Positions 1-64,000 of a stretch of DNA of 64,000 bases are shown here, piece by piece; the first letter of the stretch is position 1; the number at the start of each line of letters is the position of its first letter. Location: the NCBI GenBank assembly GCA_017848795.1, contig JAFIHG010000044.1, positions 28,046 to 92,045 of the forward strand, written 5' to 3'. A model generated the notes under the pieces. It did no database searches. It saw only the letters and a list, made by a program, of their open reading frames with translations, and was not told the origin of the DNA. This DNA comes from Candidatus Nanopelagicales bacterium. GTDB lineage: Bacteria; Actinomycetota; Actinomycetes; S36-B12; CAIYMF01. Position numbers and translations under genes: made by a program.

Positions 1-1150
1 TCGGCGCGTACACGGGCGCCGCACCGCTGTGCTCGATCGTCATCTGGCCATCGAAGAGGTAGGTGTTGAGCGGCACCTTCGGCTTGTTCACCGGCACCTG
101 GTGGAAGTTCGTACCGATGCGGTTGCGCTGCGCGTCGTTGTACGCGAACGCCCGACCCAGCAGCATCTTGTCCGGCGACAGACCGATCCCCGGGACCAGG
201 TTGCCCGGGGAGAACGCGGCTTGTTCGATCTCGGCGAAGAAGTTCTCGGGGTTGCGGTCCAGGGTCATCGTGCCGACCGGGATCAACGGGTAGTCACCGT
301 GCGGCCAGGTCTTGGTGAGGTCGAACGGGTTGTACCGGTAGGTCTTCGCTTCGGCGTACGGCATCACCTGCACCGACACCTTCCAGCTCGGGAACTCCTC
401 GCGCCGGATCGCGTCGAACAGATCGCGGCGGTGGAAGTCCGCATCCTCGCCGGTGATGCGCGCTGCCTCGGCGTTGCTGAGGTAGGCCATCCCCTGGTTG
501 GTGTGGAAGTGGTACTTGACCCAGAACTTCTCACCACTCGCGTTGATCCACATGAAGGTGTGGGAGCCGTAACCGTTCATGTGGCGCCAGCTGCGCGGCA
601 GCCCGCGTACGCCCATGAGGTAGGTGACCTGGTGCGCCGACTCCGGATTGAGCGTCCAGAAGTCCCATTGCATCTGCGAGGAGCGCAACCCGGAGTCGGG
701 CAGCCGCTTCTGGCTGCGGATGAAGTGCGGGAACTTGATCGGGTCGCGCAGGAAGAAGATGGGGGTGTTGTTGCCGACGAGGTCGTAGTTGCCCTCGCTC
801 GTATAGAACTTGATGGCGAACCCGCGCACGTCACGCCAGGTGTCCGGACTGCCCTGCTCGCCGGCGACCGTCGAGAACCGCAGCAGCAGGTCGGTGGACG
901 CCCCGGGCTGGAACAGCGCGGCCTTGGTGAAGCGGCTGACGTCCTCGGTGACCTCGAGCTTGCCGAAAGCTCCGGACCCCTTCGCGTGCGGGCTGCGCTC
1001 CGGGACGCGTTCGCGGTTGAAGTGCGCCATCTGCTCCAGGAAATGCACGTCGTGCAGCAGCAACGGGCCGTTGCTGCCCACGCTCAGGGTGTTGCGGTCA
1101 CTCGCCGCCGGTGCCCCCGCGCCGGTTGTCGATCCGGTCTCGTCTGCCAT
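1..1150 (-). CDS. katA: Monofunctional heme catalase, N-terminal ~383 aa; C-terminus runs off the left edge
   Basis: Absent from the ORF track because it has no in-window stop. My reverse-strand translation from ATG 1150-1148 gives [63 protein letters not shown]...[28 protein letters not shown]...[14 protein letters not shown], the canonical catalase core. The 29..1504 + ORF is its antisense shadow. Confidence 0.95.
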
Positions 1151-1280
1151 CGCCGCCTCCGATTCGATGCTCGATACGTGCTGGACCCACCCCACCACCT
1201 TTTCTGGAATGTGTCCAGACAAGTCGGAGGTCGGCCGGCGCCGACCTGCGGAAGATCACCTCCCGCTCTAGCGTGGCCCG

Positions 1281-2279
1281 ATGACATCACACGGACGGAC
1301 CGCCCCGGTGGCCGCCAACCTCGCGTTCGAGGGCCTGGTGAAGTCGTACGGCCCCACCGTCGCGCTCACCGACCTCAGCTTCGAGGTGCGCCCCGGAGAG
1401 GTGTTCGGCTTCGTCGGCAGCAACGGCGCCGGCAAGACGACCGCCATGCGGATCGCCCTCGGTGTCCTCGAGCCGGACAGCGGACGGGTCTGCTGGGGCG
1501 GTGACCCCATCACCTTCGAGACCCGCCGCCGCATCGGCTACATGCCCGAGGAGCGCGGTCTCTACCCGAAGATGCGCGTCGGGGAGCAGCTCGCGTACCT
1601 CGCGCGCCTGCACGGGCTGCCCGAACGCGACGCGCGGGCCGCCGTGACGCGCTGGACCGAGCGGCTCGGCATCGCCGAACGCGTGGGTGACGAGGTGCAG
1701 AAGCTCAGCCTGGGAAACCAACAGCGGGTGCAGCTCGCGGCGGCGCTCGTGCACGACCCGGCGGTGCTGGTGCTCGACGAGCCGTTCTCCGGGCTGGACC
1801 CGATCGCAGTCGACGTCATGAGCGCCGTGCTGCGTGAGCAGGCCGCCACGGGTGTGCCGGTGCTGTTCTCCAGCCATCAGCTCGACCTCGTCGAACGGCT
1901 GTGCGACCGCGTCGGCGTCGTCAGCTCCGGACGGCTCGTCGCGCTCGGCGCGGTCGATGAACTGCGGGGCGCGGGCCCGCGCCAGCTCGTCGTACGTCCG
2001 GGCGGGACGGCGGACCGGGTAGCCCAGATCCCGGGATGCCGGCTCGTCGCGCAGGACGGCGACCAGCTCGTCGTCGAGCTCGCGGACGAGGCCGACGACC
2101 AGGAGGTGCTGCGCGCCGCCCTCGCCGGTGGGCCGGTGCACGAGTTCCGGCCGCGGCGCCCATCGCTGGTCGAGCTCTACCGGCACGTCGTCAGCGCCGC
2201 CCCGCCGGGGTCTACAGCGGAAAGCGGAGAACCAGAACCGCCTGCGCGGGCAACGGATGGGAGAGGGGCGGCATCGTGA
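1281..2279 (+). CDS. ABC transporter ATP-binding protein (ABC-2/NatA-like)
   Basis: Walker A GSNGAGKTT, signature LSLGNQQRV, Walker B VLVLDEPFSGLD. The stop overlaps the next gene start (GTGA at 2276-2279). Confidence 0.9.
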   Translation: MTSHGRTAPVAANLAFEGLVKSYGPTVALTDLSFEVRPGEVFGFVGSNGAGKTTAMRIALGVLEPDSGRVCWGGDPITFETRRRIGYMPEERGLYPKMRVGEQLAYLARLHGLPERDARAAVTRWTERLGIAERVGDEVQKLSLGNQQRVQLAAALVHDPAVLVLDEPFSGLDPIAVDVMSAVLREQAATGVPVLFSSHQLDLVERLCDRVGVVSSGRLVALGAVDELRGAGPRQLVVRPGGTADRVAQIPGCRLVAQDGDQLVVELADEADDQEVLRAALAGGPVHEFRPRRPSLVELYRHVVSAAPPGSTAESGEPEPPARATDGRGAAS

Positions 2280-3496
2280 ACGAGTCGACCGGAACACCGA
2301 CCGGGCTCGGCAGCGTCGCTGCGGTCCGGCTGGTCGCCGGGCGTGAGCTGCGTACCCGGCTGCGCTCGAAGGCGTACCTCATCATCACCGCGGTGCTGGT
2401 GGTGATCGTCGTCGCGCTGGTGCTGGTGGCCAAGCTGGTGTCCGGTAGTCACAGCGTCCTGAAGGTCGGGGTGCTGCCCGACGCCGCGCCCGTCGCCCGC
2501 TCGCTGCAGGCAGCCGGCGTCGCCCTCGGCGAGGAGCTGGACGTGGTGCGGGTGACCGGGCCGGACGAGGCCCGCCGCGAGCTGGACGCCGGAACGCTCG
2601 ACGCCGTCGTCGTCGCAATGCGCGGGACCACGCTCGGCGTCCTCGTCACGCAGACCCTGGACCCCAAGCTGCGCGTCGTGCTCGTCGCGACCGCCTCGCA
2701 GAGCGTGCTCAACGACCAGATCCGCACGCTGGGCGGGGACCCCGAGGCGGTACACGCCCGCGTCGCCGCGGCGGGCATCGAGGTGAACAGTCTCGAACCT
2801 GCTCCCGCCTTCGACCCGCAACGCCTCGCTGTCGGGTTCATCGCAGGGATCCTCGTGTATCTGGCACTCATGCTGACCGGCCAGCTGATCGCGCAGGGAG
2901 TCGTGGAGGAGAAGTCGAGCCGCGTCGTCGAACTGCTGCTCTCGACGATCCGGCCCTGGCAGCTGCTCGCCGGCAAGGTCGTCGGCATCGGGCTGGTCGG
3001 CCTGCTGCAGGTCGTGCTCGTCGGCGTCGCGGGTCTGGTGGCCGGCCAGCTCACCGGGGTGCTTACGATCCCGTGGGCCGTGGTCGGAGGCGCGCTCGGC
3101 TGGCTCGTGCTGTGGTTCGTCCTCGGATTCACCATGTACGCGCTCGTGTTCGCCGGTCTCGGTGCACTGGTGTCCCGCCAGGAGGAGGTGGGCGGGGTCG
3201 TCACGCCGGCGACCGCGCTGCTGGTGATCGGGTACGTCATCGGGGTGAGCGTCCTGCCGTCGGACCCGGAGAACCAGCTGGTGGCGGTGCTCTCCCTGCT
3301 GCCGGTGTTCTCGCCGACGCTGATGCCGATCCGGCTCGCGATGGGCGAGGTGCCGGTGTGGCAGATCGCGACCGCGCTCGTCCTGGCCGTGGTGACGATC
3401 CCGCTGCTCGTCGCGATCACCGCCCGGATGTACCGGAACGCCGTGATCCGCAGCGGTAGCCGGGTGCGGCTGCGCGAGGCCATCCGCGCCGGCTGA
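2276..3496 (+). CDS. ABC-2 type transporter permease (NatB-like)
   Basis: GTG at 2276 lies in the frame of ORF 2036..3496. It has one N-terminal TM helix, a long soluble loop, then about 5 hydrophobic segments. It is translationally coupled to the upstream ATPase. Confidence 0.8.
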   Translation: MNESTGTPTGLGSVAAVRLVAGRELRTRLRSKAYLIITAVLVVIVVALVLVAKLVSGSHSVLKVGVLPDAAPVARSLQAAGVALGEELDVVRVTGPDEARRELDAGTLDAVVVAMRGTTLGVLVTQTLDPKLRVVLVATASQSVLNDQIRTLGGDPEAVHARVAAAGIEVNSLEPAPAFDPQRLAVGFIAGILVYLALMLTGQLIAQGVVEEKSSRVVELLLSTIRPWQLLAGKVVGIGLVGLLQVVLVGVAGLVAGQLTGVLTIPWAVVGGALGWLVLWFVLGFTMYALVFAGLGALVSRQEEVGGVVTPATALLVIGYVIGVSVLPSDPENQLVAVLSLLPVFSPTLMPIRLAMGEVPVWQIATALVLAVVTIPLLVAITARMYRNAVIRSGSRVRLREAIRAG

Positions 3497-3508
3497 CCCG
3501 CCCGCCGC

Positions 3509-5785
3509 TCAGCGCCGCAGCAGCGCGAGGGCCGCCTGCTCGATCTCCTCCTGGGACAGCAGCACCAGTTCCGCGGCGTCGCCGAGCGGGACGAAACTGT
3601 CCGCGCTCGTCACGCGGGCGAGGCGGCCGTCGAAGCCCGCGTCGACGAGCGCGGTGACGACGGCTTCGGAGACCCCGCCGCTGCGGCGCGTCTCGTCGGC
3701 GACGAGCACCCGGCCGGTGGCCTGCGCCGCCCGCAACAGGTCCGCAACCGGAAGCGGCACCAGCCACCGCAGGTCGAGCACACGCACCGCCACGTCCTGC
3801 TCGCCGAGCCGACGTGCGGCCCGCAGGCTGAGGCGCAACCCGTTGCCGAACGTCACGATCGTCAGGTCCCTACCGTCGCCGTGGGTACGCGCCCGGCCGA
3901 TCGGCACGTGCTGCTGCGCCCACCGGTGCGGCGCCGCATAGGGCGCGCGCCACCCGTCGTCGCCGGATTGGTGCAGGTCGCGGGTGTGGTAGAGCGCGAT
4001 GGGCTCGAGGAACACCGACACGGTGCCGTCGACCGCGGCGGCCTGCGCGCAGGTCCGCAGCATGGCCGCCGCGTCCTCGGGCCGCGCGGGCGAGGCGACG
4101 ACGATTCCGGGGATGTCGCGAAGCACCGCGACGGCGTCGTCGTTGTGGAAATGGCCGCCGAAGCCCTTCTGGTAGCCGTACGCCGCGACGCGCACCACCA
4201 TCGGGTTGCGGTAGCGGCCCTGGGCGAAGAACGGCAGCGTCGCCGCCTCACCGCGCAACTGGTCCTCGGCGTTGTGCAGGTAGGCCAGGTACTGGATCTC
4301 CGGGATCGGCAGGAATCCGGACAGCCCGGTGCCGAGCGCCAGCCCGAGGATCGCCTGCTCGTCGAGCAGCGTGTCGAACACCCGGGCCGATCCGAAGGTG
4401 CGCGCCAACCCGCGAGTCACGCCGTAGACGCCGCCCTTGACCGCGACGTCCTCCCCGAACACCAGTGTTTCCGGGCGGCTGACCAGCAGGTCGGCGAGCG
4501 TCCGGTTGATGCTCTGGGCGAGGGTGAGCGGGCCCTCGTCCTCGGGCAAGCGTCCCCCGAACGCCTGCTCGCGCCCGGCGGGCGGCGCCGGCTGCGCGAC
4601 CTCCTGGGCGACCTCCTGGGCGACCTGCATGCTGCGGCGCGGCGCGATTGGTTCCATGACCGTGGCGCGGTCGGCCAGCCGCGGCTCCCCGCGGGCCTGC
4701 GCCGCGGCTGAGAGCACCGTGCGCCGGGCCCGCTCGTACCGGTCGAGGACCTGCGCCGGTCGCAGCGCGCCCGTCTCTACCAGCACGCGCGCAGTCGCGA
4801 GCAGCGGGTCGCGTTCCTGGTCGGCGGCGATCTCGGCGGGGGAGCGGTACGCGATCTCCGCGTCGCTGCCCGCGTGCCCCAGGAACCGTACGGTGCGCAG
4901 GTGCAGCACCGCGGGACGGCGGCGCTCGCGTACGAACGTCACGGCCGCCTGGCTCGCCCGCCACACCTGCACCGGGTCCTCACCACGCGCGCTGAAGTAC
5001 GCCAGCTGCCGCCGGGCCTGCAGCGCCTCGGCCACCCAGCCGGCAGGGGAGCGGACACTGATGCCGAGCCCGTTGTCCTCGCAGAGCAGCAGCAGTGGCA
5101 ACGGCAGGCCCTGGTGCGCCATCCAGGCCGCCGTACCGAGTGCGCCTTGCGCCGTCGAGTGGTTCAGTGACGCGTCTCCGAAGCTGACGACCGTGACGGC
5201 GTCCGGGGGCCAGGGGGAGGGGAGCCCCAGCTTGCGCGCACGCTCGATCGCGAACGCGACGCCGACGGCGCGCGGCAGGTGCGAGGCGACCGTCGAGGTC
5301 TGCGGGATCACCGCCAGCTCCGGATGGCCGAACACCTTGTGCCGGCCGCCGGCGATCGGCTCGGTCCGCGCCCCGGTGAGCCCGCGGGCGATGTCGAGCA
5401 CCCCGTCGTGTCCGGGCCGCTTGGCGGCCCGCGCCAGGTAGAACGCGCCGGAGCGGTAGTGCAGCAGCGCCGGATCGTCGACCCGCAACGCCATCGCGAC
5501 AGCGGCGTTCGACTCGTGACCGGCCGACGCGATCGTGTAGAAGCCGTCCCCCTGCTCGCGCAGCACTCGCGCGACGAGGTCGAGGTGACGACTGTGCGCC
5601 TGCGCCTCGAACAGCGCCGCCAGCTCGTCCGCCGTAGGGCCGGGACCCGCCGCGGCGGCTGCGGCCACGCCGGTCGTGGGCGGGGCGAGCCGCCTCACGC
5701 GCGTCAGGAAGTGCTCGTCGATCGCCTCCCGCCCCGGCACGGCGCCATCCTGGCACGCAGGGTCGGCGGCGAGCCGGGGCGCCAC
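3509..5785 (-). CDS. Fused alpha+beta E1 component of a TPP-dependent 2-oxoacid dehydrogenase
   Basis: 758 aa. The N half is E1-alpha-like (FGDASLNHSTAQGALGTAAW..LLLLCEDNGLGISV). The C half is E1-beta-like (LVFGEDVAVKGGVYGVTRGL..FDTLLDEQAILGLALG). Confidence 0.8.
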   Translation of the reverse strand: MAPRLAADPACQDGAVPGREAIDEHFLTRVRRLAPPTTGVAAAAAAGPGPTADELAALFEAQAHSRHLDLVARVLREQGDGFYTIASAGHESNAAVAMALRVDDPALLHYRSGAFYLARAAKRPGHDGVLDIARGLTGARTEPIAGGRHKVFGHPELAVIPQTSTVASHLPRAVGVAFAIERARKLGLPSPWPPDAVTVVSFGDASLNHSTAQGALGTAAWMAHQGLPLPLLLLCEDNGLGISVRSPAGWVAEALQARRQLAYFSARGEDPVQVWRASQAAVTFVRERRRPAVLHLRTVRFLGHAGSDAEIAYRSPAEIAADQERDPLLATARVLVETGALRPAQVLDRYERARRTVLSAAAQARGEPRLADRATVMEPIAPRRSMQVAQEVAQEVAQPAPPAGREQAFGGRLPEDEGPLTLAQSINRTLADLLVSRPETLVFGEDVAVKGGVYGVTRGLARTFGSARVFDTLLDEQAILGLALGTGLSGFLPIPEIQYLAYLHNAEDQLRGEAATLPFFAQGRYRNPMVVRVAAYGYQKGFGGHFHNDDAVAVLRDIPGIVVASPARPEDAAAMLRTCAQAAAVDGTVSVFLEPIALYHTRDLHQSGDDGWRAPYAAPHRWAQQHVPIGRARTHGDGRDLTIVTFGNGLRLSLRAARRLGEQDVAVRVLDLRWLVPLPVADLLRAAQATGRVLVADETRRSGGVSEAVVTALVDAGFDGRLARVTSADSFVPLGDAAELVLLSQEEIEQAALALLRR

Positions 5786-5833
5786 GGACCGTCGTGAGCC
5801 GGATCGCGGCGGCGCGGCAGTTACTGTGACCGC

Positions 5834-6718
5834 ATGAGACGGCGCACCACGTACGCAGTGCTGAGCGGCGTACTGCTCGTGCTGGGCGTCCTCGCGGTCG
5901 TCGCGGGCGCGCTGCTCGCCCTCACGTTCGGTCCGAACGGCGAACTGCAGTCCGCGCGTACCAAGATCGACGGGAAGGGCGCGGCCGTGGTGGCCGAGCA
6001 GATCAGCGTCGAGGCGAGCAACATCCCGGTGCCCGACGGGGTCGGCACCTTCCGGATCGAGGTCAGTCCGGTCGGTCCCCGTGCGCTGTTCGTCGGCACC
6101 GCACAGCAGGCGCCGCTCGACGGGTACCTCACCGGGGTGCCGTACGACGTCGTCACGTCGCTCGAGTCGGGCGGGCAGGCAGAGCTGCGTCAGGTGCCGG
6201 GGACCAAGCTCCCGCCGCCACCGCAGCAGCTGGCCTTCTGGACGGCGCAGCAGACCGGTACGCCGGGCGGGACGGTGTCGCTGTCCGCCGACCTCGACCC
6301 CGGCACCAGCCTCGTCATCATGAACGCCACGCCCAGCGACGGCGTCGTCGCGGACGTGCGGGTGACGCTCACGGTCGGCTGGGCGTGGCGTACGGCGCTG
6401 GGCCTGCTCGTGGGCGGTGCGCTCGCCGTGGTGATCGCGATCGTGCTCGCCTGGCGCTCACGCGTCGCCGGTCGCCGCGCGCGCGCCGGCATGCCGGAAC
6501 GCGGCCAGCCGGCACCGGGCGAGGCGCTGGCCGCGAGCATCCTGCCCCGTGGCGACGGCGCGGGCGGCGCCCATCCGGTCGTGCCACCGCCGGCCGCCAT
6601 CCCGACCCCACCTGCCATCCCCGAGGACGGCACGGCCGACCCGACCGAGGTCCTGCCGCGGATCGAGCCGGGTTCGCGCACGCCGGGATCGAGCACGGGC
6701 GATGCCCGCGACACCTAG
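5834..6718 (+). CDS. Hypothetical membrane protein with Pro-rich C-terminal tail
   Basis: N-terminal TM helix (VLSGVLLVLGVLAVVAGALLAL), a ~150 aa exposed domain, a second TM helix (LGLLVGGALAVVIAIVLAW), then a P/A/G-rich tail. I recognise no family motif. Confidence 0.5.
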   Translation: MRRRTTYAVLSGVLLVLGVLAVVAGALLALTFGPNGELQSARTKIDGKGAAVVAEQISVEASNIPVPDGVGTFRIEVSPVGPRALFVGTAQQAPLDGYLTGVPYDVVTSLESGGQAELRQVPGTKLPPPPQQLAFWTAQQTGTPGGTVSLSADLDPGTSLVIMNATPSDGVVADVRVTLTVGWAWRTALGLLVGGALAVVIAIVLAWRSRVAGRRARAGMPERGQPAPGEALAASILPRGDGAGGAHPVVPPPAAIPTPPAIPEDGTADPTEVLPRIEPGSRTPGSSTGDARDT

Positions 6719-6754
6719 CGCGCCGCACCAGGACGCCGCCACGGGCACCGTGCC

Positions 6755-7360
6755 ATGAAGGTGCAGCAGACCGAGGTCTCCTCCGACCGGATCGTCACCG
6801 TTCCCAACGCGCTCTCGGCGCTGCGCCTGGCGGGCGTACCGCTGTTCCTGTGGCTGGTCCTCGGTCCGCACGAGGATGGATGGGCGGTCGCGGTGCTGGC
6901 GCTCGCCGGCCTCACCGACTGGCTGGACGGCTACCTCGCCCGTCGCACCGGGCAGATCACCCGCCTCGGTCAGCTGTTGGACCCGGTCGCCGACCGTCTC
7001 TACATGGCCGCGACGCTCGTCGCGCTGTGGCTACGCGGGATCGTGCCGCTCTGGGTGCTGGTCGTGCTGCTCGGCCGTGACGTCCTGCTCACCGCGTTCC
7101 TCGCCGTGCTCCGCCGCCGCGGCATCGTGGGACTGCCCGTCCATTTCCTGGGCAAGGCCGCGACCTTCAACCTGCTGATCGCCTTCCCGCTGCTGCTCCT
7201 CGGCGCCGGTACGGCACTGCACGGTGGGGCCGCCGAGGTCGCCCGCGTCCTCGGCTGGGCATTCGTGCTGTGGGGGACCGCGCTCTACGTCTGGGCCGGG
7301 CTGCTGTACGCCGAGCAGGCCGCACGCCTGATCGGCCAGGATCCCGCGAGAGCATCGTGA
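6755..7360 (+). CDS. pgsA: CDP-alcohol phosphatidyltransferase (PgsA / cardiolipin-synthase type)
   Basis: Motif DWLDGYLARRTGQITRLGQLLDPVADR fits D-G-x2-A-R-x8-G-x3-D-x3-D. Multi-TM protein in the position equivalent to Rv1822. Confidence 0.85.
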   Translation: MKVQQTEVSSDRIVTVPNALSALRLAGVPLFLWLVLGPHEDGWAVAVLALAGLTDWLDGYLARRTGQITRLGQLLDPVADRLYMAATLVALWLRGIVPLWVLVVLLGRDVLLTAFLAVLRRRGIVGLPVHFLGKAATFNLLIAFPLLLLGAGTALHGGAAEVARVLGWAFVLWGTALYVWAGLLYAEQAARLIGQDPARAS

Positions 7361-8181
7361 CCGGGACGACGCGTGACGCCGCTCGGCCGACCGCCTCCGG
7401 ACGAGACCCCGGGTCCTCCATGGCGCTGCTGCGCACGGTGCTGCAGGGCGTGGAGCTCGACTACCCGGCCGATCGTGACCGGGCGGCGGCGCCGCGTACG
7501 CTGCGCCGTGCGGTGCTGCTGCTCACCGCCGTCGCCGTCGGGTTGGTGGTCGCCCTCGGAGTCGTGCAGCATCGCCGTGACGCGGCCTCCGACGACCTCG
7601 AGCGCAGCGCGCTGCAGGCCCGGGTCGAGGCGCAGACCGACCGGCTGGCCGCGCTGCAGGCCGACGTCACCGCCGCCCAGCAGCGGATCGCGCAGACCGA
7701 GCGCCGCACGCTCGCGCAGTCGGTGAGCGGTGGCGTCCTCGCCGACCGTGCGGCGCGCCTCGCGGCTGCGGCAGGGCTGAGCCCGGTCGCCGGACCCGGC
7801 GTCGCGCTGGTGGTGGACGACGCGGAGCCGGACCCGGTGAGCGGACGCATCCCGGACGGCGGACGGGTGCTCGACCAGGACCTGCAGCTGGTCACGAACG
7901 CGCTGTGGGAAGCAGGAGCGGAGGCGATCGCGATCAACGGGCACCGGCTGACGGCCACCAGCGCGATCCGCAGCGCCGGAGATGCGATCCTCGTGCACCT
8001 GCGACCGCTGCTGCCGCCCTACACCGTGCAGGCCATCGGTGATCCCGCGCACTTGCAGGAAGGGTTCGAGCAGTCGGACGGCGGGGCGCAGTTGCGTAGC
8101 CTGGGCAAGGAGTACGGGCTGCGGTGGCACCTCGACGCAGCCGAACGCCTCGAGCTCCCCGCCGGCGAGCAGGCACCGTGA
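7357..8181 (+). CDS. DUF881 family membrane-anchored protein
   Basis: GTG 7357 overlaps the pgsA stop (GTGA). It has an N-terminal TM helix (AVLLLTAVAVGLVVALGVV), a coiled-coil-like stretch and a C-terminal ...AINGHRLTATSAIRSAGDAILV... core typical of DUF881. The start is uncertain; ATG 7420 is an alternative. Confidence 0.75.
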   Translation: MTGTTRDAARPTASGRDPGSSMALLRTVLQGVELDYPADRDRAAAPRTLRRAVLLLTAVAVGLVVALGVVQHRRDAASDDLERSALQARVEAQTDRLAALQADVTAAQQRIAQTERRTLAQSVSGGVLADRAARLAAAAGLSPVAGPGVALVVDDAEPDPVSGRIPDGGRVLDQDLQLVTNALWEAGAEAIAINGHRLTATSAIRSAGDAILVHLRPLLPPYTVQAIGDPAHLQEGFEQSDGGAQLRSLGKEYGLRWHLDAAERLELPAGEQAP

Positions 8182-8200
8182 CGATCCGACGGAGGGACCG

Positions 8201-8533
8201 ATGATCGCAGCGATCGGACTGCTCGTCGGCATCGTGCTCGGCGTGGTGCTGGGCCCGACCGTGCCGCTGTGGCTGCAGCCGTACCTGCCGATCGCCGTCG
8301 TCGCCGCCCTCGACGCCGTGTTCGGCGCGGCACGCGCGTTCCTGGACGGGGTGTTCGACGACCGCGTCTTCGTCGTGTCGTTCCTCTCGAACGTCGTCGT
8401 CGCGGCACTGCTCGTGTTCCTCGGCGACAAGCTCGGCGTCGGCGGCCAGATCTCCACCGGCGTCGTCGTCGTCCTCGCGATGCGGATCTTCGCGAACGTC
8501 GCGGCGATCCGGCGGCGGGTGTTCCGGGCATGA
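8201..8533 (+). CDS. sbp: Small basic protein Sbp (DUF1290)
   Basis: MIAAIGLLVGIVLGVVLGPTVPLWLQPYLPIAVVAALDAVFGAARAFLDG...MRIFANVAAIRRRVF aligns by eye with B. subtilis Sbp. It sits between two DUF881 genes, as in other Gram-positives. Confidence 0.8.
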   Translation: MIAAIGLLVGIVLGVVLGPTVPLWLQPYLPIAVVAALDAVFGAARAFLDGVFDDRVFVVSFLSNVVVAALLVFLGDKLGVGGQISTGVVVVLAMRIFANVAAIRRRVFRA

Positions 8534-9267
8534 ACGAGCCGGCCGGGGCCGGTCCCGGCGCATCGCGCCGCGAGGGGAGGCGACGCTGGACGCAGCTGCT
8601 CGCCGGGCTGCTGGCCGCGCTGCTCGGGTTCGGCATCGTCGCGGCCACCCGTCCCGCCCCGGACGACGCGGTCCTCGCGACCGCACGCGAGTCCGACCTG
8701 GTCTGGCTGCTCGACGACCTGGACCAGCGCCAGCAGCGCCTCGAGGCGCAGCGCCAGGAACTGCTGTCCGCCGAGGCGCGCCTGACCTCGACCGACGAGC
8801 AGGAACGGATCGCCGAGGCGCGCCGCCGCGCGGACGCACTCGCGGTCCTGGCCGGTACCGCCCCCGCGACCGGCGCGGGGATCCTCATGACGATCGGCGA
8901 CCCCGAGCGACGGGTCCTCGCCGCGACGCTGCTCAACGCCGTACAGGAGCTGCGGGACGCGGGAGCCGTCGCGATGTCCATCGGCGACCAGCGCGTGGTC
9001 GTCGACACCTGGTTCGTCGACGGGCAGGCACCCGGCACCGTCGAGGTGTCCGGCGTGGTGGTCCGTCCGCCGTACGTGTTCCGGGTCGTGGGGGATCCCA
9101 AGACGATGGAGACCGCCATGCTGATCCCGGGCGGGGTGGCCGACACCGTACGCACCGATGGCGGCACGATGACGATCACCGCGCGGGACGAGCTGACCGT
9201 GAGCGCGTTGCGGCCGCTTCGTACGCCTCAGTACGCTGCGCCGGTCCGACCCGCGCCGAGCCCGTGA
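8530..9267 (+). CDS. DUF881 family protein (second paralog)
   Basis: ATG 8530 overlaps the sbp stop. It has a TM helix (LLAGLLAALLGFGIV), a coiled coil, and ...AMSIGDQRVVVDTWFVDG... resembling the first DUF881 copy. Confidence 0.75.
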   Translation: MNEPAGAGPGASRREGRRRWTQLLAGLLAALLGFGIVAATRPAPDDAVLATARESDLVWLLDDLDQRQQRLEAQRQELLSAEARLTSTDEQERIAEARRRADALAVLAGTAPATGAGILMTIGDPERRVLAATLLNAVQELRDAGAVAMSIGDQRVVVDTWFVDGQAPGTVEVSGVVVRPPYVFRVVGDPKTMETAMLIPGGVADTVRTDGGTMTITARDELTVSALRPLRTPQYAAPVRPAPSP

Positions 9268-9698
9268 CCGCGACGAGCCGACCCGTCCACCAGACAAAGG
9301 GGCCTGCCTTGAGCGAGAACTACCCGGAAGACCTGCGCTACACCGCCGAGCACGAGTGGGTCCGTGAGACGGAGGCCGGGACGGTCCGGTTCGGGATCAC
9401 CCACTACGCGCAGGACTCGCTGGGCGACATCGTGTTCGTCACCCTGCCGGCGGTCGGCGATCGGATCACGGCGGGCCAGCCCTGCGGCGAGGTGGAGTCC
9501 ACGAAGAGCGTGAGCGACATCTACGCGCCTGTCACCGGGACCGTCACCGCACGCAACGACGCCGTCGAGACCAGCCCGGAGACGCTCAACACCGACCCGT
9601 ACGGCGCGGGCTGGATCGCGGAGGTCGAGCTCGACGACCCGGCCGCGGTGGGCGGCCTGCTGGACGCGGCGGGTTACCAGGCCGGGCTCGGCGCCTGA
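9264..9698 (+). CDS. gcvH: Glycine cleavage system H protein
   Basis: YTAEHEWV...GITHYAQDSLGDIVFV.LP.VG...GEVESTKSVSDIYAPVTG, with the lipoyl-lysine in ESTKSV. GTG 9264 overlaps the upstream stop. A later TTG near 9310 is an alternative start. Confidence 0.9.
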   Translation: MTATSRPVHQTKGPALSENYPEDLRYTAEHEWVRETEAGTVRFGITHYAQDSLGDIVFVTLPAVGDRITAGQPCGEVESTKSVSDIYAPVTGTVTARNDAVETSPETLNTDPYGAGWIAEVELDDPAAVGGLLDAAGYQAGLGA

Positions 9699-9888
9699 CA
9701 CCGCGCGCGCCCGCGAAGGGTTCCCGGTGACCGGTTGACCGGCGTTCCGTGCGCTGCCTAGGGTGTGACGGCGCTTACCCTCGACCTGTGGTCGAGATGG
9801 ACACCGTCGGAATCGACAGCGAGCGCCGAGCCGGGGAGGACGCCATGTGCCAGCCGCCCGCCCGCCCGCCGCGGCGGGAGGTCGCACC

Positions 9889-10425
9889 ATGAGCCTGCGC
9901 TGCGCCCAGTGCGGCCAGGTCACCGACGACAGCGCCCGCTTCTGCCCCAACTGCGGCGCCCCGGTCGGCATCGGCGCCAGCGTGTCCCCGGACGATGCCG
10001 GGGGCGTCGCCGAGCTGACCGGGATCCTCGGGGTGCGCAGTGCCAGCGAGGGCGACTCGGCCCCTCTCGCGACGGTTGACGAGGAGTCGGTGAGCGGGCT
10101 GCCCGAAGGGGCGGCCGTGCTGCTCGCCCTGCGTGGCCCGAGCGAGGGGACCCGCGTGCAGCTGGACCCGGCCGACGGGGTCGTGACGGTCGGACGCTCG
10201 CCCGAGGCGGTGCTGTTCCTCGACGACGTGACCGTCAGTCGCCGGCACGCCGAGTTCCGCCCCGAGGGCGGCGGCTGGACCCTCACCGACGTCGGCAGCC
10301 TGAACGGCTCGTACGTGAACCGTCGCCGCATCGAGACGCACCGGCTCGCCGGGGGAGACGAGGTCCAGATCGGCAAGTACCGCTTCGCCTTCCTCGCGGC
10401 CCGGTCGGCGGAGGACGAGGATTGA
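9889..10425 (+). CDS. garA: FHA-domain protein, GarA/OdhI positional ortholog with an N-terminal zinc ribbon
   Basis: The C-terminal FHA core is GRSPEAVLFLDDVTVSRRHAEFRPEGGGWTLTDVGSLNGSYVNRRRI...GDEVQIGKYRFAFL. The N-terminus is CAQCGQVTDDSARFCPNCG. A GGGAGG Shine-Dalgarno sequence lies just upstream of ATG 9889. Confidence 0.85.
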   Translation: MSLRCAQCGQVTDDSARFCPNCGAPVGIGASVSPDDAGGVAELTGILGVRSASEGDSAPLATVDEESVSGLPEGAAVLLALRGPSEGTRVQLDPADGVVTVGRSPEAVLFLDDVTVSRRHAEFRPEGGGWTLTDVGSLNGSYVNRRRIETHRLAGGDEVQIGKYRFAFLAARSAEDED

Positions 10426-11174
10426 GCGCCGCGGCGGCCGCGCGGGCGCTCATGGGGATCGGGGACGTGCTCACCGCGCTGCGTCCGGAGTTCCCGGACA
10501 TCACCATCTCCAAGATCCGCTTCCTCGAGAGCGAGGGGCTGCTGCAGCCGCAGCGCACCTCGAGCGGCTACCGCAAGTTCTCGAGCGCGGACGTGGACCG
10601 GCTGCGCTACGTCCTCACCTGCCAACGCGACCACTACCTGCCGCTCAAGGTGATCCGCGACAACCTGGCGGCGATCGACCGGGGCCTCGAGCCGCCGGCC
10701 ACCGGAGCCGGCGGCACACCGCGCGTGCCCCGCGGGCTCGCGGACGAGGAGTCGCTGCCCTCCCCGGAAGCGTTCCGGCCGGCACACAACGACCTGCGCC
10801 TGAGCCGCGCCGAGCTGCTCGCCGAGTCCGGCTTGTCGGAGAAGGTGCTCGAGCAGCTGGAGTCCTTCGGCATCGTCAGCCCGTTGCGCCACGGCGGAAG
10901 CACCAAGCACTACGGGGCAGCGGCGCTCGACGTGGCCGGGGCGGTCGCGCGGATGGCGGAGTTCGGCATCGAAGCGCGCCACCTGCGCCAGTTCAAGGTC
11001 GCCGCTGACCGGGAGGTCGGCCTGGTTGCGCAGGTCGTCACGCCGCTGGCCCACGGCCGCGACCGGGAGGCGCAGCAGCGCGCCGACGAGGCCATGCGCC
11101 AACTCTCCGCGCTCTCGGTGCGGTTGCACGCGGCGCTCGTGCGGGCCGGCCTGGCGGAGGCGCTCGGCCGCTGA
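10422..11174 (+). CDS. MerR-family transcriptional regulator (Rv1828 / FtsR-like)
   Basis: MerR HTH: IGDVLTALRPEFPDITISKIRFLESEGLLQPQRTSSGYRKFSSADVDRLRYVL. TTG 10422 overlaps the garA stop; ATG 10452 is an alternative start. Confidence 0.8.
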   Translation: MSAAAAARALMGIGDVLTALRPEFPDITISKIRFLESEGLLQPQRTSSGYRKFSSADVDRLRYVLTCQRDHYLPLKVIRDNLAAIDRGLEPPATGAGGTPRVPRGLADEESLPSPEAFRPAHNDLRLSRAELLAESGLSEKVLEQLESFGIVSPLRHGGSTKHYGAAALDVAGAVARMAEFGIEARHLRQFKVAADREVGLVAQVVTPLAHGRDREAQQRADEAMRQLSALSVRLHAALVRAGLAEALGR

Positions 11175-11238
11175 GCGTCGCTCGCGCCACCGGCCGAGCG
11201 CAGTGCTGCGGCGCGCCGGCCCGATTAGGCTGAAGGGC

Positions 11239-11718
11239 ATGCGCCAACTCGATGTCGTAGGCGTCCGGGTGGAGATGCCGTCCAATCAGCCGATCGTGCT
11301 GCTGCGGGAGGTGGACGGGGAGCGCTATCTGCCGATCTGGATCGGGGCCGTGGAAGCGACGGCGATCGCCTTCGCCCAGCAGGGCGTCGTGCCGGCACGG
11401 CCGCTCACCCACGACCTGCTCCGCGACGTGATCGCTGCGCTGGACCAGACGGTGAGCGAGGTCCGCATCACCGAGCTCTCCGACGGGGTCTTCTACGCCG
11501 TGCTGGTGTTCGCGAGCGGAGCACAGGTCAGTGCCCGGCCCTCCGATGCCATCGCGCTGGCGCTGCGCACCGGCACCACGATCTACGCGGAGGAGGCCGT
11601 GCTCGGCGAGGCCGGCATCGAGGTGCCCGACGAGCAGGAGGACGAGGTGGAGAAGTTCCGGGAGTTCCTCGACCAGATCTCCGCCGACGACTTCGGTGAC
11701 GAACCGCCTTCCAGTTGA
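11239..11718 (+). CDS. Bifunctional nuclease family protein (DUF151)
   Basis: MRQLDVVGVRVEMPSNQPIVLLREVDGERYLPIWIGAVEATAIA...RPLTHDLL matches the DUF151 family pattern. Position equivalent to Rv1829. Confidence 0.8.
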   Translation: MRQLDVVGVRVEMPSNQPIVLLREVDGERYLPIWIGAVEATAIAFAQQGVVPARPLTHDLLRDVIAALDQTVSEVRITELSDGVFYAVLVFASGAQVSARPSDAIALALRTGTTIYAEEAVLGEAGIEVPDEQEDEVEKFREFLDQISADDFGDEPPSS

Positions 11719-11723
11719 GGCCC

Positions 11724-11750
11724 TGACTCTCTACTAGAGGTAGAGAGTCA
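11724..11750. terminator. Perfect 11-bp inverted repeat TGACTCTCTAC-N5-GTAGAGAGTCA; terminator or operator
   Basis: Read directly from the sequence. It begins 6 nt after the DUF151 stop, is AT-richer than its surroundings and has no U-tract. The reverse arm carries TTGACT. Confidence 0.35.
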
Positions 11751-11782
11751 ACGGTCGCCTCGGCGTGTCGCGCGACGATGCG

Positions 11783-11811
11783 TTGACTCCGCGCCACCGC
11801 GGTCCTACCGT
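11783..11811 (+). promoter_or_regulatory. Candidate sigma-70-type promoter TTGACT-N17-TACCGT upstream of the second MerR gene
   Basis: Hexamers and the 17-nt spacer were counted by hand. This is sequence resemblance only. Confidence 0.3.
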
Positions 11812-11942
11812 CGCCGGGGACGCGGCGCACGACCGTGTAACTCCCCGGCTGTGGTTCGGCCGGGGGCACCGGACGCCAAGGGGCACCGCGACGTCGGGCC
11901 GGCCGACCGGCAAGGGACCCGGCGAGGAACAGGGAGGTCGCG

Positions 11943-12521
11943 GTGACCGGCACGGCGAGCGAGCAGCAGACGGCGACACCCGCGGGCGTCGGGGCACAGG
12001 GGGTGCTGTTCGGCGAGGACGTCCAGGCGCTTCCCGAGGACACCGGGTTCCGCGGCACCATCGCCGCGCGGGCGGCCGGCATCACCTACCGCCAGCTCGA
12101 CTACTGGGCGCGCACTGGCTTGGTCGAACCCACCGTGCGCGGTGCGCACGGCTCGGGCAGCCAGCGGCTGTACGGGTTCCGCGACATCCTCGTGCTGCGG
12201 ATCGTCAAGCGGCTGCTCGACGCGGGCGTCTCACTGCCCAACATCAGGATCGCGGTCGACGCGCTGCGCGAGCGCGGCGTCGACGACCTCGCGGAGCTGA
12301 CGCTGATGAGCGACGGCGCGAGCGTCTACGAGTGCCGCAGCGAGGACGACGTGATCGACCTGCTCAAGGGCGGCCAGGGCGTCTTCGGCATCGCGATCGG
12401 GCGGGTCTGGCGTGAGGTCGAGGGCACGCTCGCCGAGCTGCCCCGCGAGACGAGCGGTACGCCCACCGGGGTGGCGGGCGATGAGCTGGCGGCGCGCCGC
12501 GCCGCGCGGCGCACCGGCTGA
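11943..12521 (+). CDS. MerR-family transcriptional regulator (Rv1830-like)
   Basis: HTH: TIAARAAGITYRQLDYWARTGLVEPTVRGAHGSGSQRLYGFRDILVLRIVKRLLDAGVSL. The start codon is uncertain. Confidence 0.8.
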   Translation: MTGTASEQQTATPAGVGAQGVLFGEDVQALPEDTGFRGTIAARAAGITYRQLDYWARTGLVEPTVRGAHGSGSQRLYGFRDILVLRIVKRLLDAGVSLPNIRIAVDALRERGVDDLAELTLMSDGASVYECRSEDDVIDLLKGGQGVFGIAIGRVWREVEGTLAELPRETSGTPTGVAGDELAARRAARRTG

Positions 12522-12559
12522 ACCGTCCCGGCGTGTAGGCTCGGACGCGGTCGACGACA

Positions 12560-12754
12560 CCGTGCGGGAGAGTCCCGTCGCCGCCAGCGGCGGGCGCCGA
12601 AGGAGCAACGCCCCGCCAACCTCTCAGGTCCCAGGACCGCACGGCTCAGACCACTCTGGATAGCGGGTCGCACACCGACCCCGCCGACGGTGCAAGCGCT
12701 CGGATACGCCGGGCGTGAAGCTCTCAGGCACGCGGGTGACGCGTGGGTACAGAG
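12560..12754 (+). promoter_or_regulatory. Tandem glycine riboswitch (two aptamers) in the gcvP leader
   Basis: Aptamer 1: P1 CCGTGC(12560)...GCACGG(12644) enclosing GGGAGAG...CGCCGAAGGAGCAAC...CTCTCAGGTCCCAGGACCG. Aptamer 2: CTCTGGATAG...CGACGGTGCAAGC...CTCTCAGGCA...closing CAGAG(12754). Both show the GGAGAG / CCGAAGG.GCAA / CTCAGG hallmarks. Confidence 0.85.
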
Positions 12755-12793
12755 GGGGCCCACCGGCCCTTCTCCGCCCGAAAGCAGCGCACC

Positions 12794-15685
<2,892 letters not shown>

Positions 15686-15691
15686 CCGCGG

Positions 15692-15720
15692 GACAGCGAG
15701 GCGGTCCGGCCGCTGCTGTC
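15692..15720. terminator. Hairpin between convergent gcvP and the HAD phosphatase gene
   Basis: GACAGC...GCGG-TCCGG-CCGC...GCTGTC read by eye. It overlaps the stop of the minus-strand gene and has no clear U-tract. Confidence 0.35.
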
Positions 15721-16228
15721 AGGTGCGGCCGCGCCGTTCCTGCGCATCGAACAGGACGGCCTGTTCGGCCGCGTCGCCGAACATCCAGGTCGCGTGCAGG
15801 ACTTCGTAACCGGCCTCGCGCAGCGTCTCCACGACCGCCTCGTCGTCGTCCACCACCAGGACGATGTCGAGCTTGCGTGCCAGCCGGGCGAGGATCTCAC
15901 GCTTGACGATGCGAGCCGGGCGGCGATCGTGCCGCTTCCGCATGTGCAGGTCGCCGGGCGGCACCTCGTGTCGGGCGAACCAGTCCAGCGTCGGCTGCCG
16001 ATAGGTCTCGCTGCGGCCGGTGACGTACACGACCCGGTGACCGAGCGCCTGCTGCTCGCGCACCAGGTCGTGACCACGCGCCAACAGCGGGTCCTCGTCC
16101 ATCGCCGAGAAGAACCCGTGCCAGTCCTTGGGTCGCTGCTCGAGGTGGTGCAGGCGGTGGCGGACGTCCGCGAGCACGCCGTCGATGTCGAAGATCGCGC
16201 AGCGCGGCAACGACGACGAGTCCGACAT
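15719..16228 (-). CDS. HAD-superfamily phosphatase (polynucleotide 3'-phosphatase-like)
   Basis: Motif I IFDIDGVLAD, then VYVTGRSE and LVVDDD. 169 aa. Confidence 0.6.
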   Translation of the reverse strand: MSDSSSLPRCAIFDIDGVLADVRHRLHHLEQRPKDWHGFFSAMDEDPLLARGHDLVREQQALGHRVVYVTGRSETYRQPTLDWFARHEVPPGDLHMRKRHDRRPARIVKREILARLARKLDIVLVVDDDEAVVETLREAGYEVLHATWMFGDAAEQAVLFDAQERRGRT

Positions 16229-16290
16229 GTCGCCATGGTGTCAGCCGAAGTCAGCGCGAGCACCGGCCGGGCCCGGCGCATGATGGGCGC

Positions 16291-16728
16291 ATGACGGTCC
16301 GTGTCGCCGCTAGCGCCCTGATCCGCGACGAGGCCGGCCGCGTCCTGGTCGTGTTGCGCGGCCGGGGACCGAACACCGGCCGGTGGTCCTTGCCGGGTGG
16401 GAAGTCCGAGCCGGGGGAGACCCCCGCGCAGACGGTGGTGCGCGAGGTGCGCGAGGAGACCGGGCTGGTCATCACTGCCGGGACGCAGCGTGCGGTGGTG
16501 CCGGTCCAGGCGCCCACGGCGACGTACGAGATCCACGTGTTCGAGGCGACCGTCCTCGGTGGTGCGGTCAGGGCGGGGGACGACGCCGCCGACGCCGCAT
16601 GGGTGAGCGAGTCGCAGCTCGCTGCGCTCCCGCACACCGATGGGCTGCTGGAACTCCTCGCCCGATCGGCACCCGACGTCGTGCCCGCGGAACCCGGGTC
16701 GCCAGGCACCGGTAGCGTCGCGCCGTGA
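16291..16728 (+). CDS. NUDIX hydrolase
   Basis: Nudix box GGKSEPGETPAQTVVREVREETGL. Confidence 0.85.
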   Translation: MTVRVAASALIRDEAGRVLVVLRGRGPNTGRWSLPGGKSEPGETPAQTVVREVREETGLVITAGTQRAVVPVQAPTATYEIHVFEATVLGGAVRAGDDAADAAWVSESQLAALPHTDGLLELLARSAPDVVPAEPGSPGTGSVAP

Positions 16729-17093
16729 CCTCGCCGACGATGCTCCGTGAGCGACTGCGCAACGCCTTGCGTACCGCCATGAAGGAACGCGACCGGGTGG
16801 CGACGAGCGTCTACCGGAGCGCGCTCGCCGCGCTCGACAACGCGGCCGCCGTACCGCAGGCGGTGGATCTCAGCGCGACGGGTAGTGAGCACGTCGCGAA
16901 AGCGGCTGTCGGTCCGTACGCCGCCGAGGTGGGCCGGCGTGCGCTCACCGCGGAGGAGGAGCGAGCGATCGTGAGCGCCGAGATGGCCGAGCACCGTCGC
17001 GCGGCTGATGATCTCGCCGGGGCCGGCCGCCCGGTCGAGGCGAACCGCGCCTGGGCTCAGGCGGATCTGCTGCAGGAACTGCTCGGCGACTGA
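16725..17093 (+). CDS. GatB/YqeY-domain-like protein
   Basis: N-terminal LRERLRNALRTAMKERDRVATSVYRSALAALDNA resembles the YqeY pattern L+..L..AMKA+D..+...LR.L.... Weak recognition only. Confidence 0.5.
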   Translation: MTSPTMLRERLRNALRTAMKERDRVATSVYRSALAALDNAAAVPQAVDLSATGSEHVAKAAVGPYAAEVGRRALTAEEERAIVSAEMAEHRRAADDLAGAGRPVEANRAWAQADLLQELLGD

Positions 17094-17139
17094 CGCCGGC
17101 GGGCTGCTCGGCGGCCGGTCGACGTGATGGAATGCCACC

Positions 17140-17715
17140 ATGCACCTGGCATCGACGGATGCGGCCAACGAGCTGCTCGAACGGGACCCGCTGGCGTTGC
17201 TCATCGGCATGATGCTCGACCAGCAGATCCCCATGGAGAAGGCGTTCACCTCGCCGCATGTGCTGCGCGAGCGCCTCGGCGGCGACCTCGACGCCGACAC
17301 GATCGCGGCGTACGACCCGGACAAGCTCGAGGCGCTGTTCCGCGAACCGCCTGCGCTGCATCGCTTCCCGGCCGCCAACGCGCGCCGCGCGCAGGAGCTC
17401 TGCGCGATCGTGCGCGACCGGTACGGCGGCGACGCAGCTGCGATCTGGCGCGACGCCGCCTCGGGCACCGATCTCGTCGCCCGGCTGGAGGATTTGCCGG
17501 GGTTCGGCGCCCAGAAGGCGCGGATCTTCGCGGCGCTCGTCGGCAAGCAGCTCGGGATCAAGCCACGCGGGTGGGCGAAGGCGGCAGCGCCTTACTCGGA
17601 GAAGGGATACCGGTCGGCCGCGGATGTCGTCGACGCGGAGTCGCTCGCCAAGGTCAAGTCGTACAAGCGGGAACAGAAGGCGGCCGCGAAGGCCGGACAA
17701 CCTCTCGGGACATAG
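17140..17715 (+). CDS. HhH-GPD-type base-excision-repair-like protein
   Basis: LLERDPLALLIGMMLDQQIPMEKAF...LPGFGAQKARIFAALVGKQLGI matches my recollection of the actinobacterial HhH-GPD family. Confidence 0.6.
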   Translation: MHLASTDAANELLERDPLALLIGMMLDQQIPMEKAFTSPHVLRERLGGDLDADTIAAYDPDKLEALFREPPALHRFPAANARRAQELCAIVRDRYGGDAAAIWRDAASGTDLVARLEDLPGFGAQKARIFAALVGKQLGIKPRGWAKAAAPYSEKGYRSAADVVDAESLAKVKSYKREQKAAAKAGQPLGT

Positions 17716-17744
17716 CGGCGAAGCTGCCGCTCGACCATTCGGTG

Positions 17745-17905
17745 CTCGAGCATCGCCGCCATTCGTTGATCGCGTCTCCGGCATTCGTTGGTCGAGCGTC
17801 GCCGCATTCGTTGGTCGAGCGTCGCCGCATTCGGTGGTCGAGCGTCGCCGCATTCGTTGGTCGAGCGTCGCCGCATTCGGTGGTCGAGCGTCGCCGCATT
17901 CGGCG
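17745..17905. repeat. Tandem array of a 23-bp unit GTCGAGCGTCGCCGCATTCGKTG; 5 near-perfect copies from 17791 plus 2 degenerate copies
   Basis: Read directly. Copies lie at 17791, 17814, 17837, 17860 and 17883, with degenerate copies at 17745 and 17769. There are no spacers, so it is not a CRISPR array. Confidence 0.9.
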
Positions 17906-18099
17906 GTCGAGCGCAGTCGAGACCTTGGTGCCGGTGGTCTGCCCTTGAACGGAGGCCGCAACCACACGTTGCTCGAGCGCAGTCGAGTCACTTTGACGCT
18001 GGTGGTGCGCCTGTCTGCGCGTGAAAGACCGGGCGAGTACTCGGTGGTCGAGCGTAGTCGAGACCACGTCGGTGATCATGGTCTCGACTGCGCTCGACC
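17905..18099. repeat. Left inverted repeat (~195 bp) ending in a 20-bp-stem palindrome
   Basis: Contains GGTCGAGCGTAGTCGAGACC-N14-GGTCTCGACTGCGCTCGACC at 18046-18099. The reverse complement of 19786-19983 aligns to it at roughly 85% by my hand alignment. Confidence 0.85.
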
Positions 18100-18407
18100 A
18101 ACGGATGGTTGCGTCACCTCTTTCGGAGCAGCACCCCGGGCCCTTCGGGCCGCCCTGGACGGTGGAACATCCGGTTGCGGTCGCGGGCACCCACGTACGG
18201 CCCCGGCTATTTTCGACTCAGACCACTTCGTGTTCATGCGGTCCTTCGGCCGCTCGGTGGTCGAGCGTCGCCGGCATCTGATTGGGAAAGATGCCTGTCG
18301 ATCACCGGAGGCCGGTCTTTCAGCGCCCACTGGTCTGCAGATCCGTGCGACAGCTGGTTCGGTCTTGCCGGAGGGTGTTGTCGGACCCCCCTCCTACAGT
18401 TGTACGT

Positions 18408-19664
18408 ATGTTGCAGACGCCGGCAGCCGGTCCGCAGGACGTGCACGCCGCACTCGCGCAGATGCGCGCGGACGCCGCGTTGGTCAACGGTGCGATCGCC
18501 GACGGGGTGCTGATCGATACCGCGGACGAGGCGCTGCCGGAACTGACCGCAGGCCTGCTCGCCGTCTCCGACGCCGCGCAAGCCGCGGCTACGGCGGTGC
18601 TCGGTCGTACGCACGACTGTGGGGTGTTGCGGGGGCGCGGGTTCGTCTCCACCAAAGCCTGGCTCAAGGCCACCACGCGGTGTGGGGACCGGGACGCCGC
18701 CCGGCTGCTGGCGCGGTCGCGGGATCTGCAGCGTCCCGAGCTCGCGGCGACCCGGTCGGCGTGGCTCGCCGGGCGCGTCGTGGGGGCGGGGGTGCGGGAG
18801 CTCGCCCTGGGGCTGGTGGCCTGTGAGAAGAAGACCCGCACCGACCCGGAACTGACGGCGCTGGTGTTCGGGGAGTGCCAGCAGGTGCTGCTCGACATCG
18901 CACAGAGCGAGAACGCCGACCACGTCCGCGCCGCCGCCGCCCGGATCCTGGCCACGGTGTTCCCCGATGGGGCCAGCGCCGATGAGCAGGAGGCCTACCA
19001 CGCCCAGCACCTGCGCCTCACCCGCGTCGGCAATGAGACCGACGTGCGCGGCATGCTCTCGGCCGAGTCCGACGCGCTGCTGAGTACCGCGCTGGATCGG
19101 ATCGTGGACCGCTGGTACCGCGATGGGACACTCGGGCCGCAGCCGGTCCTGGACTCAGTCACGGGTGAGATCGACCAGCAGGCCACTGACGCCGCGATCG
19201 AAGCCGCTCGCGCTGGTGGGACCGGTGGGGTGCAGCGGGGCAAAGCCGACCATTTGCGGGCGTTGGCGTTGGTGGAGCTGGCCCGCCAGTTCCTCGACGA
19301 CGGCAAGGCCGGCACCAGCCACGGGGTACGCCCCCACCTCGTCTTGACCGTGGAGCTGGCCGACCTGCTCGCCGGCCGCGGCACCGGCACCCTCGACGTC
19401 CCGGGTGGCGAACCAGCGGTCGTGCCGGTCTCCACGATCGCCCGCCTGGGCTGCTACGCCGACGTCTCCCGCTGCCACCCCCACCACGTCCTGGAGTGGT
19501 GGTTGGGCGGAGAGACCAATCCTGACAACCTGATCCTCCTGTGCGCGCGTCACCATCGGATGGTTCACGACGGCCAGTGGAAGATCGTCGCCCGGCCCGG
19601 GGTCAGCCCCCTGGCCGCCGACTACTGGCAGTTCATCGCCCCGCCGCGACGAACCCGGCCCTGA
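18408..19664 (+). CDS. DUF222 / HNH endonuclease (REP13E12-like), probably degenerate
   Basis: The C-terminus CHPHHVLEWWLGGETNPDNLILLCARHHRMVHDGQW is the HNH motif. The body resembles DUF222. ATG 18408 was chosen within ORF 18282..19664. The segment normally carrying the first Cys pair appears to be missing. Confidence 0.75.
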   Translation: MLQTPAAGPQDVHAALAQMRADAALVNGAIADGVLIDTADEALPELTAGLLAVSDAAQAAATAVLGRTHDCGVLRGRGFVSTKAWLKATTRCGDRDAARLLARSRDLQRPELAATRSAWLAGRVVGAGVRELALGLVACEKKTRTDPELTALVFGECQQVLLDIAQSENADHVRAAAARILATVFPDGASADEQEAYHAQHLRLTRVGNETDVRGMLSAESDALLSTALDRIVDRWYRDGTLGPQPVLDSVTGEIDQQATDAAIEAARAGGTGGVQRGKADHLRALALVELARQFLDDGKAGTSHGVRPHLVLTVELADLLAGRGTGTLDVPGGEPAVVPVSTIARLGCYADVSRCHPHHVLEWWLGGETNPDNLILLCARHHRMVHDGQWKIVARPGVSPLAADYWQFIAPPRRTRP

Positions 19665-19785
19665 AGAAGGGCCCGCGCGCCACCCACCGAAACCGTTGAT
19701 GTTCTTACGGTTCCCACCTCCCAGGTCACCCCACCACGCAGCAGTCGACGTCGAGCGGCGGCCCTGACCGAAACGAAACGTCGAT

Positions 19786-19983
19786 GGTCGAGCGTAGTCG
19801 AGACCATGATCACCGACGTGGTCTCGACTACGCTCGACCACCGGGTACTGGCCCGGTCTTTCACGGGTCGACGGGCGCGCCACCTGGCCAAAAGTGACTC
19901 GACTGCGGTCGACCGACGTGTCGTTGTGGCCGCCGTTCTTGGTAGAGACCACGCGGAGATCACAGTCTGGACTGCGCTCGACC
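19786..19983. repeat. Right inverted repeat, inverted copy of 17905-18099
   Basis: GGTCGAGCGTAGTCGAGACC-ATGATCACCGACGT-GGTCTCGACTACGCTCGACC at 19786-19839. Its loop is the exact reverse complement of the left copy loop. Confidence 0.85.
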
Positions 19984-20087
19984 ATCGACGTTTCGGTCAC
20001 GGGCCGCCACGCATGGGCGACGATTCATGGAGCTGGCATTGAGGAACGTCTTGGATACTCCGGCGCGCAGCGGGTTAGCGTGCTCCG

Positions 20088-21002
20088 GTGGCGATCCATG
20101 CGGACGAACTCGCGATCACTCCTGAGCTCGTACGTCGTCTGGTCGCCCGCGACGTACCCGAGCTGAGGGGTTATCCGCTCCGACGCCTGGGGTCTACCGG
20201 CTCGACCAACGTCCTGTTCCGCCTCGGCCAGGATCACCTGGTCCGCCTGCCGCGGCAGCCAGGCGGTTCGACGTCTATCGACCTCGAAGCCCGGTGGCTA
20301 CCGACCCTGGCGCGGGAATTGCCGGTTCGCGTTCCCGAGATCGTGGCGCTCGGCGAACCCGGGTTCGGCTATCCCGAACGATGGTCGGTCACGCGGTGGC
20401 TCGCCGGCCACCGTCCGCGCCCCCGGGAAGCATCCGATCGGCGAGCCTCCGGACTCGGGTACGCCCTGGCGAACTTCGTCTTGGAACTTCACGCCATTGC
20501 GGTGCCGCCCGCCGCAGTTGCGGACATGGCGTTGCGCTCGTACCGCGCGGGACCGGTGACGGCGTTCGACGACGACTTCCGCGGATACCTGGGGGAGTGC
20601 CGGACACTGACAGACCTGCCACTCGACCTCGATGCCTGTGTCGAGGTATGGGACGAAGCTCTCCGCGCCACGGCGCGCGCCACGAGCGCCCAGTGGGTTC
20701 ATACCGACCTGCTGGGCGAGAACCTGTTGCTGCGCCAGGGGCGGCTCGCCGCGGTGCTCGACTTCGGCGGCCTCGCAGTCGGTGACCCGAGCGTGGACCT
20801 GGTCATCGCATGGGACGTCCTCAGCCTCGCGGATCGCCGCGTCTTCCGCGATCTCGTGGGGCCGGACGAGGCGACGTGGACGCGCGCGCGGGGTTGGGCG
20901 GTCGCCATCGCGCTCATGACGTTCCCGTACTACTGGCGATCGATGCCGGCGCGCTGCGCTGCTCGGTTGGCCATGGCAGAGCAGGCGCTCGCCGATCGAT
21001 AG
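20088..21002 (+). CDS. Aminoglycoside/hydroxyurea-type phosphotransferase family protein (APH fold)
   Basis: Catalytic HTDLLGENLL and DFGGLAVGDPSVDL motifs. Its codon usage is less GC3-biased than the core genes. Confidence 0.8.
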   Translation: MAIHADELAITPELVRRLVARDVPELRGYPLRRLGSTGSTNVLFRLGQDHLVRLPRQPGGSTSIDLEARWLPTLARELPVRVPEIVALGEPGFGYPERWSVTRWLAGHRPRPREASDRRASGLGYALANFVLELHAIAVPPAAVADMALRSYRAGPVTAFDDDFRGYLGECRTLTDLPLDLDACVEVWDEALRATARATSAQWVHTDLLGENLLLRQGRLAAVLDFGGLAVGDPSVDLVIAWDVLSLADRRVFRDLVGPDEATWTRARGWAVAIALMTFPYYWRSMPARCAARLAMAEQALADR

Positions 21003-21114
21003 CAGGGATCGCGTGCGTGGCCGGGTCGGTGGGCCAGCAGGTTACTTAACATAATGTCTCTTATCGGCGGCCTAGTGAGGCAGCGGCGCGGCGTCGCTCG
21101 CGTTCACCAGGCGC

Positions 21115-23484
<2,370 letters not shown>

Positions 23485-23492
23485 GTCCGTCC

Positions 23493-23903
23493 TCAACGTG
23501 ATTGCTGGATCCGCAACAGGTTTCCGGCCGGATCGCGGAAGGCGCAGTCGCGCAGGCCGTACGGCTGGTCGGTCGGCTCCTGCACGACCTCGGCGTCGGC
23601 CGCCTGCAGCCGGGCGAAGACGTCGTCGAGGTCCTGGGCCGCGAGGTTGAGGCTGGCGAACGTGCCCTTCGCCATCATCTCGGCGACAGTGGTGCGCTCG
23701 TCGTCGGTCAGCCCGGGCGTCGCCTGCGGCGGGTAGAGCACGATCGAGGTGCCCGGCTGGTCCGGCGGCCCGACCGTGATCCAGTGCATCCCTTGATAGC
23801 CGACGTCGTTCCTGACCTCGAAGCCGAGGATGTCGCGGTAGAAGGTGAGCGACGCCTCGTGGTCGGTGTGCGGGAGGAAGGTCTCGCGAATGGTGATGTC
23901 CAT
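23493..23903 (-). CDS. VOC / glyoxalase-bleomycin-resistance family protein
   Basis: 136 aa. SLTFYRDILGFEVRND...MHWITVGP...GLRDCAFRDPAGNLLRI is typical of the VOC fold. Confidence 0.8.
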   Translation of the reverse strand: MDITIRETFLPHTDHEASLTFYRDILGFEVRNDVGYQGMHWITVGPPDQPGTSIVLYPPQATPGLTDDERTTVAEMMAKGTFASLNLAAQDLDDVFARLQAADAEVVQEPTDQPYGLRDCAFRDPAGNLLRIQQSR

Positions 23904-23908
23904 GGCGC

Positions 23909-24358
23909 TCAGGCTACGGGCGCGGCGGATCGGGCCGCTTCTCGATTCCTGATCGGTCTCGTCACCGCTTTGGCCACGCAGGGGGCCATCCCGACCGTCG
24001 CCTGCGCGTGCTCCCTGCGGTAGACGCTCGGCGGGATCCCGACCAGCTCGGTGAAGCGGGTGCTGAAGGTCCCCAGCGAGGAGCAGCCGACCGCGAAGCA
24101 GACCTCGGTGACGCTGAGATCGCCGCGCCGCAGCAGCGCCATGGCGCGTTCGATCCGGCGTGTCATCAGGTACGAGTACGGCGACTCGCCGAAGGCGGCG
24201 CGGAACTGGCGGCTCAGGTGTCCGCCGGAGAGGTTGACCGCCCGCGCGAGCGCCTCCACGTCCAACGGCTGGGCGTAGTCGCGGTCGATCCGGTCGCGGA
24301 CCCGGCGCAGCAGCGCGAGGTCGCGCAGCCGCGCATCGCTGGCCGACCTGGTGCTCAT
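23909..24358 (-). CDS. AraC-family HTH transcriptional regulator (short form)
   Basis: LSGGHLSRQFRAAFGESPYSYLMTRRIERAMALLRRGDLSVTEVCFAVGCSSLGTFSTRFTELVG. The start shares one nt with the nhaA stop. Confidence 0.8.
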   Translation of the reverse strand: MSTRSASDARLRDLALLRRVRDRIDRDYAQPLDVEALARAVNLSGGHLSRQFRAAFGESPYSYLMTRRIERAMALLRRGDLSVTEVCFAVGCSSLGTFSTRFTELVGIPPSVYRREHAQATVGMAPCVAKAVTRPIRNREAARSAAPVA

Positions 24359-25776
24359 CAGGACGATGCTGCCATGCCGGGCCGGCGCGGTGGCGCATCG
24401 GCGGCGCGCTGGACCGGACGGGTCGCGACGCGCAGCACCAGGTAGCCGGCGACGGCGGCGAGCACGCTCGCGATGAAGATGCCGAGCTTGGCGGTGTCCT
24501 TCAGGGCCGGGTCGGTGAACGCGAGCTCGGTGATGAACAGCGCGACGGTGAAACCGATGCCGCCGCAGACGGCCAGACCGAACAGGTGGCGCCACGTGAC
24601 CTGGGCCGGCAGCGCGGCACGGGAGAACCGCGTGGCCAGCCACGTGGCGCCGAAGATCCCCACGGTCTTGCCGACGAGCAGCCCCACGACGATGCCGAGC
24701 GCCACCCGGTCCCCCGTCCAGGCGGTCAGCGCGTCCGCCGGCAGGACCAGCCCGGCGTTGGCCATCGCGAACAGCGGCACCACGACGTAGGCGGACCAGG
24801 GGGCGAGCGCGTGCTCCAGGCGTTCCAGGGGCGAGCCGGTGTCGATGGCCAGCCGGCGCGCGTCGCGCAGCGAGGTCGCGAGCGCGTCATACTCGGCGGC
24901 CGACAGCTCCTGGTCGTCGTACGAACGCTCGACGGTGTCCGCGATGCGCCGCAGCCGTCGGGGGAAGCGCCGCGGGTCGTACAGCGACCAGACCGGGGTG
25001 ACCAGCCCGAACGCGACGCCCGCGAGGGTCGGGTGCACCCCCGCCTCGTGGAGCGCGTACCAGCAGGCGATGCCCATGCAGACGTACGGCGTCAACGCCC
25101 GTACCCGTGCCCGCTGCAGGAACAGCGCCACCGCGATGGTGAGCAGCGCCGCGCCGAGCCAGGCGTACGAGAGATCGGCGGTGTAGAAGGCGGCGATCAC
25201 CAGGATCGCGCCCAGGTCGTCGACGATCGCCAGGCTGAGCAGGAACAGCCGCGCCCCGGACGGGATCCGGTCCCCCAGCGCCGCGACGACCGCGACCGCG
25301 AACGCGATGTCGGTCGCCATCGGGATGCCCCAGCCGTGCTGTCCCGCGCCCCCGAGGTTGAACGCCAGGTAGATGCCGGCCGGGACGATCATGCCGCCGG
25401 CCGCGGCGATGACCGGCAGCGCCGCGGTACGCGGGTCGTTGAGCTCCCCCGACACCAGCTCACGCTTGATCTCGAGCGCGACGACGAAGAAGAAGAGCGT
25501 CATGGCGCCGTCGGTGACCCACTCCCCCAGCGTGAGCCCGGACAGCGCGTCCCACGGACCGACGGCGAATCGTACGGGTGTGCCCCAGAACGCGAAGTAC
25601 GAGTCGGCGACGACCGAGTTGGCCCACACCAGCGCCACCACCGCCGCCGACAGCATCAGCAGGGCGCTCGAGGCGGAGGTGTCGAGGAAGCGCTGCAGCG
25701 GACGCACCACCAGCCGCGGTACGAAGCGGTCCGACTCGATCCAGCGGTGCGGGACCGGCGGATCGGATTCGGCCAC
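24358..25776 (-). CDS. nhaA: Na+/H+ antiporter NhaA
   Basis: 472 aa polytopic protein. LQRFLDTSASSALLMLSAAVVALVWANS... and ...LSLAIVDDLGAILVIA (NhaA DD motif). Confidence 0.9.
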   Translation of the reverse strand: MAESDPPVPHRWIESDRFVPRLVVRPLQRFLDTSASSALLMLSAAVVALVWANSVVADSYFAFWGTPVRFAVGPWDALSGLTLGEWVTDGAMTLFFFVVALEIKRELVSGELNDPRTAALPVIAAAGGMIVPAGIYLAFNLGGAGQHGWGIPMATDIAFAVAVVAALGDRIPSGARLFLLSLAIVDDLGAILVIAAFYTADLSYAWLGAALLTIAVALFLQRARVRALTPYVCMGIACWYALHEAGVHPTLAGVAFGLVTPVWSLYDPRRFPRRLRRIADTVERSYDDQELSAAEYDALATSLRDARRLAIDTGSPLERLEHALAPWSAYVVVPLFAMANAGLVLPADALTAWTGDRVALGIVVGLLVGKTVGIFGATWLATRFSRAALPAQVTWRHLFGLAVCGGIGFTVALFITELAFTDPALKDTAKLGIFIASVLAAVAGYLVLRVATRPVQRAADAPPRRPGMAASS

Positions 25777-26043
25777 CGGTCACCTCCCGAACGAGTGCGG
25801 CTGTCGCGCCGTACGCCGTCCGTAGGCTATCGAGCGGGCGAGCCGGCTCGCCGCCCGAAGTGCGGGCACCGGCTGCGTGGACGAGAATCGGACGTGAATC
25901 GCCCGTGGCCCGCGGGAACTCCACCTCTGCGGCCGGCGTCGGATCAACCAATGGCACGTCGGGTATCCGACGGCCAGGCCGCGCGAGGGAACAGCAGCGC
26001 CGTCGCGTGCGTTCTAGGAGTGACGACGACGAAAGGCGAGAAC

Positions 26044-26391
26044 ATGAGCGAGGCACTGCGCGGCAGCCGGCTCGGTGCGCGGAGCTACGAGACTGACGAC
26101 CACGTCGAGTTCGCGCCCCGGCAGACCACCTACTACGACTGCCCGAACGGTCACACGATCGAGATGCCCTTCTCCGTCGAGGCGGAGATCCCCCCGGTGT
26201 GGGAATGCCGCTGCGGGGCGACCGCGGTGCTGCGTGACGGGGTGCTGCCCGAACCCAAGCCCGGGAAGCACGTACGTACCCACTGGGACATGCTTCTGGA
26301 ACGCCGTTCTCTCGAGGACCTGGAAGTGCTGTTCGAGGAGCGGCTGGACCTGTTGCGGGCGCACCGGGTGCCGGAGAAGAAGAGCGCCTGA
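26044..26391 (+). CDS. rbpA: RNA polymerase-binding protein RbpA
   Basis: RGSRLGARSYETDDHVEFAPRQTTYYDCPNGHTIEMPFSVEAEIPPVWECRCG...VRTHWDMLLERRS is a near-textbook RbpA. Confidence 0.9.
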   Translation: MSEALRGSRLGARSYETDDHVEFAPRQTTYYDCPNGHTIEMPFSVEAEIPPVWECRCGATAVLRDGVLPEPKPGKHVRTHWDMLLERRSLEDLEVLFEERLDLLRAHRVPEKKSA

Positions 26392-26404
26392 CCTTCCCCT
26401 ACGC

Positions 26405-26440
26405 ATCGGCGGCGGAACCCTCCCGGGTTCCGCCGCCGAT
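26405..26440. terminator. Bidirectional intrinsic terminator between convergent rbpA and fxsA
   Basis: Perfect 16-bp stem ATCGGCGGCGGAACCC / GGGTTCCGCCGCCGAT with a 4-nt loop, followed by TTCGTCTGT. Confidence 0.7.
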
Positions 26441-26462
26441 TCGTCTGTCCGGTGCGGGCGTG

Positions 26463-26945
26463 TCAGCCGCCGAGCGCCCGGTGGTCCGGCCGGCCGGGCG
26501 GGTCGTCGGGGACGACCTCGCCCTCGACGACGTCGCCGCGCCGGGTGACCACGCTCACACCGCGCCGACGCAACCGGCCGACCACCCACCCGACCGTGGC
26601 GGCGCCGAGCACCCGCCGCAGCGGGCGTACCAGCATCAGCAGCCCGAGGATGCTCGTCGCGAAACCCGGTACCGCGATGAGGGCACCCGCGACGAAACGC
26701 AGCGAGGCGTCACCGATCGCCGCCCTGGTCCCGGTCGACGGAACGGCGGTGCCGCCCGCGGTGCCCTGCTGCAGGGTGCGCGCGGCGGAGAGCCCCGCGC
26801 GACGCATCACGGCGATGCCGAGCACGGCGAGCGCGGCCATCGCGACGATGACCCATCCCCAGCCGACCCAGGCCGCCAGCAGCGACGCCAGGGCGAGTTC
26901 GAGCAGGGCGTAGAGGCCGGCGACGAGCAGGGCGACGGCGCTCAC
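26463..26945 (-). CDS. fxsA: FxsA family membrane protein
   Basis: ...FVAGALIAVPGFATSILGLLMLVRPLRRVL carries the FxsA PGF-T...LGLLLL-P signature. GTG 26945 overlaps the ppm1 stop. Confidence 0.75.
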   Translation of the reverse strand: MSAVALLVAGLYALLELALASLLAAWVGWGWVIVAMAALAVLGIAVMRRAGLSAARTLQQGTAGGTAVPSTGTRAAIGDASLRFVAGALIAVPGFATSILGLLMLVRPLRRVLGAATVGWVVGRLRRRGVSVVTRRGDVVEGEVVPDDPPGRPDHRALGG

Positions 26946-27724
26946 GGCGTGCTCCGCTGCGCGCCGGGTCGGCCCGCCAGCAGCCGCCGGGCCCGCCCGG
27001 CGCGGTCCTGCACGCCCCAGACGGTGACCCGCCACAGCGCCTCGGCGACGATCCGCTGACTCATCTTCGACTCCCCGCGCACCCGCTCGACGAACTCGAT
27101 GGGCACCTCGCGCACCGTGAGCCCGCGCTGCACCGCGCGGCGGGCCAGGTCCACCTGGAAGCAGTACCCCTGGCTCTGCACGGTGGGCAGGTCGAGCTTG
27201 ACGAGCGCCGTGGTACGAAAGGCCCGGTAGCCGCCCGTCACGTCGCGCACGGGTAGCCGCAGCGCGATCCGGCTGTAGAGGCTGCCGCCCCTGGAGATCG
27301 CCTCGCGGTAGCGCGGCCAGTTCACGACCGAGCCGCCGGGCACCCAGCGTGACCCGAGCACCAGGTCCGCCTCGTGCAGCGCGTCGAGCAGCCGCGGCAG
27401 CTGCTCGGGCTGGTGCGAGCCGTCGGCGTCCATCTCGACCACGACGTCGTAGCCGTGCTCCATCGCCCAGGCGAAGGCGGCCAGGTACGCAGCGCCGAGG
27501 CCGCCCTTGCCCGGACGGTGCATGACGTGCACCTGCGCGTCCTGCCGTGCGAGCTCGTCGGCCAGCTCCCCCGTGCCGTCCGGGCTGTTGTCGTCGGCGA
27601 CGAGCACGTCCGCCTGCGGCACGGCCGCGCGCAGCCGGTGCACGATGTCGGCGACGTTGTGCCGCTCGTTGTACGTGGGGATGATCACGAGGACCCGGCC
27701 GAGATCGGCGTATGGCAGGCTCAC
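26942..27724 (-). CDS. ppm1: Polyprenol-phosphate mannose synthase (GT2, Ppm1 catalytic domain)
   Basis: VLVIIPTYNERHNV...VADDNSPDGT...VVEMDADGSHQP...GGYRAF. GTG 27724 overlaps the lnt stop. Confidence 0.85.
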   Translation of the reverse strand: MSLPYADLGRVLVIIPTYNERHNVADIVHRLRAAVPQADVLVADDNSPDGTGELADELARQDAQVHVMHRPGKGGLGAAYLAAFAWAMEHGYDVVVEMDADGSHQPEQLPRLLDALHEADLVLGSRWVPGGSVVNWPRYREAISRGGSLYSRIALRLPVRDVTGGYRAFRTTALVKLDLPTVQSQGYCFQVDLARRAVQRGLTVREVPIEFVERVRGESKMSQRIVAEALWRVTVWGVQDRAGRARRLLAGRPGAQRSTP

Positions 27725-29358
27725 GGCACCGGCTCCTGGGGGACGAGGTTCTGGTCCGAGCGTACGGGCACAGCATCGCGGCGCCGAAATCCTGCGGCCG
27801 CGGCAACGCCGAGGGCGAACACGGCGAGCGCGGTCGCGGCCCACTCCGGCGCAGCCCCGAGCCGGTCGGCGAGCGTGAGGGTGTCGCGCAGCGGCACCGT
27901 GGCGACGAGCACGCCCGGGCGCAGTTCGGGCAGCGACCCCACGATCGTCCCGTCCGGGGCCACGATGGCGCTGATGCCGCTGGTCGCGGCGACGAGGACG
28001 GTGCGCCCGTGCTCGACGGCGCGCAGCTGCGACATCGCGACCTGCTGCTCGGGTTGGCCGGTCAGCGCATAGGTCGCGTTGTTCGTCTGCACGGTCAGCA
28101 GCCGCCCGCCCTGGCCGGCCAGCTCGCCGCGCACGCCCGCACCCGTCGTCGCATCCCGCATCAGGTCGTCGTACGCGACCTCGAAGCAGATCACGTCGCC
28201 CACGACGGCCGGGCCGACCTGCATCACGCCTGTCGCGTCGCCGGCTGCGAAGTCCTTGGGTATCAACGCGAAGCGGCTGATGAAGCGGTCGAGCACACTG
28301 CGCCACGGCACCCACTCGCCGAAGGGGACCGGGTGCTGCTTCACGTAGTACTCCCCCGGTCCGGGGTCGACGCTGTCGGTCGGGCCCCAGACGATCCCGA
28401 CGTTGCGCACCTCGGCCGGGTTCGCCGGGTCGTCGACAGTGGCGCCGACCAGCACCGGGACACCGATGGCGTCGACCGCCTGCTGGATCGAGGCGTACGC
28501 GCGCGGGTCGGCGAACGGGTCCAGATCGGTCGAGCTCTCCGGCCAGACGACCAGGTCCGGCTGCGGCGAGCGACCTGCCGCGACGTCGGCGACCAGCTGC
28601 TCGGTCGCCCGTACGTGCCCGGCGAGGACCGCCCCCGGCGTGTCGCCGGTGCCCATGCCGATGTGTTCGACGCCGCCCTGCACGACCGCGGCCGTGACGT
28701 CGGCCGGGCCGTCGGTCGTCTCGCCCTGGACCGGCAGCGGTACGAGCCCACCGGCCGTCGCCGTGACGGCGGTGGCGACGAGCGCGAGCACCACCGGTCG
28801 GGGCCGCCGGTCGCGTACGCAGAGCACCGCCCAGGCGAGCAGGGCGCCGATGAGCGCGACGGCGAAGGTCACGGCGGGGGCGCCGGCCACTGCGGCGTAC
28901 GGCGTGAGGATGGTGTCGGTCTGCCCGTAGGCGAGGCGCCCCCACGGGAAGCCGCCGAGCGGTACGCGGTCCCGCAGCGCCTCCTCGGCCACCCACAGCA
29001 GCGGCACCACGAGCGGCCACCAGCGCAGCCGGCTGGTCAGCGCGACACCCGCGCCGACCAGGGCGATCCAGAGCGCGCAGTACGCCGCGAGGATCACCCA
29101 GGCGTCGTCACCGACGACCCGGATCCACTGCACGTGCACCAGGAAGAAGGCGAGCCCGGCCAGGAACCCGAGTCCGAGCCCGGCGCGTACCCGGGCCCCG
29201 TGCCAGGCGAGGGTCAGCAGGGCGAGCCCGACCGGCGCCAGCCAGACCAGGTCGTACGGCGGGAACGACGCGACGAGCAGCAGCCCACCGAGGACTGCGA
29301 CAACGACGCGCACCCATCCGGGGTACGACCGACTGCTCACGGCACCATTCTCGACCAA
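27721..29358 (-). CDS. lnt: Apolipoprotein N-acyltransferase
   Basis: Multi-TM N half plus a C-N hydrolase domain (...VVWPESS...ICFEVAYDDL...). It sits immediately upstream of ppm1, as in mycobacteria. Confidence 0.85.
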   Translation of the reverse strand: MVENGAVSSRSYPGWVRVVVAVLGGLLLVASFPPYDLVWLAPVGLALLTLAWHGARVRAGLGLGFLAGLAFFLVHVQWIRVVGDDAWVILAAYCALWIALVGAGVALTSRLRWWPLVVPLLWVAEEALRDRVPLGGFPWGRLAYGQTDTILTPYAAVAGAPAVTFAVALIGALLAWAVLCVRDRRPRPVVLALVATAVTATAGGLVPLPVQGETTDGPADVTAAVVQGGVEHIGMGTGDTPGAVLAGHVRATEQLVADVAAGRSPQPDLVVWPESSTDLDPFADPRAYASIQQAVDAIGVPVLVGATVDDPANPAEVRNVGIVWGPTDSVDPGPGEYYVKQHPVPFGEWVPWRSVLDRFISRFALIPKDFAAGDATGVMQVGPAVVGDVICFEVAYDDLMRDATTGAGVRGELAGQGGRLLTVQTNNATYALTGQPEQQVAMSQLRAVEHGRTVLVAATSGISAIVAPDGTIVGSLPELRPGVLVATVPLRDTLTLADRLGAAPEWAATALAVFALGVAAAAGFRRRDAVPVRSDQNLVPQEPVP

Positions 29359-29409
29359 CGGGACAAGTCACCAGGTCTAGAGACTCGGTGGAGCACCGCG
29401 TCGTTCCGG

Positions 29410-29802
29410 TCAGCCGGGGATGACCACCGTGCCGCTCGCGGTCGTCACCACCAGCGGTTCGGGCAGCACCTGGGCGGCGGACGCGGCCACCTCGGGGGTG
29501 GCACGGCACACCACGACCGCCTCGAAGTCGACGGTGCGGGAGCGGTTGCCGACCCGGGTGACCGTCGCGGTCGCCTCGAGCACGTCGCCGGCCCGTACGG
29601 GGGCGTGGAACGCGACGTCGGAGTAGCCGGCGAACAGTCCCTCGTCCCCGTCGGTACGGATGCACAGCTCGGTCGCCACGTCGCCGAACATGGCGAGCAC
29701 GTACGCGCCGTCGACGAGGTTGCCGCCGTAGTGCGCATGCGCGTACGGCACATAGCGCCGCTGGGTCACCGTCATGCCGACCCGTGCGTCGGTCCCGCTC
29801 AC
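29410..29802 (-). CDS. kal: Hotdog-fold protein, probable 3-aminobutyryl-CoA ammonia-lyase (Kal)
   Basis: AHYGGNLVDGAYVLAMFGDVATELCIRTDGDEGLFAGYSDVAFHAPVRAGDVLE matches my memory of Kal. GTG 29802 overlaps the kamE stop; ATG 29775 is an alternative. Confidence 0.55.
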   Translation of the reverse strand: MSGTDARVGMTVTQRRYVPYAHAHYGGNLVDGAYVLAMFGDVATELCIRTDGDEGLFAGYSDVAFHAPVRAGDVLEATATVTRVGNRSRTVDFEAVVVCRATPEVAASAAQVLPEPLVVTTASGTVVIPG

Positions 29803-30566
29803 GAGGCCCTCCGGTGCTCTGGGGATGCCGGCGGGGTCGCCGGCGCGATGCGGTGCACCAGGTAGGAGGCGACCTCCCCCGGCGTCGTGCCCTTGCCGAA
29901 GATCCGGTCCACGCCCAGCGCGGTCGCCTGGTGCTCGTCGAAGCGTGGCCCGCCGACGACCAGCAGCGGGCGCCGGGACGCGGGGAACGCCTCGCGGAAA
30001 GCGGCCGACAGCTCGCGGGTGTTGTGCAGGTGCGCGTCCTTCTGGGTGACGACCTGCGATACGAGCACCGCGTCGGCCCGGGTCTGTCGGCTGCGCTCGA
30101 CCAGGTCGGGGATCGACACCTGCGCGCCGAGGTTGTGCACCTCGATCTCCGCGTAGTACTCGAGGCCCTTCTCCCCCGCGAATCCCTTGATGTTCAGGAT
30201 CGCGTCGATGCCGACGGTGTGGGCGTCGGTCCCGATGCAGCCGCCGACCACGACGAGCGGGCGGCGCAGCCGGGTCTTGATCGCGGCGTTGACCTCCTTG
30301 GGGCCGAGCAGCGGGTAGTCGCGCTCCACCACCTCGACCTCCCGCAGGTCGACCAGGTGGCTCACGGCGCCGTAGACGACGAAGAACGTGAAGTCCGGCC
30401 CCATCGCCTTGGCATGGACCACCATCGCGGGGTCCAGCCCCATCTTCCGCGCCAGCTGGGCGGCGGCGCCCTCGGCCCGCTTGTCGTGCGGGATCGGCAG
30501 CGTGAACGACAACTGCACCATGCCGTCGCCGGTCGTGTCGCCGTACGGGCGGACCACGTCGCTCAT
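29799..30566 (-). CDS. kamE: D-lysine 5,6-aminomutase beta subunit (B12-binding)
   Basis: 255 aa. Has the Rossmann-like B12-binding part (VVVGGCIGTDAHTVGIDAIL) and the C-terminal ...LLVVGGPR.... ATG 30566 overlaps the kamD stop. Confidence 0.8.
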   Translation of the reverse strand: MSDVVRPYGDTTGDGMVQLSFTLPIPHDKRAEGAAAQLARKMGLDPAMVVHAKAMGPDFTFFVVYGAVSHLVDLREVEVVERDYPLLGPKEVNAAIKTRLRRPLVVVGGCIGTDAHTVGIDAILNIKGFAGEKGLEYYAEIEVHNLGAQVSIPDLVERSRQTRADAVLVSQVVTQKDAHLHNTRELSAAFREAFPASRRPLLVVGGPRFDEHQATALGVDRIFGKGTTPGEVASYLVHRIAPATPPASPEHRRAS

Positions 30567-32152
30567 CGCGTGGCTCCCTCGGCGAGCAGGTCGAGCGCGG
30601 GGTTGAGGTAGCCGGGGGCCTTGCGGACCACCCCGTCCAGACCGCGTCCGGCATCGGCGGGCCGCTTCATCAGCCCGAACGTGCCGTCGCCGATCGCGGT
30701 GAGCAGCGGCGCGTTGCCGCGGTCGGCGGCGATCCGCTCGAGCAGCTCGACGGCCTCCCCCAGCACCGCCCGCGCGCGGGTGGCGATGAAGCCGTCCGGC
30801 GCCGGACGGAAGTCCTCGCGCAGGTTGCCCGCCGCGTTGCGCACGTACCGGACGTTCTGCAACGCCAGGTCGCGGTCCGACAGCCACGGCGTGACGACCG
30901 CCTCCGTCATCATGCCGACGAGCAGGATGCCCTGGCCGGTCAGCTCGCCGGCCAGGTTGAAGAAGGCGTCGAGCAGGTAGCCGCGGAACACGTCCCCGGT
31001 CATGTGCTTGGTCGGTGGCATCCACTTCAGCGGCGCATCGGGGAACAGCGCGCGGGCGAGCAGCGCGTGGGCGAGCTCGAGCCGGAACGAGTCCGGCAGC
31101 TCCGGGTCGACCTCGAAGGCGTGCCCGAGTCCGAGCTGCCAGTCCGCGAGGCCGGCCTCCTTGGCGAAGTACTCGTTGAGCAGCTGGCTGACCGTGACGG
31201 TGTGGGCGGCCTCGACCGCGTCGGCGGTCGTCAGGTAGTTGTCCTCGCCGGTGTTGATGATGATCCCGGCGCGGGCGTGCACCGCCCGGCTGAAGCGCTG
31301 GTCGACGAAGGTGCGGATCGGGTTGATGTCGCGAAAGAGGATCCCGTACATGGAGTCGTTGAGCATCATGTCGAGCCGCTCCAGCCCGGCGAGCGTGGCG
31401 ATCTCGGGCATGCAGAGCCCGGACGCGTAGTTCGTCAGCCGTACGTAGCGGCGCAGCTCCTTGCTCGTGTCGTCGAGCGCGGCGCGCATCAGCCGGAAGT
31501 TCTCCTGGGTGGCGTACGTCCCGGCGTAGCCCTCCCGGGTCGCGCCCTCCGGCACGTAGTCGAGCAGCGACTGGCCGGTGGAGCGGATCACCGCGATGAC
31601 GTCGGCGCCCTCGCGTGCGGCGGCCTGGGCCTGCGGGATGTCCTCGTAGATGTCGCCGGTCGCGACGATCAGGTAGACCCACGGCGTCGGCGGGTCGCCG
31701 TACCGTCCGATCAGCTTCTCCCGCGTACGGCGGTTGCGGTCGATGCGCCGGAATCCTTGCGCCACAGCGGATCTCGCCCGCCGTGCCGCGGTCCGCGCGG
31801 CGCCGGCGTCCGGCACTCGGAAGGTGACCGACCCGGCCGCCGCCTTCTGGGCGAGGACGGTGAGGTCGTCGCCGCTGCGCGCCATCGCGTCCCAGACCGG
31901 CAGGGCCACGCCGTGCTCGAGCCCGACCTGGTCCCGTACGACGTCCACGAGCCGGTTGGCCCAGGGGATGCCTTCCACGTCGGCTCCGGCGAGCCCCGCG
32001 AGGCGCAGCGTCGCCCGCTCCACCGAGACCGTCGTGTGGGCCTTCGCGATCCGGACCACCGGGCCGCCGACCTTGCGCGCAAGCGCGCGGGCCCGCCGCA
32101 CCGTCGCGGGGTCGAGCGCGAGCTGCTGCGCCGCTGTCGGGATGCGGCTCAT
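30563..32152 (-). CDS. kamD: D-lysine 5,6-aminomutase alpha subunit
   Basis: 529 aa TIM-barrel-size protein. ...YATQENFRLMR...RYVRLTNYASGLCMPEIA...INTGEDNYLTTADA... is consistent with KamD/OraS-type aminomutases and pairs with kamE. Confidence 0.8.
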   Translation of the reverse strand: MSRIPTAAQQLALDPATVRRARALARKVGGPVVRIAKAHTTVSVERATLRLAGLAGADVEGIPWANRLVDVVRDQVGLEHGVALPVWDAMARSGDDLTVLAQKAAAGSVTFRVPDAGAARTAARRARSAVAQGFRRIDRNRRTREKLIGRYGDPPTPWVYLIVATGDIYEDIPQAQAAAREGADVIAVIRSTGQSLLDYVPEGATREGYAGTYATQENFRLMRAALDDTSKELRRYVRLTNYASGLCMPEIATLAGLERLDMMLNDSMYGILFRDINPIRTFVDQRFSRAVHARAGIIINTGEDNYLTTADAVEAAHTVTVSQLLNEYFAKEAGLADWQLGLGHAFEVDPELPDSFRLELAHALLARALFPDAPLKWMPPTKHMTGDVFRGYLLDAFFNLAGELTGQGILLVGMMTEAVVTPWLSDRDLALQNVRYVRNAAGNLREDFRPAPDGFIATRARAVLGEAVELLERIAADRGNAPLLTAIGDGTFGLMKRPADAGRGLDGVVRKAPGYLNPALDLLAEGATR

Positions 32153-33213
32153 CGGGCGGCCTCCTTGGCGATCCTGGTCTCGAACAGTCCCCGTACGCCG
32201 GCATCCTCTCGCAGCAGGTCGAGCGCCAGCTCGGCGTGACCGGGGGTGTAGCCGTTGCCCACCAGCATCGTCACGTCAGCGGCCAGGCCTTCCGCGCCGA
32301 GCGCCGCTGCGGAGAACGACGTCGCCATCGAGAAGAACAGCACGGTGCCCCCGTCCGCGGTCGACAGGATCGCGCCGTGCTCGCAGCCCGGTACGTCGAC
32401 GCAGACGACCGTGATGTCGGCCGGTCCACCCAGGGCGCCGCTCACCGCGGCGGACAGCGCCACCGGGTCGCGCGCGTCGGCGATGACCACGTGCGACGCC
32501 AGTCGGGCGGCGCGCAAGGCGCTCGCTTCGGCTTCGACGGGGACCACGCCGACGGTGTCGCCGGCGCCGGCGCGCCGCGCGGCACACAGCGCCAGCGAGC
32601 CGCTCTTTCCCGCGCCGCCGAGCACCGCGACGGCGGGCGTACGGCCCTCTGCGACGTAGCGCTGCACGACCCGCTGGACGAGGGCGGGTGCACCCGCGAC
32701 GTCCATCACGGCCATCACCAGCTCGGCCGGCAGGTCGCCAGGCACCTTGGCGACGATGGAGCGGGCGAACAGGATCGCGGTGCCGTCGCAGGGCACCTGC
32801 TCGCTGGCCCCGTCCCAGGCGGTGAGGTCGTCCTCGATCCGCAGCGGGGTCAGCGACAGCGACACCAGCGTCGTGACGGGGTCGCCGACCGCGAGGCCGA
32901 GCGGGCTCTCGGCGCCCACCGCCTCCACGACCCCGACGAGCATGCCACCGGAACCGGTGACCGGGTTCTGCATCTTGCCGCGCGTGCGGACGATGTCGAG
33001 TACCTCGGCCCGTACCGCATCGCCGTTCCCGGCGTGCTTCTGGGACAGCTGGCGGAAGCTGGCGGCGTCCAGGTTGAGCCGCTGGACGCGGATCCGGACC
33101 TCCGAGGCGCTGAGCTGCGGGTCCGGGTCGAGCCGCCAGGCCGCCTGCGGCAGCACCCCGACCGGCTCCAGCACCCGGTGCAGGCCGACCGGCGAGTCCG
33201 CGGTCCGCGTCAC
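32149..33213 (-). CDS. kdd: L-erythro-3,5-diaminohexanoate dehydrogenase
   Basis: HRVLEPVGVLPQAAWRLD...LNLDAASFRQL...IVRTRGKMQNPVTGSGGMLVG resembles Kdd as I remember it. It overlaps the kamD start. Confidence 0.75.
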   Translation of the reverse strand: MTRTADSPVGLHRVLEPVGVLPQAAWRLDPDPQLSASEVRIRVQRLNLDAASFRQLSQKHAGNGDAVRAEVLDIVRTRGKMQNPVTGSGGMLVGVVEAVGAESPLGLAVGDPVTTLVSLSLTPLRIEDDLTAWDGASEQVPCDGTAILFARSIVAKVPGDLPAELVMAVMDVAGAPALVQRVVQRYVAEGRTPAVAVLGGAGKSGSLALCAARRAGAGDTVGVVPVEAEASALRAARLASHVVIADARDPVALSAAVSGALGGPADITVVCVDVPGCEHGAILSTADGGTVLFFSMATSFSAAALGAEGLAADVTMLVGNGYTPGHAELALDLLREDAGVRGLFETRIAKEAAR

Positions 33214-33371
33214 AGCCGCTCCCGTCCTGTCTCATGGGCCTCGACGAGCCCTCTCGTGCAATCTTGCGCGCGAACCCGCGTCTGGCACGCAAGGTCTGGG
33301 CCAGAATGGCCGAAAGGCCGCAAGTCGTCCACTACCGTGCCATGAGGATCCAAGTCGTGTCAGGAGTCAGC

Positions 33372-34760
33372 ATGACCGAGACCGTCGTCGGTGCCCCACC
33401 CGCTCCCCAGCCCTACTCCTACCGCCGCAGCGCGCTCCACGAGCCGGACTGGCGCCGGTTCCCCGGCTGGGCGCAGGTGAGCGGGGAGGAGTGGCGATCC
33501 GCGCAGTGGCAGCGGGCGCACTGCGTGAAGAACGTGGGACAGCTGCAGGCGGTGCTCGGTGACCTGGTGGGCGCCGCCTTCTACGAGGACCTCGCCGCGG
33601 ACGTCGGGGGGCAGGCGACGATGTCGATGCTGCTGCCGCCCCAGATGCTCAACACCATGACCAGCGGCACGGAGCCGAGCGGGGCCGGCTCGCTCACCGA
33701 ACCGATGTACGCCGACCCGGTGCGCCGCTACATGCTGCCCGTCGCGAGCGACCGCCGGACGGACTGGACGAGTCACCCGTACGCTTCCCGGGACTCGTTG
33801 CACGAGCAGGAGATGTGGGCCGTCGAGGGGCTCACCCACCGGTACCCGACGAAGGTGCTGGCCGAGCTGCTCTCGACCTGCCCGCAGTACTGCGGGCACT
33901 GCACCCGCATGGACCTGGTCGGCAACTCCACCCCGACCGTGGACAAGCTGCGGTTCGTGGGCAAGCCGGACACGCGGCTCGCCGACATGCTCGACTACCT
34001 GCGGCGCACCCCAGGCGTACGCGACGTGGTCGTCTCCGGCGGCGACGTGGCGAACCTGCCCTGGCCGCGGCTCGAGGCGTTCGTGGCGGCCTTGCTGGAC
34101 ATCGACAACGTGCGCGACATCCGGTTGGCGAGCAAGGCGTTGATGGGGCTGCCTCAGCACTGGCTCCAGGACGACGTACGCGCGGGCATGGGGCGGCTGG
34201 CGAGCACCGCACGGGCGCGCGGGGTGGGGCTGGCGATCCACACCCACGTCAACGCGGCGCAGTCGGTCACGCCGCTCGTGGCCGAGGCGACCCGGGCGAT
34301 GCTCGACGCCGGCGTGCGCGACGTACGCAACCAGGGCGTGCTGATGCGCGGGGTGAACGCGACGGTCCCGCAGCTGCTGGACCTGTCGTTCACGCTCCTC
34401 GACGGCGCGGGGATCATGCCCTACTACTTCTACATGTGCGACATGATCCCGGCCTCCGAGCACTGGCGGCTCGCGGTCTGGGAGGCCCAGGAGCTGCAGC
34501 ACGGGCTGATGGGCTACCTGCCCGGCTTCGCCACGCCGCGCATCGTCTGCGACGTGCCGTACGTCGGCAAGCGCTGGGTCCACCAGGTGCACGACTACGA
34601 CCGCGAACGCGGAATCACCTACTGGACGAAGAACTATCGGACGGGTATCGAGCACGAGGACCCGGAAGCGCTGACCCGGCAGTACGAGTACTACGACCCG
34701 GTCCACACTCTGCCCGAGTCGGGCCGGCAGTGGTGGCGCACGCACGCCGACCCGACGTGA
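33372..34760 (+). CDS. kamA: Lysine 2,3-aminomutase (radical SAM)
   Basis: Radical-SAM cluster motif CPQYCGHCTRMD and SGGD(V) motif VVVSGGDVANL. About 460 aa, divergent from kdd. Confidence 0.9.
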   Translation: MTETVVGAPPAPQPYSYRRSALHEPDWRRFPGWAQVSGEEWRSAQWQRAHCVKNVGQLQAVLGDLVGAAFYEDLAADVGGQATMSMLLPPQMLNTMTSGTEPSGAGSLTEPMYADPVRRYMLPVASDRRTDWTSHPYASRDSLHEQEMWAVEGLTHRYPTKVLAELLSTCPQYCGHCTRMDLVGNSTPTVDKLRFVGKPDTRLADMLDYLRRTPGVRDVVVSGGDVANLPWPRLEAFVAALLDIDNVRDIRLASKALMGLPQHWLQDDVRAGMGRLASTARARGVGLAIHTHVNAAQSVTPLVAEATRAMLDAGVRDVRNQGVLMRGVNATVPQLLDLSFTLLDGAGIMPYYFYMCDMIPASEHWRLAVWEAQELQHGLMGYLPGFATPRIVCDVPYVGKRWVHQVHDYDRERGITYWTKNYRTGIEHEDPEALTRQYEYYDPVHTLPESGRQWWRTHADPT

Positions 34761-34768
34761 GCTCCCCG

Positions 34769-34838
34769 TTGATCAAGGAGAAGGTGCCCGGTTCGATCTT
34801 GGTTCGATGATCGAAAACGTCACCTTCTCCTTGATCAA
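34769..34838. terminator. Long hairpin with a perfect 18-bp stem and 34-nt loop, between convergent kamA and lrp
   Basis: TTGATCAAGGAGAAGGTG (34769-34786) pairs with CACCTTCTCCTTGATCAA (34821-34838). The region is AT-rich relative to the window. Confidence 0.5.
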
Positions 34839-34849
34839 GTGTTGGGGGA

Positions 34850-35362
34850 TCAAGTGTCGGGGGTCGTGACCGGGCGCTGCTCGTACGGGATGGACAGGAC
34901 CACCGTGGTGCGAGTGGACACGTTCGCCTTCGCGCGGATCTCGGCGAGCAGGCCCTCCAGGTCGGTCGGCGAGGCGACGCGCACCTGCAACAGGTACGAC
35001 TCGTCGCCTGCGACCGAGTAGCAGCCCTCGATCGCGGCGACGTCCTCGAGCAGCGTCGGCGCATTGTCGGGGGCGGCGGGATCGATCGGCTTGATCGCGA
35101 TGAACGCGCAGAGCGGCAGTCCGAGCACCGCAGTGTCGACGACGGCGCGGTACCCGGTGATCACGCCGCGCTGCTCGAGGCGGCGTACCCGCTGATGGAC
35201 GGCGGAGGTCGAAAGCCCGGTCGCCTTGCCCAGGTCGGTGTACGACATCCGCCCGTCGCGCTGCAGCAGCCGGACGATCTGCCGGTCGAGGTCTTCCACG
35301 CGCCCACCTTCCTGCCGTCGGGCGAACGGTACTGAACGCTCCCCCGCCCGCGACCGGGGCAT
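34850..35362 (-). CDS. Lrp/AsnC-family transcriptional regulator
   Basis: LDRQIVRLLQRDGRMSYTDLGKATGLSTSAVHQRVRRLEQRGVI plus a RAM-like C-terminal domain. ATG 35362 lies 1 nt from the ACAD stop; GTG 35299 is an alternative. Confidence 0.85.
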   Translation of the reverse strand: MPRSRAGERSVPFARRQEGGRVEDLDRQIVRLLQRDGRMSYTDLGKATGLSTSAVHQRVRRLEQRGVITGYRAVVDTAVLGLPLCAFIAIKPIDPAAPDNAPTLLEDVAAIEGCYSVAGDESYLLQVRVASPTDLEGLLAEIRAKANVSTRTTVVLSIPYEQRPVTTPDT

Positions 35363-35363
35363 G

Positions 35364-36518
35364 TCAGCCGGTCAACGCGCGACCGATCACCATCCGCTGG
35401 ATCTGGTTGGTGCCCTCGACGATCTGCAGCACCTTGGCCTCGCGCAGGTAACGCTCCACCGGGAAGTCCTCGACGTACCCGTACCCGCCGAGCACCTGCA
35501 CGGCGTCGGTCGTCACGCGCATCGCGGCGTCGGTGGCGAACAGCTTGGCCTTGGCCGCCTCCACCGAGAACGGCAGTCCGGCGTCCTTGCGTCGGGCCGC
35601 CTCGAGGTAGAGCGCGCGGGCCGCGGACACCGCGGTCGCCATGTCCGCGAGCAGGAACTGGATGCCCTGGAAGGACCCGATCGGCCGGCCGAACTGCTCG
35701 CGTTGCGTCGCGTACGAGGCGGCGAAGTCGAGCGCGGACTGCGCCAGCCCGACCGCGCACGCTGCGATCCCGAGCCGGCCGGCGTCGAGCGCCGCCAGCG
35801 CGATCGAAAACCCTTGCCCCTCCTGCCCGAGTCGTCGCTCTGCGGGGACCCGGACACCGTCGAGGATCACCTGTGCCGTACGGGATCCCTTCGCGCCCAT
35901 CTTGCGCTCCGGCTCGCCGAACGACATGCCCGCGAGCTGCCCGGGCGCGAGCAGGCAGGAGATGCCGCGTGGACCGTCGCCCGAGGTCCGCACCAGCAGG
36001 TTGTAGAAGTCCGCAACCCCGCCATGGGTGATCCAGGCCTTGGTGCCCGTCACGACGTAGTCCTCGCCGTCGCGGACCGCGCGGGTCTGCAGGCCGGCGG
36101 CGTCGGAGCCGGACTGCGGCTCGGACAGGCAGTACGCGCCGAGCTGCTCCCCGCCGAGCAGGTCCGCGAGCCAGCGCTGCCGCTGGGCGTCGGTCCCGTA
36201 CTCGGCGAGCGGGAAGCAGGCCAGGGAGTGCACCGACACGCTGATCCCGATCGTCAGCCAGGCGTACGAGAGTTCCTCGAGCACCTGCAGATAGACCTCG
36301 TAGGGCTGGCCACCGCCGCCGTACGCCGGGTCGTACGGCAACGACAGCAGGCCGGCGCGGCCCAGCTTGCGCAGCGCCTCCCGGGGGAAGACCCCCTCGT
36401 GCTCCGCAGCGGCGGCCGCCGGCGCGAGCTCGGCGTCGGCGATCTCGCGGGTCAGCCCCAGCAGCTCGCGCGCCTCCTCGCTCGGCAGCAGCCGCTCCAC
36501 GCTGCTCGCCATCAGCAC
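35364..36518 (-). CDS. Acyl-CoA dehydrogenase (short-chain/butyryl-CoA type)
   Basis: 384 aa. ...CLSEPQSGSDAAGL...WITHGG...QIVEGTNQIQRMVIGR is the typical ACAD pattern. Confidence 0.9.
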   Translation of the reverse strand: MLMASSVERLLPSEEARELLGLTREIADAELAPAAAAAEHEGVFPREALRKLGRAGLLSLPYDPAYGGGGQPYEVYLQVLEELSYAWLTIGISVSVHSLACFPLAEYGTDAQRQRWLADLLGGEQLGAYCLSEPQSGSDAAGLQTRAVRDGEDYVVTGTKAWITHGGVADFYNLLVRTSGDGPRGISCLLAPGQLAGMSFGEPERKMGAKGSRTAQVILDGVRVPAERRLGQEGQGFSIALAALDAGRLGIAACAVGLAQSALDFAASYATQREQFGRPIGSFQGIQFLLADMATAVSAARALYLEAARRKDAGLPFSVEAAKAKLFATDAAMRVTTDAVQVLGGYGYVEDFPVERYLREAKVLQIVEGTNQIQRMVIGRALTG

Positions 36519-37645
36519 ACCACCAGGTCACGTGTCGTGTGGTTCAGGCGTTCGCCCGCCTCGGAACCGCAGACCACGATGTCCTCGATCCGGGCCCCGT
36601 GCCGGCCGGGCAGGTAGATCCCGGGTTCGACGCTGAAGGCCATTCCTGGTTCCAGCGTCTCGGTGTTCCCGCTCACGAGGTAGGGGTCTTCGTGGGTCTG
36701 CAGGCCGATGCCGTGTCCGGTGCGGTGGATGAACTGCGCGCCGTAGCCCGCCTCCGCGATGACGTCCCGGGCTGCGGCGTCGACGCTTTCGGCGCTGACG
36801 CCGGGGCGCACGTGCGCGCACGCCGCGTCCTGGGCGCGGGCCAGGACCGCGTAGTACGCGAGGAAGTCGGCGGGCGGTTCCCCCACGCTGTAGGTGCGCG
36901 TGCAGTCCGAGCAGTACCCGTCCGGCATCGTGCCCCCGATGTCGACGACGACCGGATCGCCGGGCTCGATCACCCGCTCGGAGAGCGCGTGGTGCGGGCT
37001 CGCGCCGTTCGGGCCGCTGCCGACTATGACGAAGTCCACGCTGACGTGGCCGACCTGCAGGATCGCGTCGGCGATGTCCGCGCCGACCTCGCGCTCGGTA
37101 CGCCCCGCACGCAGCCAGCCGGGAACCTGTTCGTGCACTTGGTCGATCGCCGAACCCGCGCGGCGCAGCGCCGCGACCTCGGCCGGGCTCTTGCGCACCC
37201 GCAGCTCGCGCAGCACGGCTCCGGCGAGCACCTGTCGGGCGCCCGGCATCGCCTCGCGCAGCCGCAGCACCTTCTCCGCCCACATGTGGTTGTCGACGCC
37301 GACCACGCCCTCCCGGGCGACCAGCGAGGCGACGAGCGCGTACGGGTCGTCGGTCTCCTCCCAGGTGAGGACCTCCAGGTCGAGCCCGCCGATCGGGCTC
37401 GCCGCGGCGGCCGCCCGCTCGAGCCCGGGCACGACGATCCGGGCCTCGCCGTCGACGGGGATCACGAGCGCGGTCAGCCGTTCGAGCGGCACCGCGTCGT
37501 ACCCGGTCAGGTAGCGCAGGTCCGGGCCGGGCGTCACGACCAGCGCGTCGATGCCGAGTTCGCCGGCGGCGGCGCGGGCACGCGCCAGTCGGTCGGCAAG
37601 GTCGGCGAGCGGCGGATGCGGTGGGATCGCGGCAGCGGCAGGCAT
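36512..37645 (-). CDS. M24-family Xaa-Pro aminopeptidase
   Basis: Creatinase-like N domain plus a pita-bread domain with DIGGTMPDGYCSD, HRTGHGIGL, EPGIY and EDIV metal ligands. Confidence 0.85.
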   Translation of the reverse strand: MPAAAAIPPHPPLADLADRLARARAAAGELGIDALVVTPGPDLRYLTGYDAVPLERLTALVIPVDGEARIVVPGLERAAAAASPIGGLDLEVLTWEETDDPYALVASLVAREGVVGVDNHMWAEKVLRLREAMPGARQVLAGAVLRELRVRKSPAEVAALRRAGSAIDQVHEQVPGWLRAGRTEREVGADIADAILQVGHVSVDFVIVGSGPNGASPHHALSERVIEPGDPVVVDIGGTMPDGYCSDCTRTYSVGEPPADFLAYYAVLARAQDAACAHVRPGVSAESVDAAARDVIAEAGYGAQFIHRTGHGIGLQTHEDPYLVSGNTETLEPGMAFSVEPGIYLPGRHGARIEDIVVCGSEAGERLNHTTRDLVVC

Positions 37646-37806
37646 CCCCCGACCCTAAGCCGGACGAAGGCCGCCCAGCGCGCGCCGCTCGTACGCACCC
37701 GTCCGAGCATGGGTCCGCAGCGGCGTGATCGCTCGGTGCGCCCGGCGGCGGGGTCGGCGGGGTCGGCGCTGTCGGGCATGCTGTGCGCGTGGGCGACGAG
37801 CGACTG

Positions 37807-38727
37807 ATGCTGCTGGACTCGGCGTCGTTGTACTTCCGCGCGTACTACGGGGTGCCGGAGTCAACGGTCGCGCCAGACGGGACACCGGTCAATGCGGTGC
37901 GCGGCTTCCTCGACTTCATCGCCCGGCTCGTGACCGATCACCGCCCCACCCACCTGGTGGCGTGCTGGGACGACGACTGGCGCCCGGCGTTCCGGGTCGC
38001 CGCGATCCCGTCGTACAAGGCGCACCGGGTCGCGGTCGACGTCCCCGACGAGGCGGGGCCCGACGTCGAGGACGTACCGGACACCCTCAGCCCGCAGGTG
38101 CCGGTCATCGCGGACCTGCTGGCGGCGCTCGGGATCGCCCGCGTGGGCTCGCCGGGGTACGAGGCGGACGACGTGATCGGCACGCTCGCGGCTGCGGCGC
38201 GCGGCGCGGTCCTCGTCGTGACCGGCGACCGGGACCTGTTCCAGGTGGTCGACGACACCCGCGGCGTACGCGTGCTCTACACCGCGGCCAGGGGCGTCGG
38301 GAACGCCGAGGTCGTGACCGAGCAGGTCGTCACCGACAAGTACGGCATCCCGGGTCAGGCGTACGCCGACTTCGCGGTGCTTCGCGGCGACCCGTCCGAC
38401 GGGCTGCCCGGGGTGAAGGGCGTGGGCGACAAGACGGCGGCCGGGCTGATCCGCGCGTACGGCTCCCTGCCCGGCGTGATCAAGGCCGCGCTCGACGGCG
38501 ACCCGGGCCTGCGCAGCGGGTTGCGGGACAAGATTCGTGGCGCGCTCGACTACCTCGCGGTCGCCCCCGAGGTCGTACGGGTCGCGACCGACTGCCCGCT
38601 GCCCCCGTACGACCCTCGGCTGCCGAGCGCACCCGCCGACCCGGAGGCGCTCGTGGAGCTCGCCGACCGCTGGAACGTCGGCAACGCAGTCAACCGGGTG
38701 CTCAACGCGCTGCAGCGCGCCACCTGA
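37807..38727 (+). CDS. 5'-3' exonuclease (Pol I N-terminal domain-like, Rv2090-type)
   Basis: MLLDSASLYFRAYYG...NAVRGF...AWDD..RP.FR...YKA.R, GYEADDVIGTLA and GDPSDGLPGVKGVGDKTA motifs. Confidence 0.85.
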   Translation: MLLDSASLYFRAYYGVPESTVAPDGTPVNAVRGFLDFIARLVTDHRPTHLVACWDDDWRPAFRVAAIPSYKAHRVAVDVPDEAGPDVEDVPDTLSPQVPVIADLLAALGIARVGSPGYEADDVIGTLAAAARGAVLVVTGDRDLFQVVDDTRGVRVLYTAARGVGNAEVVTEQVVTDKYGIPGQAYADFAVLRGDPSDGLPGVKGVGDKTAAGLIRAYGSLPGVIKAALDGDPGLRSGLRDKIRGALDYLAVAPEVVRVATDCPLPPYDPRLPSAPADPEALVELADRWNVGNAVNRVLNALQRAT

Positions 38728-38731
38728 ACCC

Positions 38732-38835
38732 GTTGGCGGGTGTGGTGCGCCTCTACCGACACCTCACCCGCCAACGGCCCGGGCCCGGCTCCGGTGGCGG
38801 CTGTCGTGCGCGTATACCGGCACGACACCCGCCAC
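38732..38835. repeat. Two copies (38732-38775, 38793-38835) of a ~44-bp hairpin element GTTGGCGGGTGTGGTG-CGCCTMTACCGN-CACCACACCCGCCAAC
   Basis: Read directly. Each has a 15-16-bp stem and a 12-nt loop. They lie between the convergent exonuclease and DUF559 genes. Confidence 0.85.
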
Positions 38836-38839
38836 AGGG

Positions 38840-39787
38840 TCAGGCAGCGCGGTGTTCGGCCGCGAGCCGGATGCGTGTCAGATGGGCGACGACCCGCTCC
38901 GGGTCCTCGCGCGCCAACAATGCAGGAATGCGTACGACAAGCTTGCCTTCTGCCGCAGCGCCCGCGTCGTTGGCCTGGTCGTCCCAGATCGCGAAGACGT
39001 CAAGGTGCAGCGTGCCGTCCACCTGCAGCACGAGGACGGTGCCGTCGGCGAGGTCGACCTCGAAGTCCCGGCGCCGGCGGTGACCGTCGCCGTCGGTGCC
39101 CGTGACCTGGGAGCGGAGGAGGCCCAGTCCCGCGGCGGCGGCGAGCCGAGCGACGTCCGCCTCGGCCAACGACTCGTGGCCCTTGGCGGCGTCATCGAGG
39201 GCTCTGACGATCGCGCGCCGGTGGCGGATGCGGTGCGTGTCGGCCAGCACCGACCGCAGCTCGTGCGCAGTCGTGAGTCGCTGTTGCACGACGGCGATCA
39301 CCAGGCCCTGCGCCGTACGCCCGCTGGGCTCGGTGCCGGCCGCCTCGATCGCGCAGCGCGCGACCGGCGCGCAGGGCAGCCCCGCGGCAAGGTCGGGTGG
39401 GGGCTCGGGTGGCCGGCGGGTCTCCCGGTAGCGGACCCCCGGCAACCGCGGCGGGTGGGATCCTTTGCGGATCAGCACCATGACCTCGTCGCGGTGCCAC
39501 CCGGTCAGGCCGTACCGCGCGAGACCGGTGAGGCCGGTCAACCAGGCTGCTGACGGCGCGTTGAGGATCGCCAACCAGAGCCGCTGCTCGGGTGCGTACC
39601 AACCGGTCGTGAGGGCGATCACCGCTGGCGCCGCCTCCCGCCAGCGGCGCGCGGCGACCTGCCTCGTCACGTGGTGGGCGCTGACGCCCAGGACAGCGAG
39701 TTGCTCGCGCCGTACCAGGAACGCCTGCCGGCGGGCCAGCTCGCGCAGGCCGGGTACGGAGTCGAGCACGTGGGAACGGCCGGTCAC
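38840..39787 (-). CDS. AbiEi-like HTH + DUF559 (Vsr-like endonuclease fold) protein
   Basis: This is the C-terminal ~315 aa of ORF 38840..40819. N-terminus: LRELARRQAFLVRREQLAVLGVSAHHVTRQVAARRW. C-terminus: DFEVDLADGTVLVLQVDG...VVRIPALL is DUF559-like. GTG 39787 was chosen. Confidence 0.7.
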   Translation of the reverse strand: MTGRSHVLDSVPGLRELARRQAFLVRREQLAVLGVSAHHVTRQVAARRWREAAPAVIALTTGWYAPEQRLWLAILNAPSAAWLTGLTGLARYGLTGWHRDEVMVLIRKGSHPPRLPGVRYRETRRPPEPPPDLAAGLPCAPVARCAIEAAGTEPSGRTAQGLVIAVVQQRLTTAHELRSVLADTHRIRHRRAIVRALDDAAKGHESLAEADVARLAAAAGLGLLRSQVTGTDGDGHRRRRDFEVDLADGTVLVLQVDGTLHLDVFAIWDDQANDAGAAAEGKLVVRIPALLAREDPERVVAHLTRIRLAAEHRAA

Positions 39788-39892
39788 GCCGCCACCGTGC
39801 TGGCCGGTCGCACGCTGCGCGACCGGCGCCGGCGAGGCTGTGGACAGCGCGACAGGCGCCCGGCCTGTGGACAAGCTGCACGCCCGGGCTTC

Positions 39893-39996
39893 GTTGGCGG
39901 GTGTGGTGCGCCTATACCGTAACCACACCCGCCACGATCTGGGAACCGCTTCGTTGGCGGGTGTGGTGCGCCTATACCGGCACCACAGCCGCCAAC
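39893..39996. repeat. Two further copies (39893-39935, 39953-39996) of the same hairpin element, within a ~60-bp tandem duplication
   Basis: CTTCGTTGGCGGGTGTGGTGCGCCTATACCG... occurs twice, 60 bp apart, between the DUF559 start and the helY stop. Confidence 0.85.
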
Positions 39997-40017
39997 GGGG
40001 TCGAGCGGTACGGGTCG

Positions 40018-42786
40018 TCAGAGGGTGGAGAGGGCGACGACGCCGCGCTTGACGGCGTCGACCGCGCTGCGGGCGGTACGCGCGAGCTGGGTCCCCGCCG
40101 GAGTGCCGAGCGCGGCGGCGGCGTCGCCGACCTGACCGAGCAGATCGGCCAGCTGCTTGCACCACCGTACGAAGTCGCCGGCCGTGAGCTCGGCGTCGTG
40201 CAGCACGGCCTCGAGCTGGTGGCCGCGTGCCCACCGGTACGCCGCCCACGCGAACCCCGGGTCCGGCGGCCGCAGGAAGGCGAGCCGGTGGGCGCGTTCG
40301 AGCTGGGCGAGCTCGTCGTACTGGCGCAGCGTGCGGTGGATCGCCTCCCCCGCCACGCCCGCGGGCAGCCGGGCCTGCGTGTGCTCGGCGTCGCTGCCGC
40401 GCGCCTCGTACACGAGCAGGGACGCGGTCGCGGCGAGCTCGGCCGGGTCCAGGCCTTCCCAGGTGCCGTCGCGCAGGCACTGGGCCGCCAGCAGGTCGAG
40501 CTCGGCGTACAACCGCTGCAGCATCCGGCCGGGTGCCGTGACCGCGACGCCCTCGCCCGATGCGCGGGTGAGGTACCCGAGCTCGGCGAGGATGGTGCAC
40601 ACCCGGTCGTACTGCCGCGCGATGGAGCTGGTACGCCCGTCCACGCGCTGCTGCAGCCGCGCGAGCTGGCCGGCGAGCCGTTGGGCGCGCTCGGCCCACC
40701 GGGCGTGCTCCTCGCGATCGGCGCAGCCGTGACATGGGTGCGCCCGGATCCGGGCGCGCAGGTCCTTGACGTGCTCGTCCTGCGGCACGCTGCCCCGCTC
40801 GCGACGGTGCCGCTGCCACGGCAGGTCGGCGGTGCGGTCGCGCAGCACGGTCGCGAGGTCCCGCCGCGAGTTCGCCGAGCGCGCCGAGAAGCTGCGCGGG
40901 ATCCGTACCCGCAGCAGCGGCTGCACGGGCACCGGGAAGTCCTCGACGGACAGCCGGCGTACCTGCCGGTCGAGCGTGAGGACGGTCGGGCGCGGCTCCT
41001 CACGGTCCGAGACGCCCGGGTCGATGACCACCGCGGGCCCAGCGCGGCGCCCGGACGGTACGACGACGACGTCCCCGGGTCGCAGCTCCTCCAGCGCAGC
41101 GACGCTTTCCGCGCGCCGGCGCGCCCCGCCCTCCCGGGTCAGCCGGCGCTCGCGTTCGGTGAGCTCGCGGCGCAGCGCCGCGTACTGGGCGAAGTCGCCG
41201 AGGTGGCAGCTCATCGCCTCCTGGTACCCGGCGAGGGCCTCCTGCCCCCGGCTGAGCTCGCGCGCCATGCCGACGACCGCGCGGTCGGCCTGGAACTGCG
41301 CGAACGACGTCTCGAGCAGCTCGCGGGCGGCCTGCCAGCCGATCGAGCCGACCAGGTTCACCGCCATGTTGTACGAGGGGTGGAACGACGAGCGCAGCGG
41401 GTACGTACGGGTCGAGGCGAGCCCGGCCAGCGCGATCGGGTCGAAGCCCTGATGCCACACCACCACGGCGTCGCCCTCGACGTCGATGCCGCGCCGGCCG
41501 GCCCGGCCGGTGAGCTGGGTGTACTCCCCCGCCGTGATGGCGGCGTGGCTCTCGCCGTTCCATTTCGAGAGCTTTTCCAGCACCACGCTGCGGGCCGGCA
41601 TGTTGATCCCGAGCGCGAGCGTCTCGGTCGCGAACACGCACTTGAGCAGGCCCTGCTGGAACAGCTCCTCGACGGTCTCCTTGAAGGTCGGCAGCATCCC
41701 GGCGTGGTGCGCGGCGAACCCGCGGCGCAGGCCGTCCACCCAGTCGGCGTACCCGAGGACCAGCAGGTCCGCCGGGTCGAGCTCGGCGGTACGGCGCTCG
41801 ACGACCTGCTGGATGCGGGCGCGCTCCTCGCCGCTGGTCAGACGCAGTCCGGCCGCCAGGCACTGCTCCACCGCGGCCGCACACCCATTGCGGCTGAAGA
41901 TGAAGTAGATGGCAGGGAGCAAGCGGTCGCGTTCCAGGCGGGAGACGACCTCCGGACGGCGCGGGACCCGGGTCGGCTGCGCGCGGCTGCCGCCCCGGCC
42001 GGGCCGGGCCGCCACCGGACCGCGGCGGTAGTCGCGGCGCAGCCGCAGGATCCGGTCGTCCTCACGGGCGAGGCGCAGCAGCGTCGGGTTCACCTTCTGC
42101 TGCCGGTCGTCGACGAACAGGTCGTGGAGCCGCTCGCCCGCCATCACCTGCTGCCACAGCGGGACCGGGCGGTGCTCCTCGACCACCACGTGGGTCTCGC
42201 CGCGTACGGTCCGCAGCCACTCGCCGAACTCCTCGGCGTTGCTCACGGTCGCGGACAGCGCGACGACCGCGACCGACTCCGGCAGCGAGATGATGACCTC
42301 CTCCCAGACCGGTCCGCGGAACCGGTCGGCGAGGTAGTGCACCTCGTCCATCACCACGTAGCCGAGCCGGTCGAGCGTCAGGCTGCCGGCGTACAGCATG
42401 TTGCGCAGCACCTCGGTCGTCATCACGACGACGGGGGCCTCGCCGTTGATCGAGTTGTCCCCGGTGAGCAGCCCGACGCGCGCGGCGCCGTACCGCGCGA
42501 CAAGGTCGTGGTACTTCTGGTTCGACAGCGCCTTGATCGGCGTGGTGTAGAAGCACTTGCGGCCCGTCTCGAGCGCCAGGTGCACGGCGAACTCCCCGAC
42601 GACCGTCTTGCCCGCACCGGTCGGAGCGGCGACGAGGACGCCGGCGCCCTGCTCCAGCGCGCGGCACGCGTCGAGCTGGAACTCGTCGAGCGCGAAGTCG
42701 TACAGCAGCCGGAAGTCGGAGAGCGCCGGGCCGGCCTCGGCCTGCCGGGCACGGAACGCCGCGTAGCTCTCGGCGGGGGTGCTCAC
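40018..42786 (-). CDS. helY: Ski2-like DEAD/DEAH-box helicase HelY
   Basis: 922 aa. Motif I AAPTGAGKT, motif II VVMDEVHYL and a C-terminal Ski2-type domain. GTG 42786 overlaps the DAG-kinase stop. Confidence 0.9.
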   Translation of the reverse strand: MSTPAESYAAFRARQAEAGPALSDFRLLYDFALDEFQLDACRALEQGAGVLVAAPTGAGKTVVGEFAVHLALETGRKCFYTTPIKALSNQKYHDLVARYGAARVGLLTGDNSINGEAPVVVMTTEVLRNMLYAGSLTLDRLGYVVMDEVHYLADRFRGPVWEEVIISLPESVAVVALSATVSNAEEFGEWLRTVRGETHVVVEEHRPVPLWQQVMAGERLHDLFVDDRQQKVNPTLLRLAREDDRILRLRRDYRRGPVAARPGRGGSRAQPTRVPRRPEVVSRLERDRLLPAIYFIFSRNGCAAAVEQCLAAGLRLTSGEERARIQQVVERRTAELDPADLLVLGYADWVDGLRRGFAAHHAGMLPTFKETVEELFQQGLLKCVFATETLALGINMPARSVVLEKLSKWNGESHAAITAGEYTQLTGRAGRRGIDVEGDAVVVWHQGFDPIALAGLASTRTYPLRSSFHPSYNMAVNLVGSIGWQAARELLETSFAQFQADRAVVGMARELSRGQEALAGYQEAMSCHLGDFAQYAALRRELTERERRLTREGGARRRAESVAALEELRPGDVVVVPSGRRAGPAVVIDPGVSDREEPRPTVLTLDRQVRRLSVEDFPVPVQPLLRVRIPRSFSARSANSRRDLATVLRDRTADLPWQRHRRERGSVPQDEHVKDLRARIRAHPCHGCADREEHARWAERAQRLAGQLARLQQRVDGRTSSIARQYDRVCTILAELGYLTRASGEGVAVTAPGRMLQRLYAELDLLAAQCLRDGTWEGLDPAELAATASLLVYEARGSDAEHTQARLPAGVAGEAIHRTLRQYDELAQLERAHRLAFLRPPDPGFAWAAYRWARGHQLEAVLHDAELTAGDFVRWCKQLADLLGQVGDAAAALGTPAGTQLARTARSAVDAVKRGVVALSTL

Positions 42787-43736
42787 CGCTCCAATGTAGG
42801 CGGCGCGAGGATCGGCGCGAGCACGCGCAGCGACGCCGGGTCGACCCGGACCGTGACCGGCAGCCGTCCGGCCCGCTCACCGTCGGCGTACGCGAGCCGT
42901 CCCGGCGCCTCGACCCGCACGGTTGCTGCACTGTCGGTGAGGATCTCCTCCCGCCGTACGTGGGTGCCGCGGAACACCCCCGGCAGCACCCGCAGGAACA
43001 CCAGCCGCGGCAGCTCGCTGACGAACGTGGTGCTCAGCCGCCCGTCGTCGAGGCGCGCCCCCGGGCAGATCAGCATGCCGCCGCCGTACGACGGTCCGTT
43101 GCCGACCGAGACCATCAGACCGGTGCGCTCGACCCGGTGCTCGGTCGCCAGGCCCGCATCGTAGACGACCCGGTACGGCACGGCGCGCAGCAGCCGCAGC
43201 TCCTCGGCGACGGCGCGCAGGTACCGGGCCCGACCGGTGGGCCACCCGACCCGGTTGGCCCGTTCGTTGACCAGCGCGTCGAACCCGGTGCACACGACCG
43301 ACAGGAACCGGCGCCGCTCGCCCCCGGCGCAGGTCAGCTCCCCGGTGTCGACGACCCGCATGCCGCGCGCCGGATCGTGCAGCCCGTCGGCGACCACGTC
43401 GGCGGCCGCGCGCGCCCCGCCCGGCAGGCCCAGGGTGCGCGCCGTGTCGTTGCCGGTGCCGGCCGGCACGATGCCGAGCGGCACGCGGGTCGCGACGAGC
43501 TCGTCCAGAGCGAGCGCGACGGTCCCGTCACCGCCGCACACGACCAGGGCTGCGGGCGGTACCGCAAGGACCTCGGGCAGCAGCCGGCGCAGATCCGTGG
43601 CGCTCGTGGCCTGCAGCGTCTCGACCGCCAGCCCGCGCTCCTGCAGCCGGCGCATCGCCTCCGGCGCGAACCGTGCGCCGCGGCCTCTGCCCGCGGCCGG
43701 GTTGACGAGCAGCACGACGCGCTTGGCGGACCCCAC
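42783..43736 (-). CDS. Diacylglycerol/lipid kinase family protein
   Basis: RVVLLVNPAAGRGRG, VVCGGDGTV and GIVPAGTGNDTAR. GTG 43736 was chosen to avoid the 70-nt overlap with tatC. Confidence 0.8.
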   Translation of the reverse strand: MGSAKRVVLLVNPAAGRGRGARFAPEAMRRLQERGLAVETLQATSATDLRRLLPEVLAVPPAALVVCGGDGTVALALDELVATRVPLGIVPAGTGNDTARTLGLPGGARAAADVVADGLHDPARGMRVVDTGELTCAGGERRRFLSVVCTGFDALVNERANRVGWPTGRARYLRAVAEELRLLRAVPYRVVYDAGLATEHRVERTGLMVSVGNGPSYGGGMLICPGARLDDGRLSTTFVSELPRLVFLRVLPGVFRGTHVRREEILTDSAATVRVEAPGRLAYADGERAGRLPVTVRVDPASLRVLAPILAPPTLER

Positions 43737-43747
43737 GGTGGGCGAGC

Positions 43748-44641
43748 CTATTGGTCGGACGGGCCGCCCTCGAGGTCGTCGTCGGGCGGCAGCGGGGAGG
43801 CCTCGTCGTCGGCCCACTGCGCGTACTCCGCGTTGCGCGCCTTGCGGGCCCGGCGCGCGTCGACGATCGCCATCAGCCCGCCGGAGAGCATCAGCAGCCC
43901 GAGCAGCGGCAGCGCCGACATCGTCATCCAGAACGGGTCACCGGTCGGTGTGGCGACCGCGCCGAAGACGAACGAGCCCAGCACCAGCCCACGCCACCAG
44001 CCGAAGAAGCGCCGCGCGGAGAGGATGCCGGACAGGTTGAGCATCAGGAAGATCAGCGGTACGAGGAACCCGATGCCGAAGAACACCAGCACCTGCAGGA
44101 TGAACGACAGGTACGAGTCGACCTGCACGATGTTCTGGATCGAGTCGGGCGTCAGTCCCAGCAGCGCTTGGAGCATGTTGGGCATGACCGCGTAGCCGAA
44201 CGCGACGCCGCCCAGGAACAGCGGGGTCGCGGTCGCCACGAACAGGTACGCCCACTTGCGCTCGTTGCCCCGCAGTCCCGGCGCGATGTAGCGCCACAGC
44301 TGGTACAGCCACACCGGGGCGGCGAGCACCAGTCCGGTGACGCCGGCGACCTGCAGCTTGAGGGTGAGCGCCTCGGCGACCCCACCGATCGCGAGGATGA
44401 CCTCGCGACCCTCGGCCCGGGCCGCGTCGACCGCGGGCTGGATCGGCGCGGTGATGATGTCGAACAACTGCTTGTAGTAGATCCACCCGAGGACCGCTGC
44501 GACAGCGATCGCGATCGCCGAACGGAACAGCCGCACCTGCAGCTCGCGCAGGTGCTCGTAGAGGGTCATCGCGCCCTCGGGGTTGCTACGTCTGCGGCGA
44601 CGCAGCCGACGTCCCGCCGGGCGGTCGGCGGTGGCGGTCAT
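43748..44641 (-). CDS. tatC: Twin-arginine translocase subunit TatC
   Basis: MTLYEHLRELQVRLFRS..., six TM segments, adjacent to tatA. Confidence 0.9.
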   Translation of the reverse strand: MTATADRPAGRRLRRRRRSNPEGAMTLYEHLRELQVRLFRSAIAIAVAAVLGWIYYKQLFDIITAPIQPAVDAARAEGREVILAIGGVAEALTLKLQVAGVTGLVLAAPVWLYQLWRYIAPGLRGNERKWAYLFVATATPLFLGGVAFGYAVMPNMLQALLGLTPDSIQNIVQVDSYLSFILQVLVFFGIGFLVPLIFLMLNLSGILSARRFFGWWRGLVLGSFVFGAVATPTGDPFWMTMSALPLLGLLMLSGGLMAIVDARRARKARNAEYAQWADDEASPLPPDDDLEGGPSDQ

Positions 44642-44681
44642 GGTGCGGGAACGCTACGGGCGGCGCGTGCGACGGGGCACG

Positions 44682-44996
44682 TCAGCCCTGCGACTGCGGC
44701 GGCTGCTGCACCGGCTGCGCGAGCACCCGCTCCCCCGTCACCGGATCGACCAGGTAGCGCGGCTCGTCTGGGCCGGGCGCCGGACGGTTCGCCAGCGCCG
44801 GTGGCGCAGGCGGCGGCGGAGGCGTCGCGCCCTCCTCGTCGCGCTCGCCACGCATGCCTTCGGTCTCGGCCTTGAAGATCCGCAGCGAGCGGCCGACGGA
44901 CCGCGACAGGTCCGGCAGCCGCTTGGCCCCGAACAGCAGCAGGATCAGCACGATCAGGACGATCCAGAACCCTGGTCGCTCGAATACTCCGCCCAT
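44682..44996 (-). CDS. tatA: Twin-arginine translocase subunit TatA
   Basis: N-terminal TM helix plus LLLFGAKRLPDLSRSVGRSLRIFK, an amphipathic helix and an acidic/Pro-rich tail. Confidence 0.9.
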   Translation of the reverse strand: MGGVFERPGFWIVLIVLILLLFGAKRLPDLSRSVGRSLRIFKAETEGMRGERDEEGATPPPPPAPPALANRPAPGPDEPRYLVDPVTGERVLAQPVQQPPQSQG

Positions 44997-45029
44997 GATC
45001 GATATCCCATCCGGTGGTGGCGTTGCTCA

Positions 45030-45055
45030 CCTACCTGCCGCACGTGACAGGTAGG
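45030..45055. terminator. 8-bp-stem hairpin CCTACCTG-N10-CAGGTAGG between the zinc-ribbon gene and tatA
   Basis: Read directly. The loop contains CACGTG. Its function is unknown. Confidence 0.25.
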
Positions 45056-45082
45056 GCACCAGCGTAACCCGGGAACCGGCGC

Positions 45083-45427
45083 TCAGCCGCGCCGCACCGG
45101 CTCCAGCAGTGCGGCCAGCGCGTCGTGCGTGCCGAGCCAGAGGGCGAAGTCCAGCAGGTCGTCGTACCCGAGCGGGGCGCCGGTGTGCGCCTCACGGGCC
45201 TCGACGGGCACCTCGACGCGCCCGATCGCGACGCCGGCGGACGCGAGCAGGCGTACCACCTCCGCGTCGGCGGGCTTGCGCACCGTGTCGTGACAGGTCG
45301 GGCACACGAACGAGTACGAGCGCTGGGCCTGCGTGTCGTCGATCGCCTCGACGACCCGTACCGCCACCTGACGCGGGGTGAGGTCGACGTCCCCGCACAC
45401 GGGGCAGGTCGCCTTGATGGTCGCCAT
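45083..45427 (-). CDS. Small 4-Cys zinc-ribbon protein of unknown function
   Basis: 114 aa: MATIKATCPVCGDVDLTPRQV...SYSFVCPTCHDTVRKP, i.e. CxxC-N33-CxxC. It is the last in-frame ATG of ORF 45083..46579 and has good GC3 bias. Confidence 0.5.
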   Translation of the reverse strand: MATIKATCPVCGDVDLTPRQVAVRVVEAIDDTQAQRSYSFVCPTCHDTVRKPADAEVVRLLASAGVAIGRVEVPVEAREAHTGAPLGYDDLLDFALWLGTHDALAALLEPVRRG

Positions 45428-45528
45428 CGCCGGTACCTCCTCGACCGTGTGGGCGCTCCTCCCTCGGATCCCCTCGGGAAGGTCTCGCCGAGGTGATCGG
45501 CACGGCCCTGCATCGAGTTGAGCCCGGC

Positions 45529-46506
45529 TCACACCTCGCTGTCCGAGGGCGTCGGGTAGGCGGCCAGCGCCTCGCGGGCCGCGGCGGCGACCCGGTCGGC
45601 CAGCTGCGGCGGTGAGACGACGCGCGCGTCGGCGCCGAGGCGCAGCAGCAGCCGTACGATCCAGCGCTCGTCGGCGACCGGCAGCGTCACCCGCACGGCC
45701 CCACCGGCGCGCGGCTGCACCTGGTCCACCGGGTACTCCTCGGCGACCCAGCGGGCCCCGGCGAGCAGGTCGAGGGTGACGGCGGCTCCGGCCGGTCGCA
45801 GCCCGTCGCGGCCGAGCTCGGGAGGTGCGGCCTCGGCCGGTACGGCGGCCGGCTCGTCCCGCAGGTCGCAGGCCAGGATGCGGTCCAGGCGGAAGGTGCG
45901 CGAGGCACCCGCGCTGCGGCACCACGCCGAGAGGTACGGGCGCCCGTCGACGGAGAGCAACGCCACCGGGTCCACCACCCGCTCGCTCACCTGGTCCCGC
46001 GCCGCCCCGGCGTACCGGATGTGCAGCGCGCGCTGCTCGTCCAGGGCCCGCCGGACACACTCGGCGACCGCAGGATCGACGCGCTCCTCGACGGTGACCG
46101 AGACCGCGGCACGCCCCGCCGCCGCGGCACCCGCCGCGTCCTCGAGCTTCGCGGTCACCGAATCGATCAGGGCGCGGTCGTGACCGCCCGGCACCTGCGC
46201 GAGCACGCGCAGCGCGACGAGCAGCGCGGCGGCCTCCTCCGCGGTGAGCCGCAGCGGGCGCCCCAGGGACTGCGGGTCGAGGACCTTGACCGTGCCGTCG
46301 TCCCAGTACCAGATGTCGACGAGCTCGCCGTGCTGCTGGCCCGGTCCGCTGCAGATCAGCAGGTCCAGGTCGGCGACAAGCGCATCGGTCGTGACCCCGA
46401 AGTGGTCCGCGGCCTCCGTGAGCGTGATCCCCGGGCGGGACAGCAACCACGGGACCAGCGCCAGCAGGCGCGAGAGCCGGGCCCCGGCGCCCGCGGGGCT
46501 GCTCAC
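45529..46506 (-). CDS. pafC: PafC (HTH-WYL regulator)
   Basis: RLSRLLALVPWLLSRPGITLTEAADHFGVT (HTH) followed by a WYL-type domain. GTG 46506 overlaps the pafB stop (GTGA). Confidence 0.8.
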   Translation of the reverse strand: MSSPAGAGARLSRLLALVPWLLSRPGITLTEAADHFGVTTDALVADLDLLICSGPGQQHGELVDIWYWDDGTVKVLDPQSLGRPLRLTAEEAAALLVALRVLAQVPGGHDRALIDSVTAKLEDAAGAAAAGRAAVSVTVEERVDPAVAECVRRALDEQRALHIRYAGAARDQVSERVVDPVALLSVDGRPYLSAWCRSAGASRTFRLDRILACDLRDEPAAVPAEAAPPELGRDGLRPAGAAVTLDLLAGARWVAEEYPVDQVQPRAGGAVRVTLPVADERWIVRLLLRLGADARVVSPPQLADRVAAAAREALAAYPTPSDSEV

Positions 46507-47525
46507 GACGCCCCCCGCGCCGCGGCGAGTGCGGCGCGCAGCCGGCGCACCACGGCGGCCTGCAGCGCCTGCGGGGCAAGGACCTGCACGGCAGGGCCGT
46601 GCCCGACGAGCCGGTCGGCGAACGACTCGTCGTCGCCGTAGTCGAGCTCGAGCAGGTCCCATCCGGGGTCGTCCGGGCGGACCGCGGCCGCTGCCCGCCG
46701 CAGCGAGGCCGCCTCGCCGCTGCGGACCCGGATCCGGGCGCGGTGCTGGCTGTCGCTGTCGGCCTGGGCGACGAGCGCGCCGAGATCGGGGGCGTCCGGC
46801 GTCTGATAGCTGCCTTCCGGCCCGTCGGGCATCACCTTGCCGCTGACCCGGGACAGCCGGAACACCCGGACCGCCTGCCGGTCACGGTCGCGCCCGACGA
46901 CGTACCAGTGGCGGCGGCGGGAGACGACACCCCACGGCTCCAGGTGCCGCTGCGTCGGTACGGCCTCGTCCGGCCGCCGGTAGTCGAAGCGCACCGGCCG
47001 GCGTGCCTGGCTGGCCGCGAGGAACGCCCCGAACGAGGGCTCGGGCGTCGTCAGCCGGGCGATGACGCCGACCGAGTCCTCCCGGGCGGTCCCGCCGGCC
47101 GCCTCGAGCTTGCGCAGCGCATTGCGCGCCGCCGGTCCGAGACTGGCCTGCTCCCACACCTGCGCGGCCAGCCCGAGGACCGTCAGCTCGGCGCTCGTGA
47201 AGCTCACCTCCGGCAGCGCGTACTCCTGGTCGAGCACCCGGTACCCGTCGATCCCGCCGGCCCCCTGCGTGCCCTCGACGGTCTGGATCGGGATGCCCAT
47301 CGAGCGCAGCTCTTCTTTGTCGCGCTCGAACATCCGCTCGAACGCGCCCTCGCTGGGGCTCGCGGCGTAGTCCGGCAGGGCCTGGCGGATCGTGGCCTTG
47401 GTCACCGGGTGGCGGGAGGCCATGAGCAGGAACAGCAGACCGAGCAGCCGCTCGGTGCGCTCCCCCGGCCGTGGTGGCGCAGCCACGCGCTCCGGGAGGT
47501 CCGGCTCGCCCGACCCGGTGGTCAT
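46503..47525 (-). CDS. pafB: PafB (HTH-WYL regulator)
   Basis: RTERLLGLLFLLMASRHPVTKATIRQAL..., and a WYL-like ...RRRHWYVVGRDRD. Confidence 0.8.
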   Translation of the reverse strand: MTTGSGEPDLPERVAAPPRPGERTERLLGLLFLLMASRHPVTKATIRQALPDYAASPSEGAFERMFERDKEELRSMGIPIQTVEGTQGAGGIDGYRVLDQEYALPEVSFTSAELTVLGLAAQVWEQASLGPAARNALRKLEAAGGTAREDSVGVIARLTTPEPSFGAFLAASQARRPVRFDYRRPDEAVPTQRHLEPWGVVSRRRHWYVVGRDRDRQAVRVFRLSRVSGKVMPDGPEGSYQTPDAPDLGALVAQADSDSQHRARIRVRSGEAASLRRAAAAVRPDDPGWDLLELDYGDDESFADRLVGHGPAVQVLAPQALQAAVVRRLRAALAAARGAS

Positions 47526-47526
47526 C

Positions 47527-47892
47527 TCAGCCCTGTACGTCGACCAGGTCGATCACGAAGACGAGGGTGCGCCCGGCCAGGCGGTGGCTGCCCGACTCGC
47601 CGTACGCCAGCCGCGGCGGGATGACCAGCTGCCGACGCCCGCCGACGCGCATGCCCGGGATGCCGTCCTGCCAGCCCTGGATCAGACCGCGCAGCGGGAA
47701 CTCGATGGGCTCGCCGCGGTTCCAGGACGCGTCGAACTCCTCCCCGGACTCGAAGTCCACACCGACGTAGTGCACGAGCACCCGGGCGCCCTCGGTCGCC
47801 TCGGCCCCGTCGCCGACGACCAGGTCGGTGCTCACCAGGTCGTCCGGTGCCGGACCGTCGATGAAGTCGATCTCGGGTTTCTGCAGGGCCAT
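47527..47892 (-). CDS. FKBP-type peptidyl-prolyl cis-trans isomerase
   Basis: VLVHYVGVDFESGEEFDASWNRGEPIEFPLRGLIQGWQDGIPGMRVGGRRQLVIPPRLAYG. Confidence 0.9.
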   Translation of the reverse strand: MALQKPEIDFIDGPAPDDLVSTDLVVGDGAEATEGARVLVHYVGVDFESGEEFDASWNRGEPIEFPLRGLIQGWQDGIPGMRVGGRRQLVIPPRLAYGESGSHRLAGRTLVFVIDLVDVQG

Positions 47893-48019
47893 CTCGGCGG
47901 CTCCTCGTCGCGTCGGGTGGTTCGCCGCGATCGGCGCCCGGCGCGATCCTAGGCCGCGTCGCCGGTAGGGCGCCGAGTGCCACGCTGCCGGCTGTGGACG
48001 GCTACGACAGGCTGGGCCC

Positions 48020-48544
48020 GTGGTGCAGCTGTTCACGGTCGGGCACGGGACCTCGGACGAGGAGGAGCTCGGTGGACTGCTGACCGGCGCCGGGATCCAG
48101 GCGCTCGTCGACGTGCGCCGCTACCCCGCCAGCCGGCGCAACCCCGCGGTCGCCACCGACGCGCTGGCGCGCTGGTTGCCGGCGTACGGGATCGCCTACC
48201 GGTGGGAGGAGCGCCTGGGCGGCCGCCGCCGCAGCCCGGACGGCCCGAGCCCGGACACCTGGTGGCGGCACGACTCGTTCCGCTCGTACGCCGCATGGTC
48301 CCGCCAGGACGACTTCCGCGCGGCGTTGCAGGAGCTGCTCGCCGCCGCGGAGCAGGGTCCGACGGCGGTCATGTGCAGCGAGTCGGTGTGGTGGCGCTGC
48401 CACCGCCGGCTGATCGCCGACGTGGCGGTGTTGCGCCACGGCGTCGACGTCCAGCACCTGATGCCGGACGGGCGCCTCACCGCCCACCCGGTCGCGGAGG
48501 GCGCCCGGCTCACGCCGGACGGGGTGGTGTGGGACGGCGGGTGA
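48020..48544 (+). CDS. DUF488 family protein
   Basis: LFTVGHGT...LVDVRRYPASRRNP... and VMCSESVWWRCHRRLIAD, the DUF488 C-x-x-x-x-x-x-CHR signature. Confidence 0.75.
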   Translation: MVQLFTVGHGTSDEEELGGLLTGAGIQALVDVRRYPASRRNPAVATDALARWLPAYGIAYRWEERLGGRRRSPDGPSPDTWWRHDSFRSYAAWSRQDDFRAALQELLAAAEQGPTAVMCSESVWWRCHRRLIADVAVLRHGVDVQHLMPDGRLTAHPVAEGARLTPDGVVWDGG

Positions 48545-48554
48545 GCGGTCCCGG

Positions 48555-49631
48555 TCACGCGCCGAGGACGCTGATGACGAGCAGCGAGGTGACCGACAGC
48601 AGCACCCAGAGCAGCCCGCCGAGCAGCAGCGGACGCAGGCCGGCCCGGCGGAAGCTCGCCAGGTCGGTGGACAGGCCGATCCCGGCCATCGCGACCGTGA
48701 TGAGGAAGGCGCTCACCACCGCCAGCGCCGGCAACCACGACGTCGGCAGGGCGCCGGTGCTGCGCAGCCCGGACATCGCCAGGAACCCCCAGATGAACCA
48801 CGGGACCAGGGCGAGGATCCGGCGCGGGGTGAGCCCGCGCGCGCCCGCCGCCCCCGCGGTCGGTGCCTGCTGGCGGACACGGTGGACGCTCAGCCCGACG
48901 ACGATCGGGACGATCATCAACGTGCGTACGAGCTTGACGACGACGGCGAACCCGAGGGCGGCCGTGCCGTACACCGCGGCGGCGGCGACCACCGACGAGG
49001 TGTCGTTGACCGCGGTCCCGGCGAACAGCCCGAACGCGTGCTGGTCCATCCCGAGCAGGTGCCCGATCCACGGGAAGGTGACCACTGCTGCGATGTTGAA
49101 CAGGAAGATCGTGCTCACCGCGTAGGTGATCTCCGCGCCGGCCGCACCGACGACGGGCGCCACGGCAGCGATCGCCGACGCACCGCAGATGCCGGTGCCC
49201 ACCCCGATCAGCGTCTGGACGTTGCCGCGCACCCCCAGCCACCACCCGAGCAGCAGCGCCCCGCTCAGGCACACGCCGAGCGTGATCAGCATGATCGGCA
49301 GGGAACCGGCTCCGATCGTGCCGATGTCGGCGAGGGACAGCTGGGTGCCGAGCAGCACCACGGAGACCTGCAGCACGGTGCGGCTCGCGAACCGTACGCC
49401 GGGCGCCGCAGCGCTGCTGCGCCGCAGCAGCGGGGCGAGAACGGCACCGATCAGCAGGGCGGGTACGGCCGCCCCGAGGATCGGCACCGTACGCCCGACG
49501 GCCGTCGCGGCGGCGGCGATGAGGACCGCGGCGGCGAGGCCCGGCAGGAGCGCCCGCAGTCGAGTTGTCGCACCCAGCCGGTCCGCCGCGCTCGGACCTC
49601 GCCCGACCGGGCCTGCCCGCTGCGGGCTCAC
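48555..49631 (-). CDS. YeiH/UPF0324 family putative sulfate-exporter-type membrane protein
   Basis: About 10 TM segments. GTG 49631 overlaps the pafA stop (GTGA at 49628-49631). Confidence 0.7.
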
Positions 49632-50992
49632 ATGCTCGCGATCAGCTTCTCGACGCGTTCGTCGACGCTGCGGAACGGGTCCTTGCACAGCACGGTGCGC
49701 TGCGCCTGGTCGTTGAGCTTGAGGTGCACCCAGTCGACGGTGAAGTCGCGCCGCCGCTCCTGCGCCCGGCGGATGAACTCACCGCGCAGCCGCGCCCGGG
49801 TGGTCTGCGGCGGGACGTTCTTGGCCTCGAACGTGGCCAGGTCGGTCGTCGCCCGGGCGACCGCGCCCTGCGCGGCGAGCAGGTAGTACAGGCCGCGTCC
49901 CCGGCTGATGTCGTGATAGGCGAGGTCCAGCTGCGCGATCCGCGCGCTCGACAGCGGCAGCGAGTGCTTGGCCATGTAACGCTCGAGCAGCCGCAGCTTG
50001 ATGACCCAGTCGATCTCCCGCTCGATCGAGGAGAGGTCCTGGCGGCGGACCGCCTCGAGGGTGCGACCCCACAGGTCGAGCACCCGCGCCGGGAGCGGCT
50101 CGGTGTCGATCCCGCGGCGTTGCGCGAAGTCGAGCGCACGTTCGTAGTACTCCCCCTGGATCGCGAGCGCGGACAGCTCGCGCCCGTTCGCCAGCCGTAC
50201 CGTGCGCTGGCCGGTCGGGTCGTGGCTGATCTCCCGGATCGCACGGATCGGGTTCTCCAGCGTCAGGTCCCGCAGCACGCTGCCGTGCTCGAGCATCCGC
50301 AGCACCAGGTCGGTCGCCCCGACCTTGAGCATCGTCGTGGTCTCGCTCATGTTCGAGTCCCCGACGATCACGTGCAGCCGCCGGTAGCGCTCGGCGTCCG
50401 CGTGCGGCTCGTCGCGGGTGTTGATGATCGGCCGGGAGCGCGTCGTGGCGCTGCTGATGCCCTCCCAGATGTGCTCGGCGCGCTGGCTCACGCTGAACAC
50501 CGCGCCGCGCGGGGTCTGCAGCACCTTGCCCGCGCCGACGATGATCTGCCGGGAGACCAGGAACGGGATCAGCGCGTCGGCGAGCCGGGAGAACTCCCCG
50601 CGCCTGCTGACCAGATAGTTCTCGTGGCAGCCGTACGAGTTGCCCGCCGAGTCGGTGTTGTTCTTGAAGAGGTAGACGTCGCCCGCGATGCCCTCCTCGC
50701 GCAGCCGCTTCTCCGCGTCCGCCAGCAAGCCCTCGAGCATCCGCTCGCCGGCCTTGTCATGGGTGACGAGCTCGATGATGTCGTCGCACTCGGGAGTCGC
50801 GTACTCGGGGTGGCTGCCGACGTCGAGGTAGAGCCGGGCGCCGTTGCGCAGGAAGACGTTGCTGCTGCGTCCCCAGGACACGACCCGGCGGAACAGGTAC
50901 CGCGCCACCTCGTCCGGTGAGAGTCGCCGCTGCCCACGGAACGTGCACGTGACGCCGTACTCCGTCTCGATCCCGAAAATGCGCCTGTCCAC
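49628..50992 (-). CDS. pafA: Pup-protein ligase PafA
   Basis: [16 protein letters not shown]...[23 protein letters not shown]... Confidence 0.95.
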
Positions 50993-51029
50993 GCCTCCAA
51001 CCTAGACGGCTCTCGCCGCACGGGGCGCG

Positions 51030-51773
51030 CTACTGGAGTTCGGCGGGCGCCTGCTCCTCGGTGTCCTCCACCCCGAGCAGCTCGGCGAGGCGCGCGCTGG
51101 CGAGCCGCCGGAAGGTGCGCCGGGGCCGGCTGCGCTCGAGCACCGCCACCTCGAGCTGCGCGGGGGTCAGCGCCCGCGGCTCGCCGTCCCCGCCACCGGG
51201 CGCGCCGTGGCGGGCCAGGGCGTCGACCGCCACCCGCAGCGCGCCGGCGAGGTCCATCGACTCGGACCAGTGCTCGCGCAGCTCGGCGGTGATCGCGTCC
51301 GCGGACCCGCCCATCGCGACGAAGCCGTGCTCGTCCGCGACCGAGCCGTCGAAGGTCAGCCGGTACAGCTGGTCGTCCGCCGCGATGAGGCCCACCTCCG
51401 CGATCGTGATCTCCACCTCGTACGGCTTGGTGGTCTCGGTGAAGATCGCGCCGAGGGTCTGCGCGTAGGCGTTCGCGAGCGAGCGGCTGCTGACGTCGCG
51501 CCGGTCGTAGGAGTAGCCGCGCATGTCGGCGAGCCGTACGCCGGCCACCCGCAGGTTCTCGAACTCGTTGTAGCGGCCGACCGCCGCGAACGCGATCCGG
51601 TCATAGATCTCGCTGACCTTGTGCAGCGCCCGGCTCGGGTTCTCGGCGACGAACAGGATCCCGTCGGCGTACTGCAGCACGACGACGCTGCGCCCGCGCG
51701 CGATGCCCTTGCGGGCGAAGTCCGCCTTGTCCTTGGTGATCTGCTCCGGGGAGACGTAGAACGGGACGCTCAT
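51030..51773 (-). CDS. prcA: 20S proteasome alpha subunit
   Basis: [47 protein letters not shown]... Confidence 0.95.
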
Positions 51774-52648
51774 GGTGTCTCCGTTCCGCCGGTTGCGGGG
51801 CCGACTTCGGTGACCGGTGCCACGGGCCCGTCAGCGGTCGCTGTCCGGCGCGCCACGATCGCGCGGGCGAGCGGGTCGAGCTCCTCGTCGGGGACGCGGC
51901 GGTAGCCGTCGGCGCCGACCTGCGCGACGACCGGGTAGATGCGCCGGGTGAGATCCGGCCCGCCGGTCGCCGAGTCGTCGTCGGCCGCGTCGTACAGGGC
52001 CTCCATGGCGACGCTGATCGCGTCCTGCTCGGACAGGTCCTCGCGCCAGAGCTTCTTGAGCGACCCGCGCGCGAAGAGCGAGCCGGAGCCGACCCCGTGG
52101 TGGCGGTGCTCCTCGTAGCGCCCGCCGGTGACGTCGTAGCTGAAGATCCGCCCGCTCCCGCGTTCGAGATCGAATCCGGCGAACAGCGGCACGACCGCCA
52201 GGCCCTGCATGGCCATGCCCAGGTTGCCGCGCAGCATCAGCGAGAGCCGGTTCGCCTTGCCCTCCAGCGAGAGGATGACGCCCTCGATCTTCTCGTAGTG
52301 CTCGAGTTCCACCTGGAAGAGCCGGACCATCTCCACGGCGATGCCTGCCGTACCCGCGATGCCGACGCAGGACCACTCGTCGGCGGGGAACACCTTCTCG
52401 ATGTCGCGCTGCGCGATGATGTTGCCCATCGTGGCGCGCCGGTCGCCGGCCATCACCACTCCGCCCGGATAGGTCACCGCGACCACCGTCGTCCCGTGGG
52501 GGGCCTCGAGCGCGCCCGGACCCGCCGTCGTGGCGCGCCGTCCGGGAAGCAGTGACGGGTCGTGCGAGGCGAGGAACTCGGTGAACGAGCTGCTGCCCCC
52601 CGCGAGGTACGCCGGTGGCAGGCCCGACCCGTTCCAGCTCCCGCTCAC
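51770..52648 (-). CDS. prcB: 20S proteasome beta subunit with propeptide
   Basis: Propeptide then the HG/TTVVAV active-site Thr junction and [12 protein letters not shown] 52648 was chosen; the longer 52843 start would overlap the endonuclease VII gene. Confidence 0.9.
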
Positions 52649-53292
52649 GCTGCTCCCGTCCCGCCGACACCGCCGAAGTACATGTAGCCCTCCAGATAGT
52701 CCACCGCGCTCAACAATCGACGAGGATCGTCCTTGAAGTTGCCGAGGCCAACATTGCAGGTGAAGCACAACAAGCCGCGCACCGCCCCCGTCCCGTGGTC
52801 GTGGTCCACGTGTTCGGCGGCTTCGATGTGGCAGATCGCGCATAGCCCTCGCTGCTGTGCGAACAACTCGTCGAATTGATCCACGTCGATCGCGTAGCGT
52901 CGGCGCATGTGGTACCGACGGTTACCGCCATTCTTCTCGCGAGAGGCTGTCGCGCGCTTGTTCTGACACGGTCGGCAGTAGCTGCCATAGCCTGTTCGGG
53001 TCGAGCGGTTCTTCACGAACAGGTCGAGCGGCAGCACCACCTCACAGTCAGGGCAGTACTTCATGCCGTCCGGCGCCGTCACCGTCGCCCGGTGCTTGAT
53101 CGTCCGACCATCTCGTGCCGCGCGTCGCTCTGCAGCGCGCCGATTGTGTTCGGACATGCAGGCTTTGCAGTACACGGACAGACCGTCCTTCTTCGACCGG
53201 TCACCCGTGAAGTCAGTGAGCGGTTTGCGGACCTTGCAGCCTCCGCAGCGGCGCCCGGTTCGTGCTATGTCTTCCTCCCCCCGTGTGGCCAT
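52645..53292 (-). CDS. Zinc-finger + recombination endonuclease VII domain protein
   Basis: C-terminal LCAICH...[26 protein letters not shown] (Endonuclease_7 signature). The N-terminus has two CxxC...YCxxC modules. Codon usage is atypical. The ATG abuts the pup stop and the stop overlaps the prcB GTG. Confidence 0.8.
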
Positions 53293-53505
53293 CTACTCAC
53301 CGCCCTTTTGGACGAACGCCCGTACGAATTCCTCGGCGTTCGTCTCGAGGACGTCGTCGATGTCGGCGAGGATCGCGTCGATGTCGTCGTCGAGCGCGGC
53401 CTTGCGCTCGGCGAGGTCGCTGCTCGCCTGGGGAGCCTCTTCGACCTCGGCCTCTTCCTGGGTGCGGCTGACCTTCTGCTGGTCGCCGCTGTCTCGCGTT
53501 GCCAT
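53293..53505 (-). CDS. pup: Prokaryotic ubiquitin-like protein Pup (C-terminal GGE)
   Basis: MATRDSGDQQK...DDIDAILADIDDVLETNAEEFVRAFVQKGGE. A GGAGG Shine-Dalgarno sequence lies just upstream of ATG 53505. Confidence 0.95.
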   Translation of the reverse strand: MATRDSGDQQKVSRTQEEAEVEEAPQASSDLAERKAALDDDIDAILADIDDVLETNAEEFVRAFVQKGGE

Positions 53506-53597
53506 GGCGCACCTCCGGGTCACCCGGGCCGGTCCGGCCCGCTCACGTTCGACCCTATGCGACGCAGCCGACCGCGGCCCGGGTCATGCGCCGTGGC

Positions 53598-55112
53598 TCA
53601 CGCCCCGAGCGCCGCGAGCAGGTCGGCCGCGTTGGGGCTCGACGCGAGCAGCTCGCCCACGTGCGCCCGGGTGCCGCGCAGCGGCTCCATCGTCGGTACG
53701 CGCTGCAGGGCATCCCGACCCGGGATGTCGAAGATCACCGAGTCCCAGGACGCGGCGGCGATCTCGGCGCCGTACCGGCGCACGCACTCGCCGCGGAAGT
53801 ACGCACGGGTGTCCTCGGGCGGCGAGGACACCGCGTGCGCGACCTGCTCCTCGGTCGTCAGCCGGGTGAGCCGGCCGCGCGCCTGCAGCCGCTGCGCGAT
53901 CCCGCGCGTCGGCTCGACGTCGGCGTACTGCAGGTCGACGAGCGCCAGCCGCGGGTCGTCCCAGTCGGTGCCGTCCCGGTCGCGATATCCCTGCAGGACC
54001 GACAGCTTCGTCACCCAGTCCAGCTCCCCGGACAGCGACATCGGGTCCGCGAGCAGCCGGTCGAGCACCGTCTCCCACCGGTCGAGGACGTCGGCGGTCT
54101 GGCTGTCCACGTCCACGCCGTAGCGGTCCTCGACGTACTTGCGGGCCTGCTCGCAGAGCTCGATCTGCAACTGCACCGCCGTCAGGGTGCGGCCCGACAC
54201 GGTCGTCAGCTCGTGACCGAGCGACCAGTCGTGGGAGACGTCGTGCATCTCCCGGACCGGGTGCGTGAGTGTCAGGTCCAGGTCGAGGAAGCCGTCCTCG
54301 ATCATGGCGAGCACCAGCGAGGTGGTGCCGAGCTTGAGGTAGGTCGAGAGCTCCGAGAGGTTCGCGTCACCGACGATCACGTGCAGCCGGCGGTACTTGT
54401 CGGGGTCGGCGTGCGGTTCGTCGCGGGTGTTGATGATCGGACGCTTCAGCGTCGTCTCCAGCCCGACCTCGACCTCGAAGTAGTCCGCCCGTTGCGAGAT
54501 CTGGAACCCGCTGCCGCGCCCGTCCTGGCCGATGCCGACCCGTCCCGCACCGGTGATCACCTGCCGGGTGACGAAGAACGGCGTCAGGTGACGGACGATC
54601 GCCGCGAACGGGGTCGAACGCTGCATCAGGTAGTTCTCGTGCGTGCCGTACGAGGCGCCCTTGTTGTCGGTGTTGTTCTTGTAGAGGCGCACCTCGCGCC
54701 CGCCCGGCAGGTGCGGCACCGACTCGGCGGCCCGCGCCATCACCCGCTCGCCGGCCTTGTCCCAGAGCATCCCGTCCCACGGGTTCGTGACCTCGGGACT
54801 GGAGTACTCGGGGTGCGCGTGGTCGACGTAGAGCCGCGCGCCGTTGGTCAGGATCAGGTTCGCCAGGCCCAGGTCGTCGTCCGTCAGCATGCTCGGGTCG
54901 GCCTCGGCCCGCGTCAGGTCGAACCCGCGGGCATCGCGCAGCGGGGTCTCCTCGTCGTAGTCCCAGCGCATCGCGGTCTGCCGGCCCTGCGCCACTGCAT
55001 GCGCGTACGCACTGACGACCTGGCTGCTGGTGAGCATCGCGTTGACGTGCGGGTGTCCCGGTACGGAGACGCCGTACTCCGTCTCGATCCCCATCACCCG
55101 GTGCACGCTCAC
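53598..55112 (-). CDS. dop: Depupylase/deamidase Dop
   Basis: [14 protein letters not shown]...LTNGARLYVDHAHPEYSSPE... PafA paralog next to pup. Confidence 0.95.
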   Translation of the reverse strand: MSVHRVMGIETEYGVSVPGHPHVNAMLTSSQVVSAYAHAVAQGRQTAMRWDYDEETPLRDARGFDLTRAEADPSMLTDDDLGLANLILTNGARLYVDHAHPEYSSPEVTNPWDGMLWDKAGERVMARAAESVPHLPGGREVRLYKNNTDNKGASYGTHENYLMQRSTPFAAIVRHLTPFFVTRQVITGAGRVGIGQDGRGSGFQISQRADYFEVEVGLETTLKRPIINTRDEPHADPDKYRRLHVIVGDANLSELSTYLKLGTTSLVLAMIEDGFLDLDLTLTHPVREMHDVSHDWSLGHELTTVSGRTLTAVQLQIELCEQARKYVEDRYGVDVDSQTADVLDRWETVLDRLLADPMSLSGELDWVTKLSVLQGYRDRDGTDWDDPRLALVDLQYADVEPTRGIAQRLQARGRLTRLTTEEQVAHAVSSPPEDTRAYFRGECVRRYGAEIAAASWDSVIFDIPGRDALQRVPTMEPLRGTRAHVGELLASSPNAADLLAALGA

Positions 55113-55175
55113 CCCACGAGGGTACGTGCCGTACGCCGCCGCGCGGCGCGGCGCCGTCCGGTCCCGGCGTGGCGG

Positions 55176-55508
55176 CTACACCTTGGCGACGGTGAGCAGG
55201 ACGGCGCTGTCCTCGAAGGCGTGGACCGAGTGCCGCTGCGCCGGGATGACCAGCAGGTCCCCGGCGCTGCCTTCCCACGAGTCCGCGCCGGCGTCCAGGC
55301 GCACCCGCCCGCTGAGCACCTGCAAGGTCGCCTCGCCCGGGCTCTCGTGCTCGGTGAGCTCACGCCCGGCGGCGAGCGCCACCACCGTCTGACGCAACGA
55401 GTTGGAGTGGCCGGACACCACGCTCTCGGCACTTCGCCCGGCGGGCGCCTCCTTGGCCCGTCGGAGCTGCTCGCGCGCGGTCGCGGTCAGCGAGAGCTTG
55501 TTCGCCAT
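55176..55508 (-). CDS. Cupin-domain protein
   Basis: 110 aa. ...LTEHESPGEATLQVLSGRVRL....GDLLVIPAQRHSVHA has a cupin-like beta-barrel pattern. ATG 55508 shares a base with the upstream DUF488 stop. Confidence 0.6.
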   Translation of the reverse strand: MANKLSLTATAREQLRRAKEAPAGRSAESVVSGHSNSLRQTVVALAAGRELTEHESPGEATLQVLSGRVRLDAGADSWEGSAGDLLVIPAQRHSVHAFEDSAVLLTVAKV

Positions 55509-55867
55509 CAGTTGCCTCCAGCCAGCAGGTCGCGCAGCACCACCGCCTGGTTGTGCTGCTCGTCCTTGGCAGAGTAGACGAGGGTGATCGTCCGGTGCGC
55601 GCCGGTGAGCTCGCGCAGATGATCGGCGGCCGGGTTGTCGGCGAGCTCGGAGCGGTAGCGCTCGGCGAACTCGGTGAACCGTTCCGGGTCGTGCCCGAAC
55701 CATTTGCGCAGCGCATCGGAGGGACCGGCCGCCTTGACCCACTCGTCGACGTGGGCGTGCTCCTTGCTCACCCCGCGCGGCCACACCCGGTCGACGAGTA
55801 CCCGGTAGCCGTCACTGCGCGCCGGTTCCTCGTAGACCCGCTTGATCCGGATCGTCGCCCTTGCCAT
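55508..55867 (-). CDS. DUF488 family protein (YeaO-like short form)
   Basis: IRIKRVYEEPARSDGYRVLVDRVWPRGVSKE...W.K...PS..LRKWFGHDPERF.EF..RY..EL...TLVYSAKDEQHNQAVVL. Confidence 0.75.
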   Translation of the reverse strand: MARATIRIKRVYEEPARSDGYRVLVDRVWPRGVSKEHAHVDEWVKAAGPSDALRKWFGHDPERFTEFAERYRSELADNPAADHLRELTGAHRTITLVYSAKDEQHNQAVVLRDLLAGGN

Positions 55868-55894
55868 CGCGCCCCTTCACGGCTCGGGAATGCA

Positions 55895-57559
55895 TCAGAG
55901 GTACTGCCCGGTGCCCGCGACGGTGTCGATGGAGCGGCCCGCCTCGGTGCCCTGCTTGCCCTGCACGAGGGTGCGGATGAACACGATCCGCTCGCCCTTC
56001 TTGCCAGAGATGGTGGCCCAGTCGTCCGGGTTCGTGGTGTTGGGCAGGTCCTCGTTCTCCTTGAACTCGTCGACGCAGGCGTTCATCAGGTGCTGCACCC
56101 GGATGCCGCGCTGCCCGGTGTCCAGCAGCTCCTTGATCGCCATCTTCTTGGCGCGCGCCACGATGTTCTCGATCATGGCGCCGGAGTTGAAGTCCTTGAA
56201 GTAGAGGATCTCCTTGTCGCCGTTGGCGTAGGTGACCTCCAGGAACCGGTTCTCCTCGCTCTCGGCGTACATCCGCTCGACGGTGCGCTGGATCATCCCG
56301 GCGCAGGTCGCCTCGGGCGAACCGCCGTGCTCGGCGAGGTCGTCGGCGTGCAGTGGCAGCTCGGGCGTCAGGTACTTGCTGAAGATGTCACCGGCGGACT
56401 GCGCGTCGGGCCGCTCGATCTTTATCTTCACGTCGAGCCGACCGGGTCGCAGGATCGCCGGGTCGATCATGTCGGGACGGTTCGAGGCCCCGATCACGAT
56501 GACGTTCTCGAGCCCCTCGACGCCGTCTATCTCGCTGAGCAGCTGCGGCACGATGGTGTTCTCGACGTCGCTCGAGACACCAGAACCACGGGTCCGGAAC
56601 AGCGAGTCCATCTCGTCGAAGAACACGATGACCGGCATGCCCTCGTCGGCCTTCTCCCGGGCCCGCTGGAACACCAGCCGGATGTGGCGCTCGGTCTCCC
56701 CGACGTACTTGTTGAGCAGCTCCGGGCCCTTGATGTTCAGGAAGTACGACTTGGCCTGGGACTTCCCTTCGCGCTGCGCGACCTTCTTGGCCAGCGAGTT
56801 CGCGACCGCCTTGGCGATGAGGGTCTTGCCGCACCCGGGTGGGCCGTACAGCAGGATCCCCTTCGGCGCTGCGAGCTGGTGCTCGCGGAACAGGTCGGCG
56901 TGCAGGTACGGCAGCTCGACAGCGTCGCGGATCTGGTCGATCTGCGTGGTCAGACCACCGATGTCGTCGTAGCCGATGTCCGGGACCTCCTCGAGCACCA
57001 GCTCCTCGACCTCGGACTTGGGGATGCGCTCGTAGACGTACATCGAGCGCGGCTCCATCAGCAACGAGTCCCCGGGGTGCAGCGGCCCGCCGACCAGCGG
57101 CGCGGCGAGGCGCACCACGCGCTCCTCGTCGGCGCGGCCGATCACGAGCGCCCGGTCGCCACCCTCGAGCAGCTCCTTGAGCATGACGATCTCGCCGTGG
57201 CGCTCCCAGGAGCACACGGCCACGACGTTGAGCGCCTCGTTGAGCATCACCTCGCGGCCCGGGAGCAGCTCCTCGACGTCCACGTCCGGGCTGCACACCA
57301 CCCGCATCTTGCGCCCGGAGGTGAACACGTCGACGGTGCCGTCCTCGAAGCGTTCGAGGAACGTGCCGTACGCGCTCGGCGGCTCGGCGAGCCGGTCCAC
57401 CTCGGCCTTGAGCGTCACGATCTGGTCGCGCGCCTCGCGCAAGGTTCCGGCCAGTTGCTTGTTCTGCGCCGTCAGCGCGGCGAGCTCGGCCCGGCCCAAG
57501 GCGAGCCGGTGTTCCAGTGCGCGCAGCCGCTCCGGATCGCGCTGCGGGTCGTACGCCAT
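55895..57559 (-). CDS. arc: Proteasome-associated AAA ATPase ARC/Mpa
   Basis: N-terminal coiled coil, OB domains, AAA module (GPPGCGKT; Walker B IVFFDEMD) and a C-terminal ...GTGQYL proteasome-docking motif. Confidence 0.95.
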
Positions 57560-57689
57560 CGCGGACACCTCCGTCGGCAGGTCCGATTCGACCCTACCCA
57601 CGTCGGCCGGGAAAGTGCGCGATGTGAGACCGGAGCTCGGATCAGAGTCCGAGTCGAGACCGTACTGTGATCTCTCGGGCGGGATCCGG

Positions 57690-58610
57690 CTACGGGCCGC
57701 TGTAATCCGGGCCGTAGGCGCCCTTGCTCGGCCGGGTCCGCCGCGGTGGCAGCACGGTTCCGGGGGCGAGCCGCCGGGTCGCGACGAGGAACCCGGTGTG
57801 CCCGATCATGCGGTGCTCGGGCCGGACCGCGAGGCCCTCCAGGTGCCACCCGCGCACGAGGGTCTCCTGGGCCAGCGGCTCGGTCCACCGGCCGTCGGTG
57901 CGCAGCGTCTCCACGGTGCGCGAGAGCTGTGTGGTCGTCGCCACGTAGCAGACCAGCACCCCACCGGGCACGAGCGCGTCGGCGACCGCGGGGACGCAGT
58001 CCCACGGCGCGAGCAGGTCGAGCACCGCCCGGTCGACCGTCCCCTGCAGATCCGACTGCGGCAGCAGCGTGGCCAGGTCGCCCACGCTCAGCGTCCAGGC
58101 GGGATGCGGGCCGCCGAAGAACACCTCGACGTTGCTGCGCGCGACCGCCGCGAAGTCCTCCCGGCGCTCGTACGACCAGAGCCGCCCGGCATCGCCCACG
58201 GCCCGCAGCAGGGCGCAGGACAGCGCCCCGGAACCGGCTCCCGCCTCGACGACCCGCGCTCCGGGGAACACGTCGGCGAGCCCGACGATTGCGGCGGAGT
58301 CCTTCGGGTACACGATCGTCGCGCCGCGCGGCATGCCGAGCACGTAGTCGGCCAGCAGCGGACGCAGCGCCAGGTACGGCGTGCCACCTGCGGTGCGGAC
58401 CACGATGCCCTCCGGGCGGCCGAGCAGGTCGTCGTGCTCGACCGCGCCCTTGCTCGTGTGGAAACGCGCCCCCGGCGAGAGGGTGATGGTGTGCACCCGG
58501 CCCTTCGGGCCGGTCAGCTGCACCCGGTCGTTCTCCTGGAACGGTCCGCGTCGCCCCCGCGCGCCGGCGGGTGGTCCGCCGGGGGCACCGGGGGCGGGCA
58601 GGGTGCTCAT
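57690..58610 (-). CDS. trmI: tRNA (adenine58-N1)-methyltransferase TrmI
   Basis: [23 protein letters not shown]...IVYPKD...[12 protein letters not shown]. Position equivalent to Rv2118c. ATG 58610 was chosen inside ORF 57690..59672. Confidence 0.85.
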
Positions 58611-58654
58611 CGCGCGTGATCCTACGGGCGCGGCCGGCCCGGCCCGGCCTGCGG

Positions 58655-59788
58655 TCAACCGCTCGTCAGGGCGCGTTCCACGTCGGCGGTGACGAGCACG
58701 CCCGACAGGCGGCCGGCGCCGTCGACGACGACGTACTCCGCGGCGGGGTGCGCCTGCATCGCGCTCAGCAGCGCGCGTCCGGCGAGCCCGCTGCGCAGCA
58801 CCGAGCCGGGCGGCAGTCCCCGCGCGACGCTGGCCGCCGGCACCCAGGGCCGTCGCTGCAGCGGCACCGCCTGGACCGCCTCCTCGTGACCGACTGCGGT
58901 GGGGACGCCCGCGCCGTCGACGATGACGAACCCGCCCGCGTGCGCGTCGCCGACCGCGCGCAGCGCCTCGGACAGCGGCAGGTCGCGCGCCACCGGCACC
59001 ACCGGCCGTACCAGCCGGTCCAGTTCGAGGGTCGGCAGGCGTCGCTCGACCCGGGCCCGCCGCAGCGCTTGGTTGGCCCCCACCATCAGGTAGCCCGCGA
59101 TCATCAGCCCGAGCAGCACCGGCAGCAGCGGCGGTTGGCGCCCCGCGAGCAGGTACGGCAGCACCGGCAGGACGAAGGCGACGACCGCGACGACGCGGCC
59201 GGTCCAGCCGGCGACCGTCGTGCCGCGGCTCTCGCTGCCGGTCAGCGCCCACACGATGCCCTTCAGGACGGCGCCCCCGTCCAGGGGCAACCCGGGCAAC
59301 GCGTTGTAGAGCCCGAGCAGCACGTTGGACCAGGCGAGCGCCCCGAGCACCGCGAGGAGGCGCGGGTCGTCGCCGAGCAGGCCGCTGCCGCCCAGCACCG
59401 CCCACAGCCCGCCGAGCAGGAGCGATCCCGCCGGGCCGGCGGCCGCGATCAGCGCCTCCCGCCATGAGGAGTCGTCCGGCCGCTCGTAGGAGGTGTACCC
59501 CCCGAGCACCCAGAGCACGATCCCGTGCACCGGGTAGCGGCAGGCCCGGGCCGCGAGCGCGTGCGCCAGCTCGTGGCCGAGCACCGAGGCGTAGAACAGC
59601 ACCGCGAACACCAGTGCGACGATCACTTCGGCCCCGCGCCCCTCGCCGCGCTGCGCGAACGTCGGCGACCACAGGTAGGCGATGAGCAGGACCCCGAGGA
59701 CCCCGCTCCAGGGCATCGTGACCGGCAGCGAGCCGAGGCGGAAGCTGACGCCGCCGCGCAGCAGCAGGGAGCGCTCCGTGGCGGCCAT
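58655..59788 (-). CDS. M50 site-2-protease family metalloprotease with C-terminal CBS-like domain
   Basis: HELAHALAAR zinc motif, several TM segments and a soluble C-terminal region. Confidence 0.8.
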   Translation of the reverse strand: MAATERSLLLRGGVSFRLGSLPVTMPWSGVLGVLLIAYLWSPTFAQRGEGRGAEVIVALVFAVLFYASVLGHELAHALAARACRYPVHGIVLWVLGGYTSYERPDDSSWREALIAAAGPAGSLLLGGLWAVLGGSGLLGDDPRLLAVLGALAWSNVLLGLYNALPGLPLDGGAVLKGIVWALTGSESRGTTVAGWTGRVVAVVAFVLPVLPYLLAGRQPPLLPVLLGLMIAGYLMVGANQALRRARVERRLPTLELDRLVRPVVPVARDLPLSEALRAVGDAHAGGFVIVDGAGVPTAVGHEEAVQAVPLQRRPWVPAASVARGLPPGSVLRSGLAGRALLSAMQAHPAAEYVVVDGAGRLSGVLVTADVERALTSG

Positions 59789-59853
59789 GGCGTGATGGTA
59801 CGGGCGCGGCGTGCCTGGCCGACCGTGTCAGGCCCCCCGCCTACCCTCGTCGC

Positions 59854-60738
59854 ATGAGTGCCGAGACGATCGCGCCGCCCGACCGGTCGGGGGGCGCGTC
59901 CGACGCGTCGTCGCCGACCGTGCCCGCGCCGCCCTCGCTCTCGCCCTCCCGGGCGAGCGACTTCATGACGTGCCCGCTGCTCTACCGCTTCCGCGTGCTG
60001 GACCGGCTCCCGGAGCCGCCGAGCCGGCCCGCCCTGCGCGGCACGCTGGTGCACCGCGTCCTGGAGGACCTGTTCGCGCTGCCGGCGCACGACCGCACGC
60101 TCGACCGGGCGATCGGCCTGGTCCCCGCGGCCTGGGAGGCGCTCACCGCCGCGGAACCCGAGGCGAGCGGGCTGTTCGAGTCCGCTGCCGATCTCGCCGA
60201 GTGGATCAAGGGGGCCGACCAGCTGCTGCGCACGTACTTCGAGCTGGAGGACCCGCAGCGCCTGGCACCGACCGCCCGCGAACTGCGGGTCGAGGCGACG
60301 ATGCCGGACGGGCTGGTGCTGCGCGGGTTCGTCGACCGCCTCGACACCAACTCGGCCGGGCAGACCCGCGTCGTCGACTACAAGACCGGCCGCGCGCCGC
60401 GTCCGGAGTTCGAGCAGCGGGCGCTGTTCCAGATGCGCTTCTACGCCCTCGTGCTCTGGCGCTCGACGGGCGTGCTGCCGAGCGTGTTGCAGCTGCTCTA
60501 CCTCGGCAGCGGCGAGGTGCTGCGCTACCAGCCCGACGAGCGCGACCTGCGCGCGACCGAGCGCAAGGTGACGGCGCTCTGGGCGGCGATCTCCCGTGCC
60601 ACCGAGACCGGCGACTGGCGGCCGAGCCCGTCGCGGCTCTGCGACTGGTGCAGCCACCGCGCGCTCTGCCCGGCCTGGGGCGGCGAGCCGCCACCACTGA
60701 CGCAACCGGGGGGTTCGCCAGGCCTGGAGACTGGGTGA
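59854..60738 (+). CDS. RecB-family PD-(D/E)XK nuclease (Cas4-like Cys cluster, Rv2119-like)
   Basis: FMTCPLLYRF..., GFVDRLD, VVDYKTG and C-terminal CDWCSHRALCP. Confidence 0.75.
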   Translation: MSAETIAPPDRSGGASDASSPTVPAPPSLSPSRASDFMTCPLLYRFRVLDRLPEPPSRPALRGTLVHRVLEDLFALPAHDRTLDRAIGLVPAAWEALTAAEPEASGLFESAADLAEWIKGADQLLRTYFELEDPQRLAPTARELRVEATMPDGLVLRGFVDRLDTNSAGQTRVVDYKTGRAPRPEFEQRALFQMRFYALVLWRSTGVLPSVLQLLYLGSGEVLRYQPDERDLRATERKVTALWAAISRATETGDWRPSPSRLCDWCSHRALCPAWGGEPPPLTQPGGSPGLETG

Positions 60739-60772
60739 ACCACCGCCTTGCGGGCGCGGTTACCGTGGCGCG

Positions 60773-61516
60773 GTGGAGCAGACCCCGACCGCGGCGCGGG
60801 CGCGCGCGCTCACCAAGGTCTATGGCGCGGGAGCGGCACAGGTACGGGCGCTCGACGCCGTGGACGTGGACGTCGAGCGGGGACGCTACACCGCGGTGAT
60901 GGGGCCCTCCGGCTCGGGCAAGAGCACGTTGATGCACTGCCTGGCGGGGCTGGACTCCGTGACGTCGGGAGATGTCTGGCTCGGCGAGGTCGAGCTCAGC
61001 CGGCTCGCCGACCGCGAGCTCACCCGGCTGCGCCGCGACGCGGTGGGCTTCGTCTTCCAGTCGTTCAACCTGCTCCCGACGCTCACCGCGCTCGAGAACA
61101 TCACCCTCCCGATCGATATCGCCGGGCGGCGCCCGGACCCCGCGTGGCTGGACGTGGTCATCGACACGGTCGGGCTGCGGGACCGGCTCCGGCACCGACC
61201 GAGCGAGTTGTCCGGGGGCCAGCAGCAGCGCGTCGCGTGCGCCCGCGCGCTCGCCAGCCGCCCGCAGATCGTGTTCGCCGACGAGCCCACGGGGAACCTG
61301 GACTCGCGCTCGAGCGCCGAGGTGCTCGGCTTCCTGCGGCGCAGCGTCGCGGAGTTCGGCCAGACCATCGTGATGGTGACGCACGATCCGGTCGCCGCGG
61401 CGTACGCCGACCGGGTGCTGTTCCTCGCCGACGGCCAGGTCGTGGGCGAGCTGCGCGAGCCGACTCCCGAGCGCGTACGCGAGCGGCTCGCGGCCACCGA
61501 CCCGGCCTCCGTCTGA
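60773..61516 (+). CDS. ABC transporter ATP-binding protein (MacB/LolD/FtsE class)
   Basis: GPSGSGKSTL, LSGGQQQRVACARAL, IVFADEPTGNLD. Confidence 0.9.
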   Translation: MEQTPTAARARALTKVYGAGAAQVRALDAVDVDVERGRYTAVMGPSGSGKSTLMHCLAGLDSVTSGDVWLGEVELSRLADRELTRLRRDAVGFVFQSFNLLPTLTALENITLPIDIAGRRPDPAWLDVVIDTVGLRDRLRHRPSELSGGQQQRVACARALASRPQIVFADEPTGNLDSRSSAEVLGFLRRSVAEFGQTIVMVTHDPVAAAYADRVLFLADGQVVGELREPTPERVRERLAATDPASV

Positions 61517-61530
61517 GAGCCCCTGCGCCG

Positions 61531-64000
61531 ATGCTCCGTACGTCGCTGCGCTCGCTGGCCCAGCACCGGCTCCGGCTCGCGCTCACCGTCGTCGCGGTCG
61601 TCGCCGGGGTCGGCTTCGTCACCGGCACGTACCTGTTCACCGACTCGCTGCAGCGCGCGTTCGACCGGCTCTTCGACCTCCGCCAGCCCGACGTCACGGT
61701 GAGCCGGCAGCTGCCGGGGCAGGCGGCCACCGGGGGCGCCGCCGGCGGTGCCGAGCGGACCCTGCCGGCCGCGCTCGTCGACCGCATCGCGAAGGTGCCC
61801 GGCGTCGCCGCTGCGTACGGCGTCGTGACCGACGGTTCGGCGACCGTGATGACGGCGGGAGGTGAACCGCTCGCCCGCTTGGGACAGCGCACGACCGGGA
61901 CCTCCTGGGTGCCCAACCCGCGGCTGCGCGGGTACGACCTGGTCTCCGGGCGAGCGCCGATCGGCCGCGGCGAAGTGGCGCTGCTCGCCTCGACGGCCGC
62001 CCGCGCCGGTGTCACGGTGGGTGGCACGGTGCGCGTGGACACCCCGGGCGGGGTGATCGAGCCGACCGTCGTCGGGCTGGTCGAGCGGCCGATCGCCGGT
62101 ACGGACGGCGGCACGCTCGTGGTCTTCGACCTGCCGACGGCCCGCCGCCTGCTGCTGGAGGGCCGTGCCCAGGTCACCTCCGTTGTCGTCGCGGCCGCCC
62201 CCGGGATCGACCAGCAGCGTCTCGCCGACCGCATCACCGACGTGCTGCCGCCGGACGCGCGCGCCGAGACCGGCCGCTCCCGCAGCGCCGACCTCGCCGC
62301 GCGGCTGCAGGACGCGTTCACCTTCCTCAGCACCTTCCTGCTGGCATTCGCGGGCATCGCGCTGCTCGTCGCCGGATTCCTCATCTACAACACGTTCACC
62401 ATGCTCGTCGCGGCGCGTACGCGGGAGCTGGCGTTGCTGCGCGCGGTCGGCGCCAGCCGCGGTCAGGTCCGCCGCGCCGTCCTCGTCGAGGCCGCAGCGG
62501 TCGGGACGGTCGCCGCCGGACTCGGCCTGGTGGCGGGGATCGGCGTGTCGGGGTTGCTGCGCAGGCTCTTCGAGGCGTTCGGCGTCGACTTGCCGGGCGG
62601 TCCGCTGGTGGTGGAGCCGCGCACCATCGCGGTCGCCCTGGTCGTGGGCGTCGTCACCACGGTCGCCTCCGCCTACCTGCCCGCCCGCCGGGCGGCACTC
62701 GTCCCGCCCGTCGCCGCGATGCGTGAGGAGCTCGAGCTGCCGGCCCGCTCGCTGCGCGGCCGGACGCTGCTCGCGCTGCTGCTGGTGGTGGCCGCAGTGG
62801 TCCTCGCGCGCACCGGGCTGCAGCTCGTCGACGACGTCGAGCGGGCTGCCGCCTACCTCGGTGGCTCGGCCGTCTGCGCGCTCGTGGCGCTCTTGGCAGG
62901 AGCGCCGCTCGTGGGGCGGGGCGCGCTGCGGGTGCTGGGCGCCCCGCTCACCCGGTGGCCGGTCGGCCGGCTCGCCCGTGAGAACGCCCGGCGCAACCCC
63001 CGGCGCACGGCTGCGACGGCGGCGGCGCTGGCGATCGGGTTGGCCGTGATGAGCGCGGTCGCGGTGATCGCGGCCTCGACCAAGTCCTCGGTCGCCGAGG
63101 TCGTCGACGACACCGTCGGCGCCGACTTCATCGTGGCGAGCGCGAACCTGCGACCCTTCACACCGCGCGCGTACGAGGCCCTCGCCGGGACACCGGGGAC
63201 CTCGGTCGTGACCTTCAGCCGCGCCGTGGCGCTCACCCTGGACGGGACCCAGCACCCGGTGATCGGCGTCGAGCCGGAGCAGTTCGCGAAGGTCTTCAAG
63301 ATCACCATGGCGCAGGGCAGTTTCGCGGATCTCGCCTTCGGCGGCGCCGTCGTCGACGAGACGACCGCGCGCGAGGCGCACCTGCAGCTCGGACAGACCG
63401 CGCACGTGGAGTTCCTGAACGGACCAGGGCGGTTGCGGATCGACGGGATCTACCAGGCCTCCGGTGCCGCACAGGGTTTCGTCGTCACGTTGCCCACGCT
63501 GGCGGCGGCCGGCTCCCTGGAGCGCGACACGGCGATCTACGTCCGTCTGGCACCCGGAGCCGACGCCGCGACGGTGCGTACCGCCCTCGAGCAGCGGCTG
63601 GCTCCGGTGGGGGCGTTCCAGGTCCTCGACCGCACCGAGCTCAAGGAGCAGATCGACGCGCAGTTCGACCGGGTGTTCGGCTTCGTGTACGCGCTGCTGG
63701 CGCTCGCCGTGATCGTCGCGTTCCTCGGCATCGTCAACACCCTCGCGCTCTCGGTGCACGAACGCCGCCGTGAGATCGGCCTGCTGCGCGCGGTCGGCAC
63801 CAGCCGCCACCAGCTGCGCGTCATGGTCGTGCTGGAGTCGGTGCTGGTCGCGGTCCTCGGCGGCGTCGTCGGGATCCTGCTCGGGGTGTTGTACGGCGCG
63901 CTGCTGCAACGGGTCCTGGCCGCGCAGGGGGTCTCGACGCTGTCGGTGCCGGTGGCGCAGCTGGGCTGGTTCGTCGCCGTCTCCGCGGCCGGTGGGCTGC
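61531..64000 (+). CDS. FtsX-like ABC transporter permease (double FtsX-domain type), C-terminus beyond the right edge
   Basis: Absent from the ORF track because it has no in-window stop. My translation from ATG 61531 gives MLRTSLRSLAQHRLRLALTVVAVVAGVGFVTGTYLFTDSLQRAFDRLF. Later FLIYNTFTMLVAARTRELALLRAVGASR and ...NTLALSVHERRREIGLLRAVGTSR are the two FtsX signatures. Confidence 0.8.
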   Translation, partial: MLRTSLRSLAQHRLRLALTVVAVVAGVGFVTGTYLFTDSLQRAFDRLFDLRQPDVTVSRQLPGQAATGGAAGGAERTLPAALVDRIAKVPGVAAAYGVVTDGSATVMTAGGEPLARLGQRTTGTSWVPNPRLRGYDLVSGRAPIGRGEVALLASTAARAGVTVGGTVRVDTPGGVIEPTVVGLVERPIAGTDGGTLVVFDLPTARRLLLEGRAQVTSVVVAAAPGIDQQRLADRITDVLPPDARAETGRSRSADLAARLQDAFTFLSTFLLAFAGIALLVAGFLIYNTFTMLVAARTRELALLRAVGASRGQVRRAVLVEAAAVGTVAAGLGLVAGIGVSGLLRRLFEAFGVDLPGGPLVVEPRTIAVALVVGVVTTVASAYLPARRAALVPPVAAMREELELPARSLRGRTLLALLLVVAAVVLARTGLQLVDDVERAAAYLGGSAVCALVALLAGAPLVGRGALRVLGAPLTRWPVGRLARENARRNPRRTAATAAALAIGLAVMSAVAVIAASTKSSVAEVVDDTVGADFIVASANLRPFTPRAYEALAGTPGTSVVTFSRAVALTLDGTQHPVIGVEPEQFAKVFKITMAQGSFADLAFGGAVVDETTAREAHLQLGQTAHVEFLNGPGRLRIDGIYQASGAAQGFVVTLPTLAAAGSLERDTAIYVRLAPGADAATVRTALEQRLAPVGAFQVLDRTELKEQIDAQFDRVFGFVYALLALAVIVAFLGIVNTLALSVHERRREIGLLRAVGTSRHQLRVMVVLESVLVAVLGGVVGILLGVLYGALLQRVLAAQGVSTLSVPVAQLGWFVAVSAAGGL

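Follow-up and report, generated by a model that had tools for sequence, protein, structure and literature searches.

In a 64-kb window (the whole stretch of DNA analysed here, from an uncultured actinobacterium with a G+C content of 72%), a nuclease gene lies between two long inverted repeats, within an intergenic region that has a glycosylase-family (HhH-GPD) gene as its left edge and a phosphotransferase (APH) gene as its right edge. The initial annotation read this arrangement as a discrete, mobile or formerly mobile unit of about 2.1 kb, with structured inverted repeats of ~195 bp as its ends. The locus thus raises the question of whether these repeats are the termini of an element that moves as a whole and, if they are something else, what relation ties the nuclease gene to them.

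Organization of the locus

The inverted repeat is genuine, as global alignment of 17905-18099 with the reverse complement of 19786-19983 gave 169 matches in 198 columns (85.4%), in line with the ~85% identity estimated beforehand for the inner 150 bp, and a repeat search of the window delimited inverted arms at 17947-18103 and 19782-19938 (157 nt, 87% complementary). The palindromes annotated at the inner ends were recovered in the form GGTCGAGCGTAGTCGAGACC-N14-GGTCTCGACTRCGCTCGACC (20-bp stem) at both 18046-18099 and 19786-19839, and their 14-nt loops (ACGTCGGTGATCAT and ATGATCACCGACGT) are exact reverse complements of each other. When folded as single-stranded DNA, the two ends reached -32.7 kcal/mol (18021-18125, z = -5.9) and -38.8 kcal/mol (19765-19870, z = -7.4). 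Allowing for up to three mismatches, the 20-nt arm occurs eight times in the window (0.04 occurrences expected by chance), and all eight are confined to 17905-18099 and 19786-19983.

The repeat fragments noticed inside the supposed cassette (a partial arm at 18254-18279 and GGCCGGTCTTTCA at ~18310-18322) are likewise real, and represent a degenerate inner palindrome with its flank. They fall within the conserved 5' junction of the HNH unit (18254..18322), where the paralogous locus L117 carries the intact palindrome at the same position; no match to 18240-18300 was found among the other loci compared. The left unit reaches inward to ~18225, beyond the boundary first assigned to it, and is unevenly shared (17960-18135 matches 50-59 other loci, 18140-18225 about 10). 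The right unit is bounded by 42-nt inverted ends of its own (19774-19815 and 19954-19995) and matches 40-54 other loci over 19782-19915. The tandem array that adjoins the left unit is a minisatellite derived from the 5' half of the repeat arm, and similar arm-derived arrays were found at other clusters (period 36 in L148, ~63-66 in L179 and L180).

Table 1. Features of the window locus, with positions numbered from the first nucleotide of the window.
Feature	Position	Strand	Evidence
HhH-GPD base-excision glycosylase family gene (upstream host gene)	17140..17715	+	Pfam HhH-GPD 3.1e-06
Tandem array, 23-bp unit CATTCGGTGGTCGAGCGTCGCCG, 7.7 copies	17736..17913	+	TRF score 261, 89% matches
Left unit of the dispersed repeat family, reverse orientation	17897..18225	-	repeat and arm searches, matches at other loci
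Left-unit arms	17905-17924 (+), 17971-17990 (+, degenerate), 18046-18065 (+), 18080-18099 (-)
Left-unit palindrome	18046-18099
Left-unit A-type flank and extension	18100-18225
Degenerate inner-palindrome remnant (CTCGGTGGTCGAGCG...) and B'-type flank (GGCCGGTCTTTCAGCGCC)	18254..18322	+	5'-region alignment of paralogs
Promoter-like motif TTGTCGGAC-N8-TACAGT, RecA-NDp (PafBC) type	18378..18400	+
DUF222-HNH nuclease gene, 418 aa	18408..19664	+	Pfam HNH 5.8e-05
Conserved 3' tail of the HNH unit	19665..19735	+	present at HNH loci only
Right unit of the dispersed repeat family, forward orientation	19774..19995	+	repeat and arm searches
Right-unit arms	19786-19805 (+), 19820-19839 (-), 19895-19914 (-), 19964-19983 (-)
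Right-unit palindrome	19786-19839
APH gene, aminoglycoside/choline-kinase-type phosphotransferase (downstream host gene)	20088..21002	+	Pfam APH 3.8e-27

An assembly artefact was rejected, as at least three independent assemblies reproduce the window locus. Three other contigs encode a protein identical to the HhH-GPD product of the window, and each of them breaks off within the repeats or the HNH gene. An Rfam scan of the window region, one flavobacterial locus and two solo clusters returned chance miRNA matches only, and an NCBIfam search gave no match.

A dispersed family of hairpin repeats

The 195-bp inverted repeats prove to be a pair of units, in opposite orientation, from a repeat family scattered through the genome. 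Each unit spans ~110-270 bp and is centred on a 54-nt palindrome composed of two 20-nt arms, which have the form GGTC-GAGCGYAGTCGA-GACC, that is, the loop GAGCGYAGTCGA closed by a covarying stem of 4 bp (hairpin pattern N4-GAGCGNAGYCGA-N4'). The arm heads are CGTC or CGGT, and many A-side arms are preceded by CGTC. The notion that single arms are thermodynamically strong hairpins was discarded (-2.4 to -4.7 kcal/mol, no better than shuffled sequences); the stem of the single arm is supported by covariation and not by energy.

An exact 24-mer of the arm was present in 97 metagenome loci, at least 45 of which are contigs of the OFIS01 assembly. Among the 50 OFIS01 repeat clusters sampled, 42 were solo (devoid of an HNH gene) and eight were adjacent to one, these counts being drawn from a sample of clusters with the exact 24-mer and not from the whole genome. 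The repeats are hence scattered independently of HNH genes, which, by the criterion set out together with that proposal, contradicts the discrete mobile unit initially proposed; a target-site duplication, looked for at the ends of the window locus, was not visible. No further repeat cluster was found elsewhere in the 64-kb window, nor in the remaining parts of the paralogous loci L001, L121 and L122.

The HNH gene and its paralogs

The initial view that a DUF222-HNH gene is the sole credible gene between the repeats stood in so far as 18408-19664 is the only ORF with a domain match; the DUF222 part is not significant for the window copy. Neither the window protein nor P0001 matches Pfam DUF222 at E <= 0.01. 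The homolog P0005, which aligns end to end with the window protein (46% identity), does so at 6e-19, and P0137-P0139 also carry the domain. The window gene is a member of the DUF222-HNH (REP13E12-type) family. Its HNH match covers profile positions 12-46 of 47 only, and the full-length paralogs (499 aa; e.g., L001 9902-11401 and L122 3947-5446) match the same profile at 7e-05 to 9.7e-05. An in-frame deletion of 243 bp (81 aa; junction at 19445-19470, RLGC joined to YADVS) has taken out the RDxHC segment of the HNH zinc finger, including one zinc ligand, and thus the window copy is probably inactive. The exact window protein was already recorded as a called gene (P0009).

The locus recurs as L118, 99.9% identical to the window across 7.7 kb, in the near-identical assembly ERZ1749685/OFIS01 (coverage 19-24). 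The same assembly holds the HNH paralogs L001, L117, L121 and L122 at similar coverage, hence at least five loci, whose HNH copies share 88-91% DNA identity; in total, ~10 HNH loci were found across metagenome matches of related samples. With the paralogs 9-12% diverged, nothing points to very recent spread. In each copy, promoter, gene and a ~70-100-nt tail make up a core, and homology among paralogs ends at this core (18345-19735 in the window), beyond which generic repeat similarity is all that is left; among the loci compared, the leader and tail sequences were found at HNH loci only. The dN/dS ratios between paralogs (0.13-0.17, at dS 0.28-0.37) indicate that the HNH genes evolved under purifying selection. 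Individual copies are decaying: apart from the deletion in the window copy, another is frameshifted and a further one is interrupted by a group II intron.

Structure prediction for P0001 (from a 9-sequence alignment) was poor (pLDDT 63.7, pTM 0.41), and a Foldseek search of the model against the PDB gave weak local matches to HNH domains only (McrA, TagI, ScoMcrA, Gme; E 1-4). The model thus predicts a generic HNH fold and is uninformative on hairpin recognition. A sequence search of the PDB retrieved only non-significant matches to the IscB HNH (E 0.08). In viral contigs and plasmids, searched with the HNH protein or the alignment, one weak match from Arthrobacter was the only relative.

A damage-type promoter motif

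The motif TTGTCGGAC-N8-TACAGT ends 7 nt upstream of the ATG, a position common to all paralogs, and because the promoter lies so close to the start codon, the mRNA is probably leaderless. Within the 64-kb window it is the only match to TTGTCR-N11-TANNNT (0.07 expected), which we take to be the RecA-NDp (PafBC) consensus. The RecA-NDp-like promoter is kept in all paralogs and in two more distant homologs (L116 and L225); P0139, another distant homolog, is preceded by a LexA box. Judged by motif, the HNH genes appear to have promoters of the DNA-damage type. The 13E12 genes of M. tuberculosis are induced by DNA damage and have RecA_NDp and LexA sites (PMC3381160).

Association of HNH genes with the repeats

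The initial annotation had asked whether other DUF222-HNH paralogs are flanked by the same repeats. This holds for the 3' side, where every visible end of an HNH paralog (~10 ends) has a repeat arm 60-135 nt past the stop codon (+122 to +135 in the window, L122 and L001; beyond the group II intron in L121), and not uniformly for the 5' side, where the upstream unit may be inverted, direct or absent. Upstream arms were present in four of the six HNH paralogs; the arm is missing in L121, and the long flanking pair of L001 is direct, not inverted. A C-type variant of the flank is exclusive to HNH 3' ends. The number of repeat units differs between the 99.9%-identical assemblies of the window locus.

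The association extends to L116, a 46%-identical homolog from another sample: its promoter is the same, related arms (GGTCGAGCTTGTCGAGACC) form an array upstream, and a degenerate arm lies at +118. In contrast, L225 (a 45%-identical homolog from a related organism) has the same promoter and no arms, and the HNH homologs L226-228 also lack such repeats. At the closest orthologous loci (80% amino acid identity, located through HhH-GPD orthologs) both gene and repeats are absent, although gene content is different there as well. Comparison of the same locus among related assemblies placed breakpoints at the repeats only, and yielded no case of HNH presence/absence and no occupied/empty polymorphism of a given cluster. 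The arms at the 3' ends and those upstream of four of the six paralogs support that the HNH gene and the repeats travel together.

The same hairpin accompanies GIY-YIG genes in other phyla

The conserved loop and closing stem of the arm also flank small GIY-YIG (Ssn-like) genes in Flavobacteriaceae/Bacteroidota and other phyla. This link was revealed by a scan of a genome collection with the 20-mer, in which the matches listed were almost entirely from Flavobacteriaceae. The GIY-YIG ORFs beside the shared arm encode 94-106 aa and belong to Flavobacteriaceae (e.g., L014 6199-6519) as well as to organisms with G+C contents of 44% and 63%; the flavobacterial arms are preceded by TGTC and take the form TGTCA-GGTCGAGCGCAGTCGAGACC. 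A GIY-YIG gene was present at 14 of 113 Flavobacteriaceae clusters, as against an HNH gene at about one in six of the OFIS01 clusters.

A GIY-YIG or other small ORF within the cassette was considered and rejected, as ORF and tblastn searches found none, and no GIY-YIG ORF was found in the rest of the window or in any OFIS01 locus (~376 kb around the repeats); the tblastn matches to GIY-YIG came only from loci of other organisms. The published SRM pattern (HGTCWY..RNCYNB) had no matches in the window and none on the actinobacterial or flavobacterial arms, while the NTS control was matched.

Explanations for the gene-repeat association

The window locus does not represent a transposon that ends in 195-bp repeats, and a discrete, formerly mobile ~2.1-kb cassette that moved like an IS or composite transposon on these structured termini is very improbable. 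The same units stand at at least 42 clusters devoid of HNH genes, the flanking pair is direct in one paralog and lacks its upstream arm in another, unit number is unequal between nearly identical assemblies, and paralog homology stops at the core; neither a target-site duplication nor a transposase was found. These points outweigh what speaks for such a cassette, namely the inverted repeat itself (85% over 195-198 bp), an intergenic site that is empty in related genomes, and the units on both sides of several paralogs. Unlikely, in our estimate, is a REPtron-like relation, in which the DUF222-HNH protein would be the cognate enzyme that recognises the arms and has made or dispersed the solo repeats (as RAYT for REP/REPIN and Ssn for SRM/NTS), the repeats at the gene being the ends on which it acts. 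The succession repeat-nuclease-repeat with many more solo repeats would fit, as for Ssn and RAYT, and so would the share of nuclease-bearing clusters (comparable figures are given above for GIY-YIG), the co-divergence of the L116 homolog with its arm variants, the purifying selection on the protein, and the lack of a GIY-YIG gene around the OFIS01 repeats. Such an enzyme is, however, typically encoded by a single-copy domesticated gene (RAYT, ssn), whereas the HNH gene is multi-copy and partly decayed, and DUF222-HNH genes are widespread without these repeats (L225, L226-228). Moreover, the GIY-YIG family is indicated as the original partner of the hairpin, which elsewhere accompanies GIY-YIG genes in identical form.

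Since HNH genes occur without the repeats (L225, L226-228) and the repeats without HNH genes (in other phyla), the two are separable and their link could be passive. In that case, repeats and HNH genes would have accumulated in permissive intergenic spots with no enzymatic relation between protein and repeat, the gene-adjacent hairpins serving only as terminators, insulators or mRNA stabilisers. REP-type palindromes often are terminators or stabilisers (PMC3733652), and the most constant feature of the HNH loci is a strong hairpin shortly past the stop codon. We nevertheless regard passive co-location as quite unlikely, given an arm within 135 nt of all ~10 HNH 3' ends although clusters are sparse, a flank variant limited to these ends, and an association that persists in the 46%-identical L116 lineage with the arm sequence altered.

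A proposed selfish gene resident in repeat clusters

The explanation that we prefer, and hold with about even confidence, is that of a selfish, damage-induced HNH gene that resides in, and probably spreads between, clusters of an Ssn-type REP-like repeat. The gene would act as a homing-like element resident in the repeat family: upon DNA damage the nuclease would be made and would cut or nick in or close to repeats able to form hairpins or cruciforms, and the break would be repaired by recombination with another repeat cluster as template, the homology coming from the flanking repeat units. Because repair would be templated by another cluster, the gene could be copied from an occupied cluster to an empty one, and conversion could occur between paralogs. 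The hairpins just past the stop codon probably also function as transcript terminators or stabilisers, and the copy in the window has most likely been carried along by the homing process as a dead passenger. A broader proposal, which we consider unlikely, is that DUF222-HNH proteins are nucleases specific for hairpins or ssDNA structures that, in this lineage, have appropriated a family of Ssn-type hairpin repeats as their recognition and homing site.

Comparison with known systems

Actinobacteria, M. tuberculosis among them, have abundant REP13E12/DUF222-HNH genes; to our knowledge, neither a function nor a mobility mechanism is known for them, and we know of no such repeats at the M. tuberculosis copies. 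The genes described here resemble them in having a helical N-terminal part with homology to proteins that bear DUF222, a C-terminal HNH domain and a DNA-damage-type promoter, and in being multi-copy elements of ~1.4-1.5 kb. They differ in lying within a family of dispersed hairpin repeats (a literature search found no report of REP13E12 copies inside one), and the window protein falls below Pfam DUF222 significance and lacks 81 aa, including one zinc ligand. REP13E12 loci, without a defined function, are among the strongest gene-conversion hotspots of M. tuberculosis (PMC13061034).

The Ssn systems, for which a repeat-nuclease-repeat architecture and cleavage of ssDNA hairpins are established (PMC11893778, Chenal et al. 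2025), share with the present loci a nuclease placed between repeats, many more solo repeats in clusters, oriented hairpins with a conserved head, and the identical arm (4-bp covarying stem, loop GAGCGNAGTCGA) that we found beside GIY-YIG ORFs. In contrast, Ssn is a GIY-YIG protein of ~95 aa, whereas the protein here is a multi-copy DUF222-HNH protein of ~500 aa, the arms are paired as perfect 20-bp palindromes, and the SRM pattern misses them; Actinobacteria were not highlighted in the Ssn work (PMC11893778). REP/BIME elements with RAYT and REPINs are similar as short dispersed palindromes, in clusters variable in number and orientation, that flank a nuclease-type gene. They differ in their heads (GTAG, against CGTC/CGGT here) and in the associated gene, which here is multi-copy and decaying; no IS200/IS605-like Y1 gene is present and HNH is the only domain in the cassette. 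The CGTC-tagged REPs, for which no dedicated transposase was found (PMC3733652, Di Nocera et al. 2013), recall our repeats by the CGTC before many A-side arms (TGTC before the flavobacterial ones) and by the predominance of inverted dimers. Their stems of 8-9 bp and loops of 4-5 nt contrast with the 4-bp stem and conserved 12-nt loop seen here, and Actinobacteria are absent from the five phyla listed for them (PMC3733652). The likeness to free-standing homing endonuclease genes of the HNH type and to REP-targeting insertion sequences (e.g., IS1397/ISKpn1) lies in a putatively selfish nuclease gene found repeatedly in a specific repeated target, with in-situ decay and purifying selection. Unlike for homing endonuclease genes, the putative target here is a multi-copy intergenic repeat and not a conserved gene, and unlike in REP-targeting IS, there is no transposase.

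Implications

The repeats that accompany Ssn-like GIY-YIG genes are extended here by a hairpin type that the published pattern misses and by a phylum previously without such a description. This genome offers ~10 HNH copies in a defined repeated context, with a specific hairpin beside each, and this hairpin, whose core is identical to the GIY-YIG-associated one, constitutes a concrete substrate for purified protein. Homing between repeat clusters likewise provides a concrete model for the spread of REP13E12/DUF222-HNH genes. Should these proteins indeed recognise the hairpins as their homing site, three unrelated nuclease folds (Y1 in RAYT, GIY-YIG in Ssn, and HNH) would have converged on a lifestyle of residing between their own hairpin repeats, and damage-induced, repeat-templated gene conversion would account for the spread of REP13E12.

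Anatomy of the HNH locus

The HNH gene lies between two copies of an imperfect inverted repeat of about 195 bp, which match in 169 of the 198 columns of a global alignment (85.4%); a repeat search delimited complementary stretches of 157 nt (87%) at the same place. The palindromes with 20-bp stems at both inner ends, and the 14-nt loops that are exact reverse complements of each other, were recovered as well, and the structured inverted repeats described in the initial annotation are thus real. Each palindrome consists of two 20-nt halves (hereafter arms, in (+) or (-) orientation). All eight occurrences of the 20-mer GGTCGAGCGYAGTCGAGACC in the 64-kb window (at most 3 mismatches; 0.04 expected) fell within the two repeat copies. 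Folded as ssDNA, the two long palindromes were strong (z = -5.9 and -7.4), and single arms gave no strong folding in the same test.

The encoded protein has HNH as its sole Pfam match (profile positions 12-46 of 47). Alignment with its closest relatives revealed a gap of 81 residues between RLGC and YADVS, into which the RDxHC segment of the zinc finger falls; it corresponds in the DNA to a 243-bp deletion between two similar stretches of 26 bp (full-length paralogs have 499 aa); judged from its sequence, this copy is probably inactive. Its assignment to the DUF222-HNH family stands by homology to P0005 (a 46%-identical protein with Pfam DUF222, 6e-19, plus HNH), the window protein itself falling below the Pfam DUF222 threshold. 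The AlphaFold model of protein P0001 was uninformative (pLDDT 63.7, pTM 0.41); Foldseek with this model gave weak local HNH-domain matches and nothing more, and a PDB sequence search gave non-significant IscB HNH matches only.

The stretch from the HhH-GPD to the UvrA-like gene (17716-23496) differs in gene content from one related actinobacterium to the next (window compared with L220/L222 6573-10110 and the locus of protein P0022): the window holds the HNH cassette and APH there, one relative a pair of glyoxalase genes, and a second relative genes for pentapeptide, Crp-like and FAD-oxidase proteins. Minisatellites seeded by repeat arms were seen in the window, in other loci and in a Gordonia MAG.

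Coordinates of the features at the HNH locus and at the loci compared
Feature	Locus	Position	Remarks
HhH-GPD glycosylase gene	window	17140-17715	left neighbour of region
23-bp tandem array	window	17736-17913	7.7 copies; half-arm-derived; abuts left side of inverted repeat
Inverted repeat	window	17905-18099, 19786-19983	second copy as reverse complement
Complementary stretches	window	17947-18103, 19782-19938	157 nt
Palindromes	window	18046-18099, 19786-19839	
Segments matching dispersed unit	window	17960-18135, 19782-19915	
A-flank extension	window	18140-18225	longer unit version
Upstream arm plus flank	window	18254-18322	degenerate
HNH core	window	18345-19735	~60 nt leader, gene, ~70 nt tail
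HNH ORF	window	18408-19664	418 aa
Deletion junction	window	19445-19470	243 bp, in frame
APH phosphotransferase gene	window	20088-21002	right neighbour of region
UvrA-like gene	window	beyond APH gene	opposite strand
Arm 3' of stop codon	window	+122	
Arm 3' of stop codon	L122	+135	
Arm 3' of stop codon	L001	+128	
Arm 3' of stop codon	L166, L173	~+60	
Arm 3' of stop codon	L121	~+126	from true stop (7675); intron-bearing
HNH copy	L001		between MFS transporter and asparaginase genes
HNH copy	L117		after opuAC gene; frameshifted; contig terminates within gene
Group II intron	L121	5284-7462	Rfam Intron_gpII match 7364-7462
RT/maturase ORF	L121	5886-7349	
Arm-seeded array	L148	2900-3060	36-nt period
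Arm-seeded array	L179, L180	5991-6300, 12682-12960	~63-66-nt period
Array adjoining arms	L023 (Gordonia MAG)	390-600	18-nt, GGCTCGACCGGCGGAGAG
GIY-YIG ORFs by arms (94-106 aa)	L014	6171-6539, 7685-8000	Flavobacteriaceae
GIY-YIG ORFs by arms (94-106 aa)	L024, L037, L053, L115, L048, L007, L105		Flavobacteriaceae
GIY-YIG ORFs by arms (94-106 aa)	L184, L157, L217	8380-8910, 5740-6260, 2900-3400	

A dispersed repeat family

When the metagenome collection was searched for the 24-nt arm CGGTGGTCGAGCGYAGTCGAGACC, 97 loci were recovered, only about 10 of them with an HNH gene. Of the first 80, at least 45 were contigs of OFIS01 (ENA assembly ERZ1749685, near-identical to the window genome). A single conserved, oriented unit is shared by 77 palindromes: A-flank (...ctgctccgaaagagcggacgcaaccatccgtc), arm(+), loop ATGATCACCGACGT, arm(-), B-flank accgagtactcgcccggtctttcacgcgccgacgggcgcgccaccaggcccaaagtgact and a third, weaker arm; the two 195-bp repeat copies are therefore one complete unit per side. 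The corresponding window segments match 40-59 loci and the HNH core 5-10, the HNH leader and tail being confined to HNH loci and the A-flank extension occurring mainly at solo loci. As the repeats are scattered independently of HNH genes (42 solo clusters vs 8 adjoining one among those sampled in OFIS01), the discrete cassette with repeat ends that had been proposed could not be upheld, judged by the refuting condition set out in the initial annotation itself.

The longer version of the unit (in the window and in L131, L139, L140, L177 and L213) contains extra G+C-rich stem-loops, e.g. CCCGGGCCCTTCGGGCCG, with tetraloop-like TTCG or GAAG, and the entire ~270-nt unit may be a structured transcript.

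HNH paralogs and their repeats

The source organism is an uncultured actinobacterium (72% G+C); for the flanking gene, Jatrophihabitans and Pseudonocardiales are the closest relatives with a name (~69% aa identity). An identical copy of the neighbouring HhH-GPD protein is encoded on NODE_195 of ERZ1749685, a contig that shares 99.9% identity with the window across 7.7 kb and terminates within the HNH gene. The same assembly holds further HNH copies at equal coverage (19-24x) in unrelated gene contexts (L001, L117, L121, L122), and the 90%-identity cluster of the protein has 10 members (2 from NCBI). Across the core the paralogs are 88-91% identical in DNA; their dN/dS of 0.13-0.17 (dS 0.28-0.37) indicates purifying selection, i.e. 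that the protein stayed functional during the divergence of the copies.

Single copies have decayed, by deletion in the window, by frameshift in L117 and in L121 by a 2.2-kb group II intron that splits the gene, its Rfam match terminating exactly where HNH homology resumes. This intron encodes an RT/maturase and is inserted after codon CRFPG, at most 1 codon from the right edge of the window's deletion; P0012, a protein from a different contig, terminates in the same intron-derived tail.

Arms keep strictly close to the HNH 3' ends, one lying shortly downstream of the stop codon in every paralog with a visible 3' end, which bears out the association of gene and repeat. Upstream, L117 and L122 carry arm(-) plus flank ~90-120 nt 5' of the ATG, and L121 has no upstream arm. 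The long upstream unit of L001 is oriented opposite to that of the window, so that the flanking pair there forms a 205-nt repeat in direct rather than inverted orientation. The left side of the window locus in OFIS01 (L118, 6766-7100) has one extra unit of ~141-145 bp relative to the window (6 arms vs 4), with flanks 99.9% identical in the two assemblies; either the copy number truly varies or units were collapsed during assembly. At L167 (1756-1880, minus strand) arm(-), flank and HNH leader run up to TTGTCGGACCCTGCTCC and give way to unrelated DNA with no HNH gene; this may be the scar left when a copy was deleted, or it may indicate where the mobile core really begins on its 5' side.

In L116, a 46%-identical homolog from a different sample, a tandem array (period ~183 bp) with the related arms GGTCGAGCTTGTCGAGACC and GGTCGAGCGCAGTCGAGCC lies upstream and a degenerate arm at +118 on the 3' side. 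No arms were found at L226-228 or at L225, where a related organism carries a frameshifted homolog of 45% identity, and orthologous HhH-GPD loci (80% aa identity) have neither HNH gene nor repeats, other genes occupying the position. Gene and repeat are thus separable, and their link is lineage-specific.

Promoter motif

In every paralog, as in the more distant L116 and L225, TTGTCGGAC-N8-TACAGT or a close variant stops 7 nt short of the ATG; in the window it is the sole match to TTGTCR-N11-TANNNT (0.07 expected). We take this motif to be the RecA-NDp consensus recognised by PafBC (tTGTCRgtg-8nt-TAnnnT). PafBC works via RecA-NDp (PMC6789036), and in Mtb the 13E12 genes respond to DNA damage by induction, carry RecA_NDp and are LexA-bound (PMC3381160). 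Upstream of the 32%-identical DUF222-HNH homolog P0139 there is a LexA-box-like palindrome, TCGAACAAGTGTTCGA (L226 ~215-235, L227 ~2865-2885), in place of the RecA-NDp-like motif; these loci have no hairpin arms.

The same hairpin beside GIY-YIG genes

Among the matches listed in a 20-mer scan of one genome per species, almost all were from Flavobacteriaceae, plus one Gordonia MAG. The flavobacterial arm stands in the context TGTCA-GGTCGAGCGCAGTCGAGACC-T and is mostly paired with a second inverted arm. Among 80 further arms in flavobacterial loci, sampled so that the stems were not fixed by the search, the four pairs closing the 12-nt loop GAGCGNAGTCGA were Watson-Crick in 66-76 while the stems varied (CCTC/GAGG, CTTC/GAAG, GTTC/GAAC and others), a covariation typical of a small stem-loop. 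An exact arm lay within 150 nt of a ~100-aa GIY-YIG ORF (Pfam 2.4e-15 for the one ORF scored) in 14 of the 113 flavobacterial loci among the matches listed, the others being solo hairpins, and several such ORFs were bracketed by two inverted arms ~350 bp apart. The arm beside these ORFs has the 4-bp covarying stem and, in Flavobacteriaceae, the TGTCA head; metagenome loci L184, L157 and L217 (44% and 63-65% G+C) share the arrangement. No GIY-YIG ORF was present in the window or any OFIS01 locus sampled.

A nuclease gene amid SRM/NTS hairpins is the published architecture of Ssn, a small GIY-YIG ssDNA nuclease, and is matched by our arm-GIY-YIG loci (PMC11893778); CGTC-tagged REPs, reported without a dedicated transposase, are related to this arrangement (PMC3733652). 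The published SRM search pattern matched none of these arms (the NTS control matched), and Rfam had no family for them in the window region, one flavobacterial locus and two solo clusters.

Proposed origin and spread of the HNH copies

The HNH gene resides in a family of REP-like hairpin repeats of the Ssn type, which are not the ends of a cassette; we found no report of such residence in the literature. The locus is a variant, itself new, of the known arrangement of a nuclease gene between its hairpin repeats. A transposon with terminal inverted repeats, as initially envisaged, would account for the inverted pair in the window, but is contradicted by the same units occurring without HNH genes and by the direct pair in L001. 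The HNH protein may also be the cognate enzyme producing the repeats, in a REPtron-like manner, or gene and repeats may be passively co-located, with the hairpins acting as terminators only.

We infer damage-induced cutting and repair-driven copying of the HNH gene. The nuclease, induced by damage, would cut at or near hairpin- or cruciform-forming repeats, and recombinational repair between repeat clusters would then copy the gene, the flanking units providing the homology for repair between clusters. Such copying fits the REP13E12 loci (mycobacterial DUF222-HNH family), which are reported to be among the top gene-conversion hotspots in Mtb and to lack a defined function (PMC13061034). The hairpin repeats offer a testable substrate for the REP13E12 family.

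Follow-up and report, generated by a model that had tools for sequence, protein, structure and literature searches.

Organization of the pup-prcB junction

The window analyzed here, a stretch of 64,000 nucleotides from contig JAFIHG010000044.1 of a Candidatus Nanopelagicales bacterium, carries on its minus strand a Pup-proteasome locus in which dop (Pup deamidase/depupylase, 53598..55112) lies upstream of pup (53293..53505; 70 aa with GGE at the C-terminus), followed by prcB (proteasome beta subunit, 51770..52648) and prcA (proteasome alpha subunit, 51030..51773). The assignments rest on a related locus, L001, whose PF03136 gene is 86% identical to dop, whose Pup (PF05639) is 89% identical to that of the window, and whose PF00227 gene is 87% identical to prcB from residue 1, and, for prcA, on an exact sequence already on record. 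In M. tuberculosis, pup is directly followed by prcB. In the window, these two genes are separated by a coding sequence for 215 aa (52645..53292, minus strand, stop codon included), predicted from the ORF list, Pfam, PHROG, dN/dS and an AlphaFold2 model to encode a zinc-ribbon/Endonuclease_7 (His-Me finger) nuclease.

The boundaries of this gene had been described in an earlier note made from the sequence alone, and re-reading them gave full agreement. Its ATG (53292-53290) abuts the TAG stop codon of pup (53295-53293), leaving no intergenic base at the TAG/ATG junction (53290..53295), and its TGA (52647-52645) is shared with the GTG start of prcB (52648-52646) in the sequence GTGA (52645..52648), a 4-nt overlap also present in L001 and in an 8.4-kb JGI contig. 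No other in-frame start codon was found upstream of the first Cys of the protein. The TAG/ATG junction and the GTGA overlap bear out the tight packing of the gene into the pup-prcBA operon, and such start/stop overlaps would allow translational coupling. The absence of intergenic bases, on the other hand, was confirmed for the window but not elsewhere, where the spacing varies from a 49-nt overlap to a gap of about 300 nt; the zero-base and 4-nt-overlap packing is lineage-specific.

Neighboring genes in the window comprise arc, a DUF488 gene, dop, pup, prcB, prcA, pafA and genes for a membrane protein, an FKBP and a WYL/WCX regulator, together with tatA/C, a helicase, an M50 peptidase and a PD-(D/E)XK nuclease. 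The WYL/WCX gene (PafB/C-type, 46503-47525) lies about 5-6 kb from the nuclease gene, consistent with the PafBC-type gene noted earlier at a distance of about 6 kb. No methyltransferase was detected among the neighboring genes scanned or identified, and no second copy of the nuclease was found in the window. From pup to prcB the coding strand showed no terminator-like site, and a consensus promoter scan of the window operon gave no match.

Predicted fold and active site of the nuclease

A Pfam search matched residues 128-201 of the protein (52690..52911, minus strand) to Endonuclease_7 (PF02945; E = 3e-22, covering positions 3-81 of the 82 in the profile, with 78.8 bits where the curated gathering score is 23.6), and the catalytic domain so delimited was also recovered by matches to Hpy99I and T4 endonuclease VII and by Foldseek. 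This agrees with the endonuclease VII (His-Me finger) identity and the two zinc modules proposed from the sequence. The "endonuclease VII" profile phrog_2633 of PHROG matched at E = 2e-46 and the PADLOC REase_II model at E = 4.7e-9, and 117 viral structures (BFVD) matched at E <= 1e-3; the NCBIfam search with the nuclease returned no model match.

The AlphaFold2 model (mean pLDDT 89.9) places a beta-beta-alpha core at strands 161-164 and 171-175, followed by helices within 177-186. The active-site motif H161-V-D163-H164-D165-H166 (52795..52812, minus strand), which aligns with D40/H41/H43 of T4 endonuclease VII in PDB 1e7d, is invariant in 45 sequences. Downstream of it, C176-F-T-C179-N180 (52753..52767, minus strand) would supply, by sequence and alignments, the second half of the nuclease zinc site and the metal-binding Asn (C58, C61 and N62 in T4), the zinc site of the core being C151/C154/C176/C179. 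Toward the N-terminus are two further predicted zinc ribbons. Ribbon 1 (residues 16-45, C16-x2-C19...Y41-C42-x2-C45; 53158..53247, minus strand), defined by Cys conservation and the model, comprises strands 28-30 and 38-42 and runs into a helix (43-60). Ribbon 2 (residues 80-109, C80-x2-C83...Y105-C106-x2-C109; 52966..53055, minus strand) has conserved Cys residues that align with the extra Cys4 ribbon of Hpy99I. The second-best PDB fold match, a weak one, was the Stc1 tandem zinc finger (prob 0.57, E = 0.02). In alignments of 36 and 45 sequences, zinc ligands and catalytic residues were invariant or at least 90% conserved. Sequence and model thus predict a DNA endonuclease of the Hpy99I/T4-endonuclease-VII His-Me-finger type with three Cys4 sites, two in N-terminal ribbons and one in the core.

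Five homologous loci (L011, L016, L083, L085 and L086) encode tandem Endonuclease_7 domains, both of which carry HVDHxH...CxxCN, and these sequences suggest that two active sites work together.

Distribution, inheritance and expression

More than 1,000 homologues of the nuclease were found, a number which, together with pairwise dN/dS values of 0.24-0.43 (0.24 against L001), places the ORF beyond chance. The pup-nuclease-prcB order is kept in the JGI contig and in L001, whose neighboring genes are 86-91% identical to those of the window and whose nuclease, in the same slot, is 68% identical. Five further carriers appeared among 80 loci fetched with a Pup query, and the same slot is occupied in genomes of Blastococcus, Pseudofrankia and Actinomadura and in a 4.2-Mb deep-branching MAG. 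Three Streptomyces genomes (L087-L089) have a PF02945 gene of 196-197 aa located 32 nt after pup and overlapping prcB by 49 nt, and the window protein is 35% identical to this Streptomyces form; its identity to recorded sequences reaches 72-73% at most. The 38 best metagenomic relatives all lie between pup and prcB, as do 46 of the 80 best relatives overall. Members of this cellular subgroup are 40-72% identical to one another and keep a fixed place on the chromosome; more distant relatives occur in phage-like contexts, the metagenomic ones away from the junction adjoining genes for terminase, head-tail adaptor and head protease.

The statement in the earlier note that some actinomycetes carry an extra ORF at this junction therefore proved right, a gene of the same family being present in Streptomyces, Actinomadura, Pseudofrankia and Geodermatophilaceae. 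Tabulation of presence and absence also revealed that the gene is not universal, as it was absent from 76 other pup-prcB loci sampled, belonging to Arthrobacter/Pseudarthrobacter, Mycobacteriales (MAGs), Jiangellales, Pseudonocardia, Beutenbergiaceae, Bifidobacterium, Microthrix, Acidimicrobiales and Kitasatospora. With these 76 loci, co-occurrence of the nuclease with the Pup-proteasome system across Actinobacteria is not general.

The codon usage of the gene is atypical, as had been noticed: its GC content is 0.631 and its GC3 0.764, compared to GC3 values of 0.87 for pup, 0.92 for prcB, 0.98 for prcA, 0.96 for pafA, 0.95 for dop and 0.95 for arc, and to a window-wide mean of 0.90 (sd 0.06, from a crude gene set). 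As GC3 was 0.69-0.85 in every carrier measured, low GC3 is a property of the nuclease family and not a sign of recent transfer.

Neighbor-joining trees, used for topology only, placed the nucleases in local clades congruent with those of Dop. An exception is the Geodermatophilaceae copy L004, misplaced in the nuclease tree and only 37-43% identical to the copies of its sister taxa, whose Dop is 87-89% identical. The Kitasatospora spacer between pup and prcB aligns to the Streptomyces active-site coding region with a score of 43, compared to 18.9 +/- 2.6 for shuffled sequences (0 of 500 reached 43), and the alignment carries frame-breaking indels; as judged from the alignment, Kitasatospora keeps a decayed remnant of the nuclease. 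Searches of other empty junctions by tblastn and with a family HMM on six-frame spacers found no remnants beyond this one. The nuclease at the junction thus appears to be mostly inherited vertically and occasionally lost by decay, and it belongs to an orthologous group of phage ancestry that has long occupied the pup-prcB slot in several lineages of actinobacteria.

The dN/dS values, which for the nuclease core are 0.11-0.31 in most close pairs, indicate purifying selection. The protein evolves nevertheless much faster than its neighbors (dN of 0.26-0.72 versus 0.04-0.11), as illustrated by the L082/L098 pair, in which PrcB is 97% identical and the nuclease 65%. Divergence is very fast in the zinc-ribbon modules: nucleotide identity drops to 35-65% in the zinc-ribbon region between flanks of about 90%, and close pairs are mostly 45-55% identical in the ribbons and mostly 75-86% in the core. 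With dN/dS staying below 1, relaxed constraint rather than diversifying selection could account for the speed of the ribbons. The Streptomyces allele L118 is chimeric, with informative sites of type A and type B in ratios of 71:10, then 7:22, then 36:7, and such patterns mark Streptomyces nuclease alleles as apparent recombinant chimeras. TTA (bldA) codons are absent from the Streptomyces copies, except for one in the upstream ORF extension of L118. Four-fold-site divergence was 0.56-0.65 in the nuclease and 0.38-0.42 in the flanks, a difference that could reflect only a relaxed GC3 constraint on the nuclease; the flank GC3 of about 0.95 constrains synonymous sites, so the comparison is not decisive between replacement and in-place divergence.

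Two sets of candidates were discarded. Apparent horizontal-transfer pairs, with distant PrcB and nuclease identity of up to 69%, matched only over the conserved core, 125 residues long, of shorter forms with one ribbon, and this limitation also confounds the overall negative correlation between PrcB and nuclease identity. The locus L103, which had looked like a close host with a 42% identical nuclease, is a Streptomyces-type locus, its apparent behavior being an artefact of mixed query sets.

Evidence of expression comes from S. coelicolor, where SCO1645 is separated from pup by 33 nt and shares 49 nt with prcB, coordinates that nearly match those of L087-L089 (32 and 49 nt); on the basis of position, size and the overlaps shared with these loci, SCO1645 is presumed to be the orthologue of the window nuclease. 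Over four growth phases, SCO1645 gave RNA-seq signals of 1249-8390 and ribosome-footprint signals of 15-181, and both mRNA and footprints were co-regulated with pup, dop and prcB. The nuclease is therefore expressed from the pup-prcBA transcription unit, the transcription and translation data being those of S. coelicolor only. In this organism a transcription start site of prcB is located within the nuclease ORF, 92 nt ahead of prcB, and codons adjacent to the active site form a TAGGGT hexamer resembling a -10 element, the piece preserved in the Kitasatospora remnant. Because these prcB expression signals lie inside its 3' end, the Streptomyces nuclease is probably further anchored in place.

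Possible origins, roles and known relatives

The claim that a foreign gene had recently been inserted or captured in the genome of the window is not supported. A GC3 of 0.76 against 0.92-0.98 in the neighbors, the zero-base junctions, and the absence of the exact protein from the record would all fit such an event, but L001, whose neighbors are 86-91% identical, carries the nuclease at 68% identity in this slot and shares the 4-nt overlap, GC3 is depressed in all carriers measured, synteny holds across orders and local clades follow Dop, which makes a recent insertion specific to this genome hardly credible. It is also very improbable that the ORF is a functionless relic, its DNA being kept only for prcB expression signals such as a ribosome-binding site, an internal promoter or translational coupling. 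The prcB start site within the S. coelicolor ORF, the preservation in Kitasatospora of precisely the TAGGGT piece, and the overlap with the prcB start in both the window and Streptomyces point that way, yet nearly every carrier locus retains the complete ORF, dN/dS stays under 0.45 for the whole gene and near 0.1-0.3 for the core, all zinc ligands and catalytic residues are conserved, and ribosome footprints are recorded on SCO1645.

Two functional readings deserve more weight. The nuclease might be a free-standing homing endonuclease that cuts uninterrupted pup-prcB junctions in genomes without the gene, or else the conserved pup 3' end, and is copied into the resulting break during conjugation or recombination. 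Homing into one target would explain why the gene is always found at exactly the same site, and the His-Me/HNH fold, the phage relatives and phage-like outgroup, the location between two highly conserved genes with minimal spacers, the low GC3 in every host measured, the patchy phyletic pattern (with 76 pup-prcB loci lacking the gene), the degenerate Kitasatospora copy expected from a homing cycle, the misplaced L004 nuclease (37-43% identical to sister taxa, against 87-89% for Dop), the mosaic alleles, and the tandem-domain forms reminiscent of single-chain homing enzymes are all in line with it. However, presence is clade-wide and not sporadic in the Streptomyces, Actinomadura and Geodermatophilaceae samples, which would leave few empty homing targets although the nuclease core remains under purifying selection; the carrier loci examined included a single decayed copy; near-identical nucleases do not occur in distant hosts, the apparent cases involving the 125-residue core only; boundaries ranging from -49 to about +300 nt are unlike a precise recent insertion; and pup is intact beside the nuclease, so a target within pup would not be disrupted. 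We consider homing unlikely on balance. More improbable still is that the protein is an accessory of the Pup-proteasome system, a nuclease processing branched or damaged DNA whose amount is set by pup-prcBA co-expression and perhaps by pupylation, which would couple proteolysis with the repair or recombination of DNA or with DNA turnover in stationary phase. Its absence from the 76 other loci sampled, its loss in Kitasatospora and the direct succession of pup and prcB in M. tuberculosis speak against such a role, as do an evolutionary rate far above that of any neighbor (dN 0.26-0.72 vs 0.04-0.11), the lack of the C-terminal domain of T4 endonuclease VII, and a closer kinship to a sequence-specific restriction enzyme than to a resolvase. 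In its favor are the strictly kept position beside pup and prcB in several orders, the expression of the S. coelicolor gene in step with pup, dop and prcB through the growth phases, the homology to T4 endonuclease VII, a single suggestive sentence by Jablonska et al. 2017 (PMC5714182), and the link of the Pup-proteasome locus to the PafBC DNA-damage response made in passages of a review (PMC8223512).

The explanation that we favor, with moderate confidence in it as a whole, is that of a long-resident, phage-derived Endonuclease_7 nuclease of the conflict type, dimeric or tandem-domain, riding in the pup-prcBA operon. The conserved core, the fast-diverging ribbons, the recombining alleles, the restriction enzyme as closest solved relative and the dispensability of the gene in many lineages together make a conflict-type nuclease most likely. 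Its beta-beta-alpha-metal site (D163, H164, H166, N180) would cut one DNA strand per domain, and the working unit would contain two active sites, either in a homodimer or, in tandem-domain orthologues, in one chain, from which paired nicks or a double-strand break are proposed to result; the zinc ribbons would supply DNA recognition. The role could be a restriction-like defense or that of a once-mobile selfish nuclease now fixed. From the comparisons above, the gene most likely rides in a well-expressed operon and would not be a core component of the Pup-proteasome or of housekeeping repair. Some points weigh against this conflict-type explanation: a restriction-like nuclease acting alone would have to leave the DNA of its own host uncut, and no means for this is evident; zinc ribbons are not known as readers of modified DNA; and strict adjacency to pup over several orders is left unexplained by a generic hitch-hiking model, so that this position could mean a real functional tie to the Pup-proteasome system.

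A more specific version, possible but doubtful in our judgement, is that the junction hosts a fast-evolving conflict nuclease with swappable zinc ribbons for DNA recognition, in one of two forms. In form (a), it would be a solitary restriction-like defense enzyme in a proteasome operon, perhaps held in check by pupylation and proteasomal turnover; in form (b), it would be a chromosomal, free-standing homing endonuclease targeting the conserved pup-prcB junction and spreading by conjugation among mycelial actinomycetes. Either form, if true, would be a kind of element undescribed for bacterial chromosomes at a core proteostasis operon, and testable in S. coelicolor through SCO1645.

The Pup-proteasome locus has been studied intensively, yet a conserved, expressed nuclease predicted to be catalytically intact sits in its core operon in Streptomyces, Actinomadura, relatives of Frankia and Geodermatophilaceae. 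The published S. coelicolor deletion of SCO1643-1646, by its coordinates, also took out SCO1645, and because prcB transcription starts inside the nuclease gene, nuclease and proteasome phenotypes can be confounded. Should the protein be a defense enzyme, a selfish element or an enzyme controlled by pupylation, a new layer would be added to the Pup-proteasome operon; as a mere passenger, it would still illustrate cleanly how overlapping expression signals can lock a phage nuclease into the operon of its host.

Among known systems, the Type II restriction endonuclease Hpy99I of Helicobacter pylori (PDB 3FC3/3GOX) gave both the best sequence match to a solved structure (E = 3.6e-8, residues 78-203 of the query to 76-198 of the chain) and the best fold match (Foldseek prob 0.96, 27% identity). 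The PADLOC REase_II match falls in this region as well. In both proteins a Cys4 site is embedded in the beta-beta-alpha-Me core, and a second Cys4 ribbon immediately precedes that core. The first ~75 residues of Hpy99I are unmatched, residues 1-76 of the window nuclease being instead a zinc ribbon plus helix, and, in contrast to an Hpy99I-like restriction system, the window has no partner methyltransferase among the neighbor genes scanned or identified. T4 endonuclease VII (gp49; PDB 1EN7, 1E7D, 2QNC), a Holliday-junction resolvase of the same Pfam family, matched more weakly than Hpy99I (E = 5e-5). Its residues 13-86 align such that C23, C26, C58, C61, D40, H41, H43 and N62 correspond to C151, C154, C176, C179, D163, H164, H166 and N180, respectively, and the "VDYLE" helix following N62 is also conserved. 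The match ends near residue 86 of the 157 in the T4 chain, so that the C-terminal part of gp49 is missing from the window nuclease, which stops about 14 residues past the aligned helix and adds the two N-terminal zinc ribbons.

The window gene belongs to a group noted in one sentence of Jablonska et al. 2017 (NAR 45:11479, PMC5714182), an uncharacterized actinobacterial Endonuclease_7 group encoded after pup and ahead of the gene for the proteasome beta subunit, to which SCO1645 also belongs by position; the window gene is thus a new member of a family already recorded but uncharacterized. The view in the earlier note that no functional description existed is matched by the literature, as SCO1645 is named in no searchable paper, Iyer/Aravind 2008 mentions no nuclease, and the passages searched of the Pup-proteasome locus reviews PMC8223512 and PMC3511204 do not mention the gene.

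Phage proteins with zinc ribbons and Endo VII domains, some annotated "HNH endonuclease", share the full architecture at 34-37% identity over 87-90% of the protein, examples being those of the Streptomyces phages PumpkinSpice and Spilled and the Arthrobacter phage MargaretKali, and three PHROG families (2633, 1035 and 2914) matched the nuclease with E-values of 2e-46 to 1e-27. These genes occupy varied positions in phage genomes, whereas the window gene belongs to the cellular subgroup with its fixed chromosomal address. Free-standing phage homing endonucleases (T4 Seg/Mob; HNH, I-HmuI) are likewise small His-Me/HNH-fold nucleases wedged between conserved genes, and share with the window gene an atypical composition, fast evolution and a patchy distribution. 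They are, however, phage-borne and sporadic among close relatives, whereas the window gene is chromosomal, clade-wide in its carriers and mostly congruent with its hosts in local phylogeny, and, unlike them, it is under sustained purifying selection.

Sequence, structure and composition of the nuclease

The 215-aa ORF between pup and prcB (52645-53292, minus strand) lies where the earlier note had placed it, its ATG (53292-53290) directly abutting the pup stop TAG (53295-53293) and its TGA (52647-52645) sharing bases with the prcB start codon as GTGA. The description of the product was also correct, with only the residue numbering needing care: family alignments assign zinc ribbon 1 to C16, C19, C42 and C45, zinc ribbon 2 to C80, C83, C106 and C109, the zinc site of the nuclease core to C151, C154, C176 and C179, and the catalytic residues to D163, H164, H166 and N180, all of these ligands and catalytic positions being invariant or at least 90% conserved in alignments of 36 and 45 sequences. 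The proposed endonuclease VII identity was borne out by a match to Pfam Endonuclease_7 (PF02945; E=3e-22, residues 128-201), and phage "endonuclease VII" PHROGs matched as well (best E=2e-46); no NCBIfam model matched the protein.

Sequence searches against solved structures returned the Type II restriction enzyme Hpy99I at the top (E=3.6e-8), with chain residues 76-198 aligning to query residues 78-203, which comprise zinc ribbon 2 and the nuclease core, followed by T4 endonuclease VII (E=5e-5, T4 residues 13-86), whose four zinc cysteines and D40/H41/H43/N62 match the window protein one-to-one. With 45 family members as input, AlphaFold2 gave a confident model (mean pLDDT 89.9, pTM 0.58); low TM-scores are attributable to the flexible linkage of its three modules. 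Foldseek again ranked Hpy99I first (prob 0.96), with weak similarity to the next match, the yeast Stc1 tandem zinc finger (prob 0.57, E=0.02). Among viral predicted structures there were 117 matches at E<=1e-3, many of them full-length "endonuclease VII/HNH" proteins from phages and giant viruses. Proteins of this architecture, 34-37% identical, are also encoded by known actinophages, and the sole PADLOC result was a model for Type II restriction enzymes. To the extent that sequence can decide molecular function, these matches, together with the conserved ligands and catalytic residues, predict a DNA endonuclease of the His-Me-finger type that depends on metal, is stabilised by zinc and carries two additional zinc-ribbon modules, which would recognise DNA.

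The atypical composition noticed earlier was confirmed: the gene has a GC content of 0.631 and a GC3 of 0.764, compared with 0.92-0.98 in prcB, prcA, pafA, dop and arc and a window-wide mean of 0.90 (sd 0.06, crude gene set). No second copy was found in the 64-kb window. Elsewhere in the neighbourhood, arc and dop are separated by a 119-aa gene of the DUF488 N3 subclade (55508-55867, minus strand), an order common to the window, a locus with similar neighbours (L001) and a related 8.4-kb JGI contig. Just past arc and an M50 peptidase gene there is a PD-(D/E)XK nuclease-family gene (59854-60738, plus strand), adjoined by a 1007-aa ORF without Pfam match (60886-63909, minus strand).

Distribution, divergence and loss at the junction

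The nearest database proteins are 67-72% identical and all metagenomic; one of them, P0003, shows the same pup-nuclease-prcB order on two contigs, where it overlaps prcB by 4 nt as in the window. A scan with the window's Pup against one genome per species gave 80 loci. Among these and L001, an endonuclease VII homologue directly follows pup in six (L001, Blastococcus sp. URHD0036, Geodermatophilaceae URHA0031, two Actinomadura and one Actinomycetota MAG), bearing out the earlier note's remark on an extra ORF here in some actinomycetes, and is absent from the remaining 75, which include Arthrobacter/Pseudarthrobacter, Mycobacteriales, Jiangellales, Pseudonocardia, Beutenbergiaceae, Bifidobacterium, Microthrix and Acidimicrobiales. 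More distant homologues with readable contigs (Blastococcus brunescens, Pseudofrankia inefficax, Actinomadura rudentiformis and a 4.2-Mb MAG contig) were all at the pup-prcB junction. With a Streptomyces-type Pup sequence used as bait only, we retrieved three Streptomyces genomes carrying a PF02945 gene of 196-197 aa 32 nt after pup and overlapping prcB by 49 nt, and one Kitasatospora genome in which the gene is absent.

Searching metagenomes with the alignment of the family yielded the loci of the 80 best relatives, 46 of them at the junction, including all of the best 38. Another 32 sit elsewhere, every one a weaker match and mostly on low-GC contigs, with sampled neighbours including terminase, head-tail adaptor, head protease and ribonucleotide reductase. 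The window gene therefore belongs to an orthologous group that is cellular and specific to the junction, and that is nested within a phage nuclease family. The gene is of phage ancestry, with long residence at one chromosomal address and occasional loss. As homologues share the junction in other actinobacteria and GC3 is depressed in every carrier measured (0.69-0.85, against 0.85-1.0 in their dop, prcB and prcA), the "foreign look" is a family trait, and the framing as a foreign insertion was misleading. GC3 of pup is also somewhat low in carriers (0.70-0.89); its dS was 0.7-1.1 in genome pairs giving 0.26-0.53 for dop, prcB and prcA.

Pairwise dN/dS of the nuclease was 0.24-0.43, and its dN (0.26-0.72) was 2.6-10.9 times that of dop, prcB and prcA in the same pairs (0.04-0.11). 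Most of this change falls in the zinc ribbons and linker: for the majority of close host pairs, identity is 45-55% in the ribbons and 75-86% in the nuclease core. The closest pair, Blastococcus brunescens (L082) and L098, are 97% identical in PrcB but just 65% identical in the nuclease, nucleotide identity being about 90% in pup, 35-65% from the pup stop codon through the zinc-ribbon region, 80-88% in the core and above 90% in prcB. Where residues are conserved, four-fold sites differ by 0.65 in the ribbons, 0.56 in the core, 0.42 in pup, 0.38 in prcB and 0.39 in dop. Since a flank GC3 of ~0.95 constrains synonymous sites, this contrast cannot alone tell whether alleles were replaced or codon bias was relaxed. 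In Streptomyces, two nuclease allele classes occur side by side in hosts with PrcB 85-93% identical, and a metagenomic Streptomyces-type gene (L118:264-1004) is a clear chimera when compared with L087, L117 and L106, with type A to type B informative sites of 71:10 in the zinc-ribbon region, 7:22 in roughly 195 nt of the core and 36:7 in prcB. Apparent long-range transfers were rejected, their similarity being restricted to the conserved 125-residue core of shorter forms.

Neighbour-joining trees (topology only) agree on local clades (Actinomadura groups with the 4.2-Mb MAG, L001 with the window, and the two Blastococcus with each other). The Geodermatophilaceae URHA0031 nuclease (L004:4235-4945) is misplaced in the nuclease tree, branching deeply, and shares 37-43% identity with the copies in sister taxa although Dop is 87-89% identical; either a divergent allele has replaced the original or this copy has diverged exceptionally. 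In Kitasatospora sp. NPDC101801, the 151-nt spacer (L090:3720-3873) aligns to the Streptomyces gene exactly at the active-site coding stretch (PAIHVDHCHETGRVRGV), with frame-breaking indels and a score of 43 (shuffles 18.9 +/- 2.6, 0/500 reaching 43; control genes ~20). The family HMM also ranked this spacer first, as "VDHgpqaGRVRG", a match not significant alone. The frame-broken remnant indicates that the gene was present in the common ancestor with Streptomyces and was lost by decay in Kitasatospora; other empty junctions yielded no remnants.

Other changes were seen around the junction. An extra 1.5-2.3 kb separates the nuclease from prcB in Actinomadura and one metagenome contig (L085:4052-5572, minus strand; L011:5550-7220; L136:3020-4775); the L085 insert is a 506-aa opposite-strand ORF without Pfam match, so the junction has acquired other DNA too. 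In Blastococcus brunescens, prcB (L082:3761-4617) is split in the gene call into overlapping ORFs of 201 and 113 aa, through either a frameshift or a sequencing error, and a 244-aa opposite-strand gene lies between dop and pup (L082:1707-2441).

Expression within the operon

No terminator-like site was found between pup and prcB on the coding strand of the window, and the TAGATG and GTGA junctions would permit translational coupling. In S. coelicolor, the gene SCO1645 (1759272-1759865, minus strand; 197 aa), annotated "hypothetical protein", lies 33 nt past pup (SCO1646) and overlaps prcB (SCO1644) by 49 nt (Jeong et al. 2016 supplementary data, PMC4895711); by position and size it is presumably orthologous to the Streptomyces junction nucleases. 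Over four growth phases, that source records mRNA (Dataset 4) of 558/1554/3282/5362 for pup, 1249/2955/5636/8390 for SCO1645 and 3123/6011/9794/11633 for prcB, and ribosome footprints (Dataset 7) of 12/108/149/207, 15/181/140/120 and 176/582/553/393, respectively. The nuclease is therefore expressed together with the operon in Streptomyces, transcript evidence whose lack the earlier note would have counted against its proposal.

The main transcription start sites are upstream of pup, with a weak one within it, and a prcB start maps to 1759412, inside SCO1645 and 92 nt upstream of prcB (PMC4895711). Upstream of the equivalent position in a Streptomyces locus (L087, 4192-4205), a -10-like TAGGGT hexamer spans -13 to -8; it is built from G-R-V codons beside the nuclease active site. 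Of six further Streptomyces-type loci checked, five keep the hexamer, as does the Kitasatospora remnant. Expression signals of prcB are thus embedded in the nuclease gene, which they plausibly anchor, a caveat for nuclease knock-outs.

Possible roles and comparison with characterised nucleases

By its sequence the gene is real, under selection and catalytically intact. Because a conserved core is paired with fast-changing recognition modules, allele classes recombine, the closest solved relative is a restriction enzyme and the gene is absent from all 76 other pup-prcB loci sampled, we lean modestly towards a conflict-type nuclease, either restriction-like or a selfish gene that was formerly mobile and has become fixed, rather than a housekeeping repair factor or core proteasome accessory. 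That the gene is an active homing endonuclease seems unlikely. A repair or recombination nuclease linked to the Pup-proteasome system is improbable. Jablonska et al. 2017 (PMC5714182) already had the operon association in print and suggested a role in that system, Iyer, Burroughs and Aravind 2008 mention no nuclease, and Pup-proteasome reviews, in the searched passages, describe the locus without the gene. A relic retained solely for the prcB signals would account for the embedded promoter, and is very improbable alongside an intact active site; a recent insertion is scarcely credible beside the shared junction.

No recorded protein is more than 72-73% identical to the window nuclease, whose family is known, annotated and uncharacterised. 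The nuclease is not categorically new; its interest is moderate, as a conserved nuclease unstudied inside a heavily studied operon. No paper naming SCO1645 was found in the searchable literature. According to a review (PMC8223512), Compton et al. made an S. coelicolor deletion spanning SCO1643-1646, coordinates by which SCO1645 would also have been removed, and the role of the nuclease is directly testable in this species.

Architectural variants occur at the junction itself. Several metagenomic junction genes and the compared locus L053 have a single zinc ribbon. Orthologues of 308-414 aa in Actinomadura, Pseudofrankia and the 4.2-Mb MAG (L011:4303-5547, L016:611-1789, L083:3001-3927, L085:3001-4095 and L086:3001-4071) carry tandem Endonuclease_7 domains, both with intact HVDHxH...CxxCN, and with two intact active-site motifs per chain they look like single-chain pseudo-dimers. 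These forms imply that two active sites cooperate, as they do in the dimers of T4 endonuclease VII and Hpy99I, from which paired cleavage of strands would follow.
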